Positions 1-64,000 of a stretch of 64,000 bases of DNA are shown piece by piece. The translations under genes and the position numbers were made by a program. Origin of the DNA: Bacteroidota bacterium (GTDB lineage: Bacteria > Bacteroidota > Bacteroidia > Chitinophagales > S012-47); NCBI GenBank assembly GCA_024276745.1, contig JAJRWN010000006.1, forward strand, positions 11,926-75,925, given 5' to 3'. The notes beneath the pieces were generated by a model. It made no database searches. It was not told where the DNA came from and worked only from the letters and a program-made list of their open reading frames with translations. Each line of letters begins with the position of its first letter. The first letter of the stretch is position 1.

Positions 1-96
1 GTCGATTTTTAATCAAGTTTTTGCGATAAGAATCATGCTTTTTAAAATGATTTATTCTTTATTTTGCCCCACGATTTTATTTAACAAAATAAGACG

Positions 97-447
97 ATGA
101 ACGCTGATTATATACTGCTTTTTTTCCTGACAGGAATCCTGATGGTTGCCGGTGGAATGATTATGGCCTATATGATATCGCCAAAATCAGAGAACAAACA
201 AAAGCGTGAAACCTATGAAAGTGGTATTCCTACGATTGGAAAAACCTGGGTACAATTTAAAGTAGGATACTATCTCTTTGCTATACTATTTCTCATATTC
301 GATGTAGAAACAGTCTTTATTTTTCCATGGGCAGTAGCTATGAAAAAAGTAGGTATGACAGCTTTTGTCGAAATTCTTATATTTTTTGTCATTCTCGGTA
401 TCGGATTATTGTATGCCTGGAAGAAAAATGCACTTGAATGGGAATGA
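97..447 (+). CDS. nuoA: NADH-quinone oxidoreductase subunit A
   Basis: 116-aa ORF with three hydrophobic helices and NuoA/ND3-type motifs 'YESGIP' and '[11 protein letters not shown]'. First cistron of a tightly packed nuo run; its 3' end overlaps the nuoB start by 10 nt. Confidence 0.9.
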
Positions 448-992
448 TAGAAGTAGAAAAAACGGGGGATTTAAAAGATTTTCCGGGTAAAATCTTACAA
501 GGAGGCGGAGCCAACGTAACGGTGACCACGCTCGACAACATTATGAACTGGGCACGTGCCAATTCCTTATGGCCACTTACCTTTGGAACTAGTTGTTGTG
601 CCATAGAAATGATGGCTACCGGCTCTTCAAAACACGATTGGGCACGCTTTGGTACCGAAGTAGCCCGGGCAACTCCGCGACAAGCTGATTTGATTGTGAT
701 TGCAGGAACCATTGTCAATAAAATGGCTCCTGTTCTTAAGAGATTGTATGATCAAATGGCTGATCCAAAATATGTCATTGCCATGGGCGCTTGTGCTATA
801 TCGGGAGGCCCTTTTTACTATAATTCATACTCTGTGGTTAAAGGTGCCGATCATATTATTCCGGTCGATGTTTATGTGCCCGGTTGTCCACCTCGTCCCG
901 AAGCCCTGCTCTTTGGTTTGATGGAATTGCAGAAAAAGATTAAAAATGAATCAAGACGTTATCCCGAAAATAAACTGAAAGACTATGAATAG
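438..992 (+). CDS. nuoB: NADH-quinone oxidoreductase subunit B
   Basis: 184 aa with the N2-cluster cysteine motifs '[10 protein letters not shown]', 'GACAISGG' and 'VPGCPPRPE'. Confidence 0.95.
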
Positions 993-1449
993 GGAAGAGT
1001 TGACAGCTTATATCAAAAGTCTGGGAAACACGATTGAAGTCGTGGATGAACCAACACAATTCCCAACTTTTATGATACCGGCTTCCGATTGGAAAGCATT
1101 TGCTTTGACCTTACGCAATGATGAAAAATTAACATTCGATTTTCTGTATTGCCTTAGTGGGGTTGACTGGTCCGATTGTATGTGGGTGGTTTATCATTTT
1201 CGCTCAACCCAAAGCAAACAGTCGATTGTTGTGAAAGCCCGGATTGATGATAGAAATAATGCAATCATTGATACGGTAGCTGATATCTGGAAAACAGCTG
1301 AATTTCATGAACGCGAAGCCTATGACCTTTTCGGTATCCAATTTCAGGGGCATCCGGATTTACGCAGATTATTATTACCCGATGATTGGGTGGGCTGGCC
1401 CTTGAGAAAAGATTATCAGGATGATGTAAATATGGTAATGTGGAAATGA
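985..1449 (+). CDS. nuoC: NADH-quinone oxidoreductase subunit C (short, unfused form)
   Basis: 154 aa with the 30-kDa subunit signature '[31 protein letters not shown]'. Ends in TGA and overlaps the nuoD start. Confidence 0.9.
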
Positions 1450-2564
1450 TGGCCGATAAAAAAGCAGGATTAAAATCTCAGGAATACTTCATTAATATGG
1501 GGCCGCAGCATCCGTCAACCCACGGTGTATTGCGATTGCTCCTTTCTCTTGATGGAGAAATTGTAAAAAAAGTGGAACCTCATCTGGGTTATATTCACCG
1601 TTCTATCGAAAAAATGTGTGAATTTGATTCTTACGGTCAAATTGTTCACCTCACCGACCGGATGGATTATCTTGCTTCTCATATTAATAATGAAGCGGTT
1701 TGCCTGGCCGTTGAAAATGCGCTTGAAATAGAAGTTAACGAGCGGATAAAAACCATTAGGACCATCATTGCTGAATTACAAAGACTTTCTTCTCATCAGT
1801 TGTGGTGGGGAGTTATGGGCATGGATTTGGGAGCCATTACTACCTTTTTATATGGTTTTCGCGACCGGGAAATGATTACCGATATTTTTGAAGAAACTTG
1901 TGGCGCCCGCCTTACTATGAACTATAATATGCCCGGTGGGCTGATGTTTGATATTCATCCGGATTTTCAGAAGAAGGTAAAAGCTTTTCTCAAACATTTT
2001 AAAAAGAAATTACCCGAATATGATCAGCTACTTTCTGATAACGTTATTTTCAGAGAAAGAACCGTAGGTGTAGGAAAACTATCTAAAGAAGATGCAATAT
2101 CCTATGGCGTTACCGGTCCTACCGGAAGAGCATCCGGATTTTCAAACGATGTGAGAAAACAGGAAGCTTACAGTGCCTACAATAAAGTGAACTTTAAAGA
2201 GATTTTATATACCGAAGGAGATTGTTTTGCACGCTATAAAGCACGCATTGATGAAATGTGGGAATCGATGCATATCATTGAACAGTTGATTGATAATATA
2301 CCGGAAGGCCTATATCGTGAGAAAATGAGAAAAGTAATCAAATTGCCCAAAGGCGAATATTACCAAAGGGTTGAAACACCAAGAGGAGAATTAGGAGTGT
2401 ATATTATCAGTGAAGGAGGCATGTCTCCTTATCGACTCAAATTTCGTTCACCCGGATTTAGCAATTTATCGGCACTCGACCACATGGCGCGAGGCAGTAA
2501 AATTGCCGATTTGGTAGCGATTATGTCAACAATAGATTTAGTAATTCCCGATATTGACCGATAA
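1440..2564 (+). CDS. nuoD: NADH-quinone oxidoreductase subunit D
   Basis: 374 aa with the 49-kDa subunit signatures '[15 protein letters not shown]' and C-terminal 'DLVIPDIDR'. The ORF-track start at 1440 is GTG; in-frame ATGs at 1446 and 1449 are alternatives. Confidence 0.95.
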
Positions 2565-2574
2565 AGCATTGAAA

Positions 2575-3663
2575 ATGGTATTTAATATTTACGATTTTAC
2601 CGGCTTAACAGAATGGATTCATGAAGGATTGAGCAGGAGTTTATCCCCCGGGCTTACGCTTGTCGTTGAATGGGCTTTGATTGGAGCCGGATTGCTTACC
2701 CTGGTAGCTTTACTTGGTTTGGTACTTATTTATCTCGAGCGCAAAGTATCGGCTGTCATTCAGCAAAGAATGGGCCCCATGCGGGTAGGCCCCTGGGGAA
2801 TGACTCAAACTGTGGCAGACGTTTTGAAACTATTGCTGAAAGAACCCTTAATGACTCGTAATGCAGATAAGTTTCTGTTTAATCTTGCACCTTTTATTGT
2901 TATGACTGCCAGCTTCTTAGCATTAGGAGCTTTGCCCTTTGCTTTAGGGTTGCATATTATGGATCTCAATATTGGAATCCTGTATATTACCGCTATTACT
3001 TCGCTCGGTGTTATAGGTATTTTATTAGGCGGTTGGGCCAGTAATAATAAGTTTAGCTTAATCGGAGCCATAAGAAGCGGAGCTCAAATTATTAGCTACG
3101 AACTATCGGTGAGCCTTGCTATTTTAAGTATTGTGGTGCTTACCGGAAGTTTGCAGATATCAGAAATAATCAATACCCAACAAAACGGATGGTGGCTCTT
3201 TAAAGGCCATATCCCTGCCTTAATTGCATTTGTTATTTTTCTGATTGCCGGTATTGCCGAATTAAACCGGGGCCCTTTTGATTTGCCTGAAGCCGAATCA
3301 GAATTAACAGCAGGTTTCCATACCGAATATTCAGGTTTTAAATTTGCATTTTTCTTTCTCGCAGAGTTTATCAATATGTTTATTCTGGCCGGAGTAGGAG
3401 CTATTCTTTTTCTTGGTGGATGGTTACCCTTGCATTTTGGAATCGACAATAGTTTTAATCATGTAATGGATTTTATTCCACCAATATTTTGGTTTTTTGG
3501 AAAAATATTCGCCTTAATATTGTTGATGATGTGGTTTAAATGGACTTTTCCGCGTCTGAGAATTGATCAGTTGCTGAAATTAGAATGGAAATATTTATTA
3601 CCACTTAATTTACTGAACATCTTGTTAATGGCATTTATCGCTATGCAGGGTTGGTATTTTTAA
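2575..3663 (+). CDS. nuoH: NADH-quinone oxidoreductase subunit H
   Basis: NuoH/ND1 signatures 'RKVSAVIQQRMGPMRVGPWG' and 'DLPEAESELTAGFHTEYSG', with many TM segments. The ORF track opens at TTG 2554; the first ATG is 2575, 10 nt after the nuoD stop. It directly follows nuoD, with no nuoEFG between them. Confidence 0.95.
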   Translation: MVFNIYDFTGLTEWIHEGLSRSLSPGLTLVVEWALIGAGLLTLVALLGLVLIYLERKVSAVIQQRMGPMRVGPWGMTQTVADVLKLLLKEPLMTRNADKFLFNLAPFIVMTASFLALGALPFALGLHIMDLNIGILYITAITSLGVIGILLGGWASNNKFSLIGAIRSGAQIISYELSVSLAILSIVVLTGSLQISEIINTQQNGWWLFKGHIPALIAFVIFLIAGIAELNRGPFDLPEAESELTAGFHTEYSGFKFAFFFLAEFINMFILAGVGAILFLGGWLPLHFGIDNSFNHVMDFIPPIFWFFGKIFALILLMMWFKWTFPRLRIDQLLKLEWKYLLPLNLLNILLMAFIAMQGWYF

Positions 3664-4161
3664 ATGATTTGGATAAGAATGAAAGCAATTATACATTATT
3701 TTAAAACCATTTTTGCAGCCTTAAAAACCCTTGTAAAAGGCATGGCCATAACAGGACACTATTTCATTCATCCTAAAGAAATCATTACGCAACAATATCC
3801 CGAAAACCGCGATACGCTCAAAATGTTTGAACGGTTCAGAGGAGAAGTGGTCTTGTTGCATAACGAAAATAATGAGCATCGTTGTACCGGATGTTCGGCT
3901 TGCGAAATTGCCTGCCCCAACGGAACCATTGAAATTATTACAAAAAGGGTTGAAACCCCTGAGGGTAGAAAAGTGAAACAAATTGATCGCTTTGTTTATC
4001 ATCTGTCGATGTGTACGATGTGTAATTTATGTATTCTGGCCTGCCCAACCGATGCCATCGTGATGAGCAATGATTTTGAACATGCTGTCTTTGACCGCAG
4101 CCAATTAACCAAAATATTAAATAAACCCGGTTCAAAATTAATGGAAGGAGTAAGACATTAA
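3664..4161 (+). CDS. nuoI: NADH-quinone oxidoreductase subunit I
   Basis: 165 aa with two 4Fe-4S ferredoxin motifs, 'CTGCSACEIACP' and 'CTMCNLCILACP'. The ATG abuts the nuoH stop. Confidence 0.95.
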   Translation: MIWIRMKAIIHYFKTIFAALKTLVKGMAITGHYFIHPKEIITQQYPENRDTLKMFERFRGEVVLLHNENNEHRCTGCSACEIACPNGTIEIITKRVETPEGRKVKQIDRFVYHLSMCTMCNLCILACPTDAIVMSNDFEHAVFDRSQLTKILNKPGSKLMEGVRH

Positions 4162-4163
4162 TC

Positions 4164-4703
4164 ATGGAACAGATTATTACATACATATTATTGGCCTTGA
4201 TGCTTATCTTCTCTGTCATGACGGTTACTTCGGGAAGAATATTACGCTCGGCTGTGTATTTATTAACGGTTTTAGTCGCTACGGCAGCCATTTATTTTAT
4301 AATGCAATATCAATTCCTGGCTGCTGTTCAAATCACCCTGTATGCCGGTGGTATCGTGGTATTAATTATCTTTTCCATTCTACTGACCCATCATATTGAG
4401 CATCGAATGGAGAATCCGGTGTTTTGGAAAGCCATGATTTCGGCTCTCGCTGCTTTAGGGGCCGTTGCTATGATTGCCTGGGTGCTGAAAGATGCACAAT
4501 CGATTCAAAATGTAGCAGGATTTATTCCTCCGAAAATGGAAGATATCGGCATGGCTTTGTTATCTTATGGCAAACAGGGATATGTGCTTCCTTTTGAAGT
4601 GATTTCAGTATTGTTACTTGCCGCTATGATTGGTGCTATAGCTGTTGCCAAACCGGCATTGCTTCAATTTAAAAATAAAAATTTTAAACAGGATGATCAG
4701 TAA
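4164..4703 (+). CDS. nuoJ: NADH-quinone oxidoreductase subunit J
   Basis: 179-aa hydrophobic protein in the J position of the operon, with an ND6-like segment 'VQITLYAGGIVVLIIF'. Confidence 0.85.
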   Translation: MEQIITYILLALMLIFSVMTVTSGRILRSAVYLLTVLVATAAIYFIMQYQFLAAVQITLYAGGIVVLIIFSILLTHHIEHRMENPVFWKAMISALAALGAVAMIAWVLKDAQSIQNVAGFIPPKMEDIGMALLSYGKQGYVLPFEVISVLLLAAMIGAIAVAKPALLQFKNKNFKQDDQ

Positions 4704-5010
4704 TATACCTGCATTACATTTTCTGATTGTTGGCAGCTTGATGTTTTTTATCGGTGTTTACGGTTTCCTTACCCGGAAAAATATAATTGCCATGCTGCTT
4801 TCTGCAGAGCTGATGATCAATGCGGTGGCTTTCAATTTTGCCATACTGAACCGCTATGTCTTTCCGGTTCATCTTGAAGGTTATTTTTTCAGCCTTTTTA
4901 TCATTGCGGTGGCGGCAGCCGATGCAGCGGTTGCTATTGCCATTATTATTAACATTTACCGAAACTTCGACACCATAGAGGTAGAAGAAGTGGATGATAT
5001 GAAATATTAA
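4693..5010 (+). CDS. nuoK: NADH-quinone oxidoreductase subunit K
   Basis: The ORF track opens at 4645, but the conserved ND4L-like body begins at ATG 4693 ('MISNIPALHFLIV'). Contains the motif 'LSAELMINAV'. The start overlaps the nuoJ 3' end. Confidence 0.9.
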   Translation: MISNIPALHFLIVGSLMFFIGVYGFLTRKNIIAMLLSAELMINAVAFNFAILNRYVFPVHLEGYFFSLFIIAVAAADAAVAIAIIINIYRNFDTIEVEEVDDMKY

Positions 5011-5034
5011 ACTAAAACAGGATTAGCATTAAAC

Positions 5035-6951
5035 ATGGATTATAGCTATACCATTTGGATTGTTCTTCTTCCCCTGATATCATTTCTTTTGCTGGGATTG
5101 TTCGGCAATAAGTTTAAACCAATGGTATCAGGAATTATCGGCACTTTGGTTCTCGGTACCATAACCGTACTTTCTTATTTCACCGCCTGGCAATATTTCT
5201 TTACTGACGGAAAAGTAGATGGAGCCTATCGGGCCATCACCGGATTCAATCATGTTTGGCTTACCCTCACCGAATCACTTCATATTGATTTGGGGGTACT
5301 GCTCGACCCGATTTCGGTCATGATGCTATTGGTGGTCAGCACCATTTCCTTGATGGTACATATCTACAGCCTGGGCTACATGAAGGGTGAAGACGGTTTT
5401 TACCGCTACTATGCTTTCTTGTCATTATTTACTTTTTCCATGCTCGGTCTGGTGGTGGCTACCAATATTTTCCAAATGTATATTTTTTGGGAGTTGGTGG
5501 GTGCCTCATCCTATTTGCTCATTGGATTTTACTATAAAAAACCCAGTGCAGTAGCTGCTTCAAAAAAAGCTTTTATCGTTACCCGTTTTGCCGATTTAGG
5601 CTTTTTAATCGGTATTCTGATTTTATCCTTTTTTACCGGAACCTTTGATTTTGCCGCACTTACTAATCCATCCGGACAAGTGCTTGGAAGTATAGCCGGC
5701 ACTTCTTTCATAGGATTATCGGTTTTAAGCTGGTCGATGATATTGATTTTCATGGGCGGTGCCGGTAAATCGGCCATGTTTCCATTGCATATCTGGCTGC
5801 CTGATGCTATGGAAGGGCCAACACCGGTTTCGGCATTAATCCATGCGGCTACCATGGTAGTTGCCGGGGTTTATCTGGTAGCCCGGATGTTTCCGGTTTA
5901 CGCTATTTGGGCTCCCGAAAGTCTGGCTATTATTGCTTTTGTAGGGGCATTTACTTCTTTGTTTGCTGCTGTTATCGCTTGCACACAAACCGATATAAAA
6001 CGGATATTGGCCTATTCCACTATTTCCCAGATTGGCTATATGATGCTGGCTCTCGGAGTTGCCGGATATGGGGGTGAAGCCGGTAGTGGATTTACGGCTT
6101 CTATGTTTCACCTGACTACGCATGCCATGTTTAAAGCTTTACTATTCCTCGGAGCAGGTTCTATCATTCATGCCGTGCATAGCAATGAGATGGGAGATAT
6201 GGGCAGTTTGAGAAAATATATGCCTGTAACGGCTATTACTTTTCTCATTGCTTGTTTGTCTATTTCAGGCATCCCTCCATTTGCCGGTTTTTTCAGTAAA
6301 GATGAAATTTTGGCGGCAGCCTATACAAGTCAACCAATTTATTTCTGGGTCGAATGGTTCGTGGCCGGACTGACCGCCTTTTATATGTTTAGGCTTTATT
6401 TTGGTGTTTTTTGGGGAAAGAAAACAGAATATAAACACAAACCCAAAGAAGCACCATTAAGCATGACCATTCCATTGATTGTGCTTGCCATCGGTGCAGC
6501 CGCTGCCGGTTTTATTCCTTTCGGAGATTTTGTTTCTTCTGATGGCTTAGCCCATGAAGCGTCATTTCATTGGAATATTGCTTCACTATCAATTTTGATT
6601 GCTTTGGCAGGACTTGCTTTGGCAGCCTGGCTCTATTTACGTGAATCGAGCAGACCTGAAAAAGTTGCTGCCGGATTTAAAGGATTTTATACCGCAGCTT
6701 ATCATAAATTTTATTTCGATGAACTGTATTTGTTTATCACAAAAAAAATTGTCTTTGAGTTGATATCGCAACCCCTTGCATGGTTCGACCGGCATATTGT
6801 TGACGGATTTATGAATCTAATTGGCCGGATGATTTACCGGTTTGCTGTAGCTGTGAAACGTTTTCAGTCAGGACAAATGCAACAATATGCTTTTGTATTT
6901 GTTTCAGGAGTTGTGGTGCTGGCTTTGATCATTTTAATCTGGTGGACTTAA
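5035..6951 (+). CDS. nuoL: NADH-quinone oxidoreductase subunit L
   Basis: 638 aa with an ND5-type antiporter-like core ('WELVGASSYLLIGF', 'SALIHAATMVVAGVYL') and a long C-terminal extension, as expected for the lateral helix. Confidence 0.95.
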   Translation: MDYSYTIWIVLLPLISFLLLGLFGNKFKPMVSGIIGTLVLGTITVLSYFTAWQYFFTDGKVDGAYRAITGFNHVWLTLTESLHIDLGVLLDPISVMMLLVVSTISLMVHIYSLGYMKGEDGFYRYYAFLSLFTFSMLGLVVATNIFQMYIFWELVGASSYLLIGFYYKKPSAVAASKKAFIVTRFADLGFLIGILILSFFTGTFDFAALTNPSGQVLGSIAGTSFIGLSVLSWSMILIFMGGAGKSAMFPLHIWLPDAMEGPTPVSALIHAATMVVAGVYLVARMFPVYAIWAPESLAIIAFVGAFTSLFAAVIACTQTDIKRILAYSTISQIGYMMLALGVAGYGGEAGSGFTASMFHLTTHAMFKALLFLGAGSIIHAVHSNEMGDMGSLRKYMPVTAITFLIACLSISGIPPFAGFFSKDEILAAAYTSQPIYFWVEWFVAGLTAFYMFRLYFGVFWGKKTEYKHKPKEAPLSMTIPLIVLAIGAAAAGFIPFGDFVSSDGLAHEASFHWNIASLSILIALAGLALAAWLYLRESSRPEKVAAGFKGFYTAAYHKFYFDELYLFITKKIVFELISQPLAWFDRHIVDGFMNLIGRMIYRFAVAVKRFQSGQMQQYAFVFVSGVVVLALIILIWWT

Positions 6952-6961
6952 ATAAAAAACT

Positions 6962-8461
6962 ATGGGATTATTGTTACCACTGATTATTGTTCCGGTTTTA
7001 ACGGTTATTGTCATTGCTTTTACCCGTACGCAGCATCAAACCCGTATGACGGCTGCTATCGGTATGGGCATACAGTTATTATTATCGGTAAATCTGGTGA
7101 TTCAATATTTATTGGAACGAAAAACCGGCAATAAGGCCGAAATGCTTTTCAGAAAAAGCTGGGTTTGGTTCGATAGCCTGAATATTAAACTTGATATTGG
7201 CGTTGACGGTATCTCTGTTGCCATGATTTTATTAACGGGAATTGTGGTTTTTGCCGGTGTTTTTGCCTCATGGAAAGTCAAAAACTTAAGTAAAGAGTTT
7301 TTTATATCTCTTATATTATTGGCAACAGGCGTTTTCGGATTCTTTATCACAATCGATTTGTTTGTGCTGTTCTTATTTTATGAAATGGCCGTCATTCCCA
7401 TGTATTTGCTAATCGGAATCTGGGGTACGGGTCCGAAAGAATACTCTGCCATGAAACTAACCTTGATGCTGATGGCCGGTTCTGCGCTTATTCTGGTAGG
7501 AATTCTCGGTATTTATTTTAATTCGGCTCCTGATGGTGGTGCGCTTACCTATAATTTGCTGGAGATTGCAAAAATCAATATACCACTGCCGGCACAACGC
7601 ATGTTTTTTCCCTTGACTTTTGCTGGTTTTGGCGTTTTAAGTGCCTTGTTTCCTTTCCATACCTGGTCGCCCGATGGTCATGCTTCGGCCCCTACGGCTG
7701 TTTCCATGCTGCATGCAGGCGTATTGATGAAACTGGGAGGCTATGGTTGCCTGCGGGTAGCGATGTTCCTGATGCCTCAGGCTGCTCACGAAATGGCCAT
7801 CATTTTCCTTGTGCCAACCGGCATAAGTGTTATCTACGGTGCTTTTGTTGCCGTCAGTCAAAAAGATTTAAAATATATCAATGCTTATTCATCGGTAAGC
7901 CATGTGGGTTTAATCTTGTTTGCCCTGCTGATGCTGAATAAAACCGCTATTACCGGTGCGGTTTTGCAAATGGTTTCTCACGGTTTGATGACCGCCTTAT
8001 TCTTTGCATTGATTGGGATGATTTACGGAAGAACTCACACCAGGATGATAGATAAAATGGGTGGTTTGCTAAAAGTAATGCCTTTTCTTGGTGCTGCTTA
8101 TATTATTGCCGGTTTTGCATCATTGGGCCTACCCGGATTAAGTGGCTTTGTTGCCGAAATGAATATTTTCGTGGGTGCTTTCCAGGTGAGTGATACTTTT
8201 CATCGTGTACTAACTATTTTAGCGGTATCAAGTATAGTTGTAACGGCTGTTTACGTGCTCAGGGTAGTTGCACGGCTATTATTGGGCCCTATTGAAAAAG
8301 CTGAATACGAAATGATTGAGGACGGACATTGGTACGAAAAATTTTCTACCGGATTACTCATTGTTGCGATAGCCGGTATGGGTATGATACCTCTTTGGCT
8401 TACCGATATGATACGCGATAGCCTTGATCCGATTATGACTAAACTGGCTTCAAGTATTTAA
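6962..8461 (+). CDS. nuoM: NADH-quinone oxidoreductase subunit M
   Basis: 499 aa with ND4-type motifs 'YEMAVIPMYLLIGIWG' and 'MLHAGVLMKLGGYG'. Confidence 0.95.
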   Translation: MGLLLPLIIVPVLTVIVIAFTRTQHQTRMTAAIGMGIQLLLSVNLVIQYLLERKTGNKAEMLFRKSWVWFDSLNIKLDIGVDGISVAMILLTGIVVFAGVFASWKVKNLSKEFFISLILLATGVFGFFITIDLFVLFLFYEMAVIPMYLLIGIWGTGPKEYSAMKLTLMLMAGSALILVGILGIYFNSAPDGGALTYNLLEIAKINIPLPAQRMFFPLTFAGFGVLSALFPFHTWSPDGHASAPTAVSMLHAGVLMKLGGYGCLRVAMFLMPQAAHEMAIIFLVPTGISVIYGAFVAVSQKDLKYINAYSSVSHVGLILFALLMLNKTAITGAVLQMVSHGLMTALFFALIGMIYGRTHTRMIDKMGGLLKVMPFLGAAYIIAGFASLGLPGLSGFVAEMNIFVGAFQVSDTFHRVLTILAVSSIVVTAVYVLRVVARLLLGPIEKAEYEMIEDGHWYEKFSTGLLIVAIAGMGMIPLWLTDMIRDSLDPIMTKLASSI

Positions 8462-8470
8462 ACAAACATT

Positions 8471-9895
8471 ATGAGTTGGGATCAATTATTATTCATGCGT
8501 CACGAAATTATCCTTATCATACTTATGTTGGTGATGATTATCGCCAATCTATTGACTAAGGATGAGAATAAGGAAAAACTAATCCATCTTGCTTCTATTC
8601 TATTTTTTGCCAATCTGATTGCCGGTTTTTTGCCTGCCCGCTATGGCAGTGCTTTCGGGTCTATGTTTGTTGCCAATCAATCCGGTATCATGATGAAAAA
8701 CATACTTAATATTGCCACTTTCATTGTGATACTCCAATCCGGTGAATGGCTCAAAAAAGAAATTGAAAATAAACCCCGGATAGCCGATTTCTTTATCCTC
8801 ATACTAGCGAGCCTTATTGGTATGTTCTTTATGATATCATCAGGCCATTTTCTGATGCTTTTTATCGGTCTTGAATTGGCTACCATTCCGGTAGCAGCCC
8901 TGGCAGCCTTTGAACAAGGCAAACGAAAATCGGCAGAAGCCGGTGTAAAACTTATTTTACTCTCTACATTTTCGGCTGCCATTATGCTTTTTGGACTCGG
9001 TATGATTTATGGAAGTACCGGTTCCATGTACTTCAATGAAGTACTTACTAATTTTAACGGTAGTGCTTTAGGTATGCTTGGTTTTGTTTTCTTCTTTTCC
9101 GGATTGGCTTTTAAAATTTCAATAGTTCCTTTCCATCTGTGGACAGCCGATGTTTATGAAGGAGCTCCTGTAAATGTCACATCTTATCTTTCTGTAGTTT
9201 CGAAAGCAGCCGCTTTGTATATCCTTATGGTTGTTTTTTATACCGTCTTTATCAATATCTCCGCTTCCTGGACAGAGATTTTATATATCGTTTCAATTTT
9301 AACCATGACGCTTGGAAATCTGTTTGCCATACGACAAAAAAACATCAAACGTTTTATGGCTTTTTCATCTATTGCCCAGGCCGGTTTTATTTTGCTTGGC
9401 ATTATAGGCGGTGCAGGCATGGGGATGACTGTGGTGATGTATTTTATCTTGATTTATGTCTTTTCCAATTTAGCTGTATTTGGCATAGCAACAAGTGTTT
9501 ACCGGCATAGTGGTAAAGAAAAAATCAGGGATTTGGACGGATTTTACCAAACGAACCCGCGTCTAAGCTTAATTATGATGCTGGCATTATTTTCATTGGC
9601 CGGGATTCCGCCTGTAGCCGGATTTTTTGGAAAATTCTTTTTGTTTACAGCAGCTGCTTCCAAAGGCTATTTCTGGCTGGTATTGATTGCGGTTTTGAAT
9701 GCAACTATATACCTGTATTATTATTTGATGGTGGTTAAGGCCATGTTTATCAATCAAAGTGATGAAGCCATTGATACGATTCAGAGCGATTTTCCTATGC
9801 GTTTGAGTCTGGCTCTTTGTGCTATTGCTTTGATAGCCATCGGATTTATCGGCCCGCTATACGAATGGATTAATAACGTTGCAACTGCTTTTTAA
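8471..9895 (+). CDS. nuoN: NADH-quinone oxidoreductase subunit N
   Basis: 474 aa with ND2-type motifs 'GLELATIPV' and 'FHLWTADVYEGAP'. Confidence 0.9.
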   Translation: MSWDQLLFMRHEIILIILMLVMIIANLLTKDENKEKLIHLASILFFANLIAGFLPARYGSAFGSMFVANQSGIMMKNILNIATFIVILQSGEWLKKEIENKPRIADFFILILASLIGMFFMISSGHFLMLFIGLELATIPVAALAAFEQGKRKSAEAGVKLILLSTFSAAIMLFGLGMIYGSTGSMYFNEVLTNFNGSALGMLGFVFFFSGLAFKISIVPFHLWTADVYEGAPVNVTSYLSVVSKAAALYILMVVFYTVFINISASWTEILYIVSILTMTLGNLFAIRQKNIKRFMAFSSIAQAGFILLGIIGGAGMGMTVVMYFILIYVFSNLAVFGIATSVYRHSGKEKIRDLDGFYQTNPRLSLIMMLALFSLAGIPPVAGFFGKFFLFTAAASKGYFWLVLIAVLNATIYLYYYLMVVKAMFINQSDEAIDTIQSDFPMRLSLALCAIALIAIGFIGPLYEWINNVATAF

Positions 9896-9905
9896 ATAAA
9901 TAATC

Positions 9906-10262
9906 ATGTTTATCAACCACGGAAAACATATAGAACAGGAAATTGACGGACTAAGATGCCGCATTGTTGAAAAAGGGGCTAATGCTGAACGTGCAGAATT
10001 TCTAAAAAAACTACTTGAATATAATAATCTTGAAGTAAGAATTGCAGAAGAACCCCGGAAAGAAACCGTTGAAGGGGAAGAAGCTACTCCTATTACCTTT
10101 TCAATAGGAGTTACCGATATAACATTCAATCCTGTGGTGGCTCTTTATGAAAGGGATTTGCGAACGCCTGACGGTAAAATTGTTTCTCCGGCTTTTTGGA
10201 ATCAGCAAGCTCCGGCAACAGGTGAACATTCCTGGTATTGGCGCTACGACAGGGAAAAGTAA
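9906..10262 (+). CDS. hypothetical soluble protein, apparent last cistron of the nuo operon
   Basis: 118-aa ORF whose ATG lies 10 nt after the nuoN stop, followed by a 164-nt gap. No TM segment or signal peptide, a single Cys, and an acidic centre 'EEPRKETVEGEEATP'. I recognise no family. Confidence 0.6.
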   Translation: MFINHGKHIEQEIDGLRCRIVEKGANAERAEFLKKLLEYNNLEVRIAEEPRKETVEGEEATPITFSIGVTDITFNPVVALYERDLRTPDGKIVSPAFWNQQAPATGEHSWYWRYDREK

Positions 10263-10391
10263 AAGGTTTATAACGATTTACCCTTTTTCTGTTTTCCGGC
10301 TTCATCTTGTTTAAATCATTTTCCAATCATGTGTTTTGAAAATAATGACCTATCCGGAAAATCAATATGGCAATCTTGCTGTTCATTTCCT

Positions 10392-10399
10392 TACTTTTG
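10392..10399 (+). promoter_or_regulatory. Bacteroidota-type -7 promoter box (TActTTTG)
   Basis: Exact match to TAnnTTTG, 27 nt upstream of the ATG at 10427. A chance match in AT-rich DNA is possible. Confidence 0.4.
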
Positions 10400-10426
10400 A
10401 CTGTTTAATATCTATCCAATCTGTCG

Positions 10427-11659
10427 ATGAAGAATTATTTGCTATTGGTCTTATCTGCTTTTTGTTTCATGCCTTTTAGCTTAGCCGGAGGCTTTCAGGT
10501 TTACTTACAGGGAAATCGCCAGATTGCCATGGGCCTTTGCGGAGTAGGGCTTGTGCAAGATGCAGCCGGTCTTTCGATTAATCCTGCATCATTATCTTTT
10601 CTAAAGCAAAACAGTGTATATCTTGGTGGAAACTTGATACTTGCCAATACGGCTTACCGGCAGCAATATCCCGGACAATATACCACCAACAGCCTTCCTT
10701 CAACGGGGACACCTTTTAATGTTTATGCAAATGTTGGTTTGATGGCCGATAAAAGAATGCAACTTGGCGTGGGCGTTTATACACCTTACGGCAGTAGTAT
10801 TGCCTGGCCTGAGGGATGGATTGGGCGATTTGCCATGGTGGAGACTAAATTGCAAACGATTTATTATCAGCCGACAATAGCCTACAGAATTTCCGAAAAG
10901 CTTGGTGTTGGAGCCGGCTTTATTTATGCCAGAGGATCGATGCTGTTGCGTAAAGCCCTTCCTATAGATGGGCAGGACGGCTCCGAAGGAAGTCTGTCGA
11001 TGCAGGGTAGTGGAAATGGATTCGGATTCAATATATCGGCCTTTTACAAAGCAGGAAAACAAATCAATATTGGTTTTGATTACCAGTCATCAGTAAAATT
11101 GTTACTTTTAAACGGACAGGCTGATTTTAGCGTTCCATTGTCCTTAGCAGCTTCTTTTCCGGATACCAAGTTTTCAAGTTCCATAACATTACCGGCCATG
11201 CTTTCCTTCGGTTTCGGATATCATCCTTCTCATGAAATCACACTTGCTTTTGATATTAATTATAATCTGTGGAGCAGCTACGATACTTTATCCTTTGACT
11301 TTGCAGTGAATAACTCCACGTTAAAAGATATTCATTCGCCCAGGCTCTACCGGAATGCAGTGGCTTTTCGATTAGGTGCCGAATATCTTTTAAAAAATAA
11401 ATGGGCATTCCGGGGTGGTGCATTTTATGATATGAGCCCCGTTCAAGATGGATATTTAACCCCTGAAACTCCCGATTCGGATAAAATAGGAATAAGCTTT
11501 GGCTTTGGTGTAAAACCCATTGACCGGCTTAGCATCGATGCTTCTTTTTTATATGCCGAAGGAGCTTTGCGCAGTGATACCAATATAGAAAGCGGCTTTT
11601 CAGGTAGCTATAAAACAAAAATATTGATACCCGGTTTAAGTTTGCAATTTAGTTTTTAA
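10427..11659 (+). CDS. FadL/OmpP1-family outer-membrane transport protein
   Basis: Signal peptide, an N-terminal hatch-like 'GGFQVYLQGNRQIAMG', an alternating beta-strand pattern throughout, and a C-terminal aromatic end 'LSLQFSF'. Confidence 0.8.
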   Translation: MKNYLLLVLSAFCFMPFSLAGGFQVYLQGNRQIAMGLCGVGLVQDAAGLSINPASLSFLKQNSVYLGGNLILANTAYRQQYPGQYTTNSLPSTGTPFNVYANVGLMADKRMQLGVGVYTPYGSSIAWPEGWIGRFAMVETKLQTIYYQPTIAYRISEKLGVGAGFIYARGSMLLRKALPIDGQDGSEGSLSMQGSGNGFGFNISAFYKAGKQINIGFDYQSSVKLLLLNGQADFSVPLSLAASFPDTKFSSSITLPAMLSFGFGYHPSHEITLAFDINYNLWSSYDTLSFDFAVNNSTLKDIHSPRLYRNAVAFRLGAEYLLKNKWAFRGGAFYDMSPVQDGYLTPETPDSDKIGISFGFGVKPIDRLSIDASFLYAEGALRSDTNIESGFSGSYKTKILIPGLSLQFSF

Positions 11660-11672
11660 TGTATTGTTATAT

Positions 11673-12977
11673 ATGAATCGTGTTCCTAAAATTTATGTGA
11701 TTTTTCTCCTTGCCTTGTTTTCAGGTCTGTTGGCTTGTCATCCGCTATTGCCGGTACCCGAATTTACTTCAGGAGAGGCTGATTTTACGAATTACCTTGC
11801 CGTAGGAAATTCGTTGACTGCCGGTTTTTCTGATGCTGAGCTTTATCTTGAAGTGCAAAGCAATAGTTATCCTGCCCTTATTGCTGCTCAGATGAAAACC
11901 TCGTTTAAGCAACCTTTGGTAAAAGATGAATATGGCGTTTTAGGACCACACCTGACCTTAAGCTTAAGCACGAATTGCCTGGGAGACCCTGGTTTAAGAC
12001 CTGTTCCGGTTACAGGTATTCTTGATTCGGGCAATACAAATAATATTTTTCAATCGGAAGGACCTTTTAATAATATGGGTGTTCCCGGCATTCGTGCCAT
12101 CCATTTGGGATTGCCCGGATATGGTTTGCTAAATCCTTATTTCGGACGTTTTCAGTCTTCTATGCTCAGCAGCGTATTGAACGATGCCATGCTCATACAG
12201 CCTACCTTTTTTACCTGTTGGCTGGGTAGCAATGATATTTTAACCTATGCTTTAAATGGTGGCAACGATAATAATAATCCGTTTTTTAATATCTCAGACA
12301 AAGCTATGTTCGAGTCTTCCATGAATGTAATATTATCAACCCTTACGGCTAACGGAGCGAAGGGAGTAGTGGCCAATATTCCCGATATATCAGGCATTCC
12401 TTTTTTTAACTTAATTCCCTATGACGGTTTGATACTCGATCAGGCGGGTGCCGATGCTTTGACTCAATATTATGCAAGTGAAGGTATTGTATTTGATGTA
12501 GGGAATAATCCATTTATTATTGAAGATCTATCTCAGTCATCACCCGGTTTCAGGCCCATGCAAGCAGGCGAATTGCTTTTGATGTCGATACCTCAGGATT
12601 CTTTGAAATGTGGCTCATGGGGGAGCTTAAGACCTATACCGGCCAAATATGTGCTTAATACCGGAGAAGTGGATCTTATCCAACAGGCTACCCGGGATTT
12701 TAATGACATTATTGCTAATCTTTGCGATTTGTATAATCTGCCTTTACTTGATATGAATCATTACTTCGAATCGGTAAAAAGCGGTATTTATTTTAATGGG
12801 ATTAATTTTTCTTCGAAATATATTTCAGGGGCAACCTTTTCACTTGATGGAATACATCCTACCCAAAGAGGATATGCCATGATTGCCAATGAGTTTATCC
12901 GGGTGATTAACAATCGCTATCATGCTAGCATCCCCTGGGTAGATGTAGGCGCATATCCGGGCGTTAAATTTCCCTGA
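11673..12977 (+). CDS. SGNH/GDSL-family hydrolase lipoprotein
   Basis: Lipobox 'SGLLAC'. SGNH blocks: I 'AVGNSLTAGF' (Ser kept, Asp replaced by Asn), III 'WLGSNDIL', V 'DGIHPTQRGY'. The ORF track opens at TTG 11664; the first ATG is 11673, 13 nt after the FadL stop. Confidence 0.8.
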   Translation: MNRVPKIYVIFLLALFSGLLACHPLLPVPEFTSGEADFTNYLAVGNSLTAGFSDAELYLEVQSNSYPALIAAQMKTSFKQPLVKDEYGVLGPHLTLSLSTNCLGDPGLRPVPVTGILDSGNTNNIFQSEGPFNNMGVPGIRAIHLGLPGYGLLNPYFGRFQSSMLSSVLNDAMLIQPTFFTCWLGSNDILTYALNGGNDNNNPFFNISDKAMFESSMNVILSTLTANGAKGVVANIPDISGIPFFNLIPYDGLILDQAGADALTQYYASEGIVFDVGNNPFIIEDLSQSSPGFRPMQAGELLLMSIPQDSLKCGSWGSLRPIPAKYVLNTGEVDLIQQATRDFNDIIANLCDLYNLPLLDMNHYFESVKSGIYFNGINFSSKYISGATFSLDGIHPTQRGYAMIANEFIRVINNRYHASIPWVDVGAYPGVKFP

Positions 12978-13037
12978 TAGACACAATTTATTTGTTTCTT
13001 TACTAGTTTGGGAATAATAAGATAAGTTTATTCCTAT

Positions 13038-13045
13038 TATCTTTG
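13038..13045 (+). promoter_or_regulatory. -7 promoter box (TAtcTTTG)
   Basis: Exact TAnnTTTG only 10 nt upstream of GTG 13056. This would imply a near-leaderless mRNA or a different true start. Confidence 0.3.
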
Positions 13046-13055
13046 ATAATCAAAC

Positions 13056-16000
13056 GTGAAAGAATATTTACACAGATTTTCTTTTTGGGCACTTTTAGCT
13101 GCTATTGCCTCATTGCAGGTGGCCTATTTTTCATATCAATATCAACAAAACCATCCCTCATTAAGCTCATTGGCTGTTAAGATTCAGCATTATTTGCATA
13201 AGCAGGAAAAACAAATGGAAGAAGATTTGCGCGATACGGTGCTTGTCAACGAATTGCTAAATCAAACGATTGATGAAAAACGCTTAAAATGGCTCACCGA
13301 AAAACCTTATGAGTTATTGTTGTATAAAAACGATAGTTTATTGTTTTGGTCGGGTAATAAAGCGCTACCGACAGAAAGACAACTAAACGGAACTCATTAC
13401 GACCGGTTGATACACTTGAAAAATGCCTATTACGAAATTGTAAAAAATCCAATCAACCTGTCTTCAAAAGAAAATTTTCAACTAATCGGATTATTACCGG
13501 TTAAATATGACTATCCGATAGATAACCAATATCTTATAAGTAAGATTGCTTTTCCGATAAAAACTCCGGGATATCTTGCTTTTTCAACCCGGGAAACCAT
13601 AGGCAGCAAAGTAATATTGAATGAGGAAGGACATACCTTGTTTTATATTTATTTCGATAGTTTGATCAGTAGCCCGGAACCCGGAATAATGGTGAAAGTA
13701 TTTTTATTGTTGTTTTTGTTTTTTTCGGTTTTGTTTATCGACCGGATTACTAATGAAATTGCTAACCGGGCAGGTCCGGTAGCCGGATTGATTTTTCTTG
13801 CTTCGTTTCTGGTACTCATCCGCTTTTTGATGTTACAAAATCTGGATTTGAACTATATCAAAAACATGGATTTATTTAGTCCGCTGCATTATGCATCCTC
13901 TTTCCTGTCACCATCACTAGGTGATTTTTCTATCAATTGTCTGTCCATATTTTGGCTTAGTGTATATTTTAAAAAGCGTTTCAAAGTAAAATTAGTACTT
14001 GGTAATGCTCAATATATTGTACTTAGAATATTTGCCTATCTTCTTTTGATAATAAACTTATTCCTAATTAGCCTTGCGGTACAGGGCTTGGTTATTGATT
14101 CAAATATCTCTTTGGATATTAATAATTTCCTTACCCTTGATATTTTCAGTTTCATCGTTTTGTCTGACATTGCCTTTTTATTCATTGCATTCTTCCTGTT
14201 TACAATGGGCTTTCTGGCCTTGATTCCGGAAAAAAGAAAATTTTATCTGGGTGATTATTTATCTTTTATCATTTCTTCATTGCTTGTTCTTCCGCTGATT
14301 ATTTATGTACCGCTCCGGGTAAATCTATTGTGGATTTATTTAGAGGCTGCTTTATTTTTAGCTATTAGACATTTTGTTCAGCGAAGAAAAATTCCGTTTA
14401 GTTCCTTCACTGCAATTATTATCTGGTTGATATTCTTTTCAGCTATTGGCGCTATTCTGCTTAATAAGTTTAATACTGAAAAAGAACTGAACAGACGGAG
14501 TTTATTCTTAACAAAACTGGAAAATAACCGCGATCCGGTTTTTGAATTTCATTTTTACGATGTGCACGATAAATTACAATCGGATATTCTGGCACTTAAT
14601 TATTTTAAAAATCCGGTAATTTCAAAAAAATCACTTAGCGACCGGATTAGCTTTTTATATTTCAGAGAATGGCTCAATCAATATAACATCAGCATCGAAT
14701 CCTTTGCTGCCGACAGTAGTTCGTACAAAAATGCAAACAGACTCCGCTTTGAGGATTATCTCAGTGTTTCCGATGATGTAAGAGATTCTAAATTTAAAGA
14801 TCTTGAATATATCAGTCCTTATCCGGGGGTATATTATTATCGAACTTTACTAACTATAAGACGTTCCGAGCAGGTCAGCGGTTCAGGGTTTTTATCCATC
14901 ACGTTTAAACCCAAATCTTTAAGTTATTCCAATGTATATCCTGAATTACTTTTGGAGAATAAAGTAATTCCAACCGGAGAATATGATCTTTACGACTATG
15001 CGGTCTATTCTAACAGTCAATTGGTAAAAAGTAAAGGTGATTATCCATATCGTTTGTTTTTCCATAACAGCGACACCATGCGCTATGCCTATATCTCTGA
15101 AGGCGGTTATAATCATCTGATTCATGAAATAAATTCAGGTATCAGCCTTTGGGTATCGAAACATGACGATGGGAAAATGATTCCTGTTTCCTTGTTTTCC
15201 TACTTGTTTTGCTATTTCTTACTCATCATTTTAGTCATGCTTTTTATCCGCTGGATTGTGAAATGGGTATCGGGTTCTCGTTTGCGTATTTCCTGGTCTG
15301 AAATGAGTTTTAGAAACAGAATTCAATTTATAATCATTTTTATTATTGTAATTACATTTTTATCAATCGGTTTTCTTACGATTTGGAATATATCATCCCA
15401 ATACGATGCTTACCATCATGCACGGTTAAACCGGAAAGTAACTCAGGTAATGGCCGGTTTAGAAAATTTCCGGCATCAAGGCCACGATGATGATAATAAT
15501 TGGAATATCCTGTATCAATCTCCCGATTTGCTGGCAAAAGAAGTCAGTAATCTATCGCATATCCACAGCATGGATATCAATATATTCGATACAAATGGTG
15601 ATTTAATGAGTAGTTCACAAACGGCTATATTCGATAAAGGACTATTAACCCGGAAGATTAATCCGATGGCATATTACCAAATAGTAGAAAACAAAAAATC
15701 AAAATTCATCAATGAAGAAAGGGTAGGGGCATTGCGATATTTAGCTTCTTATGTTCCTCTGGTCGATCAATCGGGCCATTTACAGGCCATTGTGAATCTG
15801 CCCTATTTCGCCAAAGAACAGAATTTGAGAAATGAGATCTCATCATTTCTGGTGTATTTTATTAATGTATATGTGTTATTATTGGTTTTTGCCGGCATCA
15901 TTGCTGTATTTATTTCAAATACGGTTACCCGTTCGTTAAAAGTAATCGGTGATAAACTGAAGCAAGTGCAATTGGGTAAACCCAACGAACCGATTCAATG

Positions 16001-16766
16001 GCCAAATAACGATGAAATCGGGCAATTGATCAGGCAATATAACCGGATGATTAAAGAATTGGAAATAAGTGCAGTAAAATTGGCACGCAGCGAGCGTGAA
16101 TCGGCATGGAGGGAAATGGCCAAGCAAGTGGCCCATGAAATTAAAAATCCATTAACACCGATGAAACTCAGCATACAGCATTTGCAAAGAGCCTGGATGA
16201 ATAAAGATCCGAATATAGGTCCATTGATTAAAAAGACTACCCATACTCTGGTAGATCAAATAGAAAATCTTTCAAATATTGCTGATGAATTTTCAAATTT
16301 TGCCAAAATGCCTACCGCTAAAAAGTCAAAACTTGATTTGACGGCATTGCTTCAATCCATGCGTGTGCTCTACCAAAATGAAGCAGCGGAGATAAGTTTT
16401 AAATATCCCGATGAGCACATTTTTGTATTTGCCGATAAAGATCAAATTCTCCGGGTTTTTAATAATTTAATCAAAAATGCTTTGCAGGCTATACCTGAAA
16501 ACAGAACGGGAAAGATTAAAATTGTTGCCCAAGTCCGTAAAAAGTCAGTCATTATCAAAATCAGCGATAATGGTGTGGGAATCCTTCCGGAGCAAGAAAA
16601 GCAGGTATTCACGCCCAAGTTTACTACAAAAAGTTCTGGTATGGGTTTGGGCTTGGCCATTTCTCAAAACGTGATACATTCTCATGGAGGAGAAATATGG
16701 TTTGAATCGAAGCCGCCCAAAGGAACCAATTTCTTTATCAAATTGCCTTTGCTGACCGAAAAATAA
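13056..16766 (+). CDS. large multi-pass sensor histidine kinase (HAMP-HisKA-HATPase C-terminus)
   Basis: 1236 aa. About 920 N-terminal residues hold roughly 12 hydrophobic helices and three predicted extracytoplasmic segments. Then a HAMP-like 'RSLKVIGDKLKQVQLG...EIGQLIRQYNRMIKELE', an H-box 'VAHEIKNPLTPM' (NtrY-like) and N/G boxes 'NLIKNALQA', 'DNGVGI', 'GMGLGLAI'. Confidence 0.85.
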   Translation: MKEYLHRFSFWALLAAIASLQVAYFSYQYQQNHPSLSSLAVKIQHYLHKQEKQMEEDLRDTVLVNELLNQTIDEKRLKWLTEKPYELLLYKNDSLLFWSGNKALPTERQLNGTHYDRLIHLKNAYYEIVKNPINLSSKENFQLIGLLPVKYDYPIDNQYLISKIAFPIKTPGYLAFSTRETIGSKVILNEEGHTLFYIYFDSLISSPEPGIMVKVFLLLFLFFSVLFIDRITNEIANRAGPVAGLIFLASFLVLIRFLMLQNLDLNYIKNMDLFSPLHYASSFLSPSLGDFSINCLSIFWLSVYFKKRFKVKLVLGNAQYIVLRIFAYLLLIINLFLISLAVQGLVIDSNISLDINNFLTLDIFSFIVLSDIAFLFIAFFLFTMGFLALIPEKRKFYLGDYLSFIISSLLVLPLIIYVPLRVNLLWIYLEAALFLAIRHFVQRRKIPFSSFTAIIIWLIFFSAIGAILLNKFNTEKELNRRSLFLTKLENNRDPVFEFHFYDVHDKLQSDILALNYFKNPVISKKSLSDRISFLYFREWLNQYNISIESFAADSSSYKNANRLRFEDYLSVSDDVRDSKFKDLEYISPYPGVYYYRTLLTIRRSEQVSGSGFLSITFKPKSLSYSNVYPELLLENKVIPTGEYDLYDYAVYSNSQLVKSKGDYPYRLFFHNSDTMRYAYISEGGYNHLIHEINSGISLWVSKHDDGKMIPVSLFSYLFCYFLLIILVMLFIRWIVKWVSGSRLRISWSEMSFRNRIQFIIIFIIVITFLSIGFLTIWNISSQYDAYHHARLNRKVTQVMAGLENFRHQGHDDDNNWNILYQSPDLLAKEVSNLSHIHSMDINIFDTNGDLMSSSQTAIFDKGLLTRKINPMAYYQIVENKKSKFINEERVGALRYLASYVPLVDQSGHLQAIVNLPYFAKEQNLRNEISSFLVYFINVYVLLLVFAGIIAVFISNTVTRSLKVIGDKLKQVQLGKPNEPIQWPNNDEIGQLIRQYNRMIKELEISAVKLARSERESAWREMAKQVAHEIKNPLTPMKLSIQHLQRAWMNKDPNIGPLIKKTTHTLVDQIENLSNIADEFSNFAKMPTAKKSKLDLTALLQSMRVLYQNEAAEISFKYPDEHIFVFADKDQILRVFNNLIKNALQAIPENRTGKIKIVAQVRKKSVIIKISDNGVGILPEQEKQVFTPKFTTKSSGMGLGLAISQNVIHSHGGEIWFESKPPKGTNFFIKLPLLTEK

Positions 16767-16776
16767 TCACTGAACA

Positions 16777-17760
16777 ATGACTTCGAAAAAGCGATTATTC
16801 GAGCTGAAACCGGCCTATTTTTATCATTTGCTATTTGCTTATGTATTGGTAAGTATTCTTTGGTGGTCTTATTTGCTTATTTACAATAACCGGCAAAATT
16901 ATTTAAACGATAAAGCTTTAATCGAAGAGATTGATTCAGCCAAAGACGAAAATATTTCAGCGAATAATATTTATCAGAATTTTCTTAGAAAACAAATATT
17001 AATAATAATAGAAGCAGTAAGCTTTTTTGTATTGGTGGTTTTAGGGGCACGCAGGGTTTTCAGAAGTCAACAAAAAGCTATAGAACTGGCCAGGCAACAA
17101 AGTAATTTTTTATTAAGTATTACGCATGAATTAAAATCACCGCTTTCGGGTATTCAGCTCACGCTCGAAACTTTGGCAAAACATAAATTACCGCTACCTG
17201 AAGAAAAACGTTTTATAGCCAATGCAATGGATGATACCAGACGCTTAAAAAAATTGATTGAAGACATCCTGTTGGCAGCCAAATTTGAAGATGAAGCCTT
17301 CCTTGTGGCTCATAATAAATTTAATATTAGTGAATTGCTTAGGCAAATTGTTGAAGATTACAGTCTCAAAACGAATCGAATAAAGCATCAGATAGATTCG
17401 GACCTCATCATAAGGGGCGATGAAAATCTGTTGGATATGGCCATCCGCAATTTGATAGAAAATGCCTTAAAGTATAGTAAATCAAATACAGAAATTGACA
17501 TTAGTTGCCATAAGTACGATGCTTACATCAAGATAAACATAGCTGATTCGGGGCCCGGCATATCGAATAAAGAAAAAGAACTTGTATTTAAAAAATTCTA
17601 TCGTATAGGAGATGAAAATACCAGACAACAAAAGGGAACAGGATTGGGTTTATATATTGTTAAAGAAATTGTAAAACATCATAAGGGCGAAATCAATATT
17701 GAGGATAAGCAACCAGATGGTGTTGTTTTTAGCATGAGCTTACCATTGTTTTTACACTAA
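16777..17760 (+). CDS. sensor histidine kinase (two TM helices, short external loop)
   Basis: 327 aa with H-box 'ITHELKSPLSGI' and N/G boxes 'NLIENALKYS', 'DSGPGI', 'GTGLGLYIV'. Starts 10 nt after the preceding kinase. Confidence 0.9.
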   Translation: MTSKKRLFELKPAYFYHLLFAYVLVSILWWSYLLIYNNRQNYLNDKALIEEIDSAKDENISANNIYQNFLRKQILIIIEAVSFFVLVVLGARRVFRSQQKAIELARQQSNFLLSITHELKSPLSGIQLTLETLAKHKLPLPEEKRFIANAMDDTRRLKKLIEDILLAAKFEDEAFLVAHNKFNISELLRQIVEDYSLKTNRIKHQIDSDLIIRGDENLLDMAIRNLIENALKYSKSNTEIDISCHKYDAYIKINIADSGPGISNKEKELVFKKFYRIGDENTRQQKGTGLGLYIVKEIVKHHKGEINIEDKQPDGVVFSMSLPLFLH

Positions 17761-17812
17761 GCTGACAATATGAGGGAAAGATAATTCGTACTTTGTAAAA
17801 ATCAAATTATCT

Positions 17813-18505
17813 ATGAATTTAAGGAGAATTTTATTGGTTGAAGATGAGAAGAGTTTAAGAGAAGCTATTAAGTTTAATCTTGAAAAGGAGGGCTATGAAA
17901 TAGTAAGTGTTGCAGACGGGAAAAAAGCTGTACATGAATTCAATACCCAACATTTTGATCTTGTTGTACTTGATATCATGCTGCCCGAATTAAACGGACT
18001 TGAGGTATGCGAGCAAATTAGATTGGAAAACAAAACATTGCCAATACTATTTCTAACGGCACGTGATACTTCAAGCGATGTAATAAAAGGCTTGAAAGCC
18101 GGAGGTGATGATTATATGACCAAACCGTTTAATCTTGAAGAATTTTTGCTCCGTGTTCGAAATCTTTTAAAAAGACTGATGTCGAACAATGATTTGGAAG
18201 AATTTGAAACCTATTCGTTTGCCGGCAACACCATCAATTTCAATACTTTTATTGCCAAGAGTATTCATGGAGAGCGTCATTTGACCAGTAAAGAAGCCAA
18301 ATTACTGAAATTGTTTTTCATGCATCCCGGTGAAGTGGTTTCGCGCAAAGATATATTGCGGCAGGTATGGGGTTACGATGTATATCCTACCACGAGAACG
18401 ATTGATAATTTCATTCTGTCTTTCAGAAAATACTTTGAATCTAATCCCAGACAACCGAAGCATTTTCTTTCGGTAAGAGGAGTAGGCTATAAATTTGAAC
18501 AGTAA
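17813..18505 (+). CDS. OmpR/PhoB-family response regulator
   Basis: 230 aa. Receiver domain ('LLVEDE', 'DLVVLDIMLP', 'TKPF') plus a winged-helix C-terminus ('RTIDNFILSFRKYF', 'VRGVGYKF'). Confidence 0.9.
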   Translation: MNLRRILLVEDEKSLREAIKFNLEKEGYEIVSVADGKKAVHEFNTQHFDLVVLDIMLPELNGLEVCEQIRLENKTLPILFLTARDTSSDVIKGLKAGGDDYMTKPFNLEEFLLRVRNLLKRLMSNNDLEEFETYSFAGNTINFNTFIAKSIHGERHLTSKEAKLLKLFFMHPGEVVSRKDILRQVWGYDVYPTTRTIDNFILSFRKYFESNPRQPKHFLSVRGVGYKFEQ

Positions 18506-18515
18506 GTACCATGAA

Positions 18516-19853
18516 TTAGTGGCCGGCCATATTGCCTAAACCCCGCAATGCTTTTCGTCCTGAACCCATTTTATTCATTTGTTTCATCATTTTTCGCATT
18601 TGCTCAAACTGCTTGATGAATTGATTTACTTCCTGAATCGTATTGCCGCTTCCGTAGCTTAATCTTTTTCGTCTTGAACCATTCAGTAAATCAGGATTTA
18701 ATCTTTCTTCGGGGGTCATAGAAAGAATAACGGCTTCAATTTTTTTAAATTGATGTTCATCGATATCGATGTCTTTTATTTGTTTTCCCAAACCCGGAAT
18801 CATGCCCATCAAATCTTTAACATTACCCATTTTTTGAATTTGGCTGATTTGTGTAAGAAAATCATTAAAATCGAATTGATTTTTTCTGATTTTTTTCTGC
18901 AGTCGAGCAGCTTCTTTTTCATCAAAATTTTCCTGCGCTTTTTCAACCAGGCTTACAATATCGCCCATACCCAGTATGCGTTGAGCCATCCGGTCGGGAT
19001 AGAACAAATCAATGGCATCGAGTTTTTCGCCACGGCTTGCAAATTTAATGGGTTTATTAACTACATATTTTATAGTTAAGGCAGCACCACCCCGGGTATC
19101 TCCATCAAGTTTTGTCAATACAACACCATCGAAATCGAGGCGGTCGTTAAATGCTTTTGCCGTATTTACCGCATCCTGACCGGTCATGCTATCAACCACA
19201 AAGAGTGTTTCATTGGGTTTGGCCGTTTGTTTTATAGCGGCAATTTCATTCATCATATTTTCATCAATAGCCAAACGACCGGCAGTATCAATAATTACAC
19301 AATTTTTACCATCAGATTTTGCCTGGGCAATGGCATTACGGGCAATTCTTACCGGATCTTTTTGAGCTTCTTCTTCATAAACCGGTACATTGATTTGTTC
19401 TCCAAGTACTTTTAATTGTTCGATAGCAGCAGGCCGGTAAACATCGCAAGCTACAAGCATTACCTGCCGGCCTTGTTTATTTTTTAAATAAGAAGCCAAT
19501 TTTGCCGCAAATGTAGTTTTTCCCGATCCTTGCAAGCCGGCCAATAATACCACTGCCGGTGTACCCTTTATATTAAAAGGAGCTGCCTGACCACCCATCA
19601 GATTGGTCAATTCATCTTGCACAATCTTAATCATTAACTGCCCAGGTGAAACTGCAGTTAATACTTTCTCACCTAAGGCTTTTTCTTTAATCTTATCGGT
19701 AAATTCCTTGGCAATTTTATAGTTTACATCGGCATCAATCAAAGCTCTCCTTATTTCTTTGACAGTCGATGCAATATTGATTTCGGTAATGCGACCTTGG
19801 CCTTTTAGGGTTTTAAAAGCATTTTCCAGCCTGTCAGATAGATTCTCAAACAT
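18516..19853 (-). CDS. ffh: signal recognition particle protein Ffh
   Basis: 445 aa with an NG domain P-loop 'GLQGSGKTTFAAKLA', 'DTAGR', 'TKLDGD' and a Met-rich M-domain tail. Confidence 0.95.
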   Translation of the reverse strand: MFENLSDRLENAFKTLKGQGRITEINIASTVKEIRRALIDADVNYKIAKEFTDKIKEKALGEKVLTAVSPGQLMIKIVQDELTNLMGGQAAPFNIKGTPAVVLLAGLQGSGKTTFAAKLASYLKNKQGRQVMLVACDVYRPAAIEQLKVLGEQINVPVYEEEAQKDPVRIARNAIAQAKSDGKNCVIIDTAGRLAIDENMMNEIAAIKQTAKPNETLFVVDSMTGQDAVNTAKAFNDRLDFDGVVLTKLDGDTRGGAALTIKYVVNKPIKFASRGEKLDAIDLFYPDRMAQRILGMGDIVSLVEKAQENFDEKEAARLQKKIRKNQFDFNDFLTQISQIQKMGNVKDLMGMIPGLGKQIKDIDIDEHQFKKIEAVILSMTPEERLNPDLLNGSRRKRLSYGSGNTIQEVNQFIKQFEQMRKMMKQMNKMGSGRKALRGLGNMAGH

Positions 19854-19902
19854 AAATTTTAATATTTAACGATTATTTCAACAGAAAGAAATTGGTCTAT
19901 TA

Positions 19903-20781
19903 TCATTTGCTACTTTCTCCCAAATAACTTTTCAATATTTTGCTCTTCGTGTTTGTACGAAGTTTATTGAGTGCTTTGTCTTTAATTTGTCTGACCCGTT
20001 CACGGGTAAGATTGAATTTTATACCAATATCTTCCAACGAATATGCATTGACACGGCCAATTCCAAAATAATATTTAACAATTTCGGCTTGCCGTGGCGT
20101 AAGCACCGACAAAGTTCGTTCAATTTCTTTTCTTAACGATTCTTTATACGCTAATTTTTCGTCTGTATCCGGAATATTTGAATCTCTTAAGGTTTCCAAA
20201 AGAGATTTTGTTTCGCCTTCCGATAGCGGGGCATCCATAGGAATCGGTCTTTTGGATACGGATATGGTACTTTGGATATCATCAGGATTTAAATGAAGCA
20301 ATTGTCCAATTTCATCAGCTGATGGTTCTCTTTCGTATTGCTGTTCAAGTTTTGAAAAAGCTTTGTTTATTTTGCTTATAGATCCAACCTTGTTTAATGG
20401 TAACCGAACGATTCTGCTTTGCTCTGCCAACATCTGCAATATGGATTGCCTGATCCACCATACTGCGTAGGATATAAATTTAAAACCACGGGTTTCATCA
20501 AATCTTTGAGCTGCTTTGATTAATCCAAGATTTCCTTCATTAATTAAATCGCTAAGCTGTAATCCTTGATTTTGGTATTGTTTTGCAACGGATACAACAA
20601 ATCGTAAATTGGCTTTTACCAGTTTTTCCAATGCTTTCTGATCTCCATTTCTTATTTTCTGAGCTAAGGATACTTCTTCTTCAATGGTAAGTAAATCAAC
20701 TTTACCAATATCTTGTAAATATTTTTCAAGCGATTGGCTTTCCCGGTTGGTAATCGAACGCGAAATCTTTAGTTGCCGCAT
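19903..20781 (-). CDS. rpoD: RNA polymerase primary sigma factor (sigma-70 family)
   Basis: 292 aa with region 2 '[10 protein letters not shown]' and region 4.2 '[14 protein letters not shown]'. The size fits the short Bacteroidota sigma-A. Confidence 0.9.
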
Positions 20782-20828
20782 GATTGAATTATTAAGATAT
20801 TAGGTACTGGCTATTACGGTAGTATCAA

Positions 20829-20836
20829 CAAAAATA
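20829..20836 (-). promoter_or_regulatory. -7 promoter box (TAttTTTG on the minus strand)
   Basis: CAAAaaTA on the plus strand, 48 nt upstream of the rpoD start. A second exact match lies at 20891..20898. Confidence 0.3.
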
Positions 20837-20982
20837 AAGGATTTGGAATTAATAAATCAAGTGATGTTTTTCTTGTTTGTGAAGATTTTACAAAATTATC
20901 CGTTTTTTCTATCCATTTTATTTTTATAATTCAGCAATTTAATCTTAATTGCAGCATTACAAAATAATAATCAAAATTAATC

Positions 20983-21363
20983 ATGCCTGATAAGAAAAAG
21001 TTTGAACTCGAATTTGGTTTTCGTTCATCTCCATCTATTCTGTATAATTTTCTGACAACCCCTTCGGGACTTTCTCAATGGTTTGCCGAATCGGTTGATA
21101 TTAACGATGATATTTACAGGTTTACCTGGAGTGGAAGTGAAGAAGAAGCCAGAGTATTGGATTCTCAAGATAATGAGTTTATTCGCTTTCAATGGTTGGA
21201 AAGCGATGAATATGAGTTTTTTGAATTTCGAATTGAAGTTTCTGAAATTTCCCATGATACCATTCTGTACATTACCGATTTTGCCGCTGATTACGAACTT
21301 GATGATCAAAAACTTTTATGGCAGAGCCAGATTGATGTCTTGCACCAGCACATAGGTGGATAA
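20983..21363 (+). CDS. small acidic cytoplasmic protein, START-like/SRPBCC-type (tentative)
   Basis: 126 aa with no TM segment. The family name is from memory of similar Bacteroidota proteins ('SILYNFLTTPSGLSQWFA'). Confidence 0.5.
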   Translation: MPDKKKFELEFGFRSSPSILYNFLTTPSGLSQWFAESVDINDDIYRFTWSGSEEEARVLDSQDNEFIRFQWLESDEYEFFEFRIEVSEISHDTILYITDFAADYELDDQKLLWQSQIDVLHQHIGG

Positions 21364-21489
21364 TGTTGGATACAATGAATTTTCCAATAGCTCTACCTAA
21401 ATATAAAATCTCTGATTTGCTTTAAAAACGATTCTTTCAGATATTAAGAACCGTATTGTATGCCATATCAAAATTGATGGCATTATTAT

Positions 21490-21497
21490 TACTTTTG
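21490..21497 (+). promoter_or_regulatory. -7 promoter box (TActTTTG)
   Basis: Exact TAnnTTTG 22 nt upstream of GTG 21520. Confidence 0.35.
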
Positions 21498-21519
21498 ATG
21501 TTGCATTAAGCTGAGTGAA

Positions 21520-23001
21520 GTGAAGAAAATAGATTGGCTGATTATCAAGTCATTTTTTGGTCCTTTCCTGGCAACATTTTTTGTTGTCGAATTTGTCTTT
21601 ATCATGCAGTTCTTCTACGTGTATATTGATGATTTTATTGGTAAAGGGCTGGAATGGTATATTATTATTGAATTGGTTGCTTACTTATCAGCCAATACGG
21701 TACCTCTTGCTTTGCCCCTTGCAACTCTTTTGGCCTCCATTATGACCTTTGGGAATTTGGGCGAACGCTATGAATTGATGGCCATGAAATCGGCCGGTAT
21801 TCATTTAGTCCGTTTTATGCGTGGTCTAATTATCAGTATCGTATTGCTCGCTGCAGCTTCTCTTGCTTTTTCAAATTATGCTTTACCTACGGCCAATCTT
21901 AATTTTTATACAACTCTGGCTGATATCACCCACAAAAAACCGGCATTAAACATAAAGGAAGATGTTTTCTATCATGATATTCAAAATTATGTGATAAAAA
22001 TTGAGCATAAGGCTGATGATAACCGCCATATCTATGGTGTTTATATACAAGATAATACCGACTATAGCAGAAATCAATCCATAATTGTTGCCAAATCGGG
22101 ACTGATGTTTACTACCAACGATCAACTAAACCTGATTTTAAGGCTTGAAGATGGCGCTAAATATGAAATATTATCTAATCAAAAAACCGGTAGTAAGCAG
22201 AAAACCTATGTAAAAACTTATTTTGATACTTTAGAAAAAGTGCTTGATTTATCAGATTTTAAAATGGCACGAACCAATAAGGATTTGTACAAAGGACATT
22301 ATATCATGCTGAATATCCCTCAACTAAAGGGATATATTGATTCGCTGAGTGATGATATGCTCTTTCAGCAAGAAGCTGTAGATAAGGTTTTATTGCCTTA
22401 TTTCTATACAAAAAGAAGCTCGAACCATTGGAAAGATTCGCTCATGAATCCCTATCCCGATACTTTATTTGCCAAAGCACCGGCAAACGATACACTATTG
22501 GCTTCAGATATTGTTCATTATTTCGAAAAAAGAAAATCATCGGATGCTGCAACAAGAGCATTAAGCATGATAAGAAATATAAAAGCACAACTTCAATCGC
22601 CTATCTTACCGCGCTACAGAAATGATTTAATGTATATGACCAGAGCCGCTATTGAGCTTCATCGTAAATATACACTTGCTATTGCCTGTATTGTCTTATT
22701 GCTGATTGGTGCTCCTTTTGGTGCCATTGTAAGAAAAGGTGGTGTCGGTCTTCCCTTAGTGGCTTCGGTGCTTTTTTATATTTTATATTTGGTATTATCC
22801 AAAATTGGAGAGAGCCTTGCCAAGAATAATTCCCTGCCGGTTGAATATGCTATGTGGTTATCTACCATATTTTTGCTTCCTGTCGGCTTTTATCTTACCT
22901 ACAAAGCCATGAACGATTCATCTATTTTGCAATCAGAAACTTATCAAAGGATTTTGAAAAAATTATTTAAAAACTCCATGCATGATAAAGATAATTCTTA
23001 A
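21520..23001 (+). CDS. LptF/LptG-family (YjgP/YjgQ) permease
   Basis: 493 aa with three N-terminal TM helices, a large external insert and three C-terminal TM helices. The N-terminus 'DWLIIKSFFGPFLATFF' is typical of the family. Confidence 0.8.
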   Translation: MKKIDWLIIKSFFGPFLATFFVVEFVFIMQFFYVYIDDFIGKGLEWYIIIELVAYLSANTVPLALPLATLLASIMTFGNLGERYELMAMKSAGIHLVRFMRGLIISIVLLAAASLAFSNYALPTANLNFYTTLADITHKKPALNIKEDVFYHDIQNYVIKIEHKADDNRHIYGVYIQDNTDYSRNQSIIVAKSGLMFTTNDQLNLILRLEDGAKYEILSNQKTGSKQKTYVKTYFDTLEKVLDLSDFKMARTNKDLYKGHYIMLNIPQLKGYIDSLSDDMLFQQEAVDKVLLPYFYTKRSSNHWKDSLMNPYPDTLFAKAPANDTLLASDIVHYFEKRKSSDAATRALSMIRNIKAQLQSPILPRYRNDLMYMTRAAIELHRKYTLAIACIVLLLIGAPFGAIVRKGGVGLPLVASVLFYILYLVLSKIGESLAKNNSLPVEYAMWLSTIFLLPVGFYLTYKAMNDSSILQSETYQRILKKLFKNSMHDKDNS

Positions 23002-23638
23002 ACCATATTTTGCCCGGATATTATTGCTGCTGTTGCTATGGATTGTTTTGGGAGCTATATTGTTAAGCTATTCGGATAAAGGTGATTATGTGCTTTGGGC
23101 AGCAAAGCATCGGTCATTGTTTTTCAACCGCTTTTTCTACTTTTTTACCCAGCTTGGTAATGGTTGGGTATTGAGTATTGTCTTGCTGATATTAGCTTTC
23201 ATTAAGTTTGAATATTTTTTAAAACTGAGTATTATTTTAGGTATTACAGCTTTGCTTATTATACTTTTTAAACAAATTGTTTTTACAGGATTCAGCAGAC
23301 CGATAGTATTTTTTCAAAACCGGGGTATTGTATTAAATCCGGTACCCTATACTTCGTTAAATCATTTATACAGTTTTCCATCGGGACATACTGCTGCAGG
23401 ATTTGCATTTTTTATAAGTTTGGCATGCTTCATAAAACAAAAAAACTATGTTCCGCTTTTCTTTATTTGTGCAACTTTAGTAGGATTTTCAAGAGTTTAT
23501 CTTGGTCAGCATTTTTTTATGGATGTTTATGCCGGTGCTATTATCGGCAGTCTGACCAGTATTGTTGTCATGTGGTTTTTTGAAAAAAAACAATGGAATA
23601 TTAATTATTCCCTGATTGAACTTTTTCGTAAAGCTTGA
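22982..23638 (+). CDS. PAP2-family phosphatase (membrane)
   Basis: 218 aa with the three PAP2 motifs: 'KQIVFTGFSRP', 'PSGH' and 'SRVYLGQHFFMD'. Confidence 0.85.
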   Translation: MIKIILKPYFARILLLLLLWIVLGAILLSYSDKGDYVLWAAKHRSLFFNRFFYFFTQLGNGWVLSIVLLILAFIKFEYFLKLSIILGITALLIILFKQIVFTGFSRPIVFFQNRGIVLNPVPYTSLNHLYSFPSGHTAAGFAFFISLACFIKQKNYVPLFFICATLVGFSRVYLGQHFFMDVYAGAIIGSLTSIVVMWFFEKKQWNINYSLIELFRKA

Positions 23639-24362
23639 ATTTGGCCAATCCGGTTCTTTGCATAAAATGCATCATCGATACTTTAAGCACTCCTAAACCG
23701 TATTGAGTACTTCTGGCAAAGTTAATACTCGATGCTTCTTTAAAATATTTTGTCGGGCAGGTTACTTCTGCAATGGGAATATCGGCATAAATTATTTGTG
23801 ATAACATTTGATTATCGAATACAAAATCATTGGAATTCCCCCAAATATCAATATGATCAAATACTTGTTTTGAAAATGCCCGGTAGCCGGTGTGATATTC
23901 AGATAATTTATGACCAATCAATAAATTCTGGGTAAAAGTAAGCAAGCGGTTTGCAATATATTTATATACCGGCATGCCACCTTTTTTTGCACCATTTCCC
24001 AAAATCCGGGAGCCTAAAACAACAGGATATAAGCCTTCGGCAATAATGCTTACCATGGCAGGTATTAATTTGGGTGTGTATTGATAATCAGGATGAAGCA
24101 TGATGATGATATCTGCATTAAGTTTAAGTGCCGTTTTGTAACATGTTTTTTGATTGGCTCCATAGCCTTTGTTCTTATCATGCAATATGATGTGTCTGAT
24201 ACCCAATGCTTCTGCTTTTTCAGGCGTTTGATCGGTGCTGGCATCATCTACCAATACCACATCGTCAACTATATCGAAAGGAATTTCACGATAGGTTTTT
24301 TCGAGGGTTGACGCTGCATTATAGGCAGGCAGTACTACAACTATTTTGAGCTTTCGGTACAT
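23601..24362 (-). CDS. glycosyltransferase family 2 (soluble GT-A type)
   Basis: 253 aa with 'VVLPAYNAASTLEKT' and 'LVDDASTDQT'. The last 38 nt overlap the 3' end of the convergent PAP2 gene. Confidence 0.85.
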   Translation of the reverse strand: MYRKLKIVVVLPAYNAASTLEKTYREIPFDIVDDVVLVDDASTDQTPEKAEALGIRHIILHDKNKGYGANQKTCYKTALKLNADIIIMLHPDYQYTPKLIPAMVSIIAEGLYPVVLGSRILGNGAKKGGMPVYKYIANRLLTFTQNLLIGHKLSEYHTGYRAFSKQVFDHIDIWGNSNDFVFDNQMLSQIIYADIPIAEVTCPTKYFKEASSINFARSTQYGLGVLKVSMMHFMQRTGLAKFKLYEKVQSGNN

Positions 24363-24382
24363 TTTTGTTTTTCTGCTTCAGG

Positions 24383-24390
24383 CAAATATA
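24383..24390 (-). promoter_or_regulatory. -7 promoter box (TAtaTTTG on the minus strand)
   Basis: CAAAtaTA on the plus strand, 20 nt upstream of the GT2 start at 24362. Confidence 0.35.
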
Positions 24391-24453
24391 ATGAGACCTG
24401 CCAAATGCTTGCGATTATTTTTAAATTGTCTTTAATATCGAAGCAAAGGATAC

Positions 24454-24461
24454 TAAATTTG
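24454..24461 (+). promoter_or_regulatory. -7 promoter box (TAaaTTTG)
   Basis: Exact TAnnTTTG 25 nt upstream of ATG 24487. Its position argues against the TTG 24466 start in the ORF track. Confidence 0.35.
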
Positions 24462-24486
24462 CCCTTTGCTGCATGAGCATCTGTTT

Positions 24487-25692
24487 ATGAACATACTTCA
24501 ACTATGCAAAAAAAGTCCTTACCCTGCCAATGATGGCGAAAGTATCGCTATTTTGCAAATCAGCCGGGGACTTGTCGAGCAGGGTCATCAGATATGCGTG
24601 TTGGCTTTAAATACCCCAAAACATTATTATCCTGCCGATGCATATCCGGAAGATTTAAAAGCAATAATCAGTTTTAATCTTGTTGAGCATGATACCTCCA
24701 TAAAAATGTACAAAGCTTTTCTGAATCTATTAAGCCTGAAACCTTACCATATAACCCGTTTTGACAGTAAAACTTACCGGGAGAAGCTGATACAGATATT
24801 GAAGAAAAATCAATTTGATATTATCCAGGCTGAAGGAATTCATCTGGCTATCTATCTTAAAACTATTAGAAAATACAGCCGGGCAAAGATTGTATTGCGT
24901 TCTCATAATGTAGAGCATCTGATTTGGCAAAGAATTGCTGCCAATACCAAAAATCTATTAAAAAAAATATATTTAAAAATTCAAGCTAAAAGATTAAAAC
25001 GTTTTGAACTTCATACCATCAATCAATTTGACGGTATAGCCTCCATTTCACCCACAGATTCTACATATTTTCAAACTAATGGATGCCTGAAGCCATTGGC
25101 AAATATTCTACCCGGTCTTAACATCAAGGATTATCCCTTAAACATTATTCGCCAACCGGTAGAAGATTGCTGCATTTTTGGGGCTCTCGATTGGATACCG
25201 AATCAGGAAGGATTATCCTGGTTTGTACACCAAGTGTGGCCAATACTTAAAAAGCAGGAAAAGCAACTAAAATTATTAATTGCCGGAAGAAATGCACCGG
25301 AATGGATAAAACAATTTAATGGTAACGGGATACAATTTTTAGGCGAAATTGACGATGCTTCATCTTTTTATGCCGATCATGCTTTGTTTCTAATTCCATT
25401 ATTTTCGGGGTCAGGTATTAAAATCAAAATCATTGAAGCATTGACCTACGGAAAAACGATTGTGGCCACATCGCTGGCTTTGGAAGGCACCGGATTGAAA
25501 GCCGGTGTTCACTTATTGCAGGCTGACGATAAACAATCCTTTGCCGAGGCTATATCAAGTTGTTTGCATCGTAATGAATTACGGATTAAACTTGCGGAAG
25601 CAGGTAGCAAATTTGTAAGAGATGAATATTCAATACAAAAAATTATTCTGCAGTTAACTCATTTTTATAAAAGCTTATTGAATGCTGTATAA
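24487..25692 (+). CDS. glycosyltransferase, GT-B fold (family 4/group 1)
   Basis: The N-terminus 'MNILQLCKKSPYPANDGESI' and the C-terminal 'LIPLFSGSGIKIKIIEALTYGKTIVAT' are typical of GT4 enzymes. Confidence 0.8.
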   Translation: MNILQLCKKSPYPANDGESIAILQISRGLVEQGHQICVLALNTPKHYYPADAYPEDLKAIISFNLVEHDTSIKMYKAFLNLLSLKPYHITRFDSKTYREKLIQILKKNQFDIIQAEGIHLAIYLKTIRKYSRAKIVLRSHNVEHLIWQRIAANTKNLLKKIYLKIQAKRLKRFELHTINQFDGIASISPTDSTYFQTNGCLKPLANILPGLNIKDYPLNIIRQPVEDCCIFGALDWIPNQEGLSWFVHQVWPILKKQEKQLKLLIAGRNAPEWIKQFNGNGIQFLGEIDDASSFYADHALFLIPLFSGSGIKIKIIEALTYGKTIVATSLALEGTGLKAGVHLLQADDKQSFAEAISSCLHRNELRIKLAEAGSKFVRDEYSIQKIILQLTHFYKSLLNAV

Positions 25693-26863
25693 CATTCTTC
25701 TTGTTTTATTTTATCTTTCACTGGCAGTTCTGCTACACAGCTATCTGTTTTATCCGTTTTTGATGACATTGCTTGCTTCAAAAAAGAAACAAGATTTTAC
25801 TACAAATCCTAATTATACCCCTGAAATTGCTGTATTAATAGCCGCTTATAATGAGGAGAAAGTAATAAAGCAGAAAATTAAAAGCATTCTTTCCTCCGAT
25901 TATCCGGAAGAGAAATTAAAAATTTATATTGGTTCTGATGCTTCTACCGATAGAACTGACCAGATCGTATCTGCCATAGCAAAGCAAGAAAACCGGCTAA
26001 TCTTCAAGCGATTTGAAGAAAGAACAGGTAAAGCCGGCATTGTCAATCAACTGGCACTTTTGGCCAAAAATGACGGAGCCGGAATATTAATTATGACAGA
26101 TGCAAACGTTATGTTTGTTCGTAATACCATCAGGGAATTGGTCAGCGGTTTTTCAGACCCGGCAACCGGGCAAATTGCCGCAAATATTTTAAGTACCGGA
26201 AAACATCATGACGGTATTGCTTTTCAGGAAGAACAATATATACAACGGGAGAATCTGATAAAATATCATGAAGGAAAAGCATGGGGTACCATGATGGGCG
26301 CTTTTGGAGCCTGCTATGCCGTAAGGACTAAGCTCATGCCTGAAATACCCAAAAACTTTATGATGGAAGATTTCTTTATTTCCATGCATGTATTGAAACA
26401 GGGATATAAGGCAATCAGCAATCCCAAAGCTCTGGCAGAAGAAGATGTATCATTCAAAGTAAGGGAAGAATTTATTCGTAAGAAAAGAATATCGGCCGGT
26501 AATTATCAAAATCTGATGTACTACAAAAGCATGCTATGGCCGGTATGGAAGAAATTACCGTTTAGCTTTTGGTCACATAAAGTACTCCGGTGGTTTGGTC
26601 CCTTTTTCTTAATTATCCTTTTTGTATCCGGGGCATTACTGGCCGGCTACAATACTTTTTATTTTATACTATTTATGGCACAGCTTGGCGTGTGGCTGAT
26701 TCCTTTACTTGAATTACTGCTTCAATGGCTGAACATACAATTCGTTATTAGTAGATTTGTCTATTATTTTTATGCAATGAATCTGGCTCTGTTGGCCGGT
26801 TTTTTCAAATACCTAAAAGGAATTAAAACTAATGTCTGGCAACCCATTGAGCGAAATCGCTAA
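25682..26863 (+). CDS. membrane-anchored glycosyltransferase family 2
   Basis: 393 aa. An N-terminal TM helix, a GT-A core ('[12 protein letters not shown]', 'GSDASTDRT', 'MTDANV') and three to four C-terminal TM helices. Confidence 0.8.
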
Positions 26864-26864
26864 A

Positions 26865-28073
26865 ATGAACAGTATTGAAGAGGCTTTAGAAGCGATAAAA
26901 GCCGGTAAACTGATTATCGTTGTGGACGATGAAAACCGGGAAAACGAAGGTGACTTTATTACTGCTGCCCGTAATGTTACTCCCGAAATCATTAACTTTA
27001 TGGCCCGGAACGGAAGAGGTTTAATCTGTGCTCCTATTGTTGAAGATCGCTGTGATGAATTGAATCTTGAACTAATGGTTCATAGAAATACCGCTTTACA
27101 TGAAACTCCATTCACTGTTTCGGTAGATTTGAAAGGACACGGATGTACTACTGGAATTAGTGCCAGCGACAGAGCCAAAACCGTTCAAGCTCTGATTGAT
27201 CCTGACATAAACCCTGATGATCTTGGAAGGCCCGGGCATATATTTCCACTCCGGGCAATGAGAGGCGGTGTGCTCAGAAGAGCAGGTCACACCGAAGCAA
27301 CGATTGATCTTGCCCGTTTAGCCGGTTTCGAAGCTGCCGGTGTGCTGGTTGAAATCATGAATGAAGACGGCACCATGGCCAAATTACCTCAATTACAGAA
27401 AATCGCACAAAAATTTGATTTGAAATTAATTTCTATTCAGGATTTAATCTCATACCGCTTAACCCATGAAACATTAATAAAAAAAGAAGAAGAAGTACGA
27501 ATGCCTACCAAGTATGGCGATTTTAACCTGATTGCATTCCGGCAATTAACTAATATGCAATTACATCTTGCTCTGGTGAAAGGTGAATGGAATTCATCAG
27601 AACCGGTGCTGGTAAGGGTTCATTCCAGTTGTGTGACAGGTGATATTTTAGGTTCTATGCGTTGCGATTGTGGCGATCAACTTCATCAAGCCATGCAAAT
27701 GGTTGATCAGGCAGGTAAAGGCATTGTACTCTATATGAATCAAGAGGGAAGGGGAATTGGCTTGCTTAATAAATTGCATGCCTATCATTTGCAGGAAGAC
27801 GGACTGGATACCGTTGAAGCAAATTTGAAATTAGGTTTTGCCAAAGACCCGCGCGATTATGGCATTGGTGCTCAAATGCTTCGTGCACTGAATGTAAAAA
27901 AAATCAAACTCATTACCAATAATCCAAAAAAAAGAATCGGCCTCGAAGCTTATGGTTTGGAAATTGTTGATAATGTTCCCATTGAAATACAACCTAATCC
28001 ATATAATCTGAAATACCTTGAGACCAAAAGAGACAAAATGGGTCATGAAATTTTAAAAGGAGAAAAAGAATAG
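26865..28073 (+). CDS. ribBA: bifunctional 3,4-dihydroxy-2-butanone-4-phosphate synthase / GTP cyclohydrolase II
   Basis: DHBP synthase '[10 protein letters not shown]' and GCH-II '[21 protein letters not shown]'. The conserved body starts at ATG 26865, 1 nt after the upstream stop; the ORF track opens at 26832. Confidence 0.95.
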
Positions 28074-28083
28074 TACTTTCTGT

Positions 28084-31000
28084 TTAATCCGGAAAACTGC
28101 TTATTTCATCAATGATGGGTTTATCATCATTTTTACTGGCAGTCTTTTTACCATTACTCAGCTGAAAAAATTCACCGGCTGTATCGAAATCTTTTCTGAA
28201 AAACAACCCAATGCCCGTTTTGTTTTTATTCGCATTTTCAAATATATCGTAATCACTTTTCCTGAATCCTTTGATTCTGAATTTGCCATCCTCAGAAATA
28301 CTGTATTCCACTTCAAAATCACCGGCCAGATTATTGGTTGCCGTTACCGATGAATTAGTATTTCCAAAATCAAAATTACCTCCCACATTTACATTAAATC
28401 TACCCAGTTTTTTGCTAAGTTCCAGATTTAATTCATTTCTGCTGAGCGAATTGTTCGTATTTGAAATATCGCCAAGTTCATAGTTTTTGTAATTCAAATC
28501 AATTTCCATATCATACTTTGAGAGCATGTCGGAAAAATACATAGATAACTGGCTTGATAGAAATTCTGTCATGGTGTTCACACCGGCCGATTTCCAATTA
28601 GAACCGCTTCCTGTGTTTGTTACGACTTCAGACGGTATGAATTTATTGAAAACAATTAAGCCCAAAACTTGTTTGCTTAATTCATTCTCATCGCTTCTGA
28701 TTTCTTGTAATTTCTGGCTAAACCGATTAGAAACTGCGTAGGAATTTATGTCCGATTGCCTGATATCGAAACTGATATTGGGTGCTGATAAACTTCCGCG
28801 CATTTTAAGATATACATCAAGTGGGGTAGGTTGTTTCAGCTTTTTTATTTCATTCTCATTTAATTGACTGGATTCACTGGCAAAAAGATCATAGCCTGCA
28901 GCTTTTATTTTATAGATGGCATTGATGTCAAGCAATGCCTCGTAAGGATCGCCCGTCCAGGTAAGTGTTCCTCCTTCTTCAATCAAGAATTCCTTGTTTA
29001 TTATGTCTTTTAAGGTAAACAAGTATGATCCATTTTTAATTGTGTATGCTCCATACATATTGAAATCACCTGATGTGTTTATATCGAGCTTGATATTACC
29101 ATCACCTCTGCTTTTGATGATGTCACCGGCCTGAAGATCAAAAATCAGTTGAACTTCAGCTTTTGGATTAATATCTAAATCCATGGTAAGATGTAGATTA
29201 TTTAAATGTTTCTGAAGCTTTTCCTGAACCATGCTATCGTTTGTATCAGACCGGAATTGTATGAAATCATAATCGCCATATTCACCACCGTAAGTAACCG
29301 GAATAAACAATTTGCTGTTGTTTCCGGTTGAGGCGTTTACATAAACATTCATATCATCTACCGGACCACTGACATCAAGGTAAGCGGCACCATATGCTTG
29401 TCCGTAAAAGTCATTATTATCTTCAATATCTAAATTCATAAGTTGAAAATCATCGGCTGTTTTAATTTCAAAATGATTGAATATCAAATTATTAAATGAT
29501 GGAAGCATTAAATTGCCCGATACCTGGGCAGAAATACCATTCATATCGTATAGCATGCTTGGCTCAAAGCGGATGTTTTGTTTGTTTAATGATAAATGTA
29601 AAGTGTCAATCCGGTAATTTGTGTTTAGATAATCAAAATGAACACCTCCATTATGGTAAAGAATATTACCCGCCAAATCAACATTATCCGTTTTTCCACC
29701 GATTGAAAAATCACCGGATAAACTTCCGGCCATATCGGATAAAATACCACTTAAAAATGGATTAAGTGCGGATGCCGGAAGCTCATATAAATGTCCTTTT
29801 AAGTTAATTCTATCTTTCTTTTCATCCATGGTTATTACCCCATTGATATCAAGTAAAGTATCCTTCTGTATGAGTTTTGCAATTATGTTTGTTTGTTTTA
29901 TATAGGGAATATACCCACCTTGTAATTCTAATATACCCAGTTCCTGCTCGTCAATTCCAAAGTTTTTGATTTGCAAGTCCTGAATAATCCGGAAGGATTT
30001 TCCAAATACATTCAGCAACCTAAGATTTCCGTTTATGACGCCATTTATGCTATAATCTTTGTAGTCGGCAAGTTGAGTCAATGTTTGACAGTCAAGTTCA
30101 TGCACTTTGAGTTGAAGGGCTGTATAATTTTTTTGAGAACCTTTTGTGCTTAAATCTATGCTTTGTCCCGAATTGTTTAATTGGAAATGTGCAAATTGAA
30201 TTCCATCATCATAGTATTTAAACAGATTATCTGAATTAATCTCCCAGATTTTATCAGCCAGTTCGATGGTAGATTCAGATAAACTGATATTCAATGTGTC
30301 CTGATTACGATAAACATCACCATTGAGCGATACATCGTTGACGATATTATTATTAGATGATTCTAATTTAAAATGGGCTTCGTTTCCATATATATTGGCT
30401 TTTATCCGGCTTTTGCCCAGGCGATTATCAGCATCAATGACAAAATGGCTAAACGAAGCGGCCAATTTCAGCGTGTCGTGATAGGTTCTGACTAAGAAAT
30501 TGGCATTTTCCATTTTTCTTGATTTTCCAAGCTGTATTTCCGGAACTATACCATCCATCCTAATTGTTCTGTTTTGGCTGTTGAAATGTCCATATACAAA
30601 ACTTCCACCTAACCCTTTAAGTCCGTCATAGAGGAGGGAAAATGCTTTGTAATTTTTCTTGACTATCAAAGTAAAATTAAATTCCACATCATCTTGGTGA
30701 TTGTTTGAAGCAATGGAATCAGGATTGTAATATGTGTTTAACACATGCATAACCTGATTGGGTATTTGTGTTAAATGATAATCTCCATCCAGATTAAGAT
30801 CCATAATATCAGATTGGATATTGAGCGAATTGCCGAGATTATTTGTAGTGCTGTTGATCGAAATCGTATCAATATTATAGTGTCCTTCAGGAGAGCTTAC
30901 GAAAGCATTGGTAAACTGAATTTTGCCATTCATATTGTCAGGATCGATACCGCTGAAAGCCAAAGTGGCATTGGTTTTTATTTGAAGGGCTTGTTTGCTT

Positions 31001-32883
31001 AGGTTTAAATCATATAAATCTGCAAATGTTATATTCGATTTAAAATCGAACACCGGTTCGTATTGCGATAAATCAATGGTGCCTTTAAAATCAAAATTGG
31101 CTCTCCGGTCGTTCACATCTAAAATACCCGAGAAAAAACGTTTCTTCATTGAGCCGTTTAATTTTACATGATGATAATTGTATCCATTTAATTCCAGAGA
31201 AGCGATATCTCCGTCAATATTCATTTCCATACGTTCAAAATCAAAACCTCTGCCGATTATTTTACTGTTGAAAGCAATGCTGCCGATATAGTTATTATCA
31301 AGCCATTGTCCGAGTTGAAAATGATTGCTTGCCAAATTGCCCGAATATTGAGGTATGCCTTGTTTATCAAATTTCATATTAATATCAGATTTCAGTTTAC
31401 CTAATGCGGTTTCCATAGTACCGTAGGCTACAAAATCGCTAATAAATCCTGTAAACTGACCTTGAAATTTAATTTTCCCCAGTTTTCGTACTTCGGCCGG
31501 CAAATGCATTCCGGGTATCAAAGCACTGATTTCTTTATAATTGGTTCTGAAGTCTTTGGCTTCAATATTTATAAAAGTTTCTTTGATATTGGGTAGTCCG
31601 ATGACTTCAAGATTACCGGCAAATTGAGTTTGCTCGTTGTAGGTAATATGTATATTTTTTCCTCGTAAATCAATAATCTTGCCTTTCAGTTCTCCACTTA
31701 AATTGATACGCTGAATTCCCTCGTTTTGAATGTCGGGTGCAAAATATTTTATGTCCTTTATGGCAATTAGGGAATGATTGAAATTACCGTGAAATTTTAC
31801 TTTATTAAATATATCACTAAAATCATTTAGCGAATGGAAACGAAGTGCTATCCGGTTTTTGATTTCGCTTTGAGGTGTGAGCAGATAGAACGAGTCGATG
31901 ACGGCATGATGCGCATTCAGATGAAGAAAACCGGTCAAATTCATAAGTTTGAATCCACTCTTTTCTCTGGCTGTAATTTGTTTAATTACTACATCAATAC
32001 TATCGCCCAGCCAATGAAAGTGTTGTAGCATACAATTGAAATTCTGTACATCGAGATCATTGAAATCAATGGTATTTTGAATGTTATTTTTTATCGGATA
32101 TTGTGTATATGAAAACGATTGATCATTTAATTGAATCGTATCAATCCGGATATCCCATGCTCCGGAGTCGAGAATCAGGGCTTTTGGGCTTGCCGGTGTT
32201 GTTTTATCATCATGCAATGAGACCAGCAGATTGGCAGCCGGCCTGATAAACTGTACAGTACTGCGATTAATCATTAAATTTGATAAATGAAGCTTTTGTG
32301 TTTCAATATCCGTTTCGTTGCATGCTGCCCGGATAGAAGGGATTTTAATAAGGAAGTTATTATTCCCTGGCAAATCACGATAGCTTAGAAAGGTTTTTTC
32401 CAAATCAATATCTTGCAGTTCGATACTCCACGATGTTTTTGATTGGCTCGTTTTCTGAACCTTCGATTGCAAAAGAAAATCATAATTAAATCCGCTTTTC
32501 TTATCCTTCCGGTAAACATTTAGTTTTGAAGTGGCCAGTTGAATATTATGGATGCGTATATTTTTTTTAAATAATTGCCAAAAGCTGAAATCCAGTTGAA
32601 GGCGATGGCTTTGAAAGAGTGTATCGTTTTCCTTGTCAAGCATATACAAATCATTTACTTCGATACGGTGCATTCCCAGCAGTCTGACATGTTCAAAGTT
32701 GATTTCCGTTTGCAGATTATGAGCAATACGCTGAATTACTTTGGCTGCCAAATAATTTTGAACCGCAGGAAATTGTAAGAGCAAAACGCTGATTACCACA
32801 ATACCAAATCCCGAAATGGCGGAATAGCGCAGAAAGAGCACCATGCGCTTATAATATTGAGATATGCGGTAAAGTTGTTTCAT
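28084..32883 (-). CDS. tamB: TamB-like translocation and assembly module protein
   Basis: 1599 aa with a single N-terminal anchor helix, a very long beta-rich body and a DUF490-like C-terminus. The assignment rests on size and architecture and is from memory. Confidence 0.7.
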   Translation of the reverse strand: MKQLYRISQYYKRMVLFLRYSAISGFGIVVISVLLLQFPAVQNYLAAKVIQRIAHNLQTEINFEHVRLLGMHRIEVNDLYMLDKENDTLFQSHRLQLDFSFWQLFKKNIRIHNIQLATSKLNVYRKDKKSGFNYDFLLQSKVQKTSQSKTSWSIELQDIDLEKTFLSYRDLPGNNNFLIKIPSIRAACNETDIETQKLHLSNLMINRSTVQFIRPAANLLVSLHDDKTTPASPKALILDSGAWDIRIDTIQLNDQSFSYTQYPIKNNIQNTIDFNDLDVQNFNCMLQHFHWLGDSIDVVIKQITAREKSGFKLMNLTGFLHLNAHHAVIDSFYLLTPQSEIKNRIALRFHSLNDFSDIFNKVKFHGNFNHSLIAIKDIKYFAPDIQNEGIQRINLSGELKGKIIDLRGKNIHITYNEQTQFAGNLEVIGLPNIKETFINIEAKDFRTNYKEISALIPGMHLPAEVRKLGKIKFQGQFTGFISDFVAYGTMETALGKLKSDINMKFDKQGIPQYSGNLASNHFQLGQWLDNNYIGSIAFNSKIIGRGFDFERMEMNIDGDIASLELNGYNYHHVKLNGSMKKRFFSGILDVNDRRANFDFKGTIDLSQYEPVFDFKSNITFADLYDLNLSKQALQIKTNATLAFSGIDPDNMNGKIQFTNAFVSSPEGHYNIDTISINSTTNNLGNSLNIQSDIMDLNLDGDYHLTQIPNQVMHVLNTYYNPDSIASNNHQDDVEFNFTLIVKKNYKAFSLLYDGLKGLGGSFVYGHFNSQNRTIRMDGIVPEIQLGKSRKMENANFLVRTYHDTLKLAASFSHFVIDADNRLGKSRIKANIYGNEAHFKLESSNNNIVNDVSLNGDVYRNQDTLNISLSESTIELADKIWEINSDNLFKYYDDGIQFAHFQLNNSGQSIDLSTKGSQKNYTALQLKVHELDCQTLTQLADYKDYSINGVINGNLRLLNVFGKSFRIIQDLQIKNFGIDEQELGILELQGGYIPYIKQTNIIAKLIQKDTLLDINGVITMDEKKDRINLKGHLYELPASALNPFLSGILSDMAGSLSGDFSIGGKTDNVDLAGNILYHNGGVHFDYLNTNYRIDTLHLSLNKQNIRFEPSMLYDMNGISAQVSGNLMLPSFNNLIFNHFEIKTADDFQLMNLDIEDNNDFYGQAYGAAYLDVSGPVDDMNVYVNASTGNNSKLFIPVTYGGEYGDYDFIQFRSDTNDSMVQEKLQKHLNNLHLTMDLDINPKAEVQLIFDLQAGDIIKSRGDGNIKLDINTSGDFNMYGAYTIKNGSYLFTLKDIINKEFLIEEGGTLTWTGDPYEALLDINAIYKIKAAGYDLFASESSQLNENEIKKLKQPTPLDVYLKMRGSLSAPNISFDIRQSDINSYAVSNRFSQKLQEIRSDENELSKQVLGLIVFNKFIPSEVVTNTGSGSNWKSAGVNTMTEFLSSQLSMYFSDMLSKYDMEIDLNYKNYELGDISNTNNSLSRNELNLELSKKLGRFNVNVGGNFDFGNTNSSVTATNNLAGDFEVEYSISEDGKFRIKGFRKSDYDIFENANKNKTGIGLFFRKDFDTAGEFFQLSNGKKTASKNDDKPIIDEISSFPD

Positions 32884-32937
32884 TCTTTTATTAGCAGAAA
32901 GTATAAACGCGTAAATTTACGGAATTAATCTGTGTGT

Positions 32938-33948
32938 ATGAATGACAACCCCATAATTCTTGCCATCGAATCTTCGTGTGATGATACATCGGCAGCGGTT
33001 TATTTTGATTCAAAGATCAGATCAAATATCACTTCAACCCAGCTGATACATAAAAAATATGGAGGTGTTTTGCCTGAAATGGCTTCCCGGCTTCATCAGC
33101 AACATATTATTCCCGTAGTTCAGGAAGCTCTTGATGAAGCAGGCTATAAGATTTTCGATATTGATGCTATTGCTTTTACCCGTGGTCCCGGATTATTAGG
33201 TTCATTATTGGTCGGTGTAAGTTTTGCCAAGGCTTTTGCTTTGGCCAGGTCTATTCCTATGATGGATGTAAATCATATGCAAGCTCATATATTGGCACAT
33301 TTTATTGAAAACCCAAAACCTGCTTTTCCTTTTTTATGCCTGACGGTTTCCGGTGGGCATACTCAGATTGTACAGGTCAATGATTATCTTGATATGCAGG
33401 TATTGGGCAGTACCATTGATGATGCTGCCGGAGAAGCTTTTGATAAAACGGCCAAAATGCTCGGTTTGCCTTATCCCGGAGGTCCTTTGCTTGATCAACA
33501 AGCCCGAAATGGTAATCCACTGGCTTTTAAATTTGCCGAACCTAAAGTAGATGGTTTGAATTTTAGCTATAGTGGTTTAAAAACATCAGTTTTATATTTT
33601 TTGCAGAAACAAACAAAAACAGATAAGCATTTTATACAAAATAATTTAGCGGATTTATGTGCTTCGGTTCAATACACCATTGTAAAAATATTGATTGAAA
33701 AACTACTGAAAGCGGCCGGTGAAACCGGAATTAGCGAGATAGCCATATCGGGAGGTGTCTCTGCCAATAGCCGATTGAGGAAAGAAATAAACAGGGTAGG
33801 GATGCAAAATGGATGGAATACTTTTATTCCCCGTTTGGAATATTGTACCGATAATGCGGCCATGATTGCCATGGTCGGCTATTATAAGTATCTGAATCAG
33901 GATTTTTGCAGTCAGAAAATTAGTGCCTTGGCTCGATGGCCTGTTTAA
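32938..33948 (+). CDS. tsaD: tRNA N6-adenosine threonylcarbamoyltransferase
   Basis: Motifs 'ILAIESSCDDTSAA', 'HMQAHI' and 'SGGVSAN'. The ORF track opens at GTG 32932; the first ATG is at 32938. Confidence 0.95.
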   Translation: MNDNPIILAIESSCDDTSAAVYFDSKIRSNITSTQLIHKKYGGVLPEMASRLHQQHIIPVVQEALDEAGYKIFDIDAIAFTRGPGLLGSLLVGVSFAKAFALARSIPMMDVNHMQAHILAHFIENPKPAFPFLCLTVSGGHTQIVQVNDYLDMQVLGSTIDDAAGEAFDKTAKMLGLPYPGGPLLDQQARNGNPLAFKFAEPKVDGLNFSYSGLKTSVLYFLQKQTKTDKHFIQNNLADLCASVQYTIVKILIEKLLKAAGETGISEIAISGGVSANSRLRKEINRVGMQNGWNTFIPRLEYCTDNAAMIAMVGYYKYLNQDFCSQKISALARWPV

Positions 33949-33950
33949 GC

Positions 33951-35297
33951 TTAATGCAGGGCATTTCCGGTATAATTGAAAGGTGTAAGTCTTAGCAATT
34001 CTTGTTTTACCGAATCATCAATTTCAAGCCTTTCTATAAAAGCATGTATGTTTTCTTTAGTGATGCTATGTCTTCCCCGGGTCAATGTTTTTAATGCTTC
34101 ATAGGGATTTGGATAAGCCGCTTTTCTTAAAATGGTTTGAATAGCTTCTGATAATACAGCCCAGTTTGCATCCAAATCGGCATTTATTTTCTCAGTATTT
34201 AATGTAAGTTTTTGCAAACCTTTTTTTAAGGAAGTAAAACCGATCAGGCTGTGGGCAAAAGGAACTCCAATATTTCGTATTACGGTTGAATCGGTCAAAT
34301 CTCTTTGCATACGGGATAGCGGTAATTTATTGGCTAAATGGCTAAATATGGCATTGGCAAGACCAAAATTTCCTTCTGCATTTTCAAAATCAATAGGATT
34401 TATTTTGTGAGGCATCGTAGAAGAACCAACTTCTCCTTTTTGGGGTATTTGTCTGAAATATTCCATCGAAATATAAGTCCAGCAATCCCGGCATAGGTCT
34501 ATCAGAATAGTATTGATGCGTCCCATATTTTGCAATAGGGCAGCCAGGTGATCGTAATGTTCAATTTGTGTGGTGATTTGTTGGCGTATAAGACCGAGAC
34601 TAGCAATAAAATCATTGGCAAAAAGCACCCAGTTGATATTGGAATATGCAGCGAAATGAGCATTAAAATTTCCGGTAGCTCCTCCAAATTTTGCTTGTAA
34701 TGGCACTTGTTCCAAACTTTCCAACTGACTTTCAATCCGGCTCGAAAATACCAGCATTTCTTTTCCGACCGATGTGGGGCTTGCCGCTTGTCCGTGTGTG
34801 TGTGCAAGCATAGGCTGTTGCATCCATTTTCCGGCCAATTGACCGATAGTTTCCAACAATGCTTTCAGCTCGGGAATATAATGCCCAAACAAAAAATCTT
34901 TTAATGCCATAGGTTGAGCCGTATTGTTGATGTCTTGCGAGGTCAAAGCAAAATGAATAAAATCAATGTGCTTGTTTAATTTTAATTGGATAAATTTTTC
35001 CTGCAAAAAATATTCTATTGCTTTTACATCGTGATTAATTCCCTGTTCAATCTGTTTTACCCTTTGGGCATCATCCATGGTAAAATCCTGGTAAATATTA
35101 CGTAATGCATCAATCAGGGATTTATCAAAATCGGCTAATTCATCCAATATGGAAGTTAAAGCAATAAAATACTCAACTTCAACTTTAACCCGGTATCTGA
35201 TTAAGGCAAATTCAGAAAACCAGGTAGATAATACATTGATCTTATTGCGATATCTGCCATCTATTGGCGATATGGCACTGAGGCTGTTTAGCTCCAT
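33951..35297 (-). CDS. purB: adenylosuccinate lyase
   Basis: 448 aa with the fumarate-lyase signature 'SSTMPHKINP'. Its stop lies 2 nt from the tsaD stop. Confidence 0.95.
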   Translation of the reverse strand: MELNSLSAISPIDGRYRNKINVLSTWFSEFALIRYRVKVEVEYFIALTSILDELADFDKSLIDALRNIYQDFTMDDAQRVKQIEQGINHDVKAIEYFLQEKFIQLKLNKHIDFIHFALTSQDINNTAQPMALKDFLFGHYIPELKALLETIGQLAGKWMQQPMLAHTHGQAASPTSVGKEMLVFSSRIESQLESLEQVPLQAKFGGATGNFNAHFAAYSNINWVLFANDFIASLGLIRQQITTQIEHYDHLAALLQNMGRINTILIDLCRDCWTYISMEYFRQIPQKGEVGSSTMPHKINPIDFENAEGNFGLANAIFSHLANKLPLSRMQRDLTDSTVIRNIGVPFAHSLIGFTSLKKGLQKLTLNTEKINADLDANWAVLSEAIQTILRKAAYPNPYEALKTLTRGRHSITKENIHAFIERLEIDDSVKQELLRLTPFNYTGNALH

Positions 35298-35307
35298 AAT
35301 TAATGGC

Positions 35308-35315
35308 TACTTTTG
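35308..35315 (+). promoter_or_regulatory. -7 promoter box (TActTTTG) for the endonuclease gene
   Basis: Exact TAnnTTTG 16 nt upstream of ATG 35332, inside a 34-nt divergent intergenic region. Confidence 0.4.
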
Positions 35316-35317
35316 CA

Positions 35318-35325
35318 CAAAGTTA
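35318..35325 (-). promoter_or_regulatory. -7 promoter box (TAacTTTG on the minus strand) for purB
   Basis: CAAAgtTA on the plus strand, 20 nt upstream of the purB start at 35297. It sits back to back with the plus-strand box. Confidence 0.4.
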
Positions 35326-35331
35326 CCAAGA

Positions 35332-36963
35332 ATGAAAAACATGAACCGTACACTACTTTCCATATTCTGTTTTATAGTATTTACATCCTTAGGTCAAGCA
35401 CAAAAACTAACTGTAAATAGCAATATGCTGGATTTCGATACTACACTTACAACCCAAACAGATACGCTGTTTTTGCTGCTAAGCAACAATAGCGGAACGA
35501 TAATGAAGATCAACAAAACCTTGGTTTACGATACCGGTTTTGAAACATTGTTGAATCAGTTTGATATATTGCCGGGACAAACAGTATCTCTTCCGGTAAT
35601 TTTTCATCCCAGACATAATATTGATTATAATAGTGAATTGGTTTTATTCAGCCGTGCGGGTGAAGGCAATTTGGCCGTTGATTTAAAAGGAACCGGAAAA
35701 TATACCGGTACTTATTATAAATGTACACAAGGATTGAGTGAACAAAATTTAAAGAATGCACTTAAAACATTGATTAGCGGTCAAACCAGTTTGGGGTATA
35801 ATACTGCCCGCGATAAAATGTTTATGATTATTGATAATCAGAAAGTGAATGGGCAAGGAGCCACTCAGAATACATTAGACTGCATTTATATTGGGAAAAC
35901 GGTATCAGGTTATTCTTCACGGCAAAATGCTTACAGTAATTATAACGTAAATACCGAACACACTTTCCCACAAGGAAAGTTTAACTCACAGGAACCGATG
36001 AAATCAGATTTGTTTCATCTCTATCCCAGCGATGTGGCAGCCAATGCCGAGCGAGGCAGCAAACCATTCGGTAAGGTAAATAATCCCAGCTGGCAACAGG
36101 GAGGTTCTAAATCGAGTAATAGCAAATTTGAACCCAGAGATGAGCAAAAAGGACCTACGGCACGTTCGATGTTGTATTTCCTGATTCGCTACAAAAACTA
36201 TGGAAGTTTTGTCTCAATGGCAGATCAAAATATCTTGAAACAATGGTGTCTTACTTATTTGCCCGGACCGGTTGAGCAGAAACGCTGCGATGATATTCAA
36301 TCTTTTCAGCACAATAGAAATCCCTTTATCGATCATCCGGAGTTTGTTGAACGTATTCATTCTTTTATATCCACATCTACGGCTCCGCTTGTTCATAGCC
36401 TGGAGCTTACTTCAGATACCATAGAATTCCTGCCGGGGCAATTGGGCGATACGCTTTTGTTTCGCTTTGTGATGGTAAACGATGGTAATACAGCGGTGAA
36501 CTTATCCGGTTTTCAGTTGGGCAGCGGCCTTTTCTCTGTGCTCTCGGAACCGGGCATCATTGACCCCGGTGAATCAGATTATGCACTTGTTCAGTACGTA
36601 ATGACAGATACTTTTGCTAAACTCGATACCATGCACTTTAACACTGATGTTTCTGCCTTGAACCATGTAGAAATTCCGGTAATTATTGCTGGTGGTATTG
36701 GTACAGGAATATATAATGGGCATAATCAATTGCGCATCCGGGTGTTTCCAAATCCTGCCTCTGATCAAATCCTGATTCATTCCGATATTCCTGAATCAGC
36801 GCATATAAAACTATACAATTTGAATGGTGAGATGATGATGACTTACAGGCTTGAAGAATTATCCGATTTTAGCATGGATTGCAGTTTGCTGAAACCGGGT
36901 TTATACTTGATTGAAATAGACACCCGCTATCATCGTCTATTTAAGAAAATACTTATTTTCTAA
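35332..36963 (+). CDS. secreted endonuclease I-family nuclease with T9SS C-terminal sorting domain
   Basis: Signal peptide 'MKNMNRTLLSIFCFIVFTSLGQAQ'. Endonuclease I motifs 'NTEHTFPQ', 'FEPRDEQKGPTARSMLYF' and 'NRNPFIDHPE'. Flanking Ig-like segments. T9SS tail 'VFPNPASDQILIH...LKPGLYLIEI'. The ORF-track start at 35149 runs into purB and is rejected. Confidence 0.8.
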   Translation: MKNMNRTLLSIFCFIVFTSLGQAQKLTVNSNMLDFDTTLTTQTDTLFLLLSNNSGTIMKINKTLVYDTGFETLLNQFDILPGQTVSLPVIFHPRHNIDYNSELVLFSRAGEGNLAVDLKGTGKYTGTYYKCTQGLSEQNLKNALKTLISGQTSLGYNTARDKMFMIIDNQKVNGQGATQNTLDCIYIGKTVSGYSSRQNAYSNYNVNTEHTFPQGKFNSQEPMKSDLFHLYPSDVAANAERGSKPFGKVNNPSWQQGGSKSSNSKFEPRDEQKGPTARSMLYFLIRYKNYGSFVSMADQNILKQWCLTYLPGPVEQKRCDDIQSFQHNRNPFIDHPEFVERIHSFISTSTAPLVHSLELTSDTIEFLPGQLGDTLLFRFVMVNDGNTAVNLSGFQLGSGLFSVLSEPGIIDPGESDYALVQYVMTDTFAKLDTMHFNTDVSALNHVEIPVIIAGGIGTGIYNGHNQLRIRVFPNPASDQILIHSDIPESAHIKLYNLNGEMMMTYRLEELSDFSMDCSLLKPGLYLIEIDTRYHRLFKKILIF

Positions 36964-38122
36964 TGGTTAAACTGCTTAGTTCCTTGTTGAAAAACATTAC
37001 CAATGAACTGGTTTTTCCCAAAAAATGAAACCGGGTTCCATACACTCTTGCTTCAATGATATTGCCTTTAATAGTAAGTAATTTCTCCTGTACCAAGCGG
37101 GCATCTGCTTCGTTTCTGTACATCTTATCAATCCTTTGCTTTACAAAATTCAAAGAATCGGGATGAACAAAGCTGAGTACATTCATTCCAATCAAGTCTT
37201 CAAAGTTATCTGCTTCAAAGGCATGGGCCGCTGCAGGATTGGCATAAACAACTTTTAAGTCAACATGTACCAAAATAGGAACAGGTGCATTCTCAATCAT
37301 ATTCTTAAACGAATCCTGAGTGATGCGATAGGTTTCTAATTCTTCTTTGCGATCCTGAATATTATGTGCCGAAAAATATACGGCAATAATTTGCTTGTTT
37401 TTGTTTAAAACAGGGGTATAAGACAATTCAAACCATTTGGATTTCCTGTTTTTGAATTTTGCTTTATAATCAAGCTTTATGTGCTCACCCGACAAACAGT
37501 TGGCAATACTGTTTTTAAAATCATAAATATTTTCTGATGGGATATAATCAATAAGAGAATCACCCTGAGCAGGACTTTTACCAAAAATTTGTTTGATATA
37601 AACTTTTGCCGGTTGATTGATTTCCAATATATTAAGATCGGGCGATATCAATATGATGGCTTCGGTAGAATTATCAAGTATATTTCGAAGCTTTGTAGCG
37701 GTATCTTCGGCCAACATCCGGCTGAAATTAAGTTCTATTTCTTTCTCCTTCTGTTCCGTAATATCCTGAATGGTTCCGAAAATACTAACAATCTTTCCGG
37801 CTTTCTTTTTAGCTTTTCCGCTTGTCCTTACCCAAATGGTATTCTTTTGAAAAGGATTAAGTTGTAAATCCAATTCAAACTTTTTACCTTTTTTAATGAG
37901 TGATTTAAAGGCTTTTCTTATAATGGATTGACTTGCTGCATGATAAAATGCTAATGATTCTTTGCCGTTTGGTATATAATCAGGCGGCATATTGTGAATT
38001 TTGTAAGTTTCCGAAGTCCAAATCATTCTTTCTTTTCCCAAATCATACTCCCAACCACCAACTTTAGCCACCCTATTGGTTTGCTCCACCACTTCTCTTA
38101 GCCATCCATGTTTTTTTATCAT
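36953..38122 (-). CDS. PAS-domain protein (about three PAS repeats, no output domain)
   Basis: 389 aa with PAS-like segments ('GGWEYDLGKERMIWTSETYKIH', 'STEAIILISPDLNILEINQPA', 'APVPILVHVDLKVVYANPAAAHAF'). No H-box, ATPase or DNA-binding motif is visible. The 3' end overlaps the endonuclease gene by 11 nt. Confidence 0.7.
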   Translation of the reverse strand: MIKKHGWLREVVEQTNRVAKVGGWEYDLGKERMIWTSETYKIHNMPPDYIPNGKESLAFYHAASQSIIRKAFKSLIKKGKKFELDLQLNPFQKNTIWVRTSGKAKKKAGKIVSIFGTIQDITEQKEKEIELNFSRMLAEDTATKLRNILDNSTEAIILISPDLNILEINQPAKVYIKQIFGKSPAQGDSLIDYIPSENIYDFKNSIANCLSGEHIKLDYKAKFKNRKSKWFELSYTPVLNKNKQIIAVYFSAHNIQDRKEELETYRITQDSFKNMIENAPVPILVHVDLKVVYANPAAAHAFEADNFEDLIGMNVLSFVHPDSLNFVKQRIDKMYRNEADARLVQEKLLTIKGNIIEARVYGTRFHFLGKTSSLVMFFNKELSSLTIRK

Positions 38123-38329
38123 TGATATGATTTATTCAAATTCAATCATTTTTAATATAATATTCATATTAAAAATAAGCAAAATAAGTTAATAGAATAA
38201 AATATGAAGGGCTACGATTTGCAAAAGTCAATGAATTATTAAGAGAATCCAAATTGTTGAATAAAAACTTTCAAAAAACTAATACGGATAAAATAAAATC
38301 AATCAATTTTGCAAGCCTAATAAGAAATT

Positions 38330-39413
38330 ATGACCAACGAACAATTAAAATCTATTCAAGCCCGGCTTGAAGCCCTCAGGAGGTATCTTTGACCTGAGTA
38401 ACAGAGAATCGATTGTGCACGATTTGCTTGAACAAGCGGCAAGCAATACATTTTGGAATGATTCGAAAAATGCGGAATCGGTACTGCGAAGAATAAAAAA
38501 ACATAAGTATTGGATTGATGCCTATCATTTGGTATCTGAAATTGTAGCTGATGTGAGCGTATTACTTGAGTTTCAGCAAGAGGGTGATGCCAGTGAGGAA
38601 GAAGTGGAAGAAAAATATCTTGAAGCAATTAAAGCACTTGAAGATATTGAATTTCGATCTACACTCAACAAAGAAGAAGATGCACTTGATGCCGTAATGA
38701 CCATCAACAGCGGGGCAGGAGGAACCGAATCCTGCGATTGGGCAAGTATGCTCTTGCGGATGTACACCATGTGGGCCGAAAAAAATAATTATAAAGTTGC
38801 AGAACTCGACCGTGTTGATGGCGATGTAGCCGGTGTGAAATCGGTAACGATAGAAATAGCCGGTGAATTTGCCTATGGTTACCTGAAAGGTGAAATCGGA
38901 GTACATCGCCTGGTAAGAATATCACCTTTCGATTCCAATAAAAGAAGACATACTTCCTTTGCCTCGGTATTTGTATATCCTTTAGTTGACGATTCTATCG
39001 AAATTGAAATTAATCCTGCTGATATCGAATGGGATACTTTCAGATCGGGAGGAAAGGGAGGTCAGAACGTGAATAAAGTAGAAACTGCCGTTCGATTGCA
39101 CCACATACCTTCCGGATTTGTAGTAGAATGCCAGCAAGAACGTTCGCAACTGCAAAATAAAGAGAAAGCCATGAAACTCTTGCAGTCGAGATTGTATGAA
39201 CAAGAAATCAGCCGTAGAAATGAAGCCCGAGATAAAGTTGAAAGCACAAAAAAAAGTATTGGATGGGGCTCCCAAATCAGAAGTTATGTGCTGCATCCCT
39301 ACAAAATGGTAAAAGATTTGCGTACCGGACATGAAACAGGGAATACCCAGGCTGTAATGGATGGTGATTTGAACCCATTCTTAAAAGCCTTTTTGATGAA
39401 ACCTAAAAATTAA
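38330..39413 (+). CDS. prfB: peptide chain release factor 2, requires a programmed +1 frameshift: join(38330..38389,38391..39413)
   Basis: Frame 0 gives '[20 protein letters not shown]' and then TGA at 38390. The +1 frame continues '[13 protein letters not shown]...' and carries the RF2 'SPF' ('RISPFDS') and 'GGQ' ('GKGGQNVNK') motifs. The site CTT TGA C is preceded by AGGAGG. Confidence 0.95.
38378..38393 (+). promoter_or_regulatory. prfB +1 frameshift cassette (AGGAGG-TAT-CTT-TGA-C)
   Basis: SD-like AGGAGG at 38378..38383, a 3-nt spacer, the slippery CTT and an in-frame TGA followed by C. The layout matches the classical RF2 autoregulatory site. Confidence 0.9.
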
Positions 39414-39490
39414 ATAACTTTTAATCGATGAGTGAAGCATTGTAAAGACAATTATTACTTATCAACAGGAAAAAAACATCGCACAAGGTA

Positions 39491-39522
39491 TTTGTAATTA
39501 CCAGGTAAAATACCGATATTTG
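39491..39522 (+). promoter_or_regulatory. possible rpmB promoter (-33 TTTG plus a -7-like GAtaTTTG)
   Basis: TTTG at 39491..39494 and GATATTTG at 39515..39522 (one mismatch to TAnnTTTG), 20 nt apart and 26 nt upstream of ATG 39549. Confidence 0.3.
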
Positions 39523-39548
39523 CACTCCAATTTAGAAAACAAAAGAAA

Positions 39549-39791
39549 ATGTCGAAGGTTTGTCAATTAACAGGAAAGAGACCAATAAGCGGAAACTCGG
39601 TTTCTCATAGTCATCATAAGACGAAAAGAAAGTTTTATCCTAATCTGCAAAAGAAACGTTTTTATATACCGGAGGAAGACCGTTGGGTTACTTTGAAAGT
39701 ATCGACTAGCGCAATACGCACCATCAGTAAGAAAGGATTTACTGCATACTTGCGTGATTTACGTAAAAAAGGTCTTTCAATCAATATTTAA
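39549..39791 (+). CDS. rpmB: 50S ribosomal protein L28
   Basis: 80 aa beginning 'MSKVCQLTGKRPISGNSVSHSHHKTKRKFYPNLQ', which is typical of L28. Confidence 0.95.
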   Translation: MSKVCQLTGKRPISGNSVSHSHHKTKRKFYPNLQKKRFYIPEEDRWVTLKVSTSAIRTISKKGFTAYLRDLRKKGLSINI

Positions 39792-39814
39792 AGCATACAG
39801 AATAATTTAATAAT

Positions 39815-40000
39815 ATTGCAAAGAAAAAAGGCAACCGCGTTCAGGTTATACTCGAATGTACAGAACATAAAAGTTCAGGTATGCCCGGTACGTCCAGGTA
39901 TATTACAACAAAAAACCGGAAAAATACCACAGAAAGACTTGAGTTAAAAAAATACAACCCAATTCTAAAAAAGGTAACTGTTCATAAAGAAATTAAATAA
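39815..40000 (+). CDS. rpmG: 50S ribosomal protein L33 (apparent ATT start codon)
   Basis: Not in the ORF track. The translation '(ATT)[60 protein letters not shown]' is full-length L33. An in-frame TAA at 39803 leaves no ATG, GTG or TTG before the conserved N-terminus. Confidence 0.85.
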
Positions 40001-40005
40001 ACGTT

Positions 40006-40176
40006 ATGGCCAAAGTAAGTAAAAACTCACGGGTAAACCGGGGTAAGTCAGGTGGAGGTAAAAACTACGTAAAAGTAATTGTAGCCGTAAAATCTCCTAC
40101 AACAGGTGCATATACCTATAAAGAAACCATTGTTCATAAAGACAATGTAAAGCAAACCATCAGCGAAGCAAACTAA
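40006..40176 (+). CDS. small basic protein (DUF4295-like) conserved after rpmG in Bacteroidota
   Basis: 56-aa ORF 'MAKVSKNSRVNRGKSGGGKNYVKVIVAVKSPTTGAYTYKETIVHKDNVKQTISEAN', below the ORF-track length cut-off. The ATG lies 5 nt after the rpmG stop. The family name is from memory. Confidence 0.7.
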   Translation: MAKVSKNSRVNRGKSGGGKNYVKVIVAVKSPTTGAYTYKETIVHKDNVKQTISEAN

Positions 40177-40206
40177 ATTGTCTGAACTGAATAGCTGAAA
40201 ACAAAC

Positions 40207-40240
40207 AGCTTCGCTGATCAAAGCGGAGCTTTTTTATTTT
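40207..40240 (+). terminator. intrinsic terminator after the rpmB-rpmG-small ORF unit
   Basis: Hairpin AGCTTCGC / GCGGAGCT (8 bp, one G-U pair, 8-nt loop) followed by TTTTTATTTT. Confidence 0.7.
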
Positions 40241-40257
40241 ATGCCTGAGCTAAAACC

Positions 40258-41214
40258 ATGGGATTATTTAATAAAATTTTCAATACAAAAGATAAAGAAA
40301 ATCTGGAACAAGGTATTCAAAAAACCCGGGAAGGATTCTTTGGAAAAATTACAAGAGCTGTTGCAGGGCATTCCAAAATTGATACTAATTTTCTCGATCA
40401 TCTTGAAGATATTTTAATTAGTTCTGACGTTGGCATTGACACCAGTTTGAAAATTATTGATCGAATAGAACGGAGAGTGGCCCGCGATAAATTTATCAAT
40501 ACCTCTGAACTCAATACCATTTTGCGCGATGAAATAAGTGTTATGTTAAGTGAGCATAATACTGAAGATATTGAATCGTACCGGATTCCCAAAAATATCA
40601 AACCCTTTGTGATTATGGTTGTAGGGGTGAACGGTGTGGGCAAAACCACCACCATCGGCAAATTGGCCTACCGTTTTAAGCAGGAAGGATACCGTGTATT
40701 GTTGGGTGCTGCCGATACTTTCAGGGCTGCCGCTATCGATCAATTGCAAATTTGGGCCGACCGGGTAGATGTGCCTTTGGTAAAAAAAGAAATGGGTTCT
40801 GATCCGGCTTCAGTCGCTTTCGATACGGTAAAATCGGCCCTTGCCAAAGATGCGGATATTGTGATTATCGACACGGCCGGCCGGCTGCATAATAAAGTGA
40901 ATTTGATGAATGAGTTGTCGAAGGTGAAAAATGTTATGCAAAAAGTTATTCCTGATGCACCACATGAAGTCATGTTGGTTTTGGACGCATCTACCGGACA
41001 AAATGCACTTGAACAGGCCAGACATTTTATTAAAGCAACCGAAGTTAATGCCCTTACAATCACTAAACTTGACGGTACGGCTAAAGGAGGTGTTATTCTA
41101 GGTATTGCCGATCAATTTAGTATTCCGGTGAAATATATCGGAGTGGGTGAAGCCATGGATCATTTACAGGTTTTCAACCGGCAAGAATTTATTGATGCCC
41201 TTTTTAGCGAATGA
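40258..41214 (+). CDS. ftsY: signal recognition particle receptor FtsY
   Basis: 318 aa with an NG domain: 'GVNGVGKTTTIGKLA', 'DTAGR', 'TKLDGTAKGG'. Confidence 0.95.
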   Translation: MGLFNKIFNTKDKENLEQGIQKTREGFFGKITRAVAGHSKIDTNFLDHLEDILISSDVGIDTSLKIIDRIERRVARDKFINTSELNTILRDEISVMLSEHNTEDIESYRIPKNIKPFVIMVVGVNGVGKTTTIGKLAYRFKQEGYRVLLGAADTFRAAAIDQLQIWADRVDVPLVKKEMGSDPASVAFDTVKSALAKDADIVIIDTAGRLHNKVNLMNELSKVKNVMQKVIPDAPHEVMLVLDASTGQNALEQARHFIKATEVNALTITKLDGTAKGGVILGIADQFSIPVKYIGVGEAMDHLQVFNRQEFIDALFSE

Positions 41215-41220
41215 TTTGGC

Positions 41221-42525
41221 ATGAGTAGCTCAAAGCAAAAAAAAGTAAATGTTATTACACTGGGTTGTAGCAAAAACCTGGTAGATTCTGAACAATTGAT
41301 GCGTCAGTTGCAAAGCAATGATTACGATATTATGCATGACTCGGATTCGGATTCCGATATTGTAATTATTAATACTTGTGGTTTTATCGATAATGCCAAG
41401 CAAGAATCTATCAATACGATACTTGAATTTGCAGCTTTAAAAAATAAAGGTAAACTCAATAAACTGATTGTCACCGGCTGCCTCAGTCAACGATTTGCTA
41501 AAGAACTAAAAACAGAAATCAAAGATGTTGATGCCTGGTTTGGTACGGCCGATTTACCTCAATTACTGAAATATATCAATGCCGATTACCGGAAAGAATT
41601 GCTGGGCGAACGCCTTTTAAGTACTCCCGGTCATTACGCATATTTGAAAATCAGCGAAGGTTGTAGCCGCACTTGTGCTTTTTGTGCCATTCCGCTTATG
41701 CGAGGTAAACACCGGTCGAAAACCATCGAAATTCTTTTGTCTGAAGCACAAAATCTGGCCTCAAAGGGTACTAAAGAACTTATCCTGATTGCTCAGGAAC
41801 TTACCTACTATGGCCTCGATATTTATAAAAAACGGATGCTTGATTCCTTGCTTCGGCAACTGGCTGGTATTGATGGCATCGAATGGATTAGATTGCATTA
41901 TGCCTATCCGAATCAGTTTCCCCTAAATATCTTACCGGTTATTAATGAATATGATAATATCTGTAAATATCTGGATATTCCGTTTCAGCATGCTAATAAT
42001 GCCGTTTTGAAAAGGATGCAAAGAAATTCAAACCGGCACGATCAAGAGTTATTGATTGAAAAAATAAGAAAAGCCGTACCCAATATAGCACTGAGAACCA
42101 CTATGCTTGTTGGTTTTCCTGGCGAAACAGAATCTGAATTTAATGATTTACTGCAATTTGTAGCCGATACCGGTTTCGACCGGCTTGGCGTATTTACTTA
42201 TTCTCACGAAGAATCTACTTCGGCCTTTGCGTTGAAAGATGATGTACCCACTCCTTTGAAAGAAGAAAGAGCCGCTAGGCTCATGGCTCTTCAACAAGAA
42301 ATTTCTTTCGAGAAAAATAAAAACAGGATTGGAGAGGTACTCAAAGTCCTTATCGACCGTTGCGAAGGTGATTATTTTATCGGTCGTAGTCAATTTGACA
42401 GCCCTGAAGTAGATAACGAAATTTTAATTTCCACACAAGATGACTACCTTCGGATTGGAGATTTTGTACAAGCCAAAATTACAGATGTATCTGATTTTGA
42501 TCTTTTTGCAAAAAAAATCACTTAG
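41221..42525 (+). CDS. rimO: ribosomal protein S12 methylthiotransferase
   Basis: 434 aa with an MTTase N-domain ('NVITLGCSKN'), the radical-SAM motif 'CSRTCAFCAIP' and a C-terminal TRAM-like segment. Confidence 0.9.
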   Translation: MSSSKQKKVNVITLGCSKNLVDSEQLMRQLQSNDYDIMHDSDSDSDIVIINTCGFIDNAKQESINTILEFAALKNKGKLNKLIVTGCLSQRFAKELKTEIKDVDAWFGTADLPQLLKYINADYRKELLGERLLSTPGHYAYLKISEGCSRTCAFCAIPLMRGKHRSKTIEILLSEAQNLASKGTKELILIAQELTYYGLDIYKKRMLDSLLRQLAGIDGIEWIRLHYAYPNQFPLNILPVINEYDNICKYLDIPFQHANNAVLKRMQRNSNRHDQELLIEKIRKAVPNIALRTTMLVGFPGETESEFNDLLQFVADTGFDRLGVFTYSHEESTSAFALKDDVPTPLKEERAARLMALQQEISFEKNKNRIGEVLKVLIDRCEGDYFIGRSQFDSPEVDNEILISTQDDYLRIGDFVQAKITDVSDFDLFAKKIT

Positions 42526-44129
42526 TGGAAATTAAAAAATATACTTATCGCGAAACAAGCCGTTTTTCCAGGCTTATTAACGATTATCTTGATGCAGATG
42601 AAAAGCTTTCCGGTTTGTATAAGTATCCTATACAAAGCAGCTCAATCCGGGAGCTTATAGCTGATAGAAACAGCAATCAACCCAACAGGGAATTACTGCT
42701 TGATCTACTGATCGAACAATATCAAAAGCTTACAAAATTGAGCAAGGTTGAACATAATATCAGTGCGCTAAAGCATGCCAGTACTTTTTGTATTACTTCG
42801 GCACATCAGCCCTTATTGTTTGGTGGCCCAATGTATTTTATTTATAAAATCATTTCGAGTATCAAACTGGCTGCTCAATTAAATATCGAATATCCGGATA
42901 ATCACTTTGTACCGCTTTTCTGGTTAGGTGGCGAAGATCATGATTTCCCTGAAGTAAATCATGCACATCTTTTTGCCGGAACCCTTCGTTGGGAACCGCC
43001 CAATAATACAGGTCCTGTAGGCCGTATGTCTATGGCTTCTTTGGCACCTGTTTTAAAAGAATTCAATAAAATAATTCAAGGTTCTGAGTATGCCACTGAA
43101 CTAATAAGTTTGTTTTCCGGGGCATATTCCCCAACTAATCATAAAAACTTTAATGAAGCTACCCGTATCTGGCTCCATGCTTTATTTGGGAAATACGGAC
43201 TCCTTATTTTTGATGCCGATGACAAAAGAATGAAAGCTGCTTTTGTTGATGTGATGAAACGTGATTTGTTTCAACGCGATACAAGCAAGCTTATGCAAGA
43301 TACGCTTCAATTGCTGAGTCATGATTATAAAGTGCAGGCCAATCCACGCGATATTAACTTGTTCTACATGAAAACCGACATGCGTGAACGGATTGTTTAT
43401 CATCAAGCAACAGATCGCTATAAAATATTGAATACTACAATTACTTTTTCTAAGACTGAATTGCAAACGGAACTGGAAAATTATCCCCAACGATTTAGTC
43501 CAAATGTAATTCTGCGCCCATTATATCAAGAAAAAATATTGCCTAATCTGGTATTTATCGGTGGAGCCGGAGAACTGTCTTACTGGTTGGAACTCAAAGC
43601 TTTATTTGATGCACACGATATTGCTTATCCGATGCTTGTCTTGCGCGATTCTTTCACCATTGTCACTAAAGAAATTGCTAAAAAATTTGATGCCCTGAAA
43701 ATTCCATGGAATTCCGTTTTTAAAGAAAGCGATGCAATGATAAAAGAGGTATTGCTAAACCAGAATGCGGATTCATGGCAATTAATCAAAGAAAAAGAAT
43801 GCTTAAAAGATTTGTATTCTGCTATTAAACAAAAAGCCTCGGAGATTGATAAAAGCCTGAAAGGAGCCACGGAAGGAGCCTTGAATCGCAGCATGAAAGA
43901 ATTAGAAAATTTAGAGTACAAAATAATGAAAGCATTAAAGCAAAGGCGAAGCATTGATATCCAACGCCTTGAGACCGTAAAAAAAGCATTGTTTCCGGCC
44001 AATATCCTGCAGGAACGCAAACACAATTTCTCTATGTACTACGCTCGCTATGGCGATCAGCTAATTGCCATGCTTATGGATGCCGCGAATCCACTTGAGA
44101 AAAGATTTAAATTGTTAATCGAAGCCTAA
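42525..44129 (+). CDS. bshC: bacillithiol biosynthesis protein BshC (putative cysteine ligase)
   Basis: 534 aa. GTG start overlaps the rimO stop by 1 nt. Motifs 'HQPLLFGGPMYFIYKIIS' and 'PLFWLGGEDHDFPEVNH' resemble BshC (from memory). Confidence 0.7.
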   Translation: MEIKKYTYRETSRFSRLINDYLDADEKLSGLYKYPIQSSSIRELIADRNSNQPNRELLLDLLIEQYQKLTKLSKVEHNISALKHASTFCITSAHQPLLFGGPMYFIYKIISSIKLAAQLNIEYPDNHFVPLFWLGGEDHDFPEVNHAHLFAGTLRWEPPNNTGPVGRMSMASLAPVLKEFNKIIQGSEYATELISLFSGAYSPTNHKNFNEATRIWLHALFGKYGLLIFDADDKRMKAAFVDVMKRDLFQRDTSKLMQDTLQLLSHDYKVQANPRDINLFYMKTDMRERIVYHQATDRYKILNTTITFSKTELQTELENYPQRFSPNVILRPLYQEKILPNLVFIGGAGELSYWLELKALFDAHDIAYPMLVLRDSFTIVTKEIAKKFDALKIPWNSVFKESDAMIKEVLLNQNADSWQLIKEKECLKDLYSAIKQKASEIDKSLKGATEGALNRSMKELENLEYKIMKALKQRRSIDIQRLETVKKALFPANILQERKHNFSMYYARYGDQLIAMLMDAANPLEKRFKLLIEA

Positions 44130-44174
44130 ACCTAAAGCTTCTTTCAGCATGGGGTCATCGCATAATAAAAACAC

Positions 44175-44762
44175 TTAATGCAGTAATGCAAAAGATGAAA
44201 AATAGGCATTTGATTCTTCTTGAGGTAAATATGAAAAATTATTGATGTTTCCAACCTGAAACAGCCGGTTGTTTACAAGATATATGCGATATTGAATGAA
44301 ATAACTTCCATTATTAGAGGCAAAAGATATACCCGGGTATCCTTCTATTTCTATTTGCTTGTCATTTTCGCTAAGTGTTAATTCCATTCCGCTTAACAAG
44401 CCTTTTTTCGCATTCTCCAATAAAGTATCGCTTGGTGTGGCAGCAATATGTGACTCAGGATAGTCTCCATAAACAAGAATATAGGCACGGTCAGCACTTT
44501 CTTCATATAAAAAAGTGTGGTAACTTATCATACCAACCTGAGTAGCTACCGTATCAAATGTTTCAACCGGTTGACCAGGAAACAAAATTTGGAAGTTGCC
44601 GGCTTTATTTACAAACGTATTGCTATTTATTGCAGGATTGGTCTGTTCTGTATTGCCTTGAACAGAATCTGCCGCAGTGCTTTGATTGTCGGATTGCTCC
44701 GAACTACTGCACGACACCAATAGAAAAGGAAGCACTATTGTTACAAAAATTACTTGTTTCAT
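44175..44762 (-). CDS. hypothetical lipoprotein
   Basis: Signal peptide and lipobox 'MKQVIFVTIVLPFLLVSCSS' starting at ATG 44762; the ORF track opens at 44801. I recognise no family. Confidence 0.6.
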   Translation of the reverse strand: MKQVIFVTIVLPFLLVSCSSSEQSDNQSTAADSVQGNTEQTNPAINSNTFVNKAGNFQILFPGQPVETFDTVATQVGMISYHTFLYEESADRAYILVYGDYPESHIAATPSDTLLENAKKGLLSGMELTLSENDKQIEIEGYPGISFASNNGSYFIQYRIYLVNNRLFQVGNINNFSYLPQEESNAYFSSFALLH

Positions 44763-44860
44763 AATATAATTGGTTTTAGGATTATTGGAAAAAAACTCCA
44801 AAAGCTTTTATAATTAATACTTTAATGAGGAGGATAAAAGTAAGTTTTTTCCTCCTAATA

Positions 44861-45742
44861 TCAATACAATTCCTCCAGTTTCATATGCAGGTAACGGTTC
44901 ACGGCACGGTAAGTACTCAACCAGGAAATAAACATACCCAAGGTAATTACACTTGCAAACAAAATAACCCATAAGCTTAAATCCTGCAAAAGACTAATAT
45001 CGGGAAAATAATTTCTGGCAGCATATAAAGTAGCCAGAATAGCCATATCGGCTAAAAGACCACTCAGTAAGCCATTGAGCAAGGCCCTGTTGGTATATGG
45101 TCTTGTAATAAAACTTCGATTAGCTCCGACCAATAGCATATTCCGGAGTAAAAAACGGTTGCTGTACATGGCAAGTTTTATACTGCTGTCAATCATGAGC
45201 ACTACAATAATCAATAGAATAATGACTACTCCGCCAATAATCAACCCGGCCTGACCAAAATCATGGTCAATCGAATAAACCAAATCCCGATCTGTCTTTA
45301 TCTGAGACCGGTTGAAATGATATTTATCCATTAATAACTGTTCCACAACAGCCATACTGTCGGGATTCACATATTCGGCATTGAGATATAAATCAAGAGA
45401 AGCAGGCAATGGGTTAAAATCAAGAAATTGTTCAGGATCCTCATTATACTTACTGATGTATTCCTGAAGGGCATCATCAGCCGAAATATATTGACAGGAT
45501 TTCACAAAAGACTCGGTTTCAATCCGCTTTTGTATTTGTTTTATTTCAATTTCACTCTTTGATAAACCAAAATACACACTAAGCTGTATATTTTCTTTTA
45601 CCAGATTGGTAAAAGCTTTGAAATGAAGATAAATCATGCCGCTTATGCCCAGTACAAATAGTACGATACCGGTCATCAATATGGCATTCAAATAACTTGG
45701 TTTCGATTTTTTAGGTGTTTTTATCCCAATCCGCTTCGACAT
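44861..45742 (-). CDS. ftsX: cell division protein FtsX-like permease
   Basis: 293 aa with one TM helix, an external domain and three C-terminal TM helices (FtsX topology). No ftsE lies adjacent. Confidence 0.75.
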   Translation of the reverse strand: MSKRIGIKTPKKSKPSYLNAILMTGIVLFVLGISGMIYLHFKAFTNLVKENIQLSVYFGLSKSEIEIKQIQKRIETESFVKSCQYISADDALQEYISKYNEDPEQFLDFNPLPASLDLYLNAEYVNPDSMAVVEQLLMDKYHFNRSQIKTDRDLVYSIDHDFGQAGLIIGGVVIILLIIVVLMIDSSIKLAMYSNRFLLRNMLLVGANRSFITRPYTNRALLNGLLSGLLADMAILATLYAARNYFPDISLLQDLSLWVILFASVITLGMFISWLSTYRAVNRYLHMKLEELY

Positions 45743-45900
45743 TAGCTTACTTACTTTGCGATAAAAGTAGAAAATAAAATAACGTACCCATAATCATTTA
45801 TCATGTGGAAAACCCTTTGTTTAAAGCATTGGCTATTTTATATTCATTGCTTGAAGGTTCAAATTAAAGATTATGTAATTTTAGGGCTTAATTATTTTGT

Positions 45901-48666
45901 ATGGACTATTCACCGCGTGAGATTGAAAATAAATGGCAAAAATGGTGGGATAAGCATGACACTTACCTGGTGGAAAATAATGCTGATAAGCCTAAATTTT
46001 ATACTTTGGTTATGTTTCCTTATCCATCGGGGGCCGGTTTGCATGTAGGCCATCCCTTAGGCTATATAGCGGCCGATATTTACTCAAGGTATAAGCGATT
46101 AAAGGGTTTTAATGTATTGCATCCGATGGGTTTCGATGCATTTGGTCTTCCTGCCGAACAATATGCCATTCAAACAGGTCAACATCCTGCACTTACAACA
46201 GCCATTAATATCGCCCGCTATAAGCAACAATTAAAATTGATGGGTTTCAGCTACGACTGGAACCGTGAAGTTTGTACCAGCGATCCAAAATATTACAAAT
46301 GGACACAGTGGATTTTCCTTAAGCTATTCAAACATTGGTATAATCTGGATACCGATAAAGCCGAACCGATAAAAGATTTGATTAATCGCTTTGAAAAGGA
46401 AGGCAATAAAAATATTCATGCCGCTGCAAATGAAGTCAAGAAATTTTCGGCCACCGAATGGCAATCTATGACTGAAAAAGAACAACAGCTTATTTTATTA
46501 AACTACCGGCTTGCTTACACATCGCATACTCAGGTAAACTGGTGTGAAGAGCTGGGAACCGTGCTTGCCAATGATGAAGTAAAAGACGGTTTATCGGTAC
46601 GGGGTGGTTTTCCGGTTGTTCAAAAATTAATGAGACAATGGTTTTTGAGAATTACGGCCTATGCCGAACGTTTGTTAAACGATTTGGATCAACTTCGCTG
46701 GACCGATGCCATGAAAGATATGCAGCGCAATTGGATTGGCCGTTCAGAAGGAGCCTTATTGAATTTTCAACTTGACGGTAATCAACATGCTATCGAAGTC
46801 TTTACTACCAGACCCGATACGATTTATGGAGCTACTTTTATTGTTCTTGCCCCTGAACATCCCCTGCTAAAAGAAATTACTACTACTGAATATCAGGATA
46901 ATGTAAAAGCATATCAGGCTTATGTGAATAGCCGGTCAGAACGCGACCGTATAGCTGATGTAAATCATATTACAGGTACTTTCACCGGTAGCTACTGTAT
47001 TCATCCATTTACCAATAAAAAAATTCAGGTTTGGATTAGCGAATATGTGCTTGCCGCTTATGGTACCGGAGCCATTATGGCCGTTCCTGCCCATGATTCA
47101 CGGGATTATGCTTTCGCAAAATATTTTCATTTACCGATTGTACAGGTAGTTGATGGTGCCGATATTACAAAAGCATCCTATGATGATAAAACCGGCAAAA
47201 TGATAAATTCGGAAATACTCAACGGCCTCGATGTACAAGAGGCGATTCCTGAAATGTTGATAGAAATTCAGAAAAGAGGTCTGGGTAAAAAGCAAATAAA
47301 CTATCGTATGCGTGATGCCGGTTTTAGCCGGCAGCGTTATTGGGGAGAACCTTTTCCTATCGTTTATCGCGATAATATTCCTTATGCACTGAACGAAAAT
47401 GAATTACCCCTTGAATTGCCCGATATGTCATCCTTCAAATCAAGCGGTTCGGGTGAATCTCCTTTGGCGAATATGAATAATTGGGTGAAATTGAGTGATG
47501 GTAGCCTGCGGGAAACCGATACCATGCCGGGTTATGCCGGTTCTTCCTGGTATTTCCTGCGTTATATGGACCCGCATAACGATAACTGTTTTGCCTCTAA
47601 GAAAGCCCTAGATTATTGGCAGGATGTTGATTTGTATGTTGGCGGAGCCGAACATGCTGTTGGTCATCTGATGTATGCCCGGTTTTGGCATAAATTTTTA
47701 TTTGATATAGGCTTTGTTCCTGGCAATGAACCCTTTCGTTGTCTGATTAATCAAGGGATGATTCAAGGGGTTTCGAGTATAGCCAACCGGGTCATCGGGG
47801 AGAAAAAAATGGTGTCGGCCGGTTTAAAAAAGAAGTATAAGACCATGCCGGTTCACGTTCCGGTAGAATTTGTCCATAACAATCAGCTTGATATCGATGC
47901 CTATAAAGCTTGGTGCCATGATTATGTCGATTATGAATTTATCCTCGAAGAAGGTCATTTTATATGTGATGCAGAAGTAGAGAAAATGTCAAAATCGAAA
48001 TATAATGTGGTGAATCCTGACGAGATTATTGAAAAATATGGAGCCGATACTTTCAGAATGTATGAAATGTTTTTGGGTCCGATTGAAGCTCACAAACCCT
48101 GGGATACCAAGGGCATTGACGGGGTCTTCAAGTTTCTTAAAAAGACATGGAATTTATTTTTCTCTAAAGATGGAATATGGACGGTAAATGATACTCAACC
48201 CACCAAAGAAGCTTTGCGAACACTGCACCGAACCATTAAAAAAGTAGAAGATGATATTATACGATATTCTTTCAATACCGCTGTGAGTGCTTTTATGATT
48301 TGTGTAAACGAATTGAAAGCACAACAATGCCACAGCAGAAAAGTTCTGGAACCATTTGTCATCCTGTTGGCTCCATTTGCTCCTCATCTGAGCGAAGAAT
48401 TATGGTCATTACTTGGACATAAGAACTCTGTTATCAATGCCGCTTTTCCACATCTTGAAGAACAGTATTTACACGATGATAGCATTGAATATCCGGTTTC
48501 AATCAATGGAAAAACCCGTACCAAAATAAAGGTGAGTAGCGAATTGAATAAAGAACAAATTGAGCAGGTAGCTATGGCAAATGATTCCGTAAGAAAATGG
48601 ATGGATGGCAAAACACCTAAAAAAATCATTATCGTTCCGGGACGGATTGTGAATATTGTATTATAA
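45901..48666 (+). CDS. leuS: leucine--tRNA ligase
   Basis: 921 aa with the class I motifs 'HVGHPLGY' (HIGH) and 'KMSKSK', and an editing-domain insert. Confidence 0.97.
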   Translation: MDYSPREIENKWQKWWDKHDTYLVENNADKPKFYTLVMFPYPSGAGLHVGHPLGYIAADIYSRYKRLKGFNVLHPMGFDAFGLPAEQYAIQTGQHPALTTAINIARYKQQLKLMGFSYDWNREVCTSDPKYYKWTQWIFLKLFKHWYNLDTDKAEPIKDLINRFEKEGNKNIHAAANEVKKFSATEWQSMTEKEQQLILLNYRLAYTSHTQVNWCEELGTVLANDEVKDGLSVRGGFPVVQKLMRQWFLRITAYAERLLNDLDQLRWTDAMKDMQRNWIGRSEGALLNFQLDGNQHAIEVFTTRPDTIYGATFIVLAPEHPLLKEITTTEYQDNVKAYQAYVNSRSERDRIADVNHITGTFTGSYCIHPFTNKKIQVWISEYVLAAYGTGAIMAVPAHDSRDYAFAKYFHLPIVQVVDGADITKASYDDKTGKMINSEILNGLDVQEAIPEMLIEIQKRGLGKKQINYRMRDAGFSRQRYWGEPFPIVYRDNIPYALNENELPLELPDMSSFKSSGSGESPLANMNNWVKLSDGSLRETDTMPGYAGSSWYFLRYMDPHNDNCFASKKALDYWQDVDLYVGGAEHAVGHLMYARFWHKFLFDIGFVPGNEPFRCLINQGMIQGVSSIANRVIGEKKMVSAGLKKKYKTMPVHVPVEFVHNNQLDIDAYKAWCHDYVDYEFILEEGHFICDAEVEKMSKSKYNVVNPDEIIEKYGADTFRMYEMFLGPIEAHKPWDTKGIDGVFKFLKKTWNLFFSKDGIWTVNDTQPTKEALRTLHRTIKKVEDDIIRYSFNTAVSAFMICVNELKAQQCHSRKVLEPFVILLAPFAPHLSEELWSLLGHKNSVINAAFPHLEEQYLHDDSIEYPVSINGKTRTKIKVSSELNKEQIEQVAMANDSVRKWMDGKTPKKIIIVPGRIVNIVL

Positions 48667-48694
48667 AAAAAGCCCGTTTAAACGGGCTTTTTTT
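48665..48694. terminator. bidirectional intrinsic terminator
   Basis: A7-GCCCGTTTAAACGGGC-T7: a perfect 16-nt palindrome flanked by an A-run and a T-run, lying between the convergent leuS gene and the T9SS cargo gene. Confidence 0.85.
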
Positions 48695-48710
48695 ATAATA
48701 AAGAGGGTGA

Positions 48711-50153
48711 TTATTGCTTCGTGAATTTTCCGCTATGTGTTTTTCCGTTTTCTTGGATTATATAAATATATATTCCTGATTCTAAAGATTCAATATTCAG
48801 TAAGTAGCGATTTTTCGCCATATCATAATTGCTGATTACCTGATTAGTCATGTCTTTACCGATAAGATTATACAATCTTATATCAGATGAAGCATCACCT
48901 TTTCCACTCAGATCGATATACAAAGTTCCGGTACTTGGATTGGGATATACAATTGTACCCGATAAGGCTTCTTTTACAGGCAGGGAAACTCCGTTTGGAA
49001 ATTCGAAAGCCAGATCATCTAATATAAGTTCGCTACCCGGATGATATATATTATTGATATCAATATAATCACTGGCAGCAAAAGCCAAAATAACCGTATC
49101 CGGATTATAGCTAAGGTTGTATCCGATATCTAAACTAAATTTTGTATAGCTTGAAGCAGGTCCCAGGGTAGCAACAACCCCGCCTATGCTATCTTGCATA
49201 TTATTGGCCGTATTCCATTTGCTCAAACGCATTAATACCAATGCCGAATCATTGGCAACCGGTGTATACTTATAGTACCCACTTAATTTTACCGGCCGGT
49301 CAGAATATGCATCGCCACCTTCCGGACCATTGATACCAAAACTACCATTTGTGAGTAAGGTTAAAGTGTCACCGCCAAAAGCATCAATTGTTCCGGAAGT
49401 TAAACTTAAGGCAAAATTACCAGAGTGAGCATCTGTGGTCTTTACAATTGATGGAGACTGCCCACCCAGTACCTGAAACAAATTGGTCGTCCACCAGTCG
49501 CTTGGATCTTCATAAGAAAAATTACTCCAATGCTCCAGACCTGCATTAGGAATTTGCTGGTTGCTTCCGGGTAATTCAATATTATCAACTTCGAGCCAGC
49601 TGCCTTGAACAGGACTATCGAAATTGCTACTTGTAAATACCAATAATACACTATCTGGAGCTACCGGAGTATGTGTAAAGGCAAAAGTAAATTGGGTAAA
49701 GGTAGATTGACTTCCTGTAATGGGTATGATATCGAAAGCCAACGGAAAGCCAAGTTTTGATGGTAACCAGGCAATAAAAGCGGTATCACCAGGCATAACA
49801 TTATAACGTAACCAAACTTTTATCGAATCTGCTTGCCCACTAAACGGATACCTGATGAATCCATTAGAGCCGATGTTTCCAAGCATCAATACCCCTGGTA
49901 TGGTGTCCGTCCCATTGCTTATGGTCTCCAGCCTGGCAGCATAATTGCCGCTGTGCCCGCTTATTTTGGTCGTATTGGCTGAAAAGGTGGAAAAATAAGT
50001 CTGTACGTTATAGGTGGTGAAAGTGTCCGGATTTTCGAACAGATTGGTCTGTGTCCATGTTTCAAATCCCAAATTAGATATCTGCGATTGTACGGTTTGG
50101 CTTATAAATATTGAAATAGAAATAAGCACAAATGAGAGTAAAGTTCTTTTCAT
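48711..50153 (-). CDS. secreted protein with T9SS C-terminal sorting domain (two tandem homologous modules)
   Basis: Signal peptide 'MKRTLLSFVLISISIFISQTVQSQ'. Two modules begin 'NLGFETW' and 'NAGLEHW', each containing 'HSGN(Y/F)A'. T9SS tail 'VYPNPSTGTLYIDL...SGIYIYII'. Confidence 0.75.
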   Translation of the reverse strand: MKRTLLSFVLISISIFISQTVQSQISNLGFETWTQTNLFENPDTFTTYNVQTYFSTFSANTTKISGHSGNYAARLETISNGTDTIPGVLMLGNIGSNGFIRYPFSGQADSIKVWLRYNVMPGDTAFIAWLPSKLGFPLAFDIIPITGSQSTFTQFTFAFTHTPVAPDSVLLVFTSSNFDSPVQGSWLEVDNIELPGSNQQIPNAGLEHWSNFSYEDPSDWWTTNLFQVLGGQSPSIVKTTDAHSGNFALSLTSGTIDAFGGDTLTLLTNGSFGINGPEGGDAYSDRPVKLSGYYKYTPVANDSALVLMRLSKWNTANNMQDSIGGVVATLGPASSYTKFSLDIGYNLSYNPDTVILAFAASDYIDINNIYHPGSELILDDLAFEFPNGVSLPVKEALSGTIVYPNPSTGTLYIDLSGKGDASSDIRLYNLIGKDMTNQVISNYDMAKNRYLLNIESLESGIYIYIIQENGKTHSGKFTKQ

Positions 50154-50272
50154 AATAACTACTAAATTAGTAAGATAATAAGTAAAATTAATACAATAAG
50201 ACTTAATCAGTGCAATAATCTTTCCAATTTTTATCGTTCATGGTTTTCGAAAGCTTTCATTATTTTCGTTGA

Positions 50273-51133
50273 ATGAATAAAAGCCCGGTAATGATAACAG
50301 AATGCCCTAGGGATGCCATGCAGGGTATTCATGATTGGATTCCAACAGAAATAAAAATCAAGTATATTAATTTGCTCTTAAAAGCCGGATTCAATATTAT
50401 TGATTTTGGAAGTTTTGTTGCTCCTTCGGCAGTGCCTCAAATGAAGGATACCGCCAAAGTATTGAAAGGGCTTGATTGGGATGAAGGGAAAGCTGATTTA
50501 TTAGCTATCGTAGGGAATGAACGCGGTGCAAAAGATGCACTCATGTTTGATCAAATTTCCTATCTGGGATTTCCGTTTTCTATTTCCGAAACCTTTCAAT
50601 TAAGAAATTTAAACAGCAGTATTGAAGATTCAATGAAAAGGGTATCGGGTATTATTACCCAATGCGATTCGTTGAATAAAAAACTTGTAGTATATATTTC
50701 AATGGCTTTTGGCAATCCTTATGGCGAACATTGGAATCCTGACATTGCGATAGTCTGGATTGAGCAACTGATGCAAATGGGGGTTAAATATATCTCTTTG
50801 GCCGATACGGTGGGCATGGCAAAACCCTTTGATATTCAAAACTTACTTAAAACCTTAATAGCTGAATTTCCTAAACTACGCTTTGGTATTCATTTACATA
50901 CAACACCTTACAATTGGGAAGAAAAAGTGCATGCCGCTTTTATGGGAGGGTGCCGGCAATTTGATGTGGCCATAAAAGGCTTTGGAGGTTGTCCTATGGC
51001 GCAAGATGATTTGATAGGTAATCTTGCTACAGAAAACTTATTAGCATATCTATCAAAGGAAAAATATTTTTCAGCTATCGATCAATCAATAGTTTTGCAG
51101 GCCGGCAAAATGGCTATTCAAATGATGGCTTAA
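50273..51133 (+). CDS. hydroxymethylglutaryl-CoA lyase
   Basis: 286-aa TIM-barrel lyase with an N-terminal 'ITECPRDAMQG' (PRD-x-x-Q motif) and 'ISLADTVG'. Confidence 0.8.
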   Translation: MNKSPVMITECPRDAMQGIHDWIPTEIKIKYINLLLKAGFNIIDFGSFVAPSAVPQMKDTAKVLKGLDWDEGKADLLAIVGNERGAKDALMFDQISYLGFPFSISETFQLRNLNSSIEDSMKRVSGIITQCDSLNKKLVVYISMAFGNPYGEHWNPDIAIVWIEQLMQMGVKYISLADTVGMAKPFDIQNLLKTLIAEFPKLRFGIHLHTTPYNWEEKVHAAFMGGCRQFDVAIKGFGGCPMAQDDLIGNLATENLLAYLSKEKYFSAIDQSIVLQAGKMAIQMMA

Positions 51134-51802
51134 TCAATTTCTTGCACCAAAAATGGCCGATCCTATTCTGATTAAAGTGCTGCCTGATTCAAGTGCAATT
51201 TTATAATCACCCGACATACCCATGGATCGTTCTGAGAATGCTTGGTCTGATTTAAAATACTTTTGCTTGAGACATTGGAATAGTTTGTATAAGCTGTTAA
51301 ACTCTGAACGGATTTGATCTTCATTATCCGTATTGGTAGCCATACCCATTAACCCACAAATTCTGATGTTTTGAAAAGCTTTCCACGATCCACTGTCAAG
51401 ATAATCAATCAATTCACTATCGGAAAATCCAAATTTTGTATCTTCTTTGGCTATATGAACTTGCAATAAACAATCAATAACACGATTGTTTCTGGCAGCT
51501 TGTTTATTGATTTCCTGCAATAGTTTTGCTTGGTCAACACCATGAATCATAGCAACGAATGGTGCGATATATTTTACTTTGTTGCGTTGAAGATGACCAA
51601 TCATATGCCATTCGATATCCTTAGGAAGCAAGTCTTGCTTTTTAAGGATTTCCTGAACCCTGTTTTCACCGAAAAGGCGTTGTCCTTCTTCATAAAGCTT
51701 CAAAATGGCTTCTACCGGTTTTGTCTTTGACACAGCCACCAAACGGGCATTAGCTTTTCGGGCGTTTTTAAGAATGATTTTATAATGGCTATTGCTGTTC
51801 AT
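51134..51802 (-). CDS. yggS: YggS-family pyridoxal phosphate homeostasis protein
   Basis: 222 aa with the PLP lysine context 'LVAVSKTKP', plus 'HMIGHLQRNK' and 'LSMGMSGDY'. Its stop directly abuts the HMG-CoA lyase stop. Confidence 0.9.
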   Translation of the reverse strand: MNSNSHYKIILKNARKANARLVAVSKTKPVEAILKLYEEGQRLFGENRVQEILKKQDLLPKDIEWHMIGHLQRNKVKYIAPFVAMIHGVDQAKLLQEINKQAARNNRVIDCLLQVHIAKEDTKFGFSDSELIDYLDSGSWKAFQNIRICGLMGMATNTDNEDQIRSEFNSLYKLFQCLKQKYFKSDQAFSERSMGMSGDYKIALESGSTLIRIGSAIFGARN

Positions 51803-51826
51803 CTGGATTTAATGCACTAAAATCTG

Positions 51827-51834
51827 TAACTTTG
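51827..51834 (+). promoter_or_regulatory. -7 promoter box (TAacTTTG)
   Basis: Exact TAnnTTTG 12 nt upstream of ATG 51847. It overlaps the TTG 51832 start in the ORF track, which argues for the 51847 start. Confidence 0.35.
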
Positions 51835-51846
51835 CTTTTTCTACCT

Positions 51847-52212
51847 ATGCAAAAGTATTTGTCAATCGTTTTAATCTTGATGCTTCTACCGGCCTGTTCA
51901 GGCAACAAAGGTAAGCCTGCAAACAACATTTTGCAAACCGAAAAGATGATACCTGTTCTTGAGGATATTCATCTTGCCGAGGCATACGTATTTAATCAAC
52001 ATATGAATACAAATTTGAGTACTCAATGGTTAAATTATTATTATGATGTAATCTACCGGATTCACCAAACCGATTCTGTACAATTTAGCCAAAGTCTTGA
52101 TTATTATGAGTCAAAGCCCGAAAAGCTGCTTGATATCTACGATAAACTCCTTACAGATATGAGCATCAGGCAGGAAGCAATCAGTGAAGCCCTTTACGAT
52201 ACTATTAATTAA
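51847..52212 (+). CDS. small lipoprotein (DUF4296-like, tentative)
   Basis: Lipobox 'LMLLPACSG'; about 120 aa. The family name is from memory. Confidence 0.6.
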   Translation: MQKYLSIVLILMLLPACSGNKGKPANNILQTEKMIPVLEDIHLAEAYVFNQHMNTNLSTQWLNYYYDVIYRIHQTDSVQFSQSLDYYESKPEKLLDIYDKLLTDMSIRQEAISEALYDTIN

Positions 52213-52219
52213 GTGTTTA

Positions 52220-55200
52220 ATGAAATCCTTTAAAATATACTATATAGGGTATACCTTTTTTATAAGTCTGTTGGTATTTGCTTATTTTTTTTCTTCAAAA
52301 CACGAGCTGAAACCGTTTTGGAAAACTCAAAATGAAGACGAAACCATTTCGATGTATGACAGAATGGACTTGGCAATAAAGCAGGAGTTTGGGCATACCA
52401 TGGACCCGGCATTGGGTAAAGTCCCTCGAGAGCGATTACAAAGCGCTATGGCATATATCAAAAGTCATCAACACAGCCGGGCCGCCATATCGGGTATAAG
52501 CTGGAAAGAGCGAGGCCCTGATAATGTTGGCGGTCGCACCCGGGCCATTATGATTGATCCCAATGATGCAACAGGAAAAACGGTATTTGCCGGTAGTGTC
52601 GGTGGAGGGTTATGGAAAACGACCGATATAACCGTGAAAAATCCATCTTGGTCGCCTGTCAATGATTTAATGGCAAATCTTGCTATCACTTGTCTGGCTT
52701 ACGACCCGGGCACAACTACAACCATGTATTTTGGCACCGGTGAAGGCTGGTTTAACCTCGATGCGATTAAAGGTGACGGTATTTTTAAATCAACCAATAG
52801 CGGAACAAGCTGGACGCAATTATCCAGTACAACAGGTTCTACTTTTGACTATATTCAAAAAATTGTAGTGACTTCTTCAGGAACTGTTTTGGCCGCTACC
52901 AGAAGTGGTGGTATTCAACGCTCAACCAATGGGGGTACTTCGTGGACTTCTGTTCAATCTGGTAGGATAGCCGATTTGGAAATAGCTGCCAATGGTGACA
53001 TTTTTGCTTCTATCGGCATTTTTACTACTGACGGTATCTATAAATCTACCGATGACGGGGCTACATGGACAAAGCTGACTTCCGGGTTACCATCTTCAGG
53101 CTATTACAGGATAGAATTGGCTTGCGCACCATCCGATGCCAACCGGATTTATGCTTTGTTTTGTGATGCCAGTACCTATGATTGTTACGGTATTTATAAA
53201 TCTACCAATGGAGGTTCCTCCTGGACTTCGGTAACTAATCCGAATACATCGGGTGGAGGAAATTTTGCCAACGGACAGGCATGGTATAATTTGATTGCTG
53301 CCGTAGATCCAAATAATGCTGATCGTGTTTATATCGGTGGACTTGATGTTTTAGTCTCTTCTAATGCCGGCAGTTCCTGGACAGAGGTAAGCCAATGGTA
53401 TGGTAATGGATTTGAGTATATGCATGCCGATAATCATGCTATTGTTTACAAAACCGGTAGTTCATCTATCATTTATTTTGGCAATGACGGAGGCATTTAC
53501 GGCACAACGAATGGAAATACTTCTAGTCCGGATATAAAGCAAAAACTCTCAAGCTACGATGTTACCCAATTTTACGGTTGCGCTATTCATCCTACAGCTT
53601 ATACCGATTACTTTTTGGCAGGTGCTCAAGATAATGGTAGTCATCGTTTCAATTCTGCCGGAAATAAATCTACCGTTGAAGTGAGTGGGGGAGACGGTGC
53701 TTTTTGTAATATCGACCAAAACCAACCTAATTATCAGTTTACCCAATACGTTTACAATAATTATTACCGGAGTACCGATGGGGGTAAATCTTTTTCGCAA
53801 GTCATCAATAATAATAATGGGGTTTTTATTAACCCTTCAGATTACGATAATAGTGCGAATATATTATATGCAGCCTATACCAATGGGAATTATTTTAGAT
53901 GGGATAATCCTCAAACCGGTACTACCACAAAATCTATCGGTGCATCATTCACCGGTTATGTGTCGGCCGTAACGGTTGACCCGAATACATCAAACCGGGT
54001 TTGGTTTGGTACCGGTTATTACAATGGTATTAATGGTGGCTACGTGTATAAGGTGGACAATGCCAATACCAATAGCCCAACCGTAACGGATATGACATCG
54101 GCTTCCATGCCGGCCAACGGAAGTGTATCATGTATTGAAATTGAAAATGGAGATGCCAATCATTTGCTGGTAACTTTTTCAAACTATGGGGTTAGCTCGG
54201 TATGGGAAACGACTAATGGAGGCAGCTCATGGACAGCTGTTGAAGGCAATTTGCCCGATATGCCTGTCCGTTGGGCATTATTTAACCCAAACAATAATGC
54301 ACAAGCTTTACTCGCTACAGAATTGGGCGTGTGGTCTACCGATAATATTAACGGCACTTCTACCAACTGGGCAACTTCTAACAGCGGACTTGCCAATGTC
54401 CGGGTTGATATGTTGCAGTACAGAACATCCGATAAGCTTGTAATTGCTGCTACGCATGGAAGGGGGCTCTTTTCCTCCGATATATTTACCAGCGTTCATG
54501 CTGATTTTGATGCTGATAAAGTAAGAACCTATACCGGAAAAGCAGTTCAATTTACCGATGCTTCCTATAAAGCAAGCAGTTGGTCGTGGACTTTTGGAGA
54601 CGGTGGAACTTCAACAAGTCAAAATCCCAGTCACAGCTATTCCTCTCCGGGATGGTATAATGTGTCACTGAGCATTAACAGCGGGGCAAGCACAAAAACA
54701 AGGAATAATTATTTATTGGTATTGCCCAATAGAGGTACACCTTATCTGGCTGCTGACGGAGGGAATTTTGATGTAAATCCCAATGACTTTGGGGCTGATA
54801 CGATTTATGGAACGGGGTGGGAGCGCGGCTCTTCAACGGTGAGCGGGAAGCAAGGTACTTACAGCGGTTCTTATGCCTGGGTTACCGGACTGACAGCAAG
54901 CAATTATTATAACTCATCTGAAGCATATCTATATACACCTAATTTCAGCATGGCTGCCAGCGGAACCTATACTATTAAATTCAGGAGTAGATTCAAAACC
55001 GAATCAGCTTACGATGGATTCAGAGTGGAATATTCGCTCAATAAAGGCGATACATGGACTTATCTGGGCAGTTCCGGTGGCAGTTGGTATAATACGGCCA
55101 ATACCTCATTTCAAACTTCATTTCCGATCAATGAACCCTATTTCTCAGGCAATCTTTCTTCTGCTTTCAATCTGTATAGCTATAGTACCTCAAGCCTGGC

Positions 55201-55843
55201 CGGTAATGCAAACGTGGCTTTTCGAATAGCCTTTAAATCAGACAATACCGTAAACTATCCGGGGGTGGCTATCGATAATTTTGAAATTACCGGACCTACC
55301 AATTTGCTGGCTGCCGATATTTTATCTTTCAATGCCACTAGAGTGAGCAAGGATATACTTCTGAATTGGAAAAGCGATCAGGAAATAGATTTATCGGAAT
55401 ATATCTTGCAACGTTCTGATGATGGACTTCATTTTACCGACATTGGCAGTGTTCAATCCGGCAAAACAGCTTATAACTATCTTGATAAATTCGCCCCTGT
55501 TTCTATTTTGTATTATCGATTGAAAATGCTTGATAATGACGGTTCGCTAAACTATTCGGATTTGAAAAGTGTTGACCCTCTGCTTGAATCAATACCTCTT
55601 TCGTTGCAGGTTTATCCTAATCCTGCCTCCCACGTCTTGCATATTTCAACCATGAACGGCAAGAACAATCAGATGAAGCTTGTTGATATTTTCTCAATTG
55701 AGGGGAAACATATCGCACATTATGAATGGATTTCAAAAGATTTAAATCAGGCGATTGATGTTTCAAAATATTCTAAAGGGGAATACCTGCTGCTGCTTAC
55801 TCAGGGTTCAACGCAGCAAGTACGCCCTTGGTTTAAATACTAA
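52220..55843 (+). CDS. large secreted BNR/Asp-box beta-propeller protein with PKD-like and MAM-like domains and a T9SS C-terminal domain
   Basis: Seven Asp-box motifs (for example 'STNSGTSWTQL', 'STNGGTSWTSV', 'STDDGATWTKL', 'STNGGSSWTSV', 'SSNAGSSWTEV', 'TTNGGSSWTAV'). PKD-like 'WSWTFGDGGTSTSQNPSHSY'. T9SS tail 'VYPNPASHVLHIST...KGEYLLLL'. The likely start is ATG 52220; the ORF track opens at 52184. Confidence 0.8.
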   Translation: MKSFKIYYIGYTFFISLLVFAYFFSSKHELKPFWKTQNEDETISMYDRMDLAIKQEFGHTMDPALGKVPRERLQSAMAYIKSHQHSRAAISGISWKERGPDNVGGRTRAIMIDPNDATGKTVFAGSVGGGLWKTTDITVKNPSWSPVNDLMANLAITCLAYDPGTTTTMYFGTGEGWFNLDAIKGDGIFKSTNSGTSWTQLSSTTGSTFDYIQKIVVTSSGTVLAATRSGGIQRSTNGGTSWTSVQSGRIADLEIAANGDIFASIGIFTTDGIYKSTDDGATWTKLTSGLPSSGYYRIELACAPSDANRIYALFCDASTYDCYGIYKSTNGGSSWTSVTNPNTSGGGNFANGQAWYNLIAAVDPNNADRVYIGGLDVLVSSNAGSSWTEVSQWYGNGFEYMHADNHAIVYKTGSSSIIYFGNDGGIYGTTNGNTSSPDIKQKLSSYDVTQFYGCAIHPTAYTDYFLAGAQDNGSHRFNSAGNKSTVEVSGGDGAFCNIDQNQPNYQFTQYVYNNYYRSTDGGKSFSQVINNNNGVFINPSDYDNSANILYAAYTNGNYFRWDNPQTGTTTKSIGASFTGYVSAVTVDPNTSNRVWFGTGYYNGINGGYVYKVDNANTNSPTVTDMTSASMPANGSVSCIEIENGDANHLLVTFSNYGVSSVWETTNGGSSWTAVEGNLPDMPVRWALFNPNNNAQALLATELGVWSTDNINGTSTNWATSNSGLANVRVDMLQYRTSDKLVIAATHGRGLFSSDIFTSVHADFDADKVRTYTGKAVQFTDASYKASSWSWTFGDGGTSTSQNPSHSYSSPGWYNVSLSINSGASTKTRNNYLLVLPNRGTPYLAADGGNFDVNPNDFGADTIYGTGWERGSSTVSGKQGTYSGSYAWVTGLTASNYYNSSEAYLYTPNFSMAASGTYTIKFRSRFKTESAYDGFRVEYSLNKGDTWTYLGSSGGSWYNTANTSFQTSFPINEPYFSGNLSSAFNLYSYSTSSLAGNANVAFRIAFKSDNTVNYPGVAIDNFEITGPTNLLAADILSFNATRVSKDILLNWKSDQEIDLSEYILQRSDDGLHFTDIGSVQSGKTAYNYLDKFAPVSILYYRLKMLDNDGSLNYSDLKSVDPLLESIPLSLQVYPNPASHVLHISTMNGKNNQMKLVDIFSIEGKHIAHYEWISKDLNQAIDVSKYSKGEYLLLLTQGSTQQVRPWFKY

Positions 55844-55851
55844 ATTTAATT

Positions 55852-56238
55852 CTACATTCCTAATAAATACCATTTTCCATCGCGGTTGATGCATTTAATG
55901 CTTCCTTTATCACCATTTTTGAATTTTACCGGAACACTGGCTTTATCATCTTCAATACTTGCATCTCCTGTAACTTCTCAATCCTTGAAAAAGTCAACAA
56001 ATTTATCATGTAGATTTTCAGCAGCTCCACATATTTTTTCTACATCTTTATCACTTTCGCCTTCCGGATCGCATAAGGTGGATAAAATGCTCAAATCATC
56101 TGAATTGGCCGCATCAAAAATAGCCTGAACAACGCTTTCAGGACTGGCGTGTACATCAGTACTGCCAGCTGACGAACCACATGAACTCATCAACAACATG
56201 CTTGTTGAAATGAGTAATAAAAAAGTTAATTTTTTCAT
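55852..56238 (-). pseudogene. small lipoprotein gene interrupted by an in-frame TGA (codon at 55978..55980)
   Basis: ATG 56238 opens 'MKKLTFLLLISTSMLLMSSCGSS...DKFVDFFKD', then TGA. The same frame stays open for 41 more codons ('EVTGDASIEDDKASVPVKFKNGDKGSIKCINRDGKWYLLGM') to TAG at 55852..55854. The truncated 86-aa product (55978..56238) may still be made. Confidence 0.6.
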
Positions 56239-56464
56239 AATGTTAGTTTTGCCCTCAAGATAATTAATATTCACAAACAGCTCACTGTTTATTTTTCTGG
56301 GTGATGTGGATAATACCTTATGCTGCATTTGGATGATTTATTTTAACTTTAACAATACACAATTGCTTAATAACATGGAATATAGCTAATCTCTCTTCAG
56401 TAAGTTTTATTCTGAATATAATTAAATACAAAGGAATTATTCATTATTTACTAAAACTACGCTT

Positions 56465-56830
56465 ATGAAAAACATGAACAAAATCGGTCGAATGATTGTC
56501 GGCTTAATGTATCTCATCTTTGGTTTGGTACATATGATGAAAGCTTCAGAAATGGGAGGCATTGTACCAGATTGGATGCCCGGTACTGAAATATGGGTTT
56601 ATCTTATTGGTGTATTACTCATTATGGGAGGAGCTGCTCTGATTATTGATAAATTCACCTATCTGGCAGCTATGGGATTAGCTCTTCTGATGATGGTATT
56701 TATTCTTACACTTCATATTCCCGGACTTTTTAAAGAAGGTGTGGATATGATGGATGTAATGCCTATGCTACTCAAAGATATGGGTTTGATGGGGGCATGC
56801 CTGATTATTGCCCATGAAGCGAAATCTTAA
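56465..56830 (+). CDS. Met-rich small membrane protein (DoxX-like, tentative)
   Basis: 121 aa with four hydrophobic helices and 18 Met residues counted by eye. Confidence 0.6.
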   Translation: MKNMNKIGRMIVGLMYLIFGLVHMMKASEMGGIVPDWMPGTEIWVYLIGVLLIMGGAALIIDKFTYLAAMGLALLMMVFILTLHIPGLFKEGVDMMDVMPMLLKDMGLMGACLIIAHEAKS

Positions 56831-56869
56831 TGGGATATTTTACTCAAGAGTATTAATTACATGAAAAGA

Positions 56870-56898
56870 AAGTGCGAAACTAATGCTTCGCACTTTTT
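56870..56898 (+). terminator. intrinsic terminator
   Basis: Hairpin AAGTGCGAA / TTCGCACTT (9 bp, 8-nt loop) running into TTTTT, 40 nt after the stop at 56830. Confidence 0.75.
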
Positions 56899-57070
56899 AT
56901 TTAACACCTCACAATCGTCTGCTATTTCTTACTGTCTTTATATTATCCTTTGGGTAGATCTTTTTTTATTGTTTTGTCGCGAATACAACTATTTAATGTT
57001 TTGTAAATGAGTTGTTTTACGGATTAAAATAAATAATGTTCAGATTTATCCTACAAAATAATTATTGGCA

Positions 57071-57562
57071 TTATTTTGTTGTAAAATAGACTAGCATAGT
57101 ATTGTTATGGTCGGAAATACTGAAGGGTGAAAGGTCAGTGTAAGGATGTATTCGATGATAGGGTATAACAAATTCGTAGATCCAGTATTGATGTCCAAAT
57201 AAGTCTGTTTTGGTTTCTTCCCAGTCAATTAATCCTGCTCTGAAACTGAAAGTATCCACATCAAGTTGTTTTATTCCGGGTGCTATAAGAGTGTCGTTGA
57301 TTTCAATTTGCAAATTGGGTGTTCCCGGAACAACATCGTAGTATATTTTGGAACCAATATCTCCAACTACAGCCAAATCAGGATTTGAAGCTCCGTTTAT
57401 GCCTGAATCCCATAACAGGCTATCGGTAGAGCGTAAACTATCCAGTTGAACGACTTCCACTTTTTGAATAACAACAGTATGAGCATTTCTTTTTTTGCAT
57501 CCTGAAGCAATGAGTAAAAACAAAAAGAAGGAGAGAAAAATAGAAGTTTTATTCTTCATCAT
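57071..57562 (-). CDS. hypothetical lipoprotein
   Basis: 163 aa with signal peptide and lipobox 'FLFLLIASGC'. I recognise no family. Confidence 0.6.
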   Translation of the reverse strand: MMKNKTSIFLSFFLFLLIASGCKKRNAHTVVIQKVEVVQLDSLRSTDSLLWDSGINGASNPDLAVVGDIGSKIYYDVVPGTPNLQIEINDTLIAPGIKQLDVDTFSFRAGLIDWEETKTDLFGHQYWIYEFVIPYHRIHPYTDLSPFSISDHNNTMLVYFTTK

Positions 57563-57589
57563 AATTAATTAAACAGCAAATTGAGTGTA

Positions 57590-58147
57590 TTAGAATTTAT
57601 ATCCTTTAATTTCATTTGCATTATACTCTAAACCCAGTCCCATAACAATACGATTTACAAAATTAAAATAGGCAACAATAAGCGTGGCATCTAAAATAGC
57701 CCGATCATCAAAATCAGAATTTATTAATAGATTCATAATTTCTGATGGCCGGTTGCTAGGGTCAATGGTTAAGCGCTCAGCCCATTCACACAGAATTTGA
57801 TCGGCAGTGTTAAGATCAAGCTTTTTAAAATTACGTTTAAGTTGTTCTACCCGTGAAGTATTTTTCCAGAAATGATTGAGTGCTTCCCCGTGATGTGCCT
57901 GACAGTATTCGCATTGATTGGCAGCCGATACTACGACACCAATCATTTCACGTTGATAGCGTTTTAAGGGCGATTGCCCAAACATGAGTGTCATATACAG
58001 CTTCATATGATCGATAATGCTATCAGGATTGAGACTTTGAATTTTATGTACTTCTGCAAGTTTTCCACGGCTCTTTTTTATTTGATCATAAATCTCTTTC
58101 AGTTTTCCGTCAGCTTGTTTTTCATCAATTACTTGTATATAAGCCAT
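57590..58147 (-). CDS. carboxymuconolactone decarboxylase (CMD)/AhpD-like peroxidase-related enzyme
   Basis: 185 aa with the CMD-type redox motif 'ANQCEYCQAHHGE'. Confidence 0.75.
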   Translation of the reverse strand: MAYIQVIDEKQADGKLKEIYDQIKKSRGKLAEVHKIQSLNPDSIIDHMKLYMTLMFGQSPLKRYQREMIGVVVSAANQCEYCQAHHGEALNHFWKNTSRVEQLKRNFKKLDLNTADQILCEWAERLTIDPSNRPSEIMNLLINSDFDDRAILDATLIVAYFNFVNRIVMGLGLEYNANEIKGYKF

Positions 58148-58164
58148 GGTATTTATTATTATGG

Positions 58165-59163
58165 TTAAAGACTGTGTTTCCGGTTTTTCATTAAGTTTTG
58201 AAGTGTCCAGATAACCGGTTTTTCAAAAGCTACGGACCGTTCTGGACATTTGTCAAGCAAACAATGGGGGCACGATAAAGGCAGGCATGGATCAGGATGG
58301 ATAATTGCTTCGGCATGATTTTCAAATAATTTGTTAAGCGTGTTTTCTATATGGTTTAATTCCTCATCCGACTCTTTCACAGATAAATACCATGGAACGG
58401 TAACATGGCAATCAATATGTAGCATGCTGCCATACTTTATGGCTCTTAAATTATGTACGTCTATACATTTTTTGCTCCGGTTATTGCTTAGGGCAATCAC
58501 CATTTTATCGAGTAATCCGTAATCTGCTTCATCCATAATGCCGGCTACCGATTTGCCGAGGATTCGATAGCCTGTTATGAGAATAATGACACCGAACAAA
58601 ATAGCCAGTACATTATCTAACCATTGGTAACCCGTCAGAAGCATAATCAGCAATCCAATCAATATGCCTGCTGACGAATAGGCATCAGATTGCAGGTGTT
58701 TACCATCTGCTTCGAGTGTGAGTGAATGCGATTGAATTCCTTTTTTTACCGCTATTCTTCCAATCAGGTAATTAATAATTCCCGATGAGGCGGTAAGTAT
58801 TATTCCTATATCAAGATTACTAAGTTCATGCGGATGGAAAAAATTGTAAATCGATTTTCCTATAATGGCAATACCTGCAATGCCAATTAATCCGCCTTCC
58901 ATGGATGCCGATATAAACTCAATCTTTCCATGGCCATAAGGATGATTTTCATCCCGTGGTCTTCCTGATATAATTAAACTATAAAGTGCAAAACTTCCTG
59001 CAAGTACGTTAATAATTGATTCCAGTGCATCGGTAAGAATGGCATTCGATCCGGTAAGATAAAAAGCGGAGAATTTGATAATCAGCAAGACTACACCTAT
59101 AATCAGTATCCAGATTTGCAGTTTTATATTTGATTTGTTTTTTGCTGATATATCAGTTTCCAT
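58165..59163 (-). CDS. cation diffusion facilitator transporter with a Cys-rich C-terminal tail
   Basis: 332 aa with six TM helices and CDF motifs 'ILTDALESIINV' and 'HLQSDAYSS'. A cytoplasmic domain is followed by 'CLPLSCPHCLLDKC'. Confidence 0.85.
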   Translation of the reverse strand: METDISAKNKSNIKLQIWILIIGVVLLIIKFSAFYLTGSNAILTDALESIINVLAGSFALYSLIISGRPRDENHPYGHGKIEFISASMEGGLIGIAGIAIIGKSIYNFFHPHELSNLDIGIILTASSGIINYLIGRIAVKKGIQSHSLTLEADGKHLQSDAYSSAGILIGLLIMLLTGYQWLDNVLAILFGVIILITGYRILGKSVAGIMDEADYGLLDKMVIALSNNRSKKCIDVHNLRAIKYGSMLHIDCHVTVPWYLSVKESDEELNHIENTLNKLFENHAEAIIHPDPCLPLSCPHCLLDKCPERSVAFEKPVIWTLQNLMKNRKHSL

Positions 59164-59185
59164 CCGAAGGTTTTATGCTAATCTG

Positions 59186-59193
59186 CAAAGGTA
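59186..59193 (-). promoter_or_regulatory. -7 promoter box (TAccTTTG on the minus strand)
   Basis: CAAAggTA on the plus strand, 22 nt upstream of the CDF start at 59163. Confidence 0.35.
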
Positions 59194-59268
59194 ATGAAGC
59201 TTCACGGAATTAAAACGATGCAGTTCTTAAAGTTTATGATCTGTAAATCAAATATTGAAATATGTCAT

Positions 59269-59673
59269 TTACTTCACTATTGGCAATCCGGCAGATTGCC
59301 ATTCCATGATACCTCTGTTCAGTTCGTAGATTTCTTTGAAGCCTGATTTTTTCATTTCTTTTGTGGCTATCGAACTTCTGTGTCCTGAACGGCAATAAAC
59401 CAATACGGGAAGATTAATATCCAAAGATTTTATTTGTTTGCTAAAATCAGCTCCATTAACATTGATGTTGCGAGCATTGGCAATGTGTCCTTCCGCAAAT
59501 TCGCCTGGAGTTCGCACATCAATCAATTGTCCGTCAGTATGTTCTGTTATGGCCGTTTGAAAAGAGGCCGCATCAAGTCTTTTATAGCTTTGTCCGTTTT
59601 GAGCGGTTGAGCTACAAGATACGGCTAAAACGGCTATGGCCAATACCGGTAAAAATTTAATTAGTTTTTTCAT
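59269..59673 (-). CDS. rhodanese-domain lipoprotein
   Basis: 134 aa with lipobox 'LAVSCSS' and the active-site loop 'YCRSGHRS'. Confidence 0.85.
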   Translation of the reverse strand: MKKLIKFLPVLAIAVLAVSCSSTAQNGQSYKRLDAASFQTAITEHTDGQLIDVRTPGEFAEGHIANARNINVNGADFSKQIKSLDINLPVLVYCRSGHRSSIATKEMKKSGFKEIYELNRGIMEWQSAGLPIVK

Positions 59674-59993
59674 GTTGTCGTTTTGTTAAATATGGTTCTA
59701 TACGCATGATAACCTCCGATGAGATTGAAAAGTTTCGGATATGCTTTACTTTCAAGAAAACGGCATACCTGCATGCTTCTTATACCATGCTGGCAATAGA
59801 TGAAGATTGATTTTTCTTTTGGAATTTCCAAAAGCCGTTCCACAATATCATTTCTTCCGACATCAAGGTGCAAACTATTTTCTATAATGCCTTCAGCACA
59901 TTCCGAAGCAGTTCTCACATCTATCAAGAAGTAGTTCTTCTCCAGCTTTAGTGCAAGAACAAAGGGTTCGGGATGTAAATTTCTCCATACCAT
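59670..59993 (-). CDS. rhodanese-domain protein (cytoplasmic)
   Basis: 107 aa with no signal peptide and the active-site loop 'YCQHGIRS'. Its stop overlaps the downstream rhodanese start (ATGA). Confidence 0.85.
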   Translation of the reverse strand: MVWRNLHPEPFVLALKLEKNYFLIDVRTASECAEGIIENSLHLDVGRNDIVERLLEIPKEKSIFIYCQHGIRSMQVCRFLESKAYPKLFNLIGGYHAYRTIFNKTTT

Positions 59994-60053
59994 AATTAAT
60001 AATCATCGGGTTTGGTTATGGGCTTACCCTTTTGTAAAAAAAAATAAATCATC

Positions 60054-61673
60054 TCAATCATTGACAAGTAGCAATTTGCGTGTTATTTGATGTTGCTTGA
60101 GGCTTATTTTAATCAAATACATTCCACCTGCCCATTGCGAAGTATTGATGTTGATAGTTGATTCTGAGGGGTAGGGAATGAGCAGCATTAATCTGCCTGT
60201 ATAATCATATATGGCTACTTGCACTGCTTGTAAATCATGTAAGTTGATATGAACCTGCCGGCTTGCCGGATTTGGGTATAAATCAATGATGTTTGTGTTT
60301 GTTTTTGTCGGCTGAATACCGGTAAATATTCCGCAAATTAAACTGTCACTTTGCACATTGCTAACGATGATTTGAGGATTACGGATAGGAATTAATGAAT
60401 CAATCACTGCTGTTAGCGAATCTTGTTTGAATTGAATGGTATTTTTCGGAAATTGATAAAGCGAATCGAAACAATTTACATTGCCGTTATTATCGGTTTT
60501 AATCATATATCCATTTTCATCCATGGAGCCAAAACTTTGAGTAGCGCTACCCCCGAGATTAAAGCCTCCGTCATTAGATTGAACCAGTCCGTAAGTATCA
60601 TCGAAACCGGCATCGCCATACATATGGGTTGATAATAAGTTTCCGGTCATGTCTGTTTGTAACAAGACCGCCTGATTTCCATTCGGCTGATAACTATTGC
60701 TATAGCCTCCAATAGCATGATTTCCATTGGATGTCATAATTACGTCTTCACCAATATCAGTTCCTTTATCTCCGTATGATTTAGTCCATACCAGATTTCC
60801 GTTGGCATCGGTACGCATAAGCAGGATGTCTTGTGCCATTGCGGCATTTGCTGAAGTATATCCGGTAATTACTTGTCCGCCCATTTCGTTGGGGGCCAGT
60901 GCAAAACCTTCCTCATCATTGATACTTCCGCATCTATAATTCCATTGTAAATTTCCATTGCTATCTGATTTGAAAAGCAACACATCTTTATGTGTGGAAG
61001 TTGCATCGTTGGCTGTTCCGGTCACAATTAAATTATTGTTTCCTTGTAGCATCAGGGCATATCCAGTGCTATTCAAGATGGTACCGGAAAATAAAAAGCG
61101 GAAATCTCTGAACCAAATCAGACTTCCGCTAGCACTAATTTTCATCAGAAAAGCATCATCAAAACCAATTCCATTGCCTTCACCTTTATAGCCTGTGACG
61201 GCATAAGCTGTTGTACCTGCATTGTTTGGAACTTCTACAATATCGTATCCTTCCTCAAAAAAAGAATTTCCATAAGTAAAAGACCAAATAAGGTTACCAT
61301 TAAAATCTACTTTTACCATATAAATATCGGGCTCACCTCCCATAGAAAAACTATTTGATGATCCAACGGCTATGTATGCCTTTGAGGTTTCAATGATAGC
61401 ATATCCAATATCTTCTTTTGAACCGCCATAACTTTTAGACCATTGAATGTTTCCGTTTATATCCGTTTTAATAATCCAAAGGTCTTTTGTCTCTTTAGCT
61501 GCTCCCAATACCCGGGCATATCCGGTATAAATATACCCACTATCATGTGTTGCTTTTACATCGTATATCTTTTGATTGCTTGTGTCTGCGGCTATACGCT
61601 GGTATTGGACTTGTGCTTGTGAAAAACTAATACAAATAATGAATAATATGGCTGTAAAAATGGGCTTTTTCAT
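60054..61673 (-). CDS. secreted repeat (beta-propeller-like) protein with T9SS C-terminal sorting domain
   Basis: Signal peptide 'MKKPIFTAILFIICISFSQAQ'. About seven repeats of roughly 50-55 aa carry 'D.NGN..W...YG' (for example 'TDINGNIQWSKSYGG', 'VDFNGNLIWSFTYGN', 'SDSNGNLQWNYRCG', 'TDANGNLVWTKSYGD'). T9SS tail 'LYPNPASRQVHINL...GGMYLIKI'. Confidence 0.75.
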   Translation of the reverse strand: MKKPIFTAILFIICISFSQAQVQYQRIAADTSNQKIYDVKATHDSGYIYTGYARVLGAAKETKDLWIIKTDINGNIQWSKSYGGSKEDIGYAIIETSKAYIAVGSSNSFSMGGEPDIYMVKVDFNGNLIWSFTYGNSFFEEGYDIVEVPNNAGTTAYAVTGYKGEGNGIGFDDAFLMKISASGSLIWFRDFRFLFSGTILNSTGYALMLQGNNNLIVTGTANDATSTHKDVLLFKSDSNGNLQWNYRCGSINDEEGFALAPNEMGGQVITGYTSANAAMAQDILLMRTDANGNLVWTKSYGDKGTDIGEDVIMTSNGNHAIGGYSNSYQPNGNQAVLLQTDMTGNLLSTHMYGDAGFDDTYGLVQSNDGGFNLGGSATQSFGSMDENGYMIKTDNNGNVNCFDSLYQFPKNTIQFKQDSLTAVIDSLIPIRNPQIIVSNVQSDSLICGIFTGIQPTKTNTNIIDLYPNPASRQVHINLHDLQAVQVAIYDYTGRLMLLIPYPSESTININTSQWAGGMYLIKISLKQHQITRKLLLVND

Positions 61674-61778
61674 GATTTAGATTTTAATTTAGTTTGGTTG
61701 AATAATCGTGAAACTACAAATTTTTTTAAATTTTCTAGCGATAACTAGCAATATCTAAACTAATTAAAGATTATTAAA

Positions 61779-62900
61779 TCAAGATAACTGAACCGAGATA
61801 TCCGATGATACTTTGTAAGATAGTTTTTCCATAACAAAACCCCAGTTATCGAGAATTCGATCGAGCTCTTCTTGTGTTATGCTATATTTACCGGTCTGAT
61901 GAGTTATTTGTGTTTGTAGATATTTCTGAAAATTCCTTTTCGAATGATTGAAATCTCCGATATCAAATTGCTTGTAAATTATTTCTATTTCGTGAAGTGG
62001 ATTTTGTAATAAATCATCGTAACTGACAGATCTGAATTTCGAATCCTTAATCAAACTTTTTTGCTTAAATATTTGCCGCATTACATTTTCATACAAGAAA
62101 AATATATCATCGATTATAGCTGATTCGTTGTAGTTCTTAAGCGTAAGGTCGGGAAGGGTTTGAAGAAAAAATTTCTTTGTTGAGCAGTAAACTTCAACCG
62201 GATTTCTATGTATATGAATGAACCGGGCACCCGGAAAAAGTTCATTCAATATGCCTATCCTGGTAGAATTAGGAGGGTTTTTTGACAGTAGTATTTTACC
62301 TTTTGTATTCAATATTGCTTTCGAAGCCAATAATTGATAATCGTGTTTCCATCGTTTTATAACCTTGCTATCAACGTCTTCAAAAAGCATGTATTTGCAA
62401 AACAATTCACGAAGTCTTTCGGGGAAATACCACCAATAATAAAAACAATAAGGGTTCATATTTCCTAAAGCAAATTCTTCTTCCTGTGGATAATCTGCTG
62501 AGAGTTTAATATGATCCACCGGTCTGCTCTTTGGCAATATTCTTTTGACGAATGGTTTGAAAATATGCCGTCCTAGCAAAGCGGTATGTGGAAACAAACT
62601 TTGATAAGTGGTGAAATAGGCAAACTGTTTGTCCTGGCTCAGCAGGTTATGCAGATAGGTAGTTCCACTGCGCCAATGACCAATAATAAAAACAGGCGGA
62701 TGATTGAAGTTTACTTGGCTTACTTGTTTTTTGAATAATAACTTTTCAATAGGTGCCAAACTCGAGATGAGCATACTAATGCCGGCAGAAAGTGAAAGTT
62801 TCGGATAATATCTTAAAGGTGGCTTATTTCCAAGTAAAGCGTGCACAAAATTGATAAATGTGCTTCCGGTGAGTGTGCTGATGTAACGGGTTGCTCTCAT
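61779..62900 (-). CDS. sulfotransferase-family protein
   Basis: 373 aa with a PAPS 5'-phosphosulfate-binding loop 'IIGHWRSGTTYLHNLL' and a 3'-phosphate motif region 'FIHIHRNPVEVYCS'. Confidence 0.75.
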   Translation of the reverse strand: MRATRYISTLTGSTFINFVHALLGNKPPLRYYPKLSLSAGISMLISSLAPIEKLLFKKQVSQVNFNHPPVFIIGHWRSGTTYLHNLLSQDKQFAYFTTYQSLFPHTALLGRHIFKPFVKRILPKSRPVDHIKLSADYPQEEEFALGNMNPYCFYYWWYFPERLRELFCKYMLFEDVDSKVIKRWKHDYQLLASKAILNTKGKILLSKNPPNSTRIGILNELFPGARFIHIHRNPVEVYCSTKKFFLQTLPDLTLKNYNESAIIDDIFFLYENVMRQIFKQKSLIKDSKFRSVSYDDLLQNPLHEIEIIYKQFDIGDFNHSKRNFQKYLQTQITHQTGKYSITQEELDRILDNWGFVMEKLSYKVSSDISVQLS

Positions 62901-63001
62901 GATGCTATACTTACTGCTCTATAAACAATAGAAACGTTTTATACCGGTAATCATTGTTTGATTGGCAATCATTTATCTATAGTAGATGGGCAAGAATAAA
63001 C

Positions 63002-63721
63002 TTAGTTTTTATATAATATTATATTCACATAAAGCATACCTTCAATAATCAAATACTGACCGCTGCCATAAAGCAACATCACCAGAAATTGAACCGGATA
63101 ATTATCAAGCATTTGGGTGAAATGACCGATAGCCAGTAATGAATCTGAAAAAAGAAATAGTATGGCACCAAGAGGAAGTTTCCATATCTTTCGCTTTACA
63201 CCCAGATTGAGTGCAGCCAATACCATCAGTAATAGAAAGATGGAATAAATCACTATCGGTAAAAGCATATCGCCCAAACCGGCAAATAATTGCCATAGCA
63301 GCAGTAATCCATAAGCCGGAAGCACAACGACAAGCCAGGGATAAAAGAAGAGAATATGGTGTCCTTTATATTTACGTGCAGCACGGTTAAAAGCAAGCAT
63401 GTATGTTATCTGAGTAATCAGAAATGCCGTCAATCCGGCTGTAAACGCATTTACAAAATCTTTTGTAAACAATAAAAATACATCGCCCAATAAGCTGAAA
63501 ACAAGGGCAACAATTATCCATTGTTTGGAAGAGGAAGGAATTGCTCTTGTTGCAAAATAAAAAACAGATAGTAAAATGGTCATTAGCAATGGTTTGCTGA
63601 TAATTTCCATCAATATATTACCCCTTGCTATGGCCCATAATTCGAAAAACAATACAGGTATAAAAAGAATTCTGCAAATCAAAACCCAAAATTGATAATC
63701 ACTTTTTGACAGTTTTGGCAT
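63002..63721 (-). CDS. YhhN-family membrane protein (lysoplasmalogenase-like)
   Basis: 239 aa with about eight TM helices and YhhN-type motifs 'FSLLGDVFLLF' and 'LFLFSDSLLAI' (family from memory). Confidence 0.65.
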   Translation of the reverse strand: MPKLSKSDYQFWVLICRILFIPVLFFELWAIARGNILMEIISKPLLMTILLSVFYFATRAIPSSSKQWIIVALVFSLLGDVFLLFTKDFVNAFTAGLTAFLITQITYMLAFNRAARKYKGHHILFFYPWLVVVLPAYGLLLLWQLFAGLGDMLLPIVIYSIFLLLMVLAALNLGVKRKIWKLPLGAILFLFSDSLLAIGHFTQMLDNYPVQFLVMLLYGSGQYLIIEGMLYVNIILYKN

Positions 63722-63834
63722 GGCTTTGTGAAATTAAACAATTGGTAAATAAATATTTCTGAAAAGTAAGCCCCTGTAAAGCATGCAACGAATTATTTTT
63801 TTACTTCTCCTGTTGATACAGCAAATTTGTTATA

Positions 63835-64000
63835 ATGGAAAGAATCTTTAATCTACTTATTTTTTTCTTGATTGGCTTTACAAATATCAATGAACTTAAG
63901 TCACAGACTCGTGTCGATTCCGGATTTATATTTCAACAAGATCCCTACAAGAAATACGCTTTATTTATTCCTTCCTCTTACAATGCCTCAAAACCAGCGA
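63835..64000 (+). CDS. secreted protein, 5' fragment (possibly an esterase/alpha-beta hydrolase); runs off the window
   Basis: ATG 63835 opens 'MERIFNLLIFFLIGFTNINELKSQTRVDSGFIFQQDPYKKYALFIPSSYNASKPA'. It has a signal peptide, and the 'Y.LFIPSSY' context recalls esterase N-termini. Only 55 codons are visible. Confidence 0.35.
   Translation, partial: MERIFNLLIFFLIGFTNINELKSQTRVDSGFIFQQDPYKKYALFIPSSYNASKPA

Follow-up and report, generated by a model that had tools for sequence, protein, structure and literature searches.

In bacterial selenocysteine insertion, which depends on bSECIS, SelB and tRNA-Sec, the sites that are recoded normally align with cysteine in homologous proteins. UGA is also the leakiest of the bacterial stop codons; near-cognate read-through inserts tryptophan, cysteine or arginine, and TGA-C and TGA-A are leaky contexts according to work on E. 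coli. Translation of UGA as glycine is known only in Gracilibacteria and Absconditabacteria, where it goes together with the loss of RF2; the lineages using this genetic code 25 lack RF2 and possess a tRNA-Gly(UCA) (PMC8629427). In-frame stop codons as such are widespread in bacterial genes and are mostly short-lived polymorphisms (Belinky et al. 2021, PMC7918605). The window analyzed here, i.e. the whole stretch of 64,000 nucleotides, contains a conserved lipoprotein gene that is interrupted by a TGA, and our analysis indicates that this gene probably carries a recent, real nonsense allele.

The ancestral full-length gene is located on the minus strand (55852..56238) and comprises 128 codons including the internal TGA, followed by a TAG, as delimited by its translation, by end-to-end matches to the proteins P0001 and P0002 and by synteny with five related loci (L001-L005). 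Its start codon is the ATG at 56238, and codons 1-20 (56179..56238, minus strand; MKKLTFLLLISTSMLLMSSC) read as a signal peptide and lipobox with Cys20 as the lipidated residue. The signal region opened by this ATG, MKKLTFLLLISTSMLLMSSCGSS, is composed of a basic n-region, a hydrophobic core and the lipobox, reading MKK, then LTFLLLISTSMLL, then MSSC, and the stretch MSSCGSS is kept in both P0001 and P0002 when these are aligned with the joined product. Judged by this pattern, which fits the type described by PROSITE PS51257, the joined product is predicted to be a lipoprotein and a substrate of signal peptidase II. Codons 21-86 (55981..56178, minus strand) form the head of the mature protein, which according to the family alignment and a structure model of P0001 represents the helical half of an NTF2-like domain; the alignment places the invariant residues Cys56 and Cys70 and an acidic loop (LCDPEGESDKDVEKIC) in this part. 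The in-frame TGA is codon 87 (55980..55978, minus strand; context GAT-TGA-G). It is followed by a tail of 41 sense codons (codons 88-128; 55855..55977, minus strand), which contains the whole beta-sheet and the RDGKWYL motif, and by the original TAG of the full-length gene (55852..55854, minus strand), with orthologues ending at the same aligned residue. The lipoprotein signal, the in-frame TGA, the 41 open codons and the TAG had all been named in the original prediction, and each of its coordinates is correct.

The locus is represented in the NCBI annotation by P0003, a truncated open reading frame of 116 amino acids (55978-56328, minus strand), with one member on one contig, which starts at an ATG at 56328 and thus 30 codons ahead of the lipoprotein signal. 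The orthologue P0002 and the architecture of the signal peptide argue for ATG 56238, and not ATG 56328, as the true start. The 90 nt upstream of ATG 56238 are also open in L001, and P0001 and P0005 show similar N-terminal extensions; this stretch is probably not coding but a conserved 5' region. The annotated protein would thus begin at a start codon that is probably wrong and lies too far upstream, and end at a premature stop, and the locus would be better annotated as a 128-codon gene with an internal stop, or with GGA at this position if sequencing reads show so.

A profile search retrieved 383 relatives from the protein database. In a search with the joined product itself, the closest relative, P0001, aligns with residues 1 to 128 at about 82-83% identity (E=2e-62), P0002, from an uncultured Chitinophagales metagenome-assembled genome (MAG), is 70% identical from end to end, and P0004 shows 53% identity; searches of the protein database and of collections of genomes and metagenomes gave no relative above 83% identity. 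The codon aligned to the TGA is GGT in L001 and GGA in L002 to L005, which places the lesion a single G>T step (on the coding strand) from GGA. Glycine occupies this column in 21 of 25 relatives derived from such loci and in 69 of 75 aligned database relatives, the other six of which have alanine (5) or methionine (1), and a stop at this position was found neither among the 25 nor among the 75. All 75 aligned relatives continue for 41 to 47 residues beyond the TGA column and terminate with a near-invariant RDGKWYL ending. Scans of genome and metagenome contigs yielded 23 further loci (L008-L030) from Bacteroidota, Chlorobiota, Chloroflexota, Myxococcota and Pseudomonadota, all of them uninterrupted. 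It had been proposed originally to ask which sense codon orthologues carry at the TGA and whether the tail is conserved; the answer is glycine, encoded by GGT or GGA, in front of a conserved tail, and the opposite case, orthologues ending at the position of the TGA, occurs in none of the 75 relatives. The tail had also been proposed to be the true C-terminus partly on the basis of a DGKWYL ending as in small NTF2-like lipoproteins of Bacteroidota, which is borne out by the ending of the relatives.

The original prediction further regarded an open run of 41 codons behind a stop as rare (a few percent), which was overstated. With a GC content of the window of 37.8%, the chance of 41 stop-free codons calculated from base composition is about 6%, and empirically at least 41 stop-free codons follow 15% of 78 long open stretches in the window. 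Most of these runs are accounted for by a following gene that happens to be in frame or by overlap with an adjacent gene read in a different frame. Clear chance runs in intergenic DNA, in frame with the preceding gene, occur twice, namely 45 codons after the open reading frame 9906..10262 and 59 codons after DoxX (56465..56830), an intact gene near the lipoprotein gene; neither run is protein-like or matches a family. The former was considered as a second split gene, which would be a sign of poor assembly, and was rejected as a chance run because it is rich in Cys and Phe and has no family match. These runs, at 10263-10397 and 56831-57007 (both plus strand), can serve as negative controls for findings of open tails after a stop in this AT-rich genome. 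Thus, it is homology that identifies the tail as coding, whereas the openness of the run alone is weak evidence, and comparison of orthologous codons rather than openness of the reading frame is the right test for cases of a stop with an open tail.

UGA is a genuine stop codon in this organism. Among the 51 open reading frames of at least 110 amino acids in the window, 38 end with TAA, 10 with TGA and 3 with TAG, and TGA terminates nuoC (985..1449) and ftsY (40258..41214) at the expected protein length in each case. In addition, prfB, the gene for RF2 (38331-39413, plus strand; ATG at 38331, PCRF and RF-1 domains), contains the programmed +1 frameshift site AGGAGG-TAT-CTT-TGA-C at 38376..38393, with the +1 frame leading on to 39413. 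nuoC, ftsY and the prfB recoding site had been put forward before as proof that TGA is a real stop, and all three hold. Eight of the ten natural TGA stops in the window are followed by T, an excess that suggests selection for a strong termination context, and the internal stop is TGA-G; if the leakiness rule derived from E. coli is applied, it looks like neither an evolved terminator nor a leaky context. As a side observation, the order of open reading frames at 97-12977 (plus strand) resembles a nuo operon of 11 subunits (nuoA, B, C, D, H, I, J, K, L, M, N) from which nuoE, F and G are missing, and a FadL/TodX-type outer-membrane transporter follows at 10427-11659; Pfam supports nuoC and the transporter only, and the other subunits were assigned by size and order of the open reading frames.

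Purifying selection has acted on the tail as it has on the head. Compared with L001, the tail shows a dS of 0.92 and a dN of 0.12 (omega=0.13), and omega for the head is 0.16. When L001 is taken as the sister and L002 as the outgroup, the tail has acquired 5 synonymous and 3 nonsynonymous changes on the window's own branch, and the head 4 of each. The ratio in the tail rejects neutrality (P=0.007 against an expectation of 82% nonsynonymous changes) and does not differ from that in the head. The tail contains no indels and no extra stops, and the lack of such secondary lesions indicates that the stop is very young. These substitution patterns indicate translation of the tail throughout practically the entire history of the lineage, and by a rough estimate the stop arose no earlier than in the final quarter of the branch, probably far more recently. 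However, the lack of decay in the tail is equally expected from a sequence error or from tolerated read-through.

The gene is embedded in a conserved neighbourhood. In the closest relatives, a cation-efflux protein, a CMD-family protein, DoxX and the lipoprotein gene are followed by a convergent PKD/T9SS protein, and the other genes of the syntenic 8 kb in the window have the same lengths as their orthologues. The convergent neighbour in the window (52184..55843, plus strand) encodes a PKD protein of 1219 aa whose C-terminus is a Por/T9SS sorting domain (Pfam PKD and Por_Secre_tail). Its stop codon is separated from the lipoprotein gene by 8 nt if the tail is included and by 134 nt if it is not, and the same neighbour is found at 10 nt in L001 and at 18 nt in L002. 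At the other convergent junctions in the window the gap is at most 45 nt in eight of nine cases and 240 nt in the remaining one, in agreement with the earlier argument that the tail restores a tight junction. Between DoxX and the CMD-family gene (57590-58147) there is a lipoprotein-like open reading frame of 163 aa (57071-57562, minus strand; MMKNKTSIFLSFFLFLLIASGCKK...) that matches no Pfam family; since no gene of comparable size is called at this place in the syntenic loci L001 and L002, it looks like a lineage-specific insertion.

The structure model of the orthologue P0001, which is 83% identical, was based on an alignment of 75 sequences and stands in for the window protein. It reaches a pLDDT above 90 over the whole domain, with helices at residues 48-99 (window residues 33-84) and all strands at 103-142. 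Foldseek searches of the PDB with this model found the CaMKII-association-like domain 3h51, SgcJ, the NTF2-like protein 3blz and ketosteroid isomerase (probability about 1.0, TM-scores of 0.4-0.5) as well as the N-terminal domain of PBP2a, and a sequence profile gave weak matches to the CaMKII hub and to 3k7c ('NTF2-like transpeptidase'). The predicted fold is therefore NTF2-like, with the helices preceding all strands, which agrees with the classification as an NTF2-like lipoprotein suggested originally. Window residue 87 corresponds to Gly102 of P0001 and falls on the linker that connects the last helix of the model with its first strand, so that the TGA removes every beta-strand of the domain. 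The lipidated helical remnant of 66 residues would, judging from this model, be unable to take the family fold.

As a by-product of this analysis, which is of modest interest in itself, a widespread and essentially unannotated extracytoplasmic NTF2-like family emerged, with about 380 relatives and a Cys-bracketed acidic loop. The domain of approximately 95 amino acids is almost entirely unnamed and occurs in Bacteroidota, Chloroflexota, Chlorobiota, Myxococcota and Pseudomonadota, either in a lipoprotein, in a protein with a Sec signal or as the C-terminal domain of longer proteins of 230-620 aa; the latter are mostly from Chloroflexota or from unclassified metagenome contigs (L013, L022, L024, L026, L028). 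Invariant residues are Cys56, Cys70, Pro58, Asp63, Asp65, Phe84, Trp123 and Tyr124, and the cysteine pair around the acidic loop might, speculatively, form a disulfide-stapled and possibly metal-binding loop. Scans of the joined product and of both halves against Pfam and NCBIfam gave nothing significant. DUF4878 (PF12870) is similar in that it comprises small extracytoplasmic proteins, often lipoproteins, with an NTF2-like alpha+beta fold, and a few relatives of the window protein are labelled DUF4878 by NCBI or UniRef. PF12870 matches 13 of the 75 relatives weakly, the best match (22.2 bits, E=1.8e-4) being below the gathering threshold of 24.1 bits, and it does not match the joined window protein even at E-values of up to 10. 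In contrast to DUF4878, the family found here has a signature of its own, consisting of LCDPxGENDGDTxxIC with its two invariant cysteines and of RDGKWYL. The gene at 55852..56238 (minus strand) is thus best described as coding for a small NTF2-like lipoprotein of an uncharacterized family that is at best distantly related to DUF4878. PF27998 is listed for two of the relatives in precomputed data.

The most plausible explanation for the interrupted gene, and in our view the probable one, is a recent and real nonsense allele in a conserved NTF2-like lipoprotein gene. A single G>T substitution would have turned the glycine codon 87 (GGA) into TGA, RF2 would read this UGA as a stop, and translation would end after residue 86. 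The product would then be a lipidated helical fragment lacking the entire beta-sheet, which is almost certainly non-functional, and the 41 downstream codons would be an orphaned C-terminus that still looks like coding sequence because the mutation is very recent, its age being on the scale of strain-level polymorphisms. Full-length protein might be made at most in trace amounts by the ordinary near-cognate leakage of UGA, and nothing suggests that such leakage is selected for. The locus combines the features of a young nonsense allele: a sense codon one step away, a homologous and lesion-free tail in frame, and a working stop codon. Two observations count against this explanation, namely that the truncated form is found in one NCBI record only (P0003) and that no relative is more than 83% identical to the window protein.

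Of the alternatives, an error in base calling or consensus formation is the strongest, but it is less likely than a real allele. In this case the organism would have GGA and an intact 128-codon gene, and a spurious T at 55980 (minus strand) would have been introduced by sequencing, by polishing or by calling the consensus of a metagenome. An error would account well for a single-base lesion in a gene whose remainder is indistinguishable from an intact gene under selection, and for the presence of the allele in just one record. In addition, the close relatives are all derived from metagenomes or MAGs, and the source of the window is probably a MAG as well, so that a base that is poorly covered or in the minority may have found its way into the consensus. 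However, the site is located outside any homopolymer or repeat (context TTCAAGGAT TGA GAAGTT), and the assembly looks clean, as the 64 kb contain no frameshifts and no other broken gene. The absence of any other split gene from the 64 kb, together with the equal length of the syntenic genes, makes an error-prone assembly unlikely. Moreover, substitution errors in assembled consensus sequences are rare in comparison with real nonsense polymorphisms. A real allele is the likelier of the two explanations, because homopolymers and repeats are absent from the site, the other genes of the 64 kb are intact and equal in length to their orthologues, and polymorphic stops are common; we thus infer that the allele is present in cells and not merely in the consensus.

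A programmed or selectively maintained read-through is highly improbable. It would depend on a near-cognate tRNA, on a suppressor tRNA-Gly(UCA) whose gene lies elsewhere or on insertion of selenocysteine, and it would yield the full-length lipoprotein at an attenuated or regulated level. The leakiness of UGA and the intact tail, which is under purifying selection on the window's own branch, would be compatible with such a mechanism, and the ancestral glycine coincides with the meaning of UGA in genetic code 25. The base following the stop, however, is G and not the C or A of the leaky contexts, and near-cognate tRNAs would place tryptophan, cysteine or arginine at a column that takes almost only glycine or alanine. 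In addition, none of the orthologues examined has the stop, not even the relatives with 82% and 70% identity, and the RNA lacks stimulatory features: the 86 nt from the TGA onwards have a minimum free energy of -7.9 kcal/mol (z=+0.55), with 143 of 200 shuffled sequences folding at least as well, and searches of the sequence after the TGA gave no Rfam match near threshold and no SECIS-like hairpin. Selenocysteine was rejected as a candidate, as there is no bSECIS stem-loop 3' of the UGA and the relatives have glycine or alanine (one methionine) and not the cysteine that would be expected. A search of the 64-kb window for a suppressor or selenocysteine tRNA found no tRNA gene at all, and the organism has an RF2 that is autoregulated through UGA. 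The idea that the tail might be expressed separately was also rejected, since the tail has no in-frame ATG, GTG or TTG before codon 128.

Read-through has nevertheless been argued for some in-frame stops, which would be tolerated in this way (Belinky et al. 2021, PMC7918605). The specific variant in which the TGA is maintained in the population, and low-level decoding by a near-cognate tRNA, or by a suppressor that resembles tRNA-Gly(UCA) and has its gene outside the window, leads to a reduced, possibly condition-dependent amount of full-length lipoprotein, is again highly improbable, marginally more so than read-through in general. If true, it would represent a natural 'attenuating' in-frame stop of the kind discussed by Belinky et al. 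(2021), in a lineage of Bacteroidota that otherwise uses UGA as stop. Of the three options left by the original prediction, nonsense mutation and sequencing or assembly error therefore remain, while programmed read-through is without support, as the stop is not conserved, no stimulatory structure accompanies it and the context on its 3' side is not markedly leaky.

Genome-wide reassignment of UGA, either to glycine as in Gracilibacteria and Absconditabacteria or to tryptophan as in other lineages, had been excluded from the outset and is refuted by the UGA-dependent frameshift site of prfB and by normal TGA termination in the window: glycine at the TGA column of the orthologues is the sole point in its favour and a coincidence, 10 of the 51 long open reading frames end in TGA, the other genes of the window are free of internal TGA codons, and the Chitinophagales relatives and T9SS cargo point to a Bacteroidota-like lineage, for which reassignment is not known (PMC8629427). 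That the gene truly ends at the TGA and the tail is just a chance run in intergenic DNA can likewise be dismissed, for although stop-free runs of 45 and 59 codons do occur behind two intact genes in the window, the C-termini of hundreds of relatives show residue-by-residue homology to the tail, which extends to the near-invariant RDGKWYL, and none of the 75 aligned relatives ends at the TGA column.

The recent nonsense allele favoured here can finally be compared with the known systems introduced above. With bacterial selenocysteine insertion the locus shares an in-frame UGA and an open, conserved frame behind it; in contrast to selenocysteine sites, the site in the window has neither a hairpin nor an Rfam match, its homologues have glycine or alanine, and it is located in a structural linker and not in a redox centre. 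With genetic code 25 it shares a UGA where homologues have glycine, but the organism possesses RF2 with a UGA-dependent frameshift site and many genes that end in TGA. The likeness is closest to nonsense polymorphisms of the type described by Belinky et al. (PMC7918605), in which a stop codon arises by one substitution in a conserved gene, dN/dS downstream of the stop is below 1, and the stop is young. Whereas that study based its argument for tolerated read-through on orthologous stops shared by at least two species, the stop in the window is found in one record and in no other genome. The interrupted lipoprotein gene is thus nothing out of the ordinary: it carries a nonsense lesion of one base, or possibly an error in base calling, rather than a site of programmed recoding.
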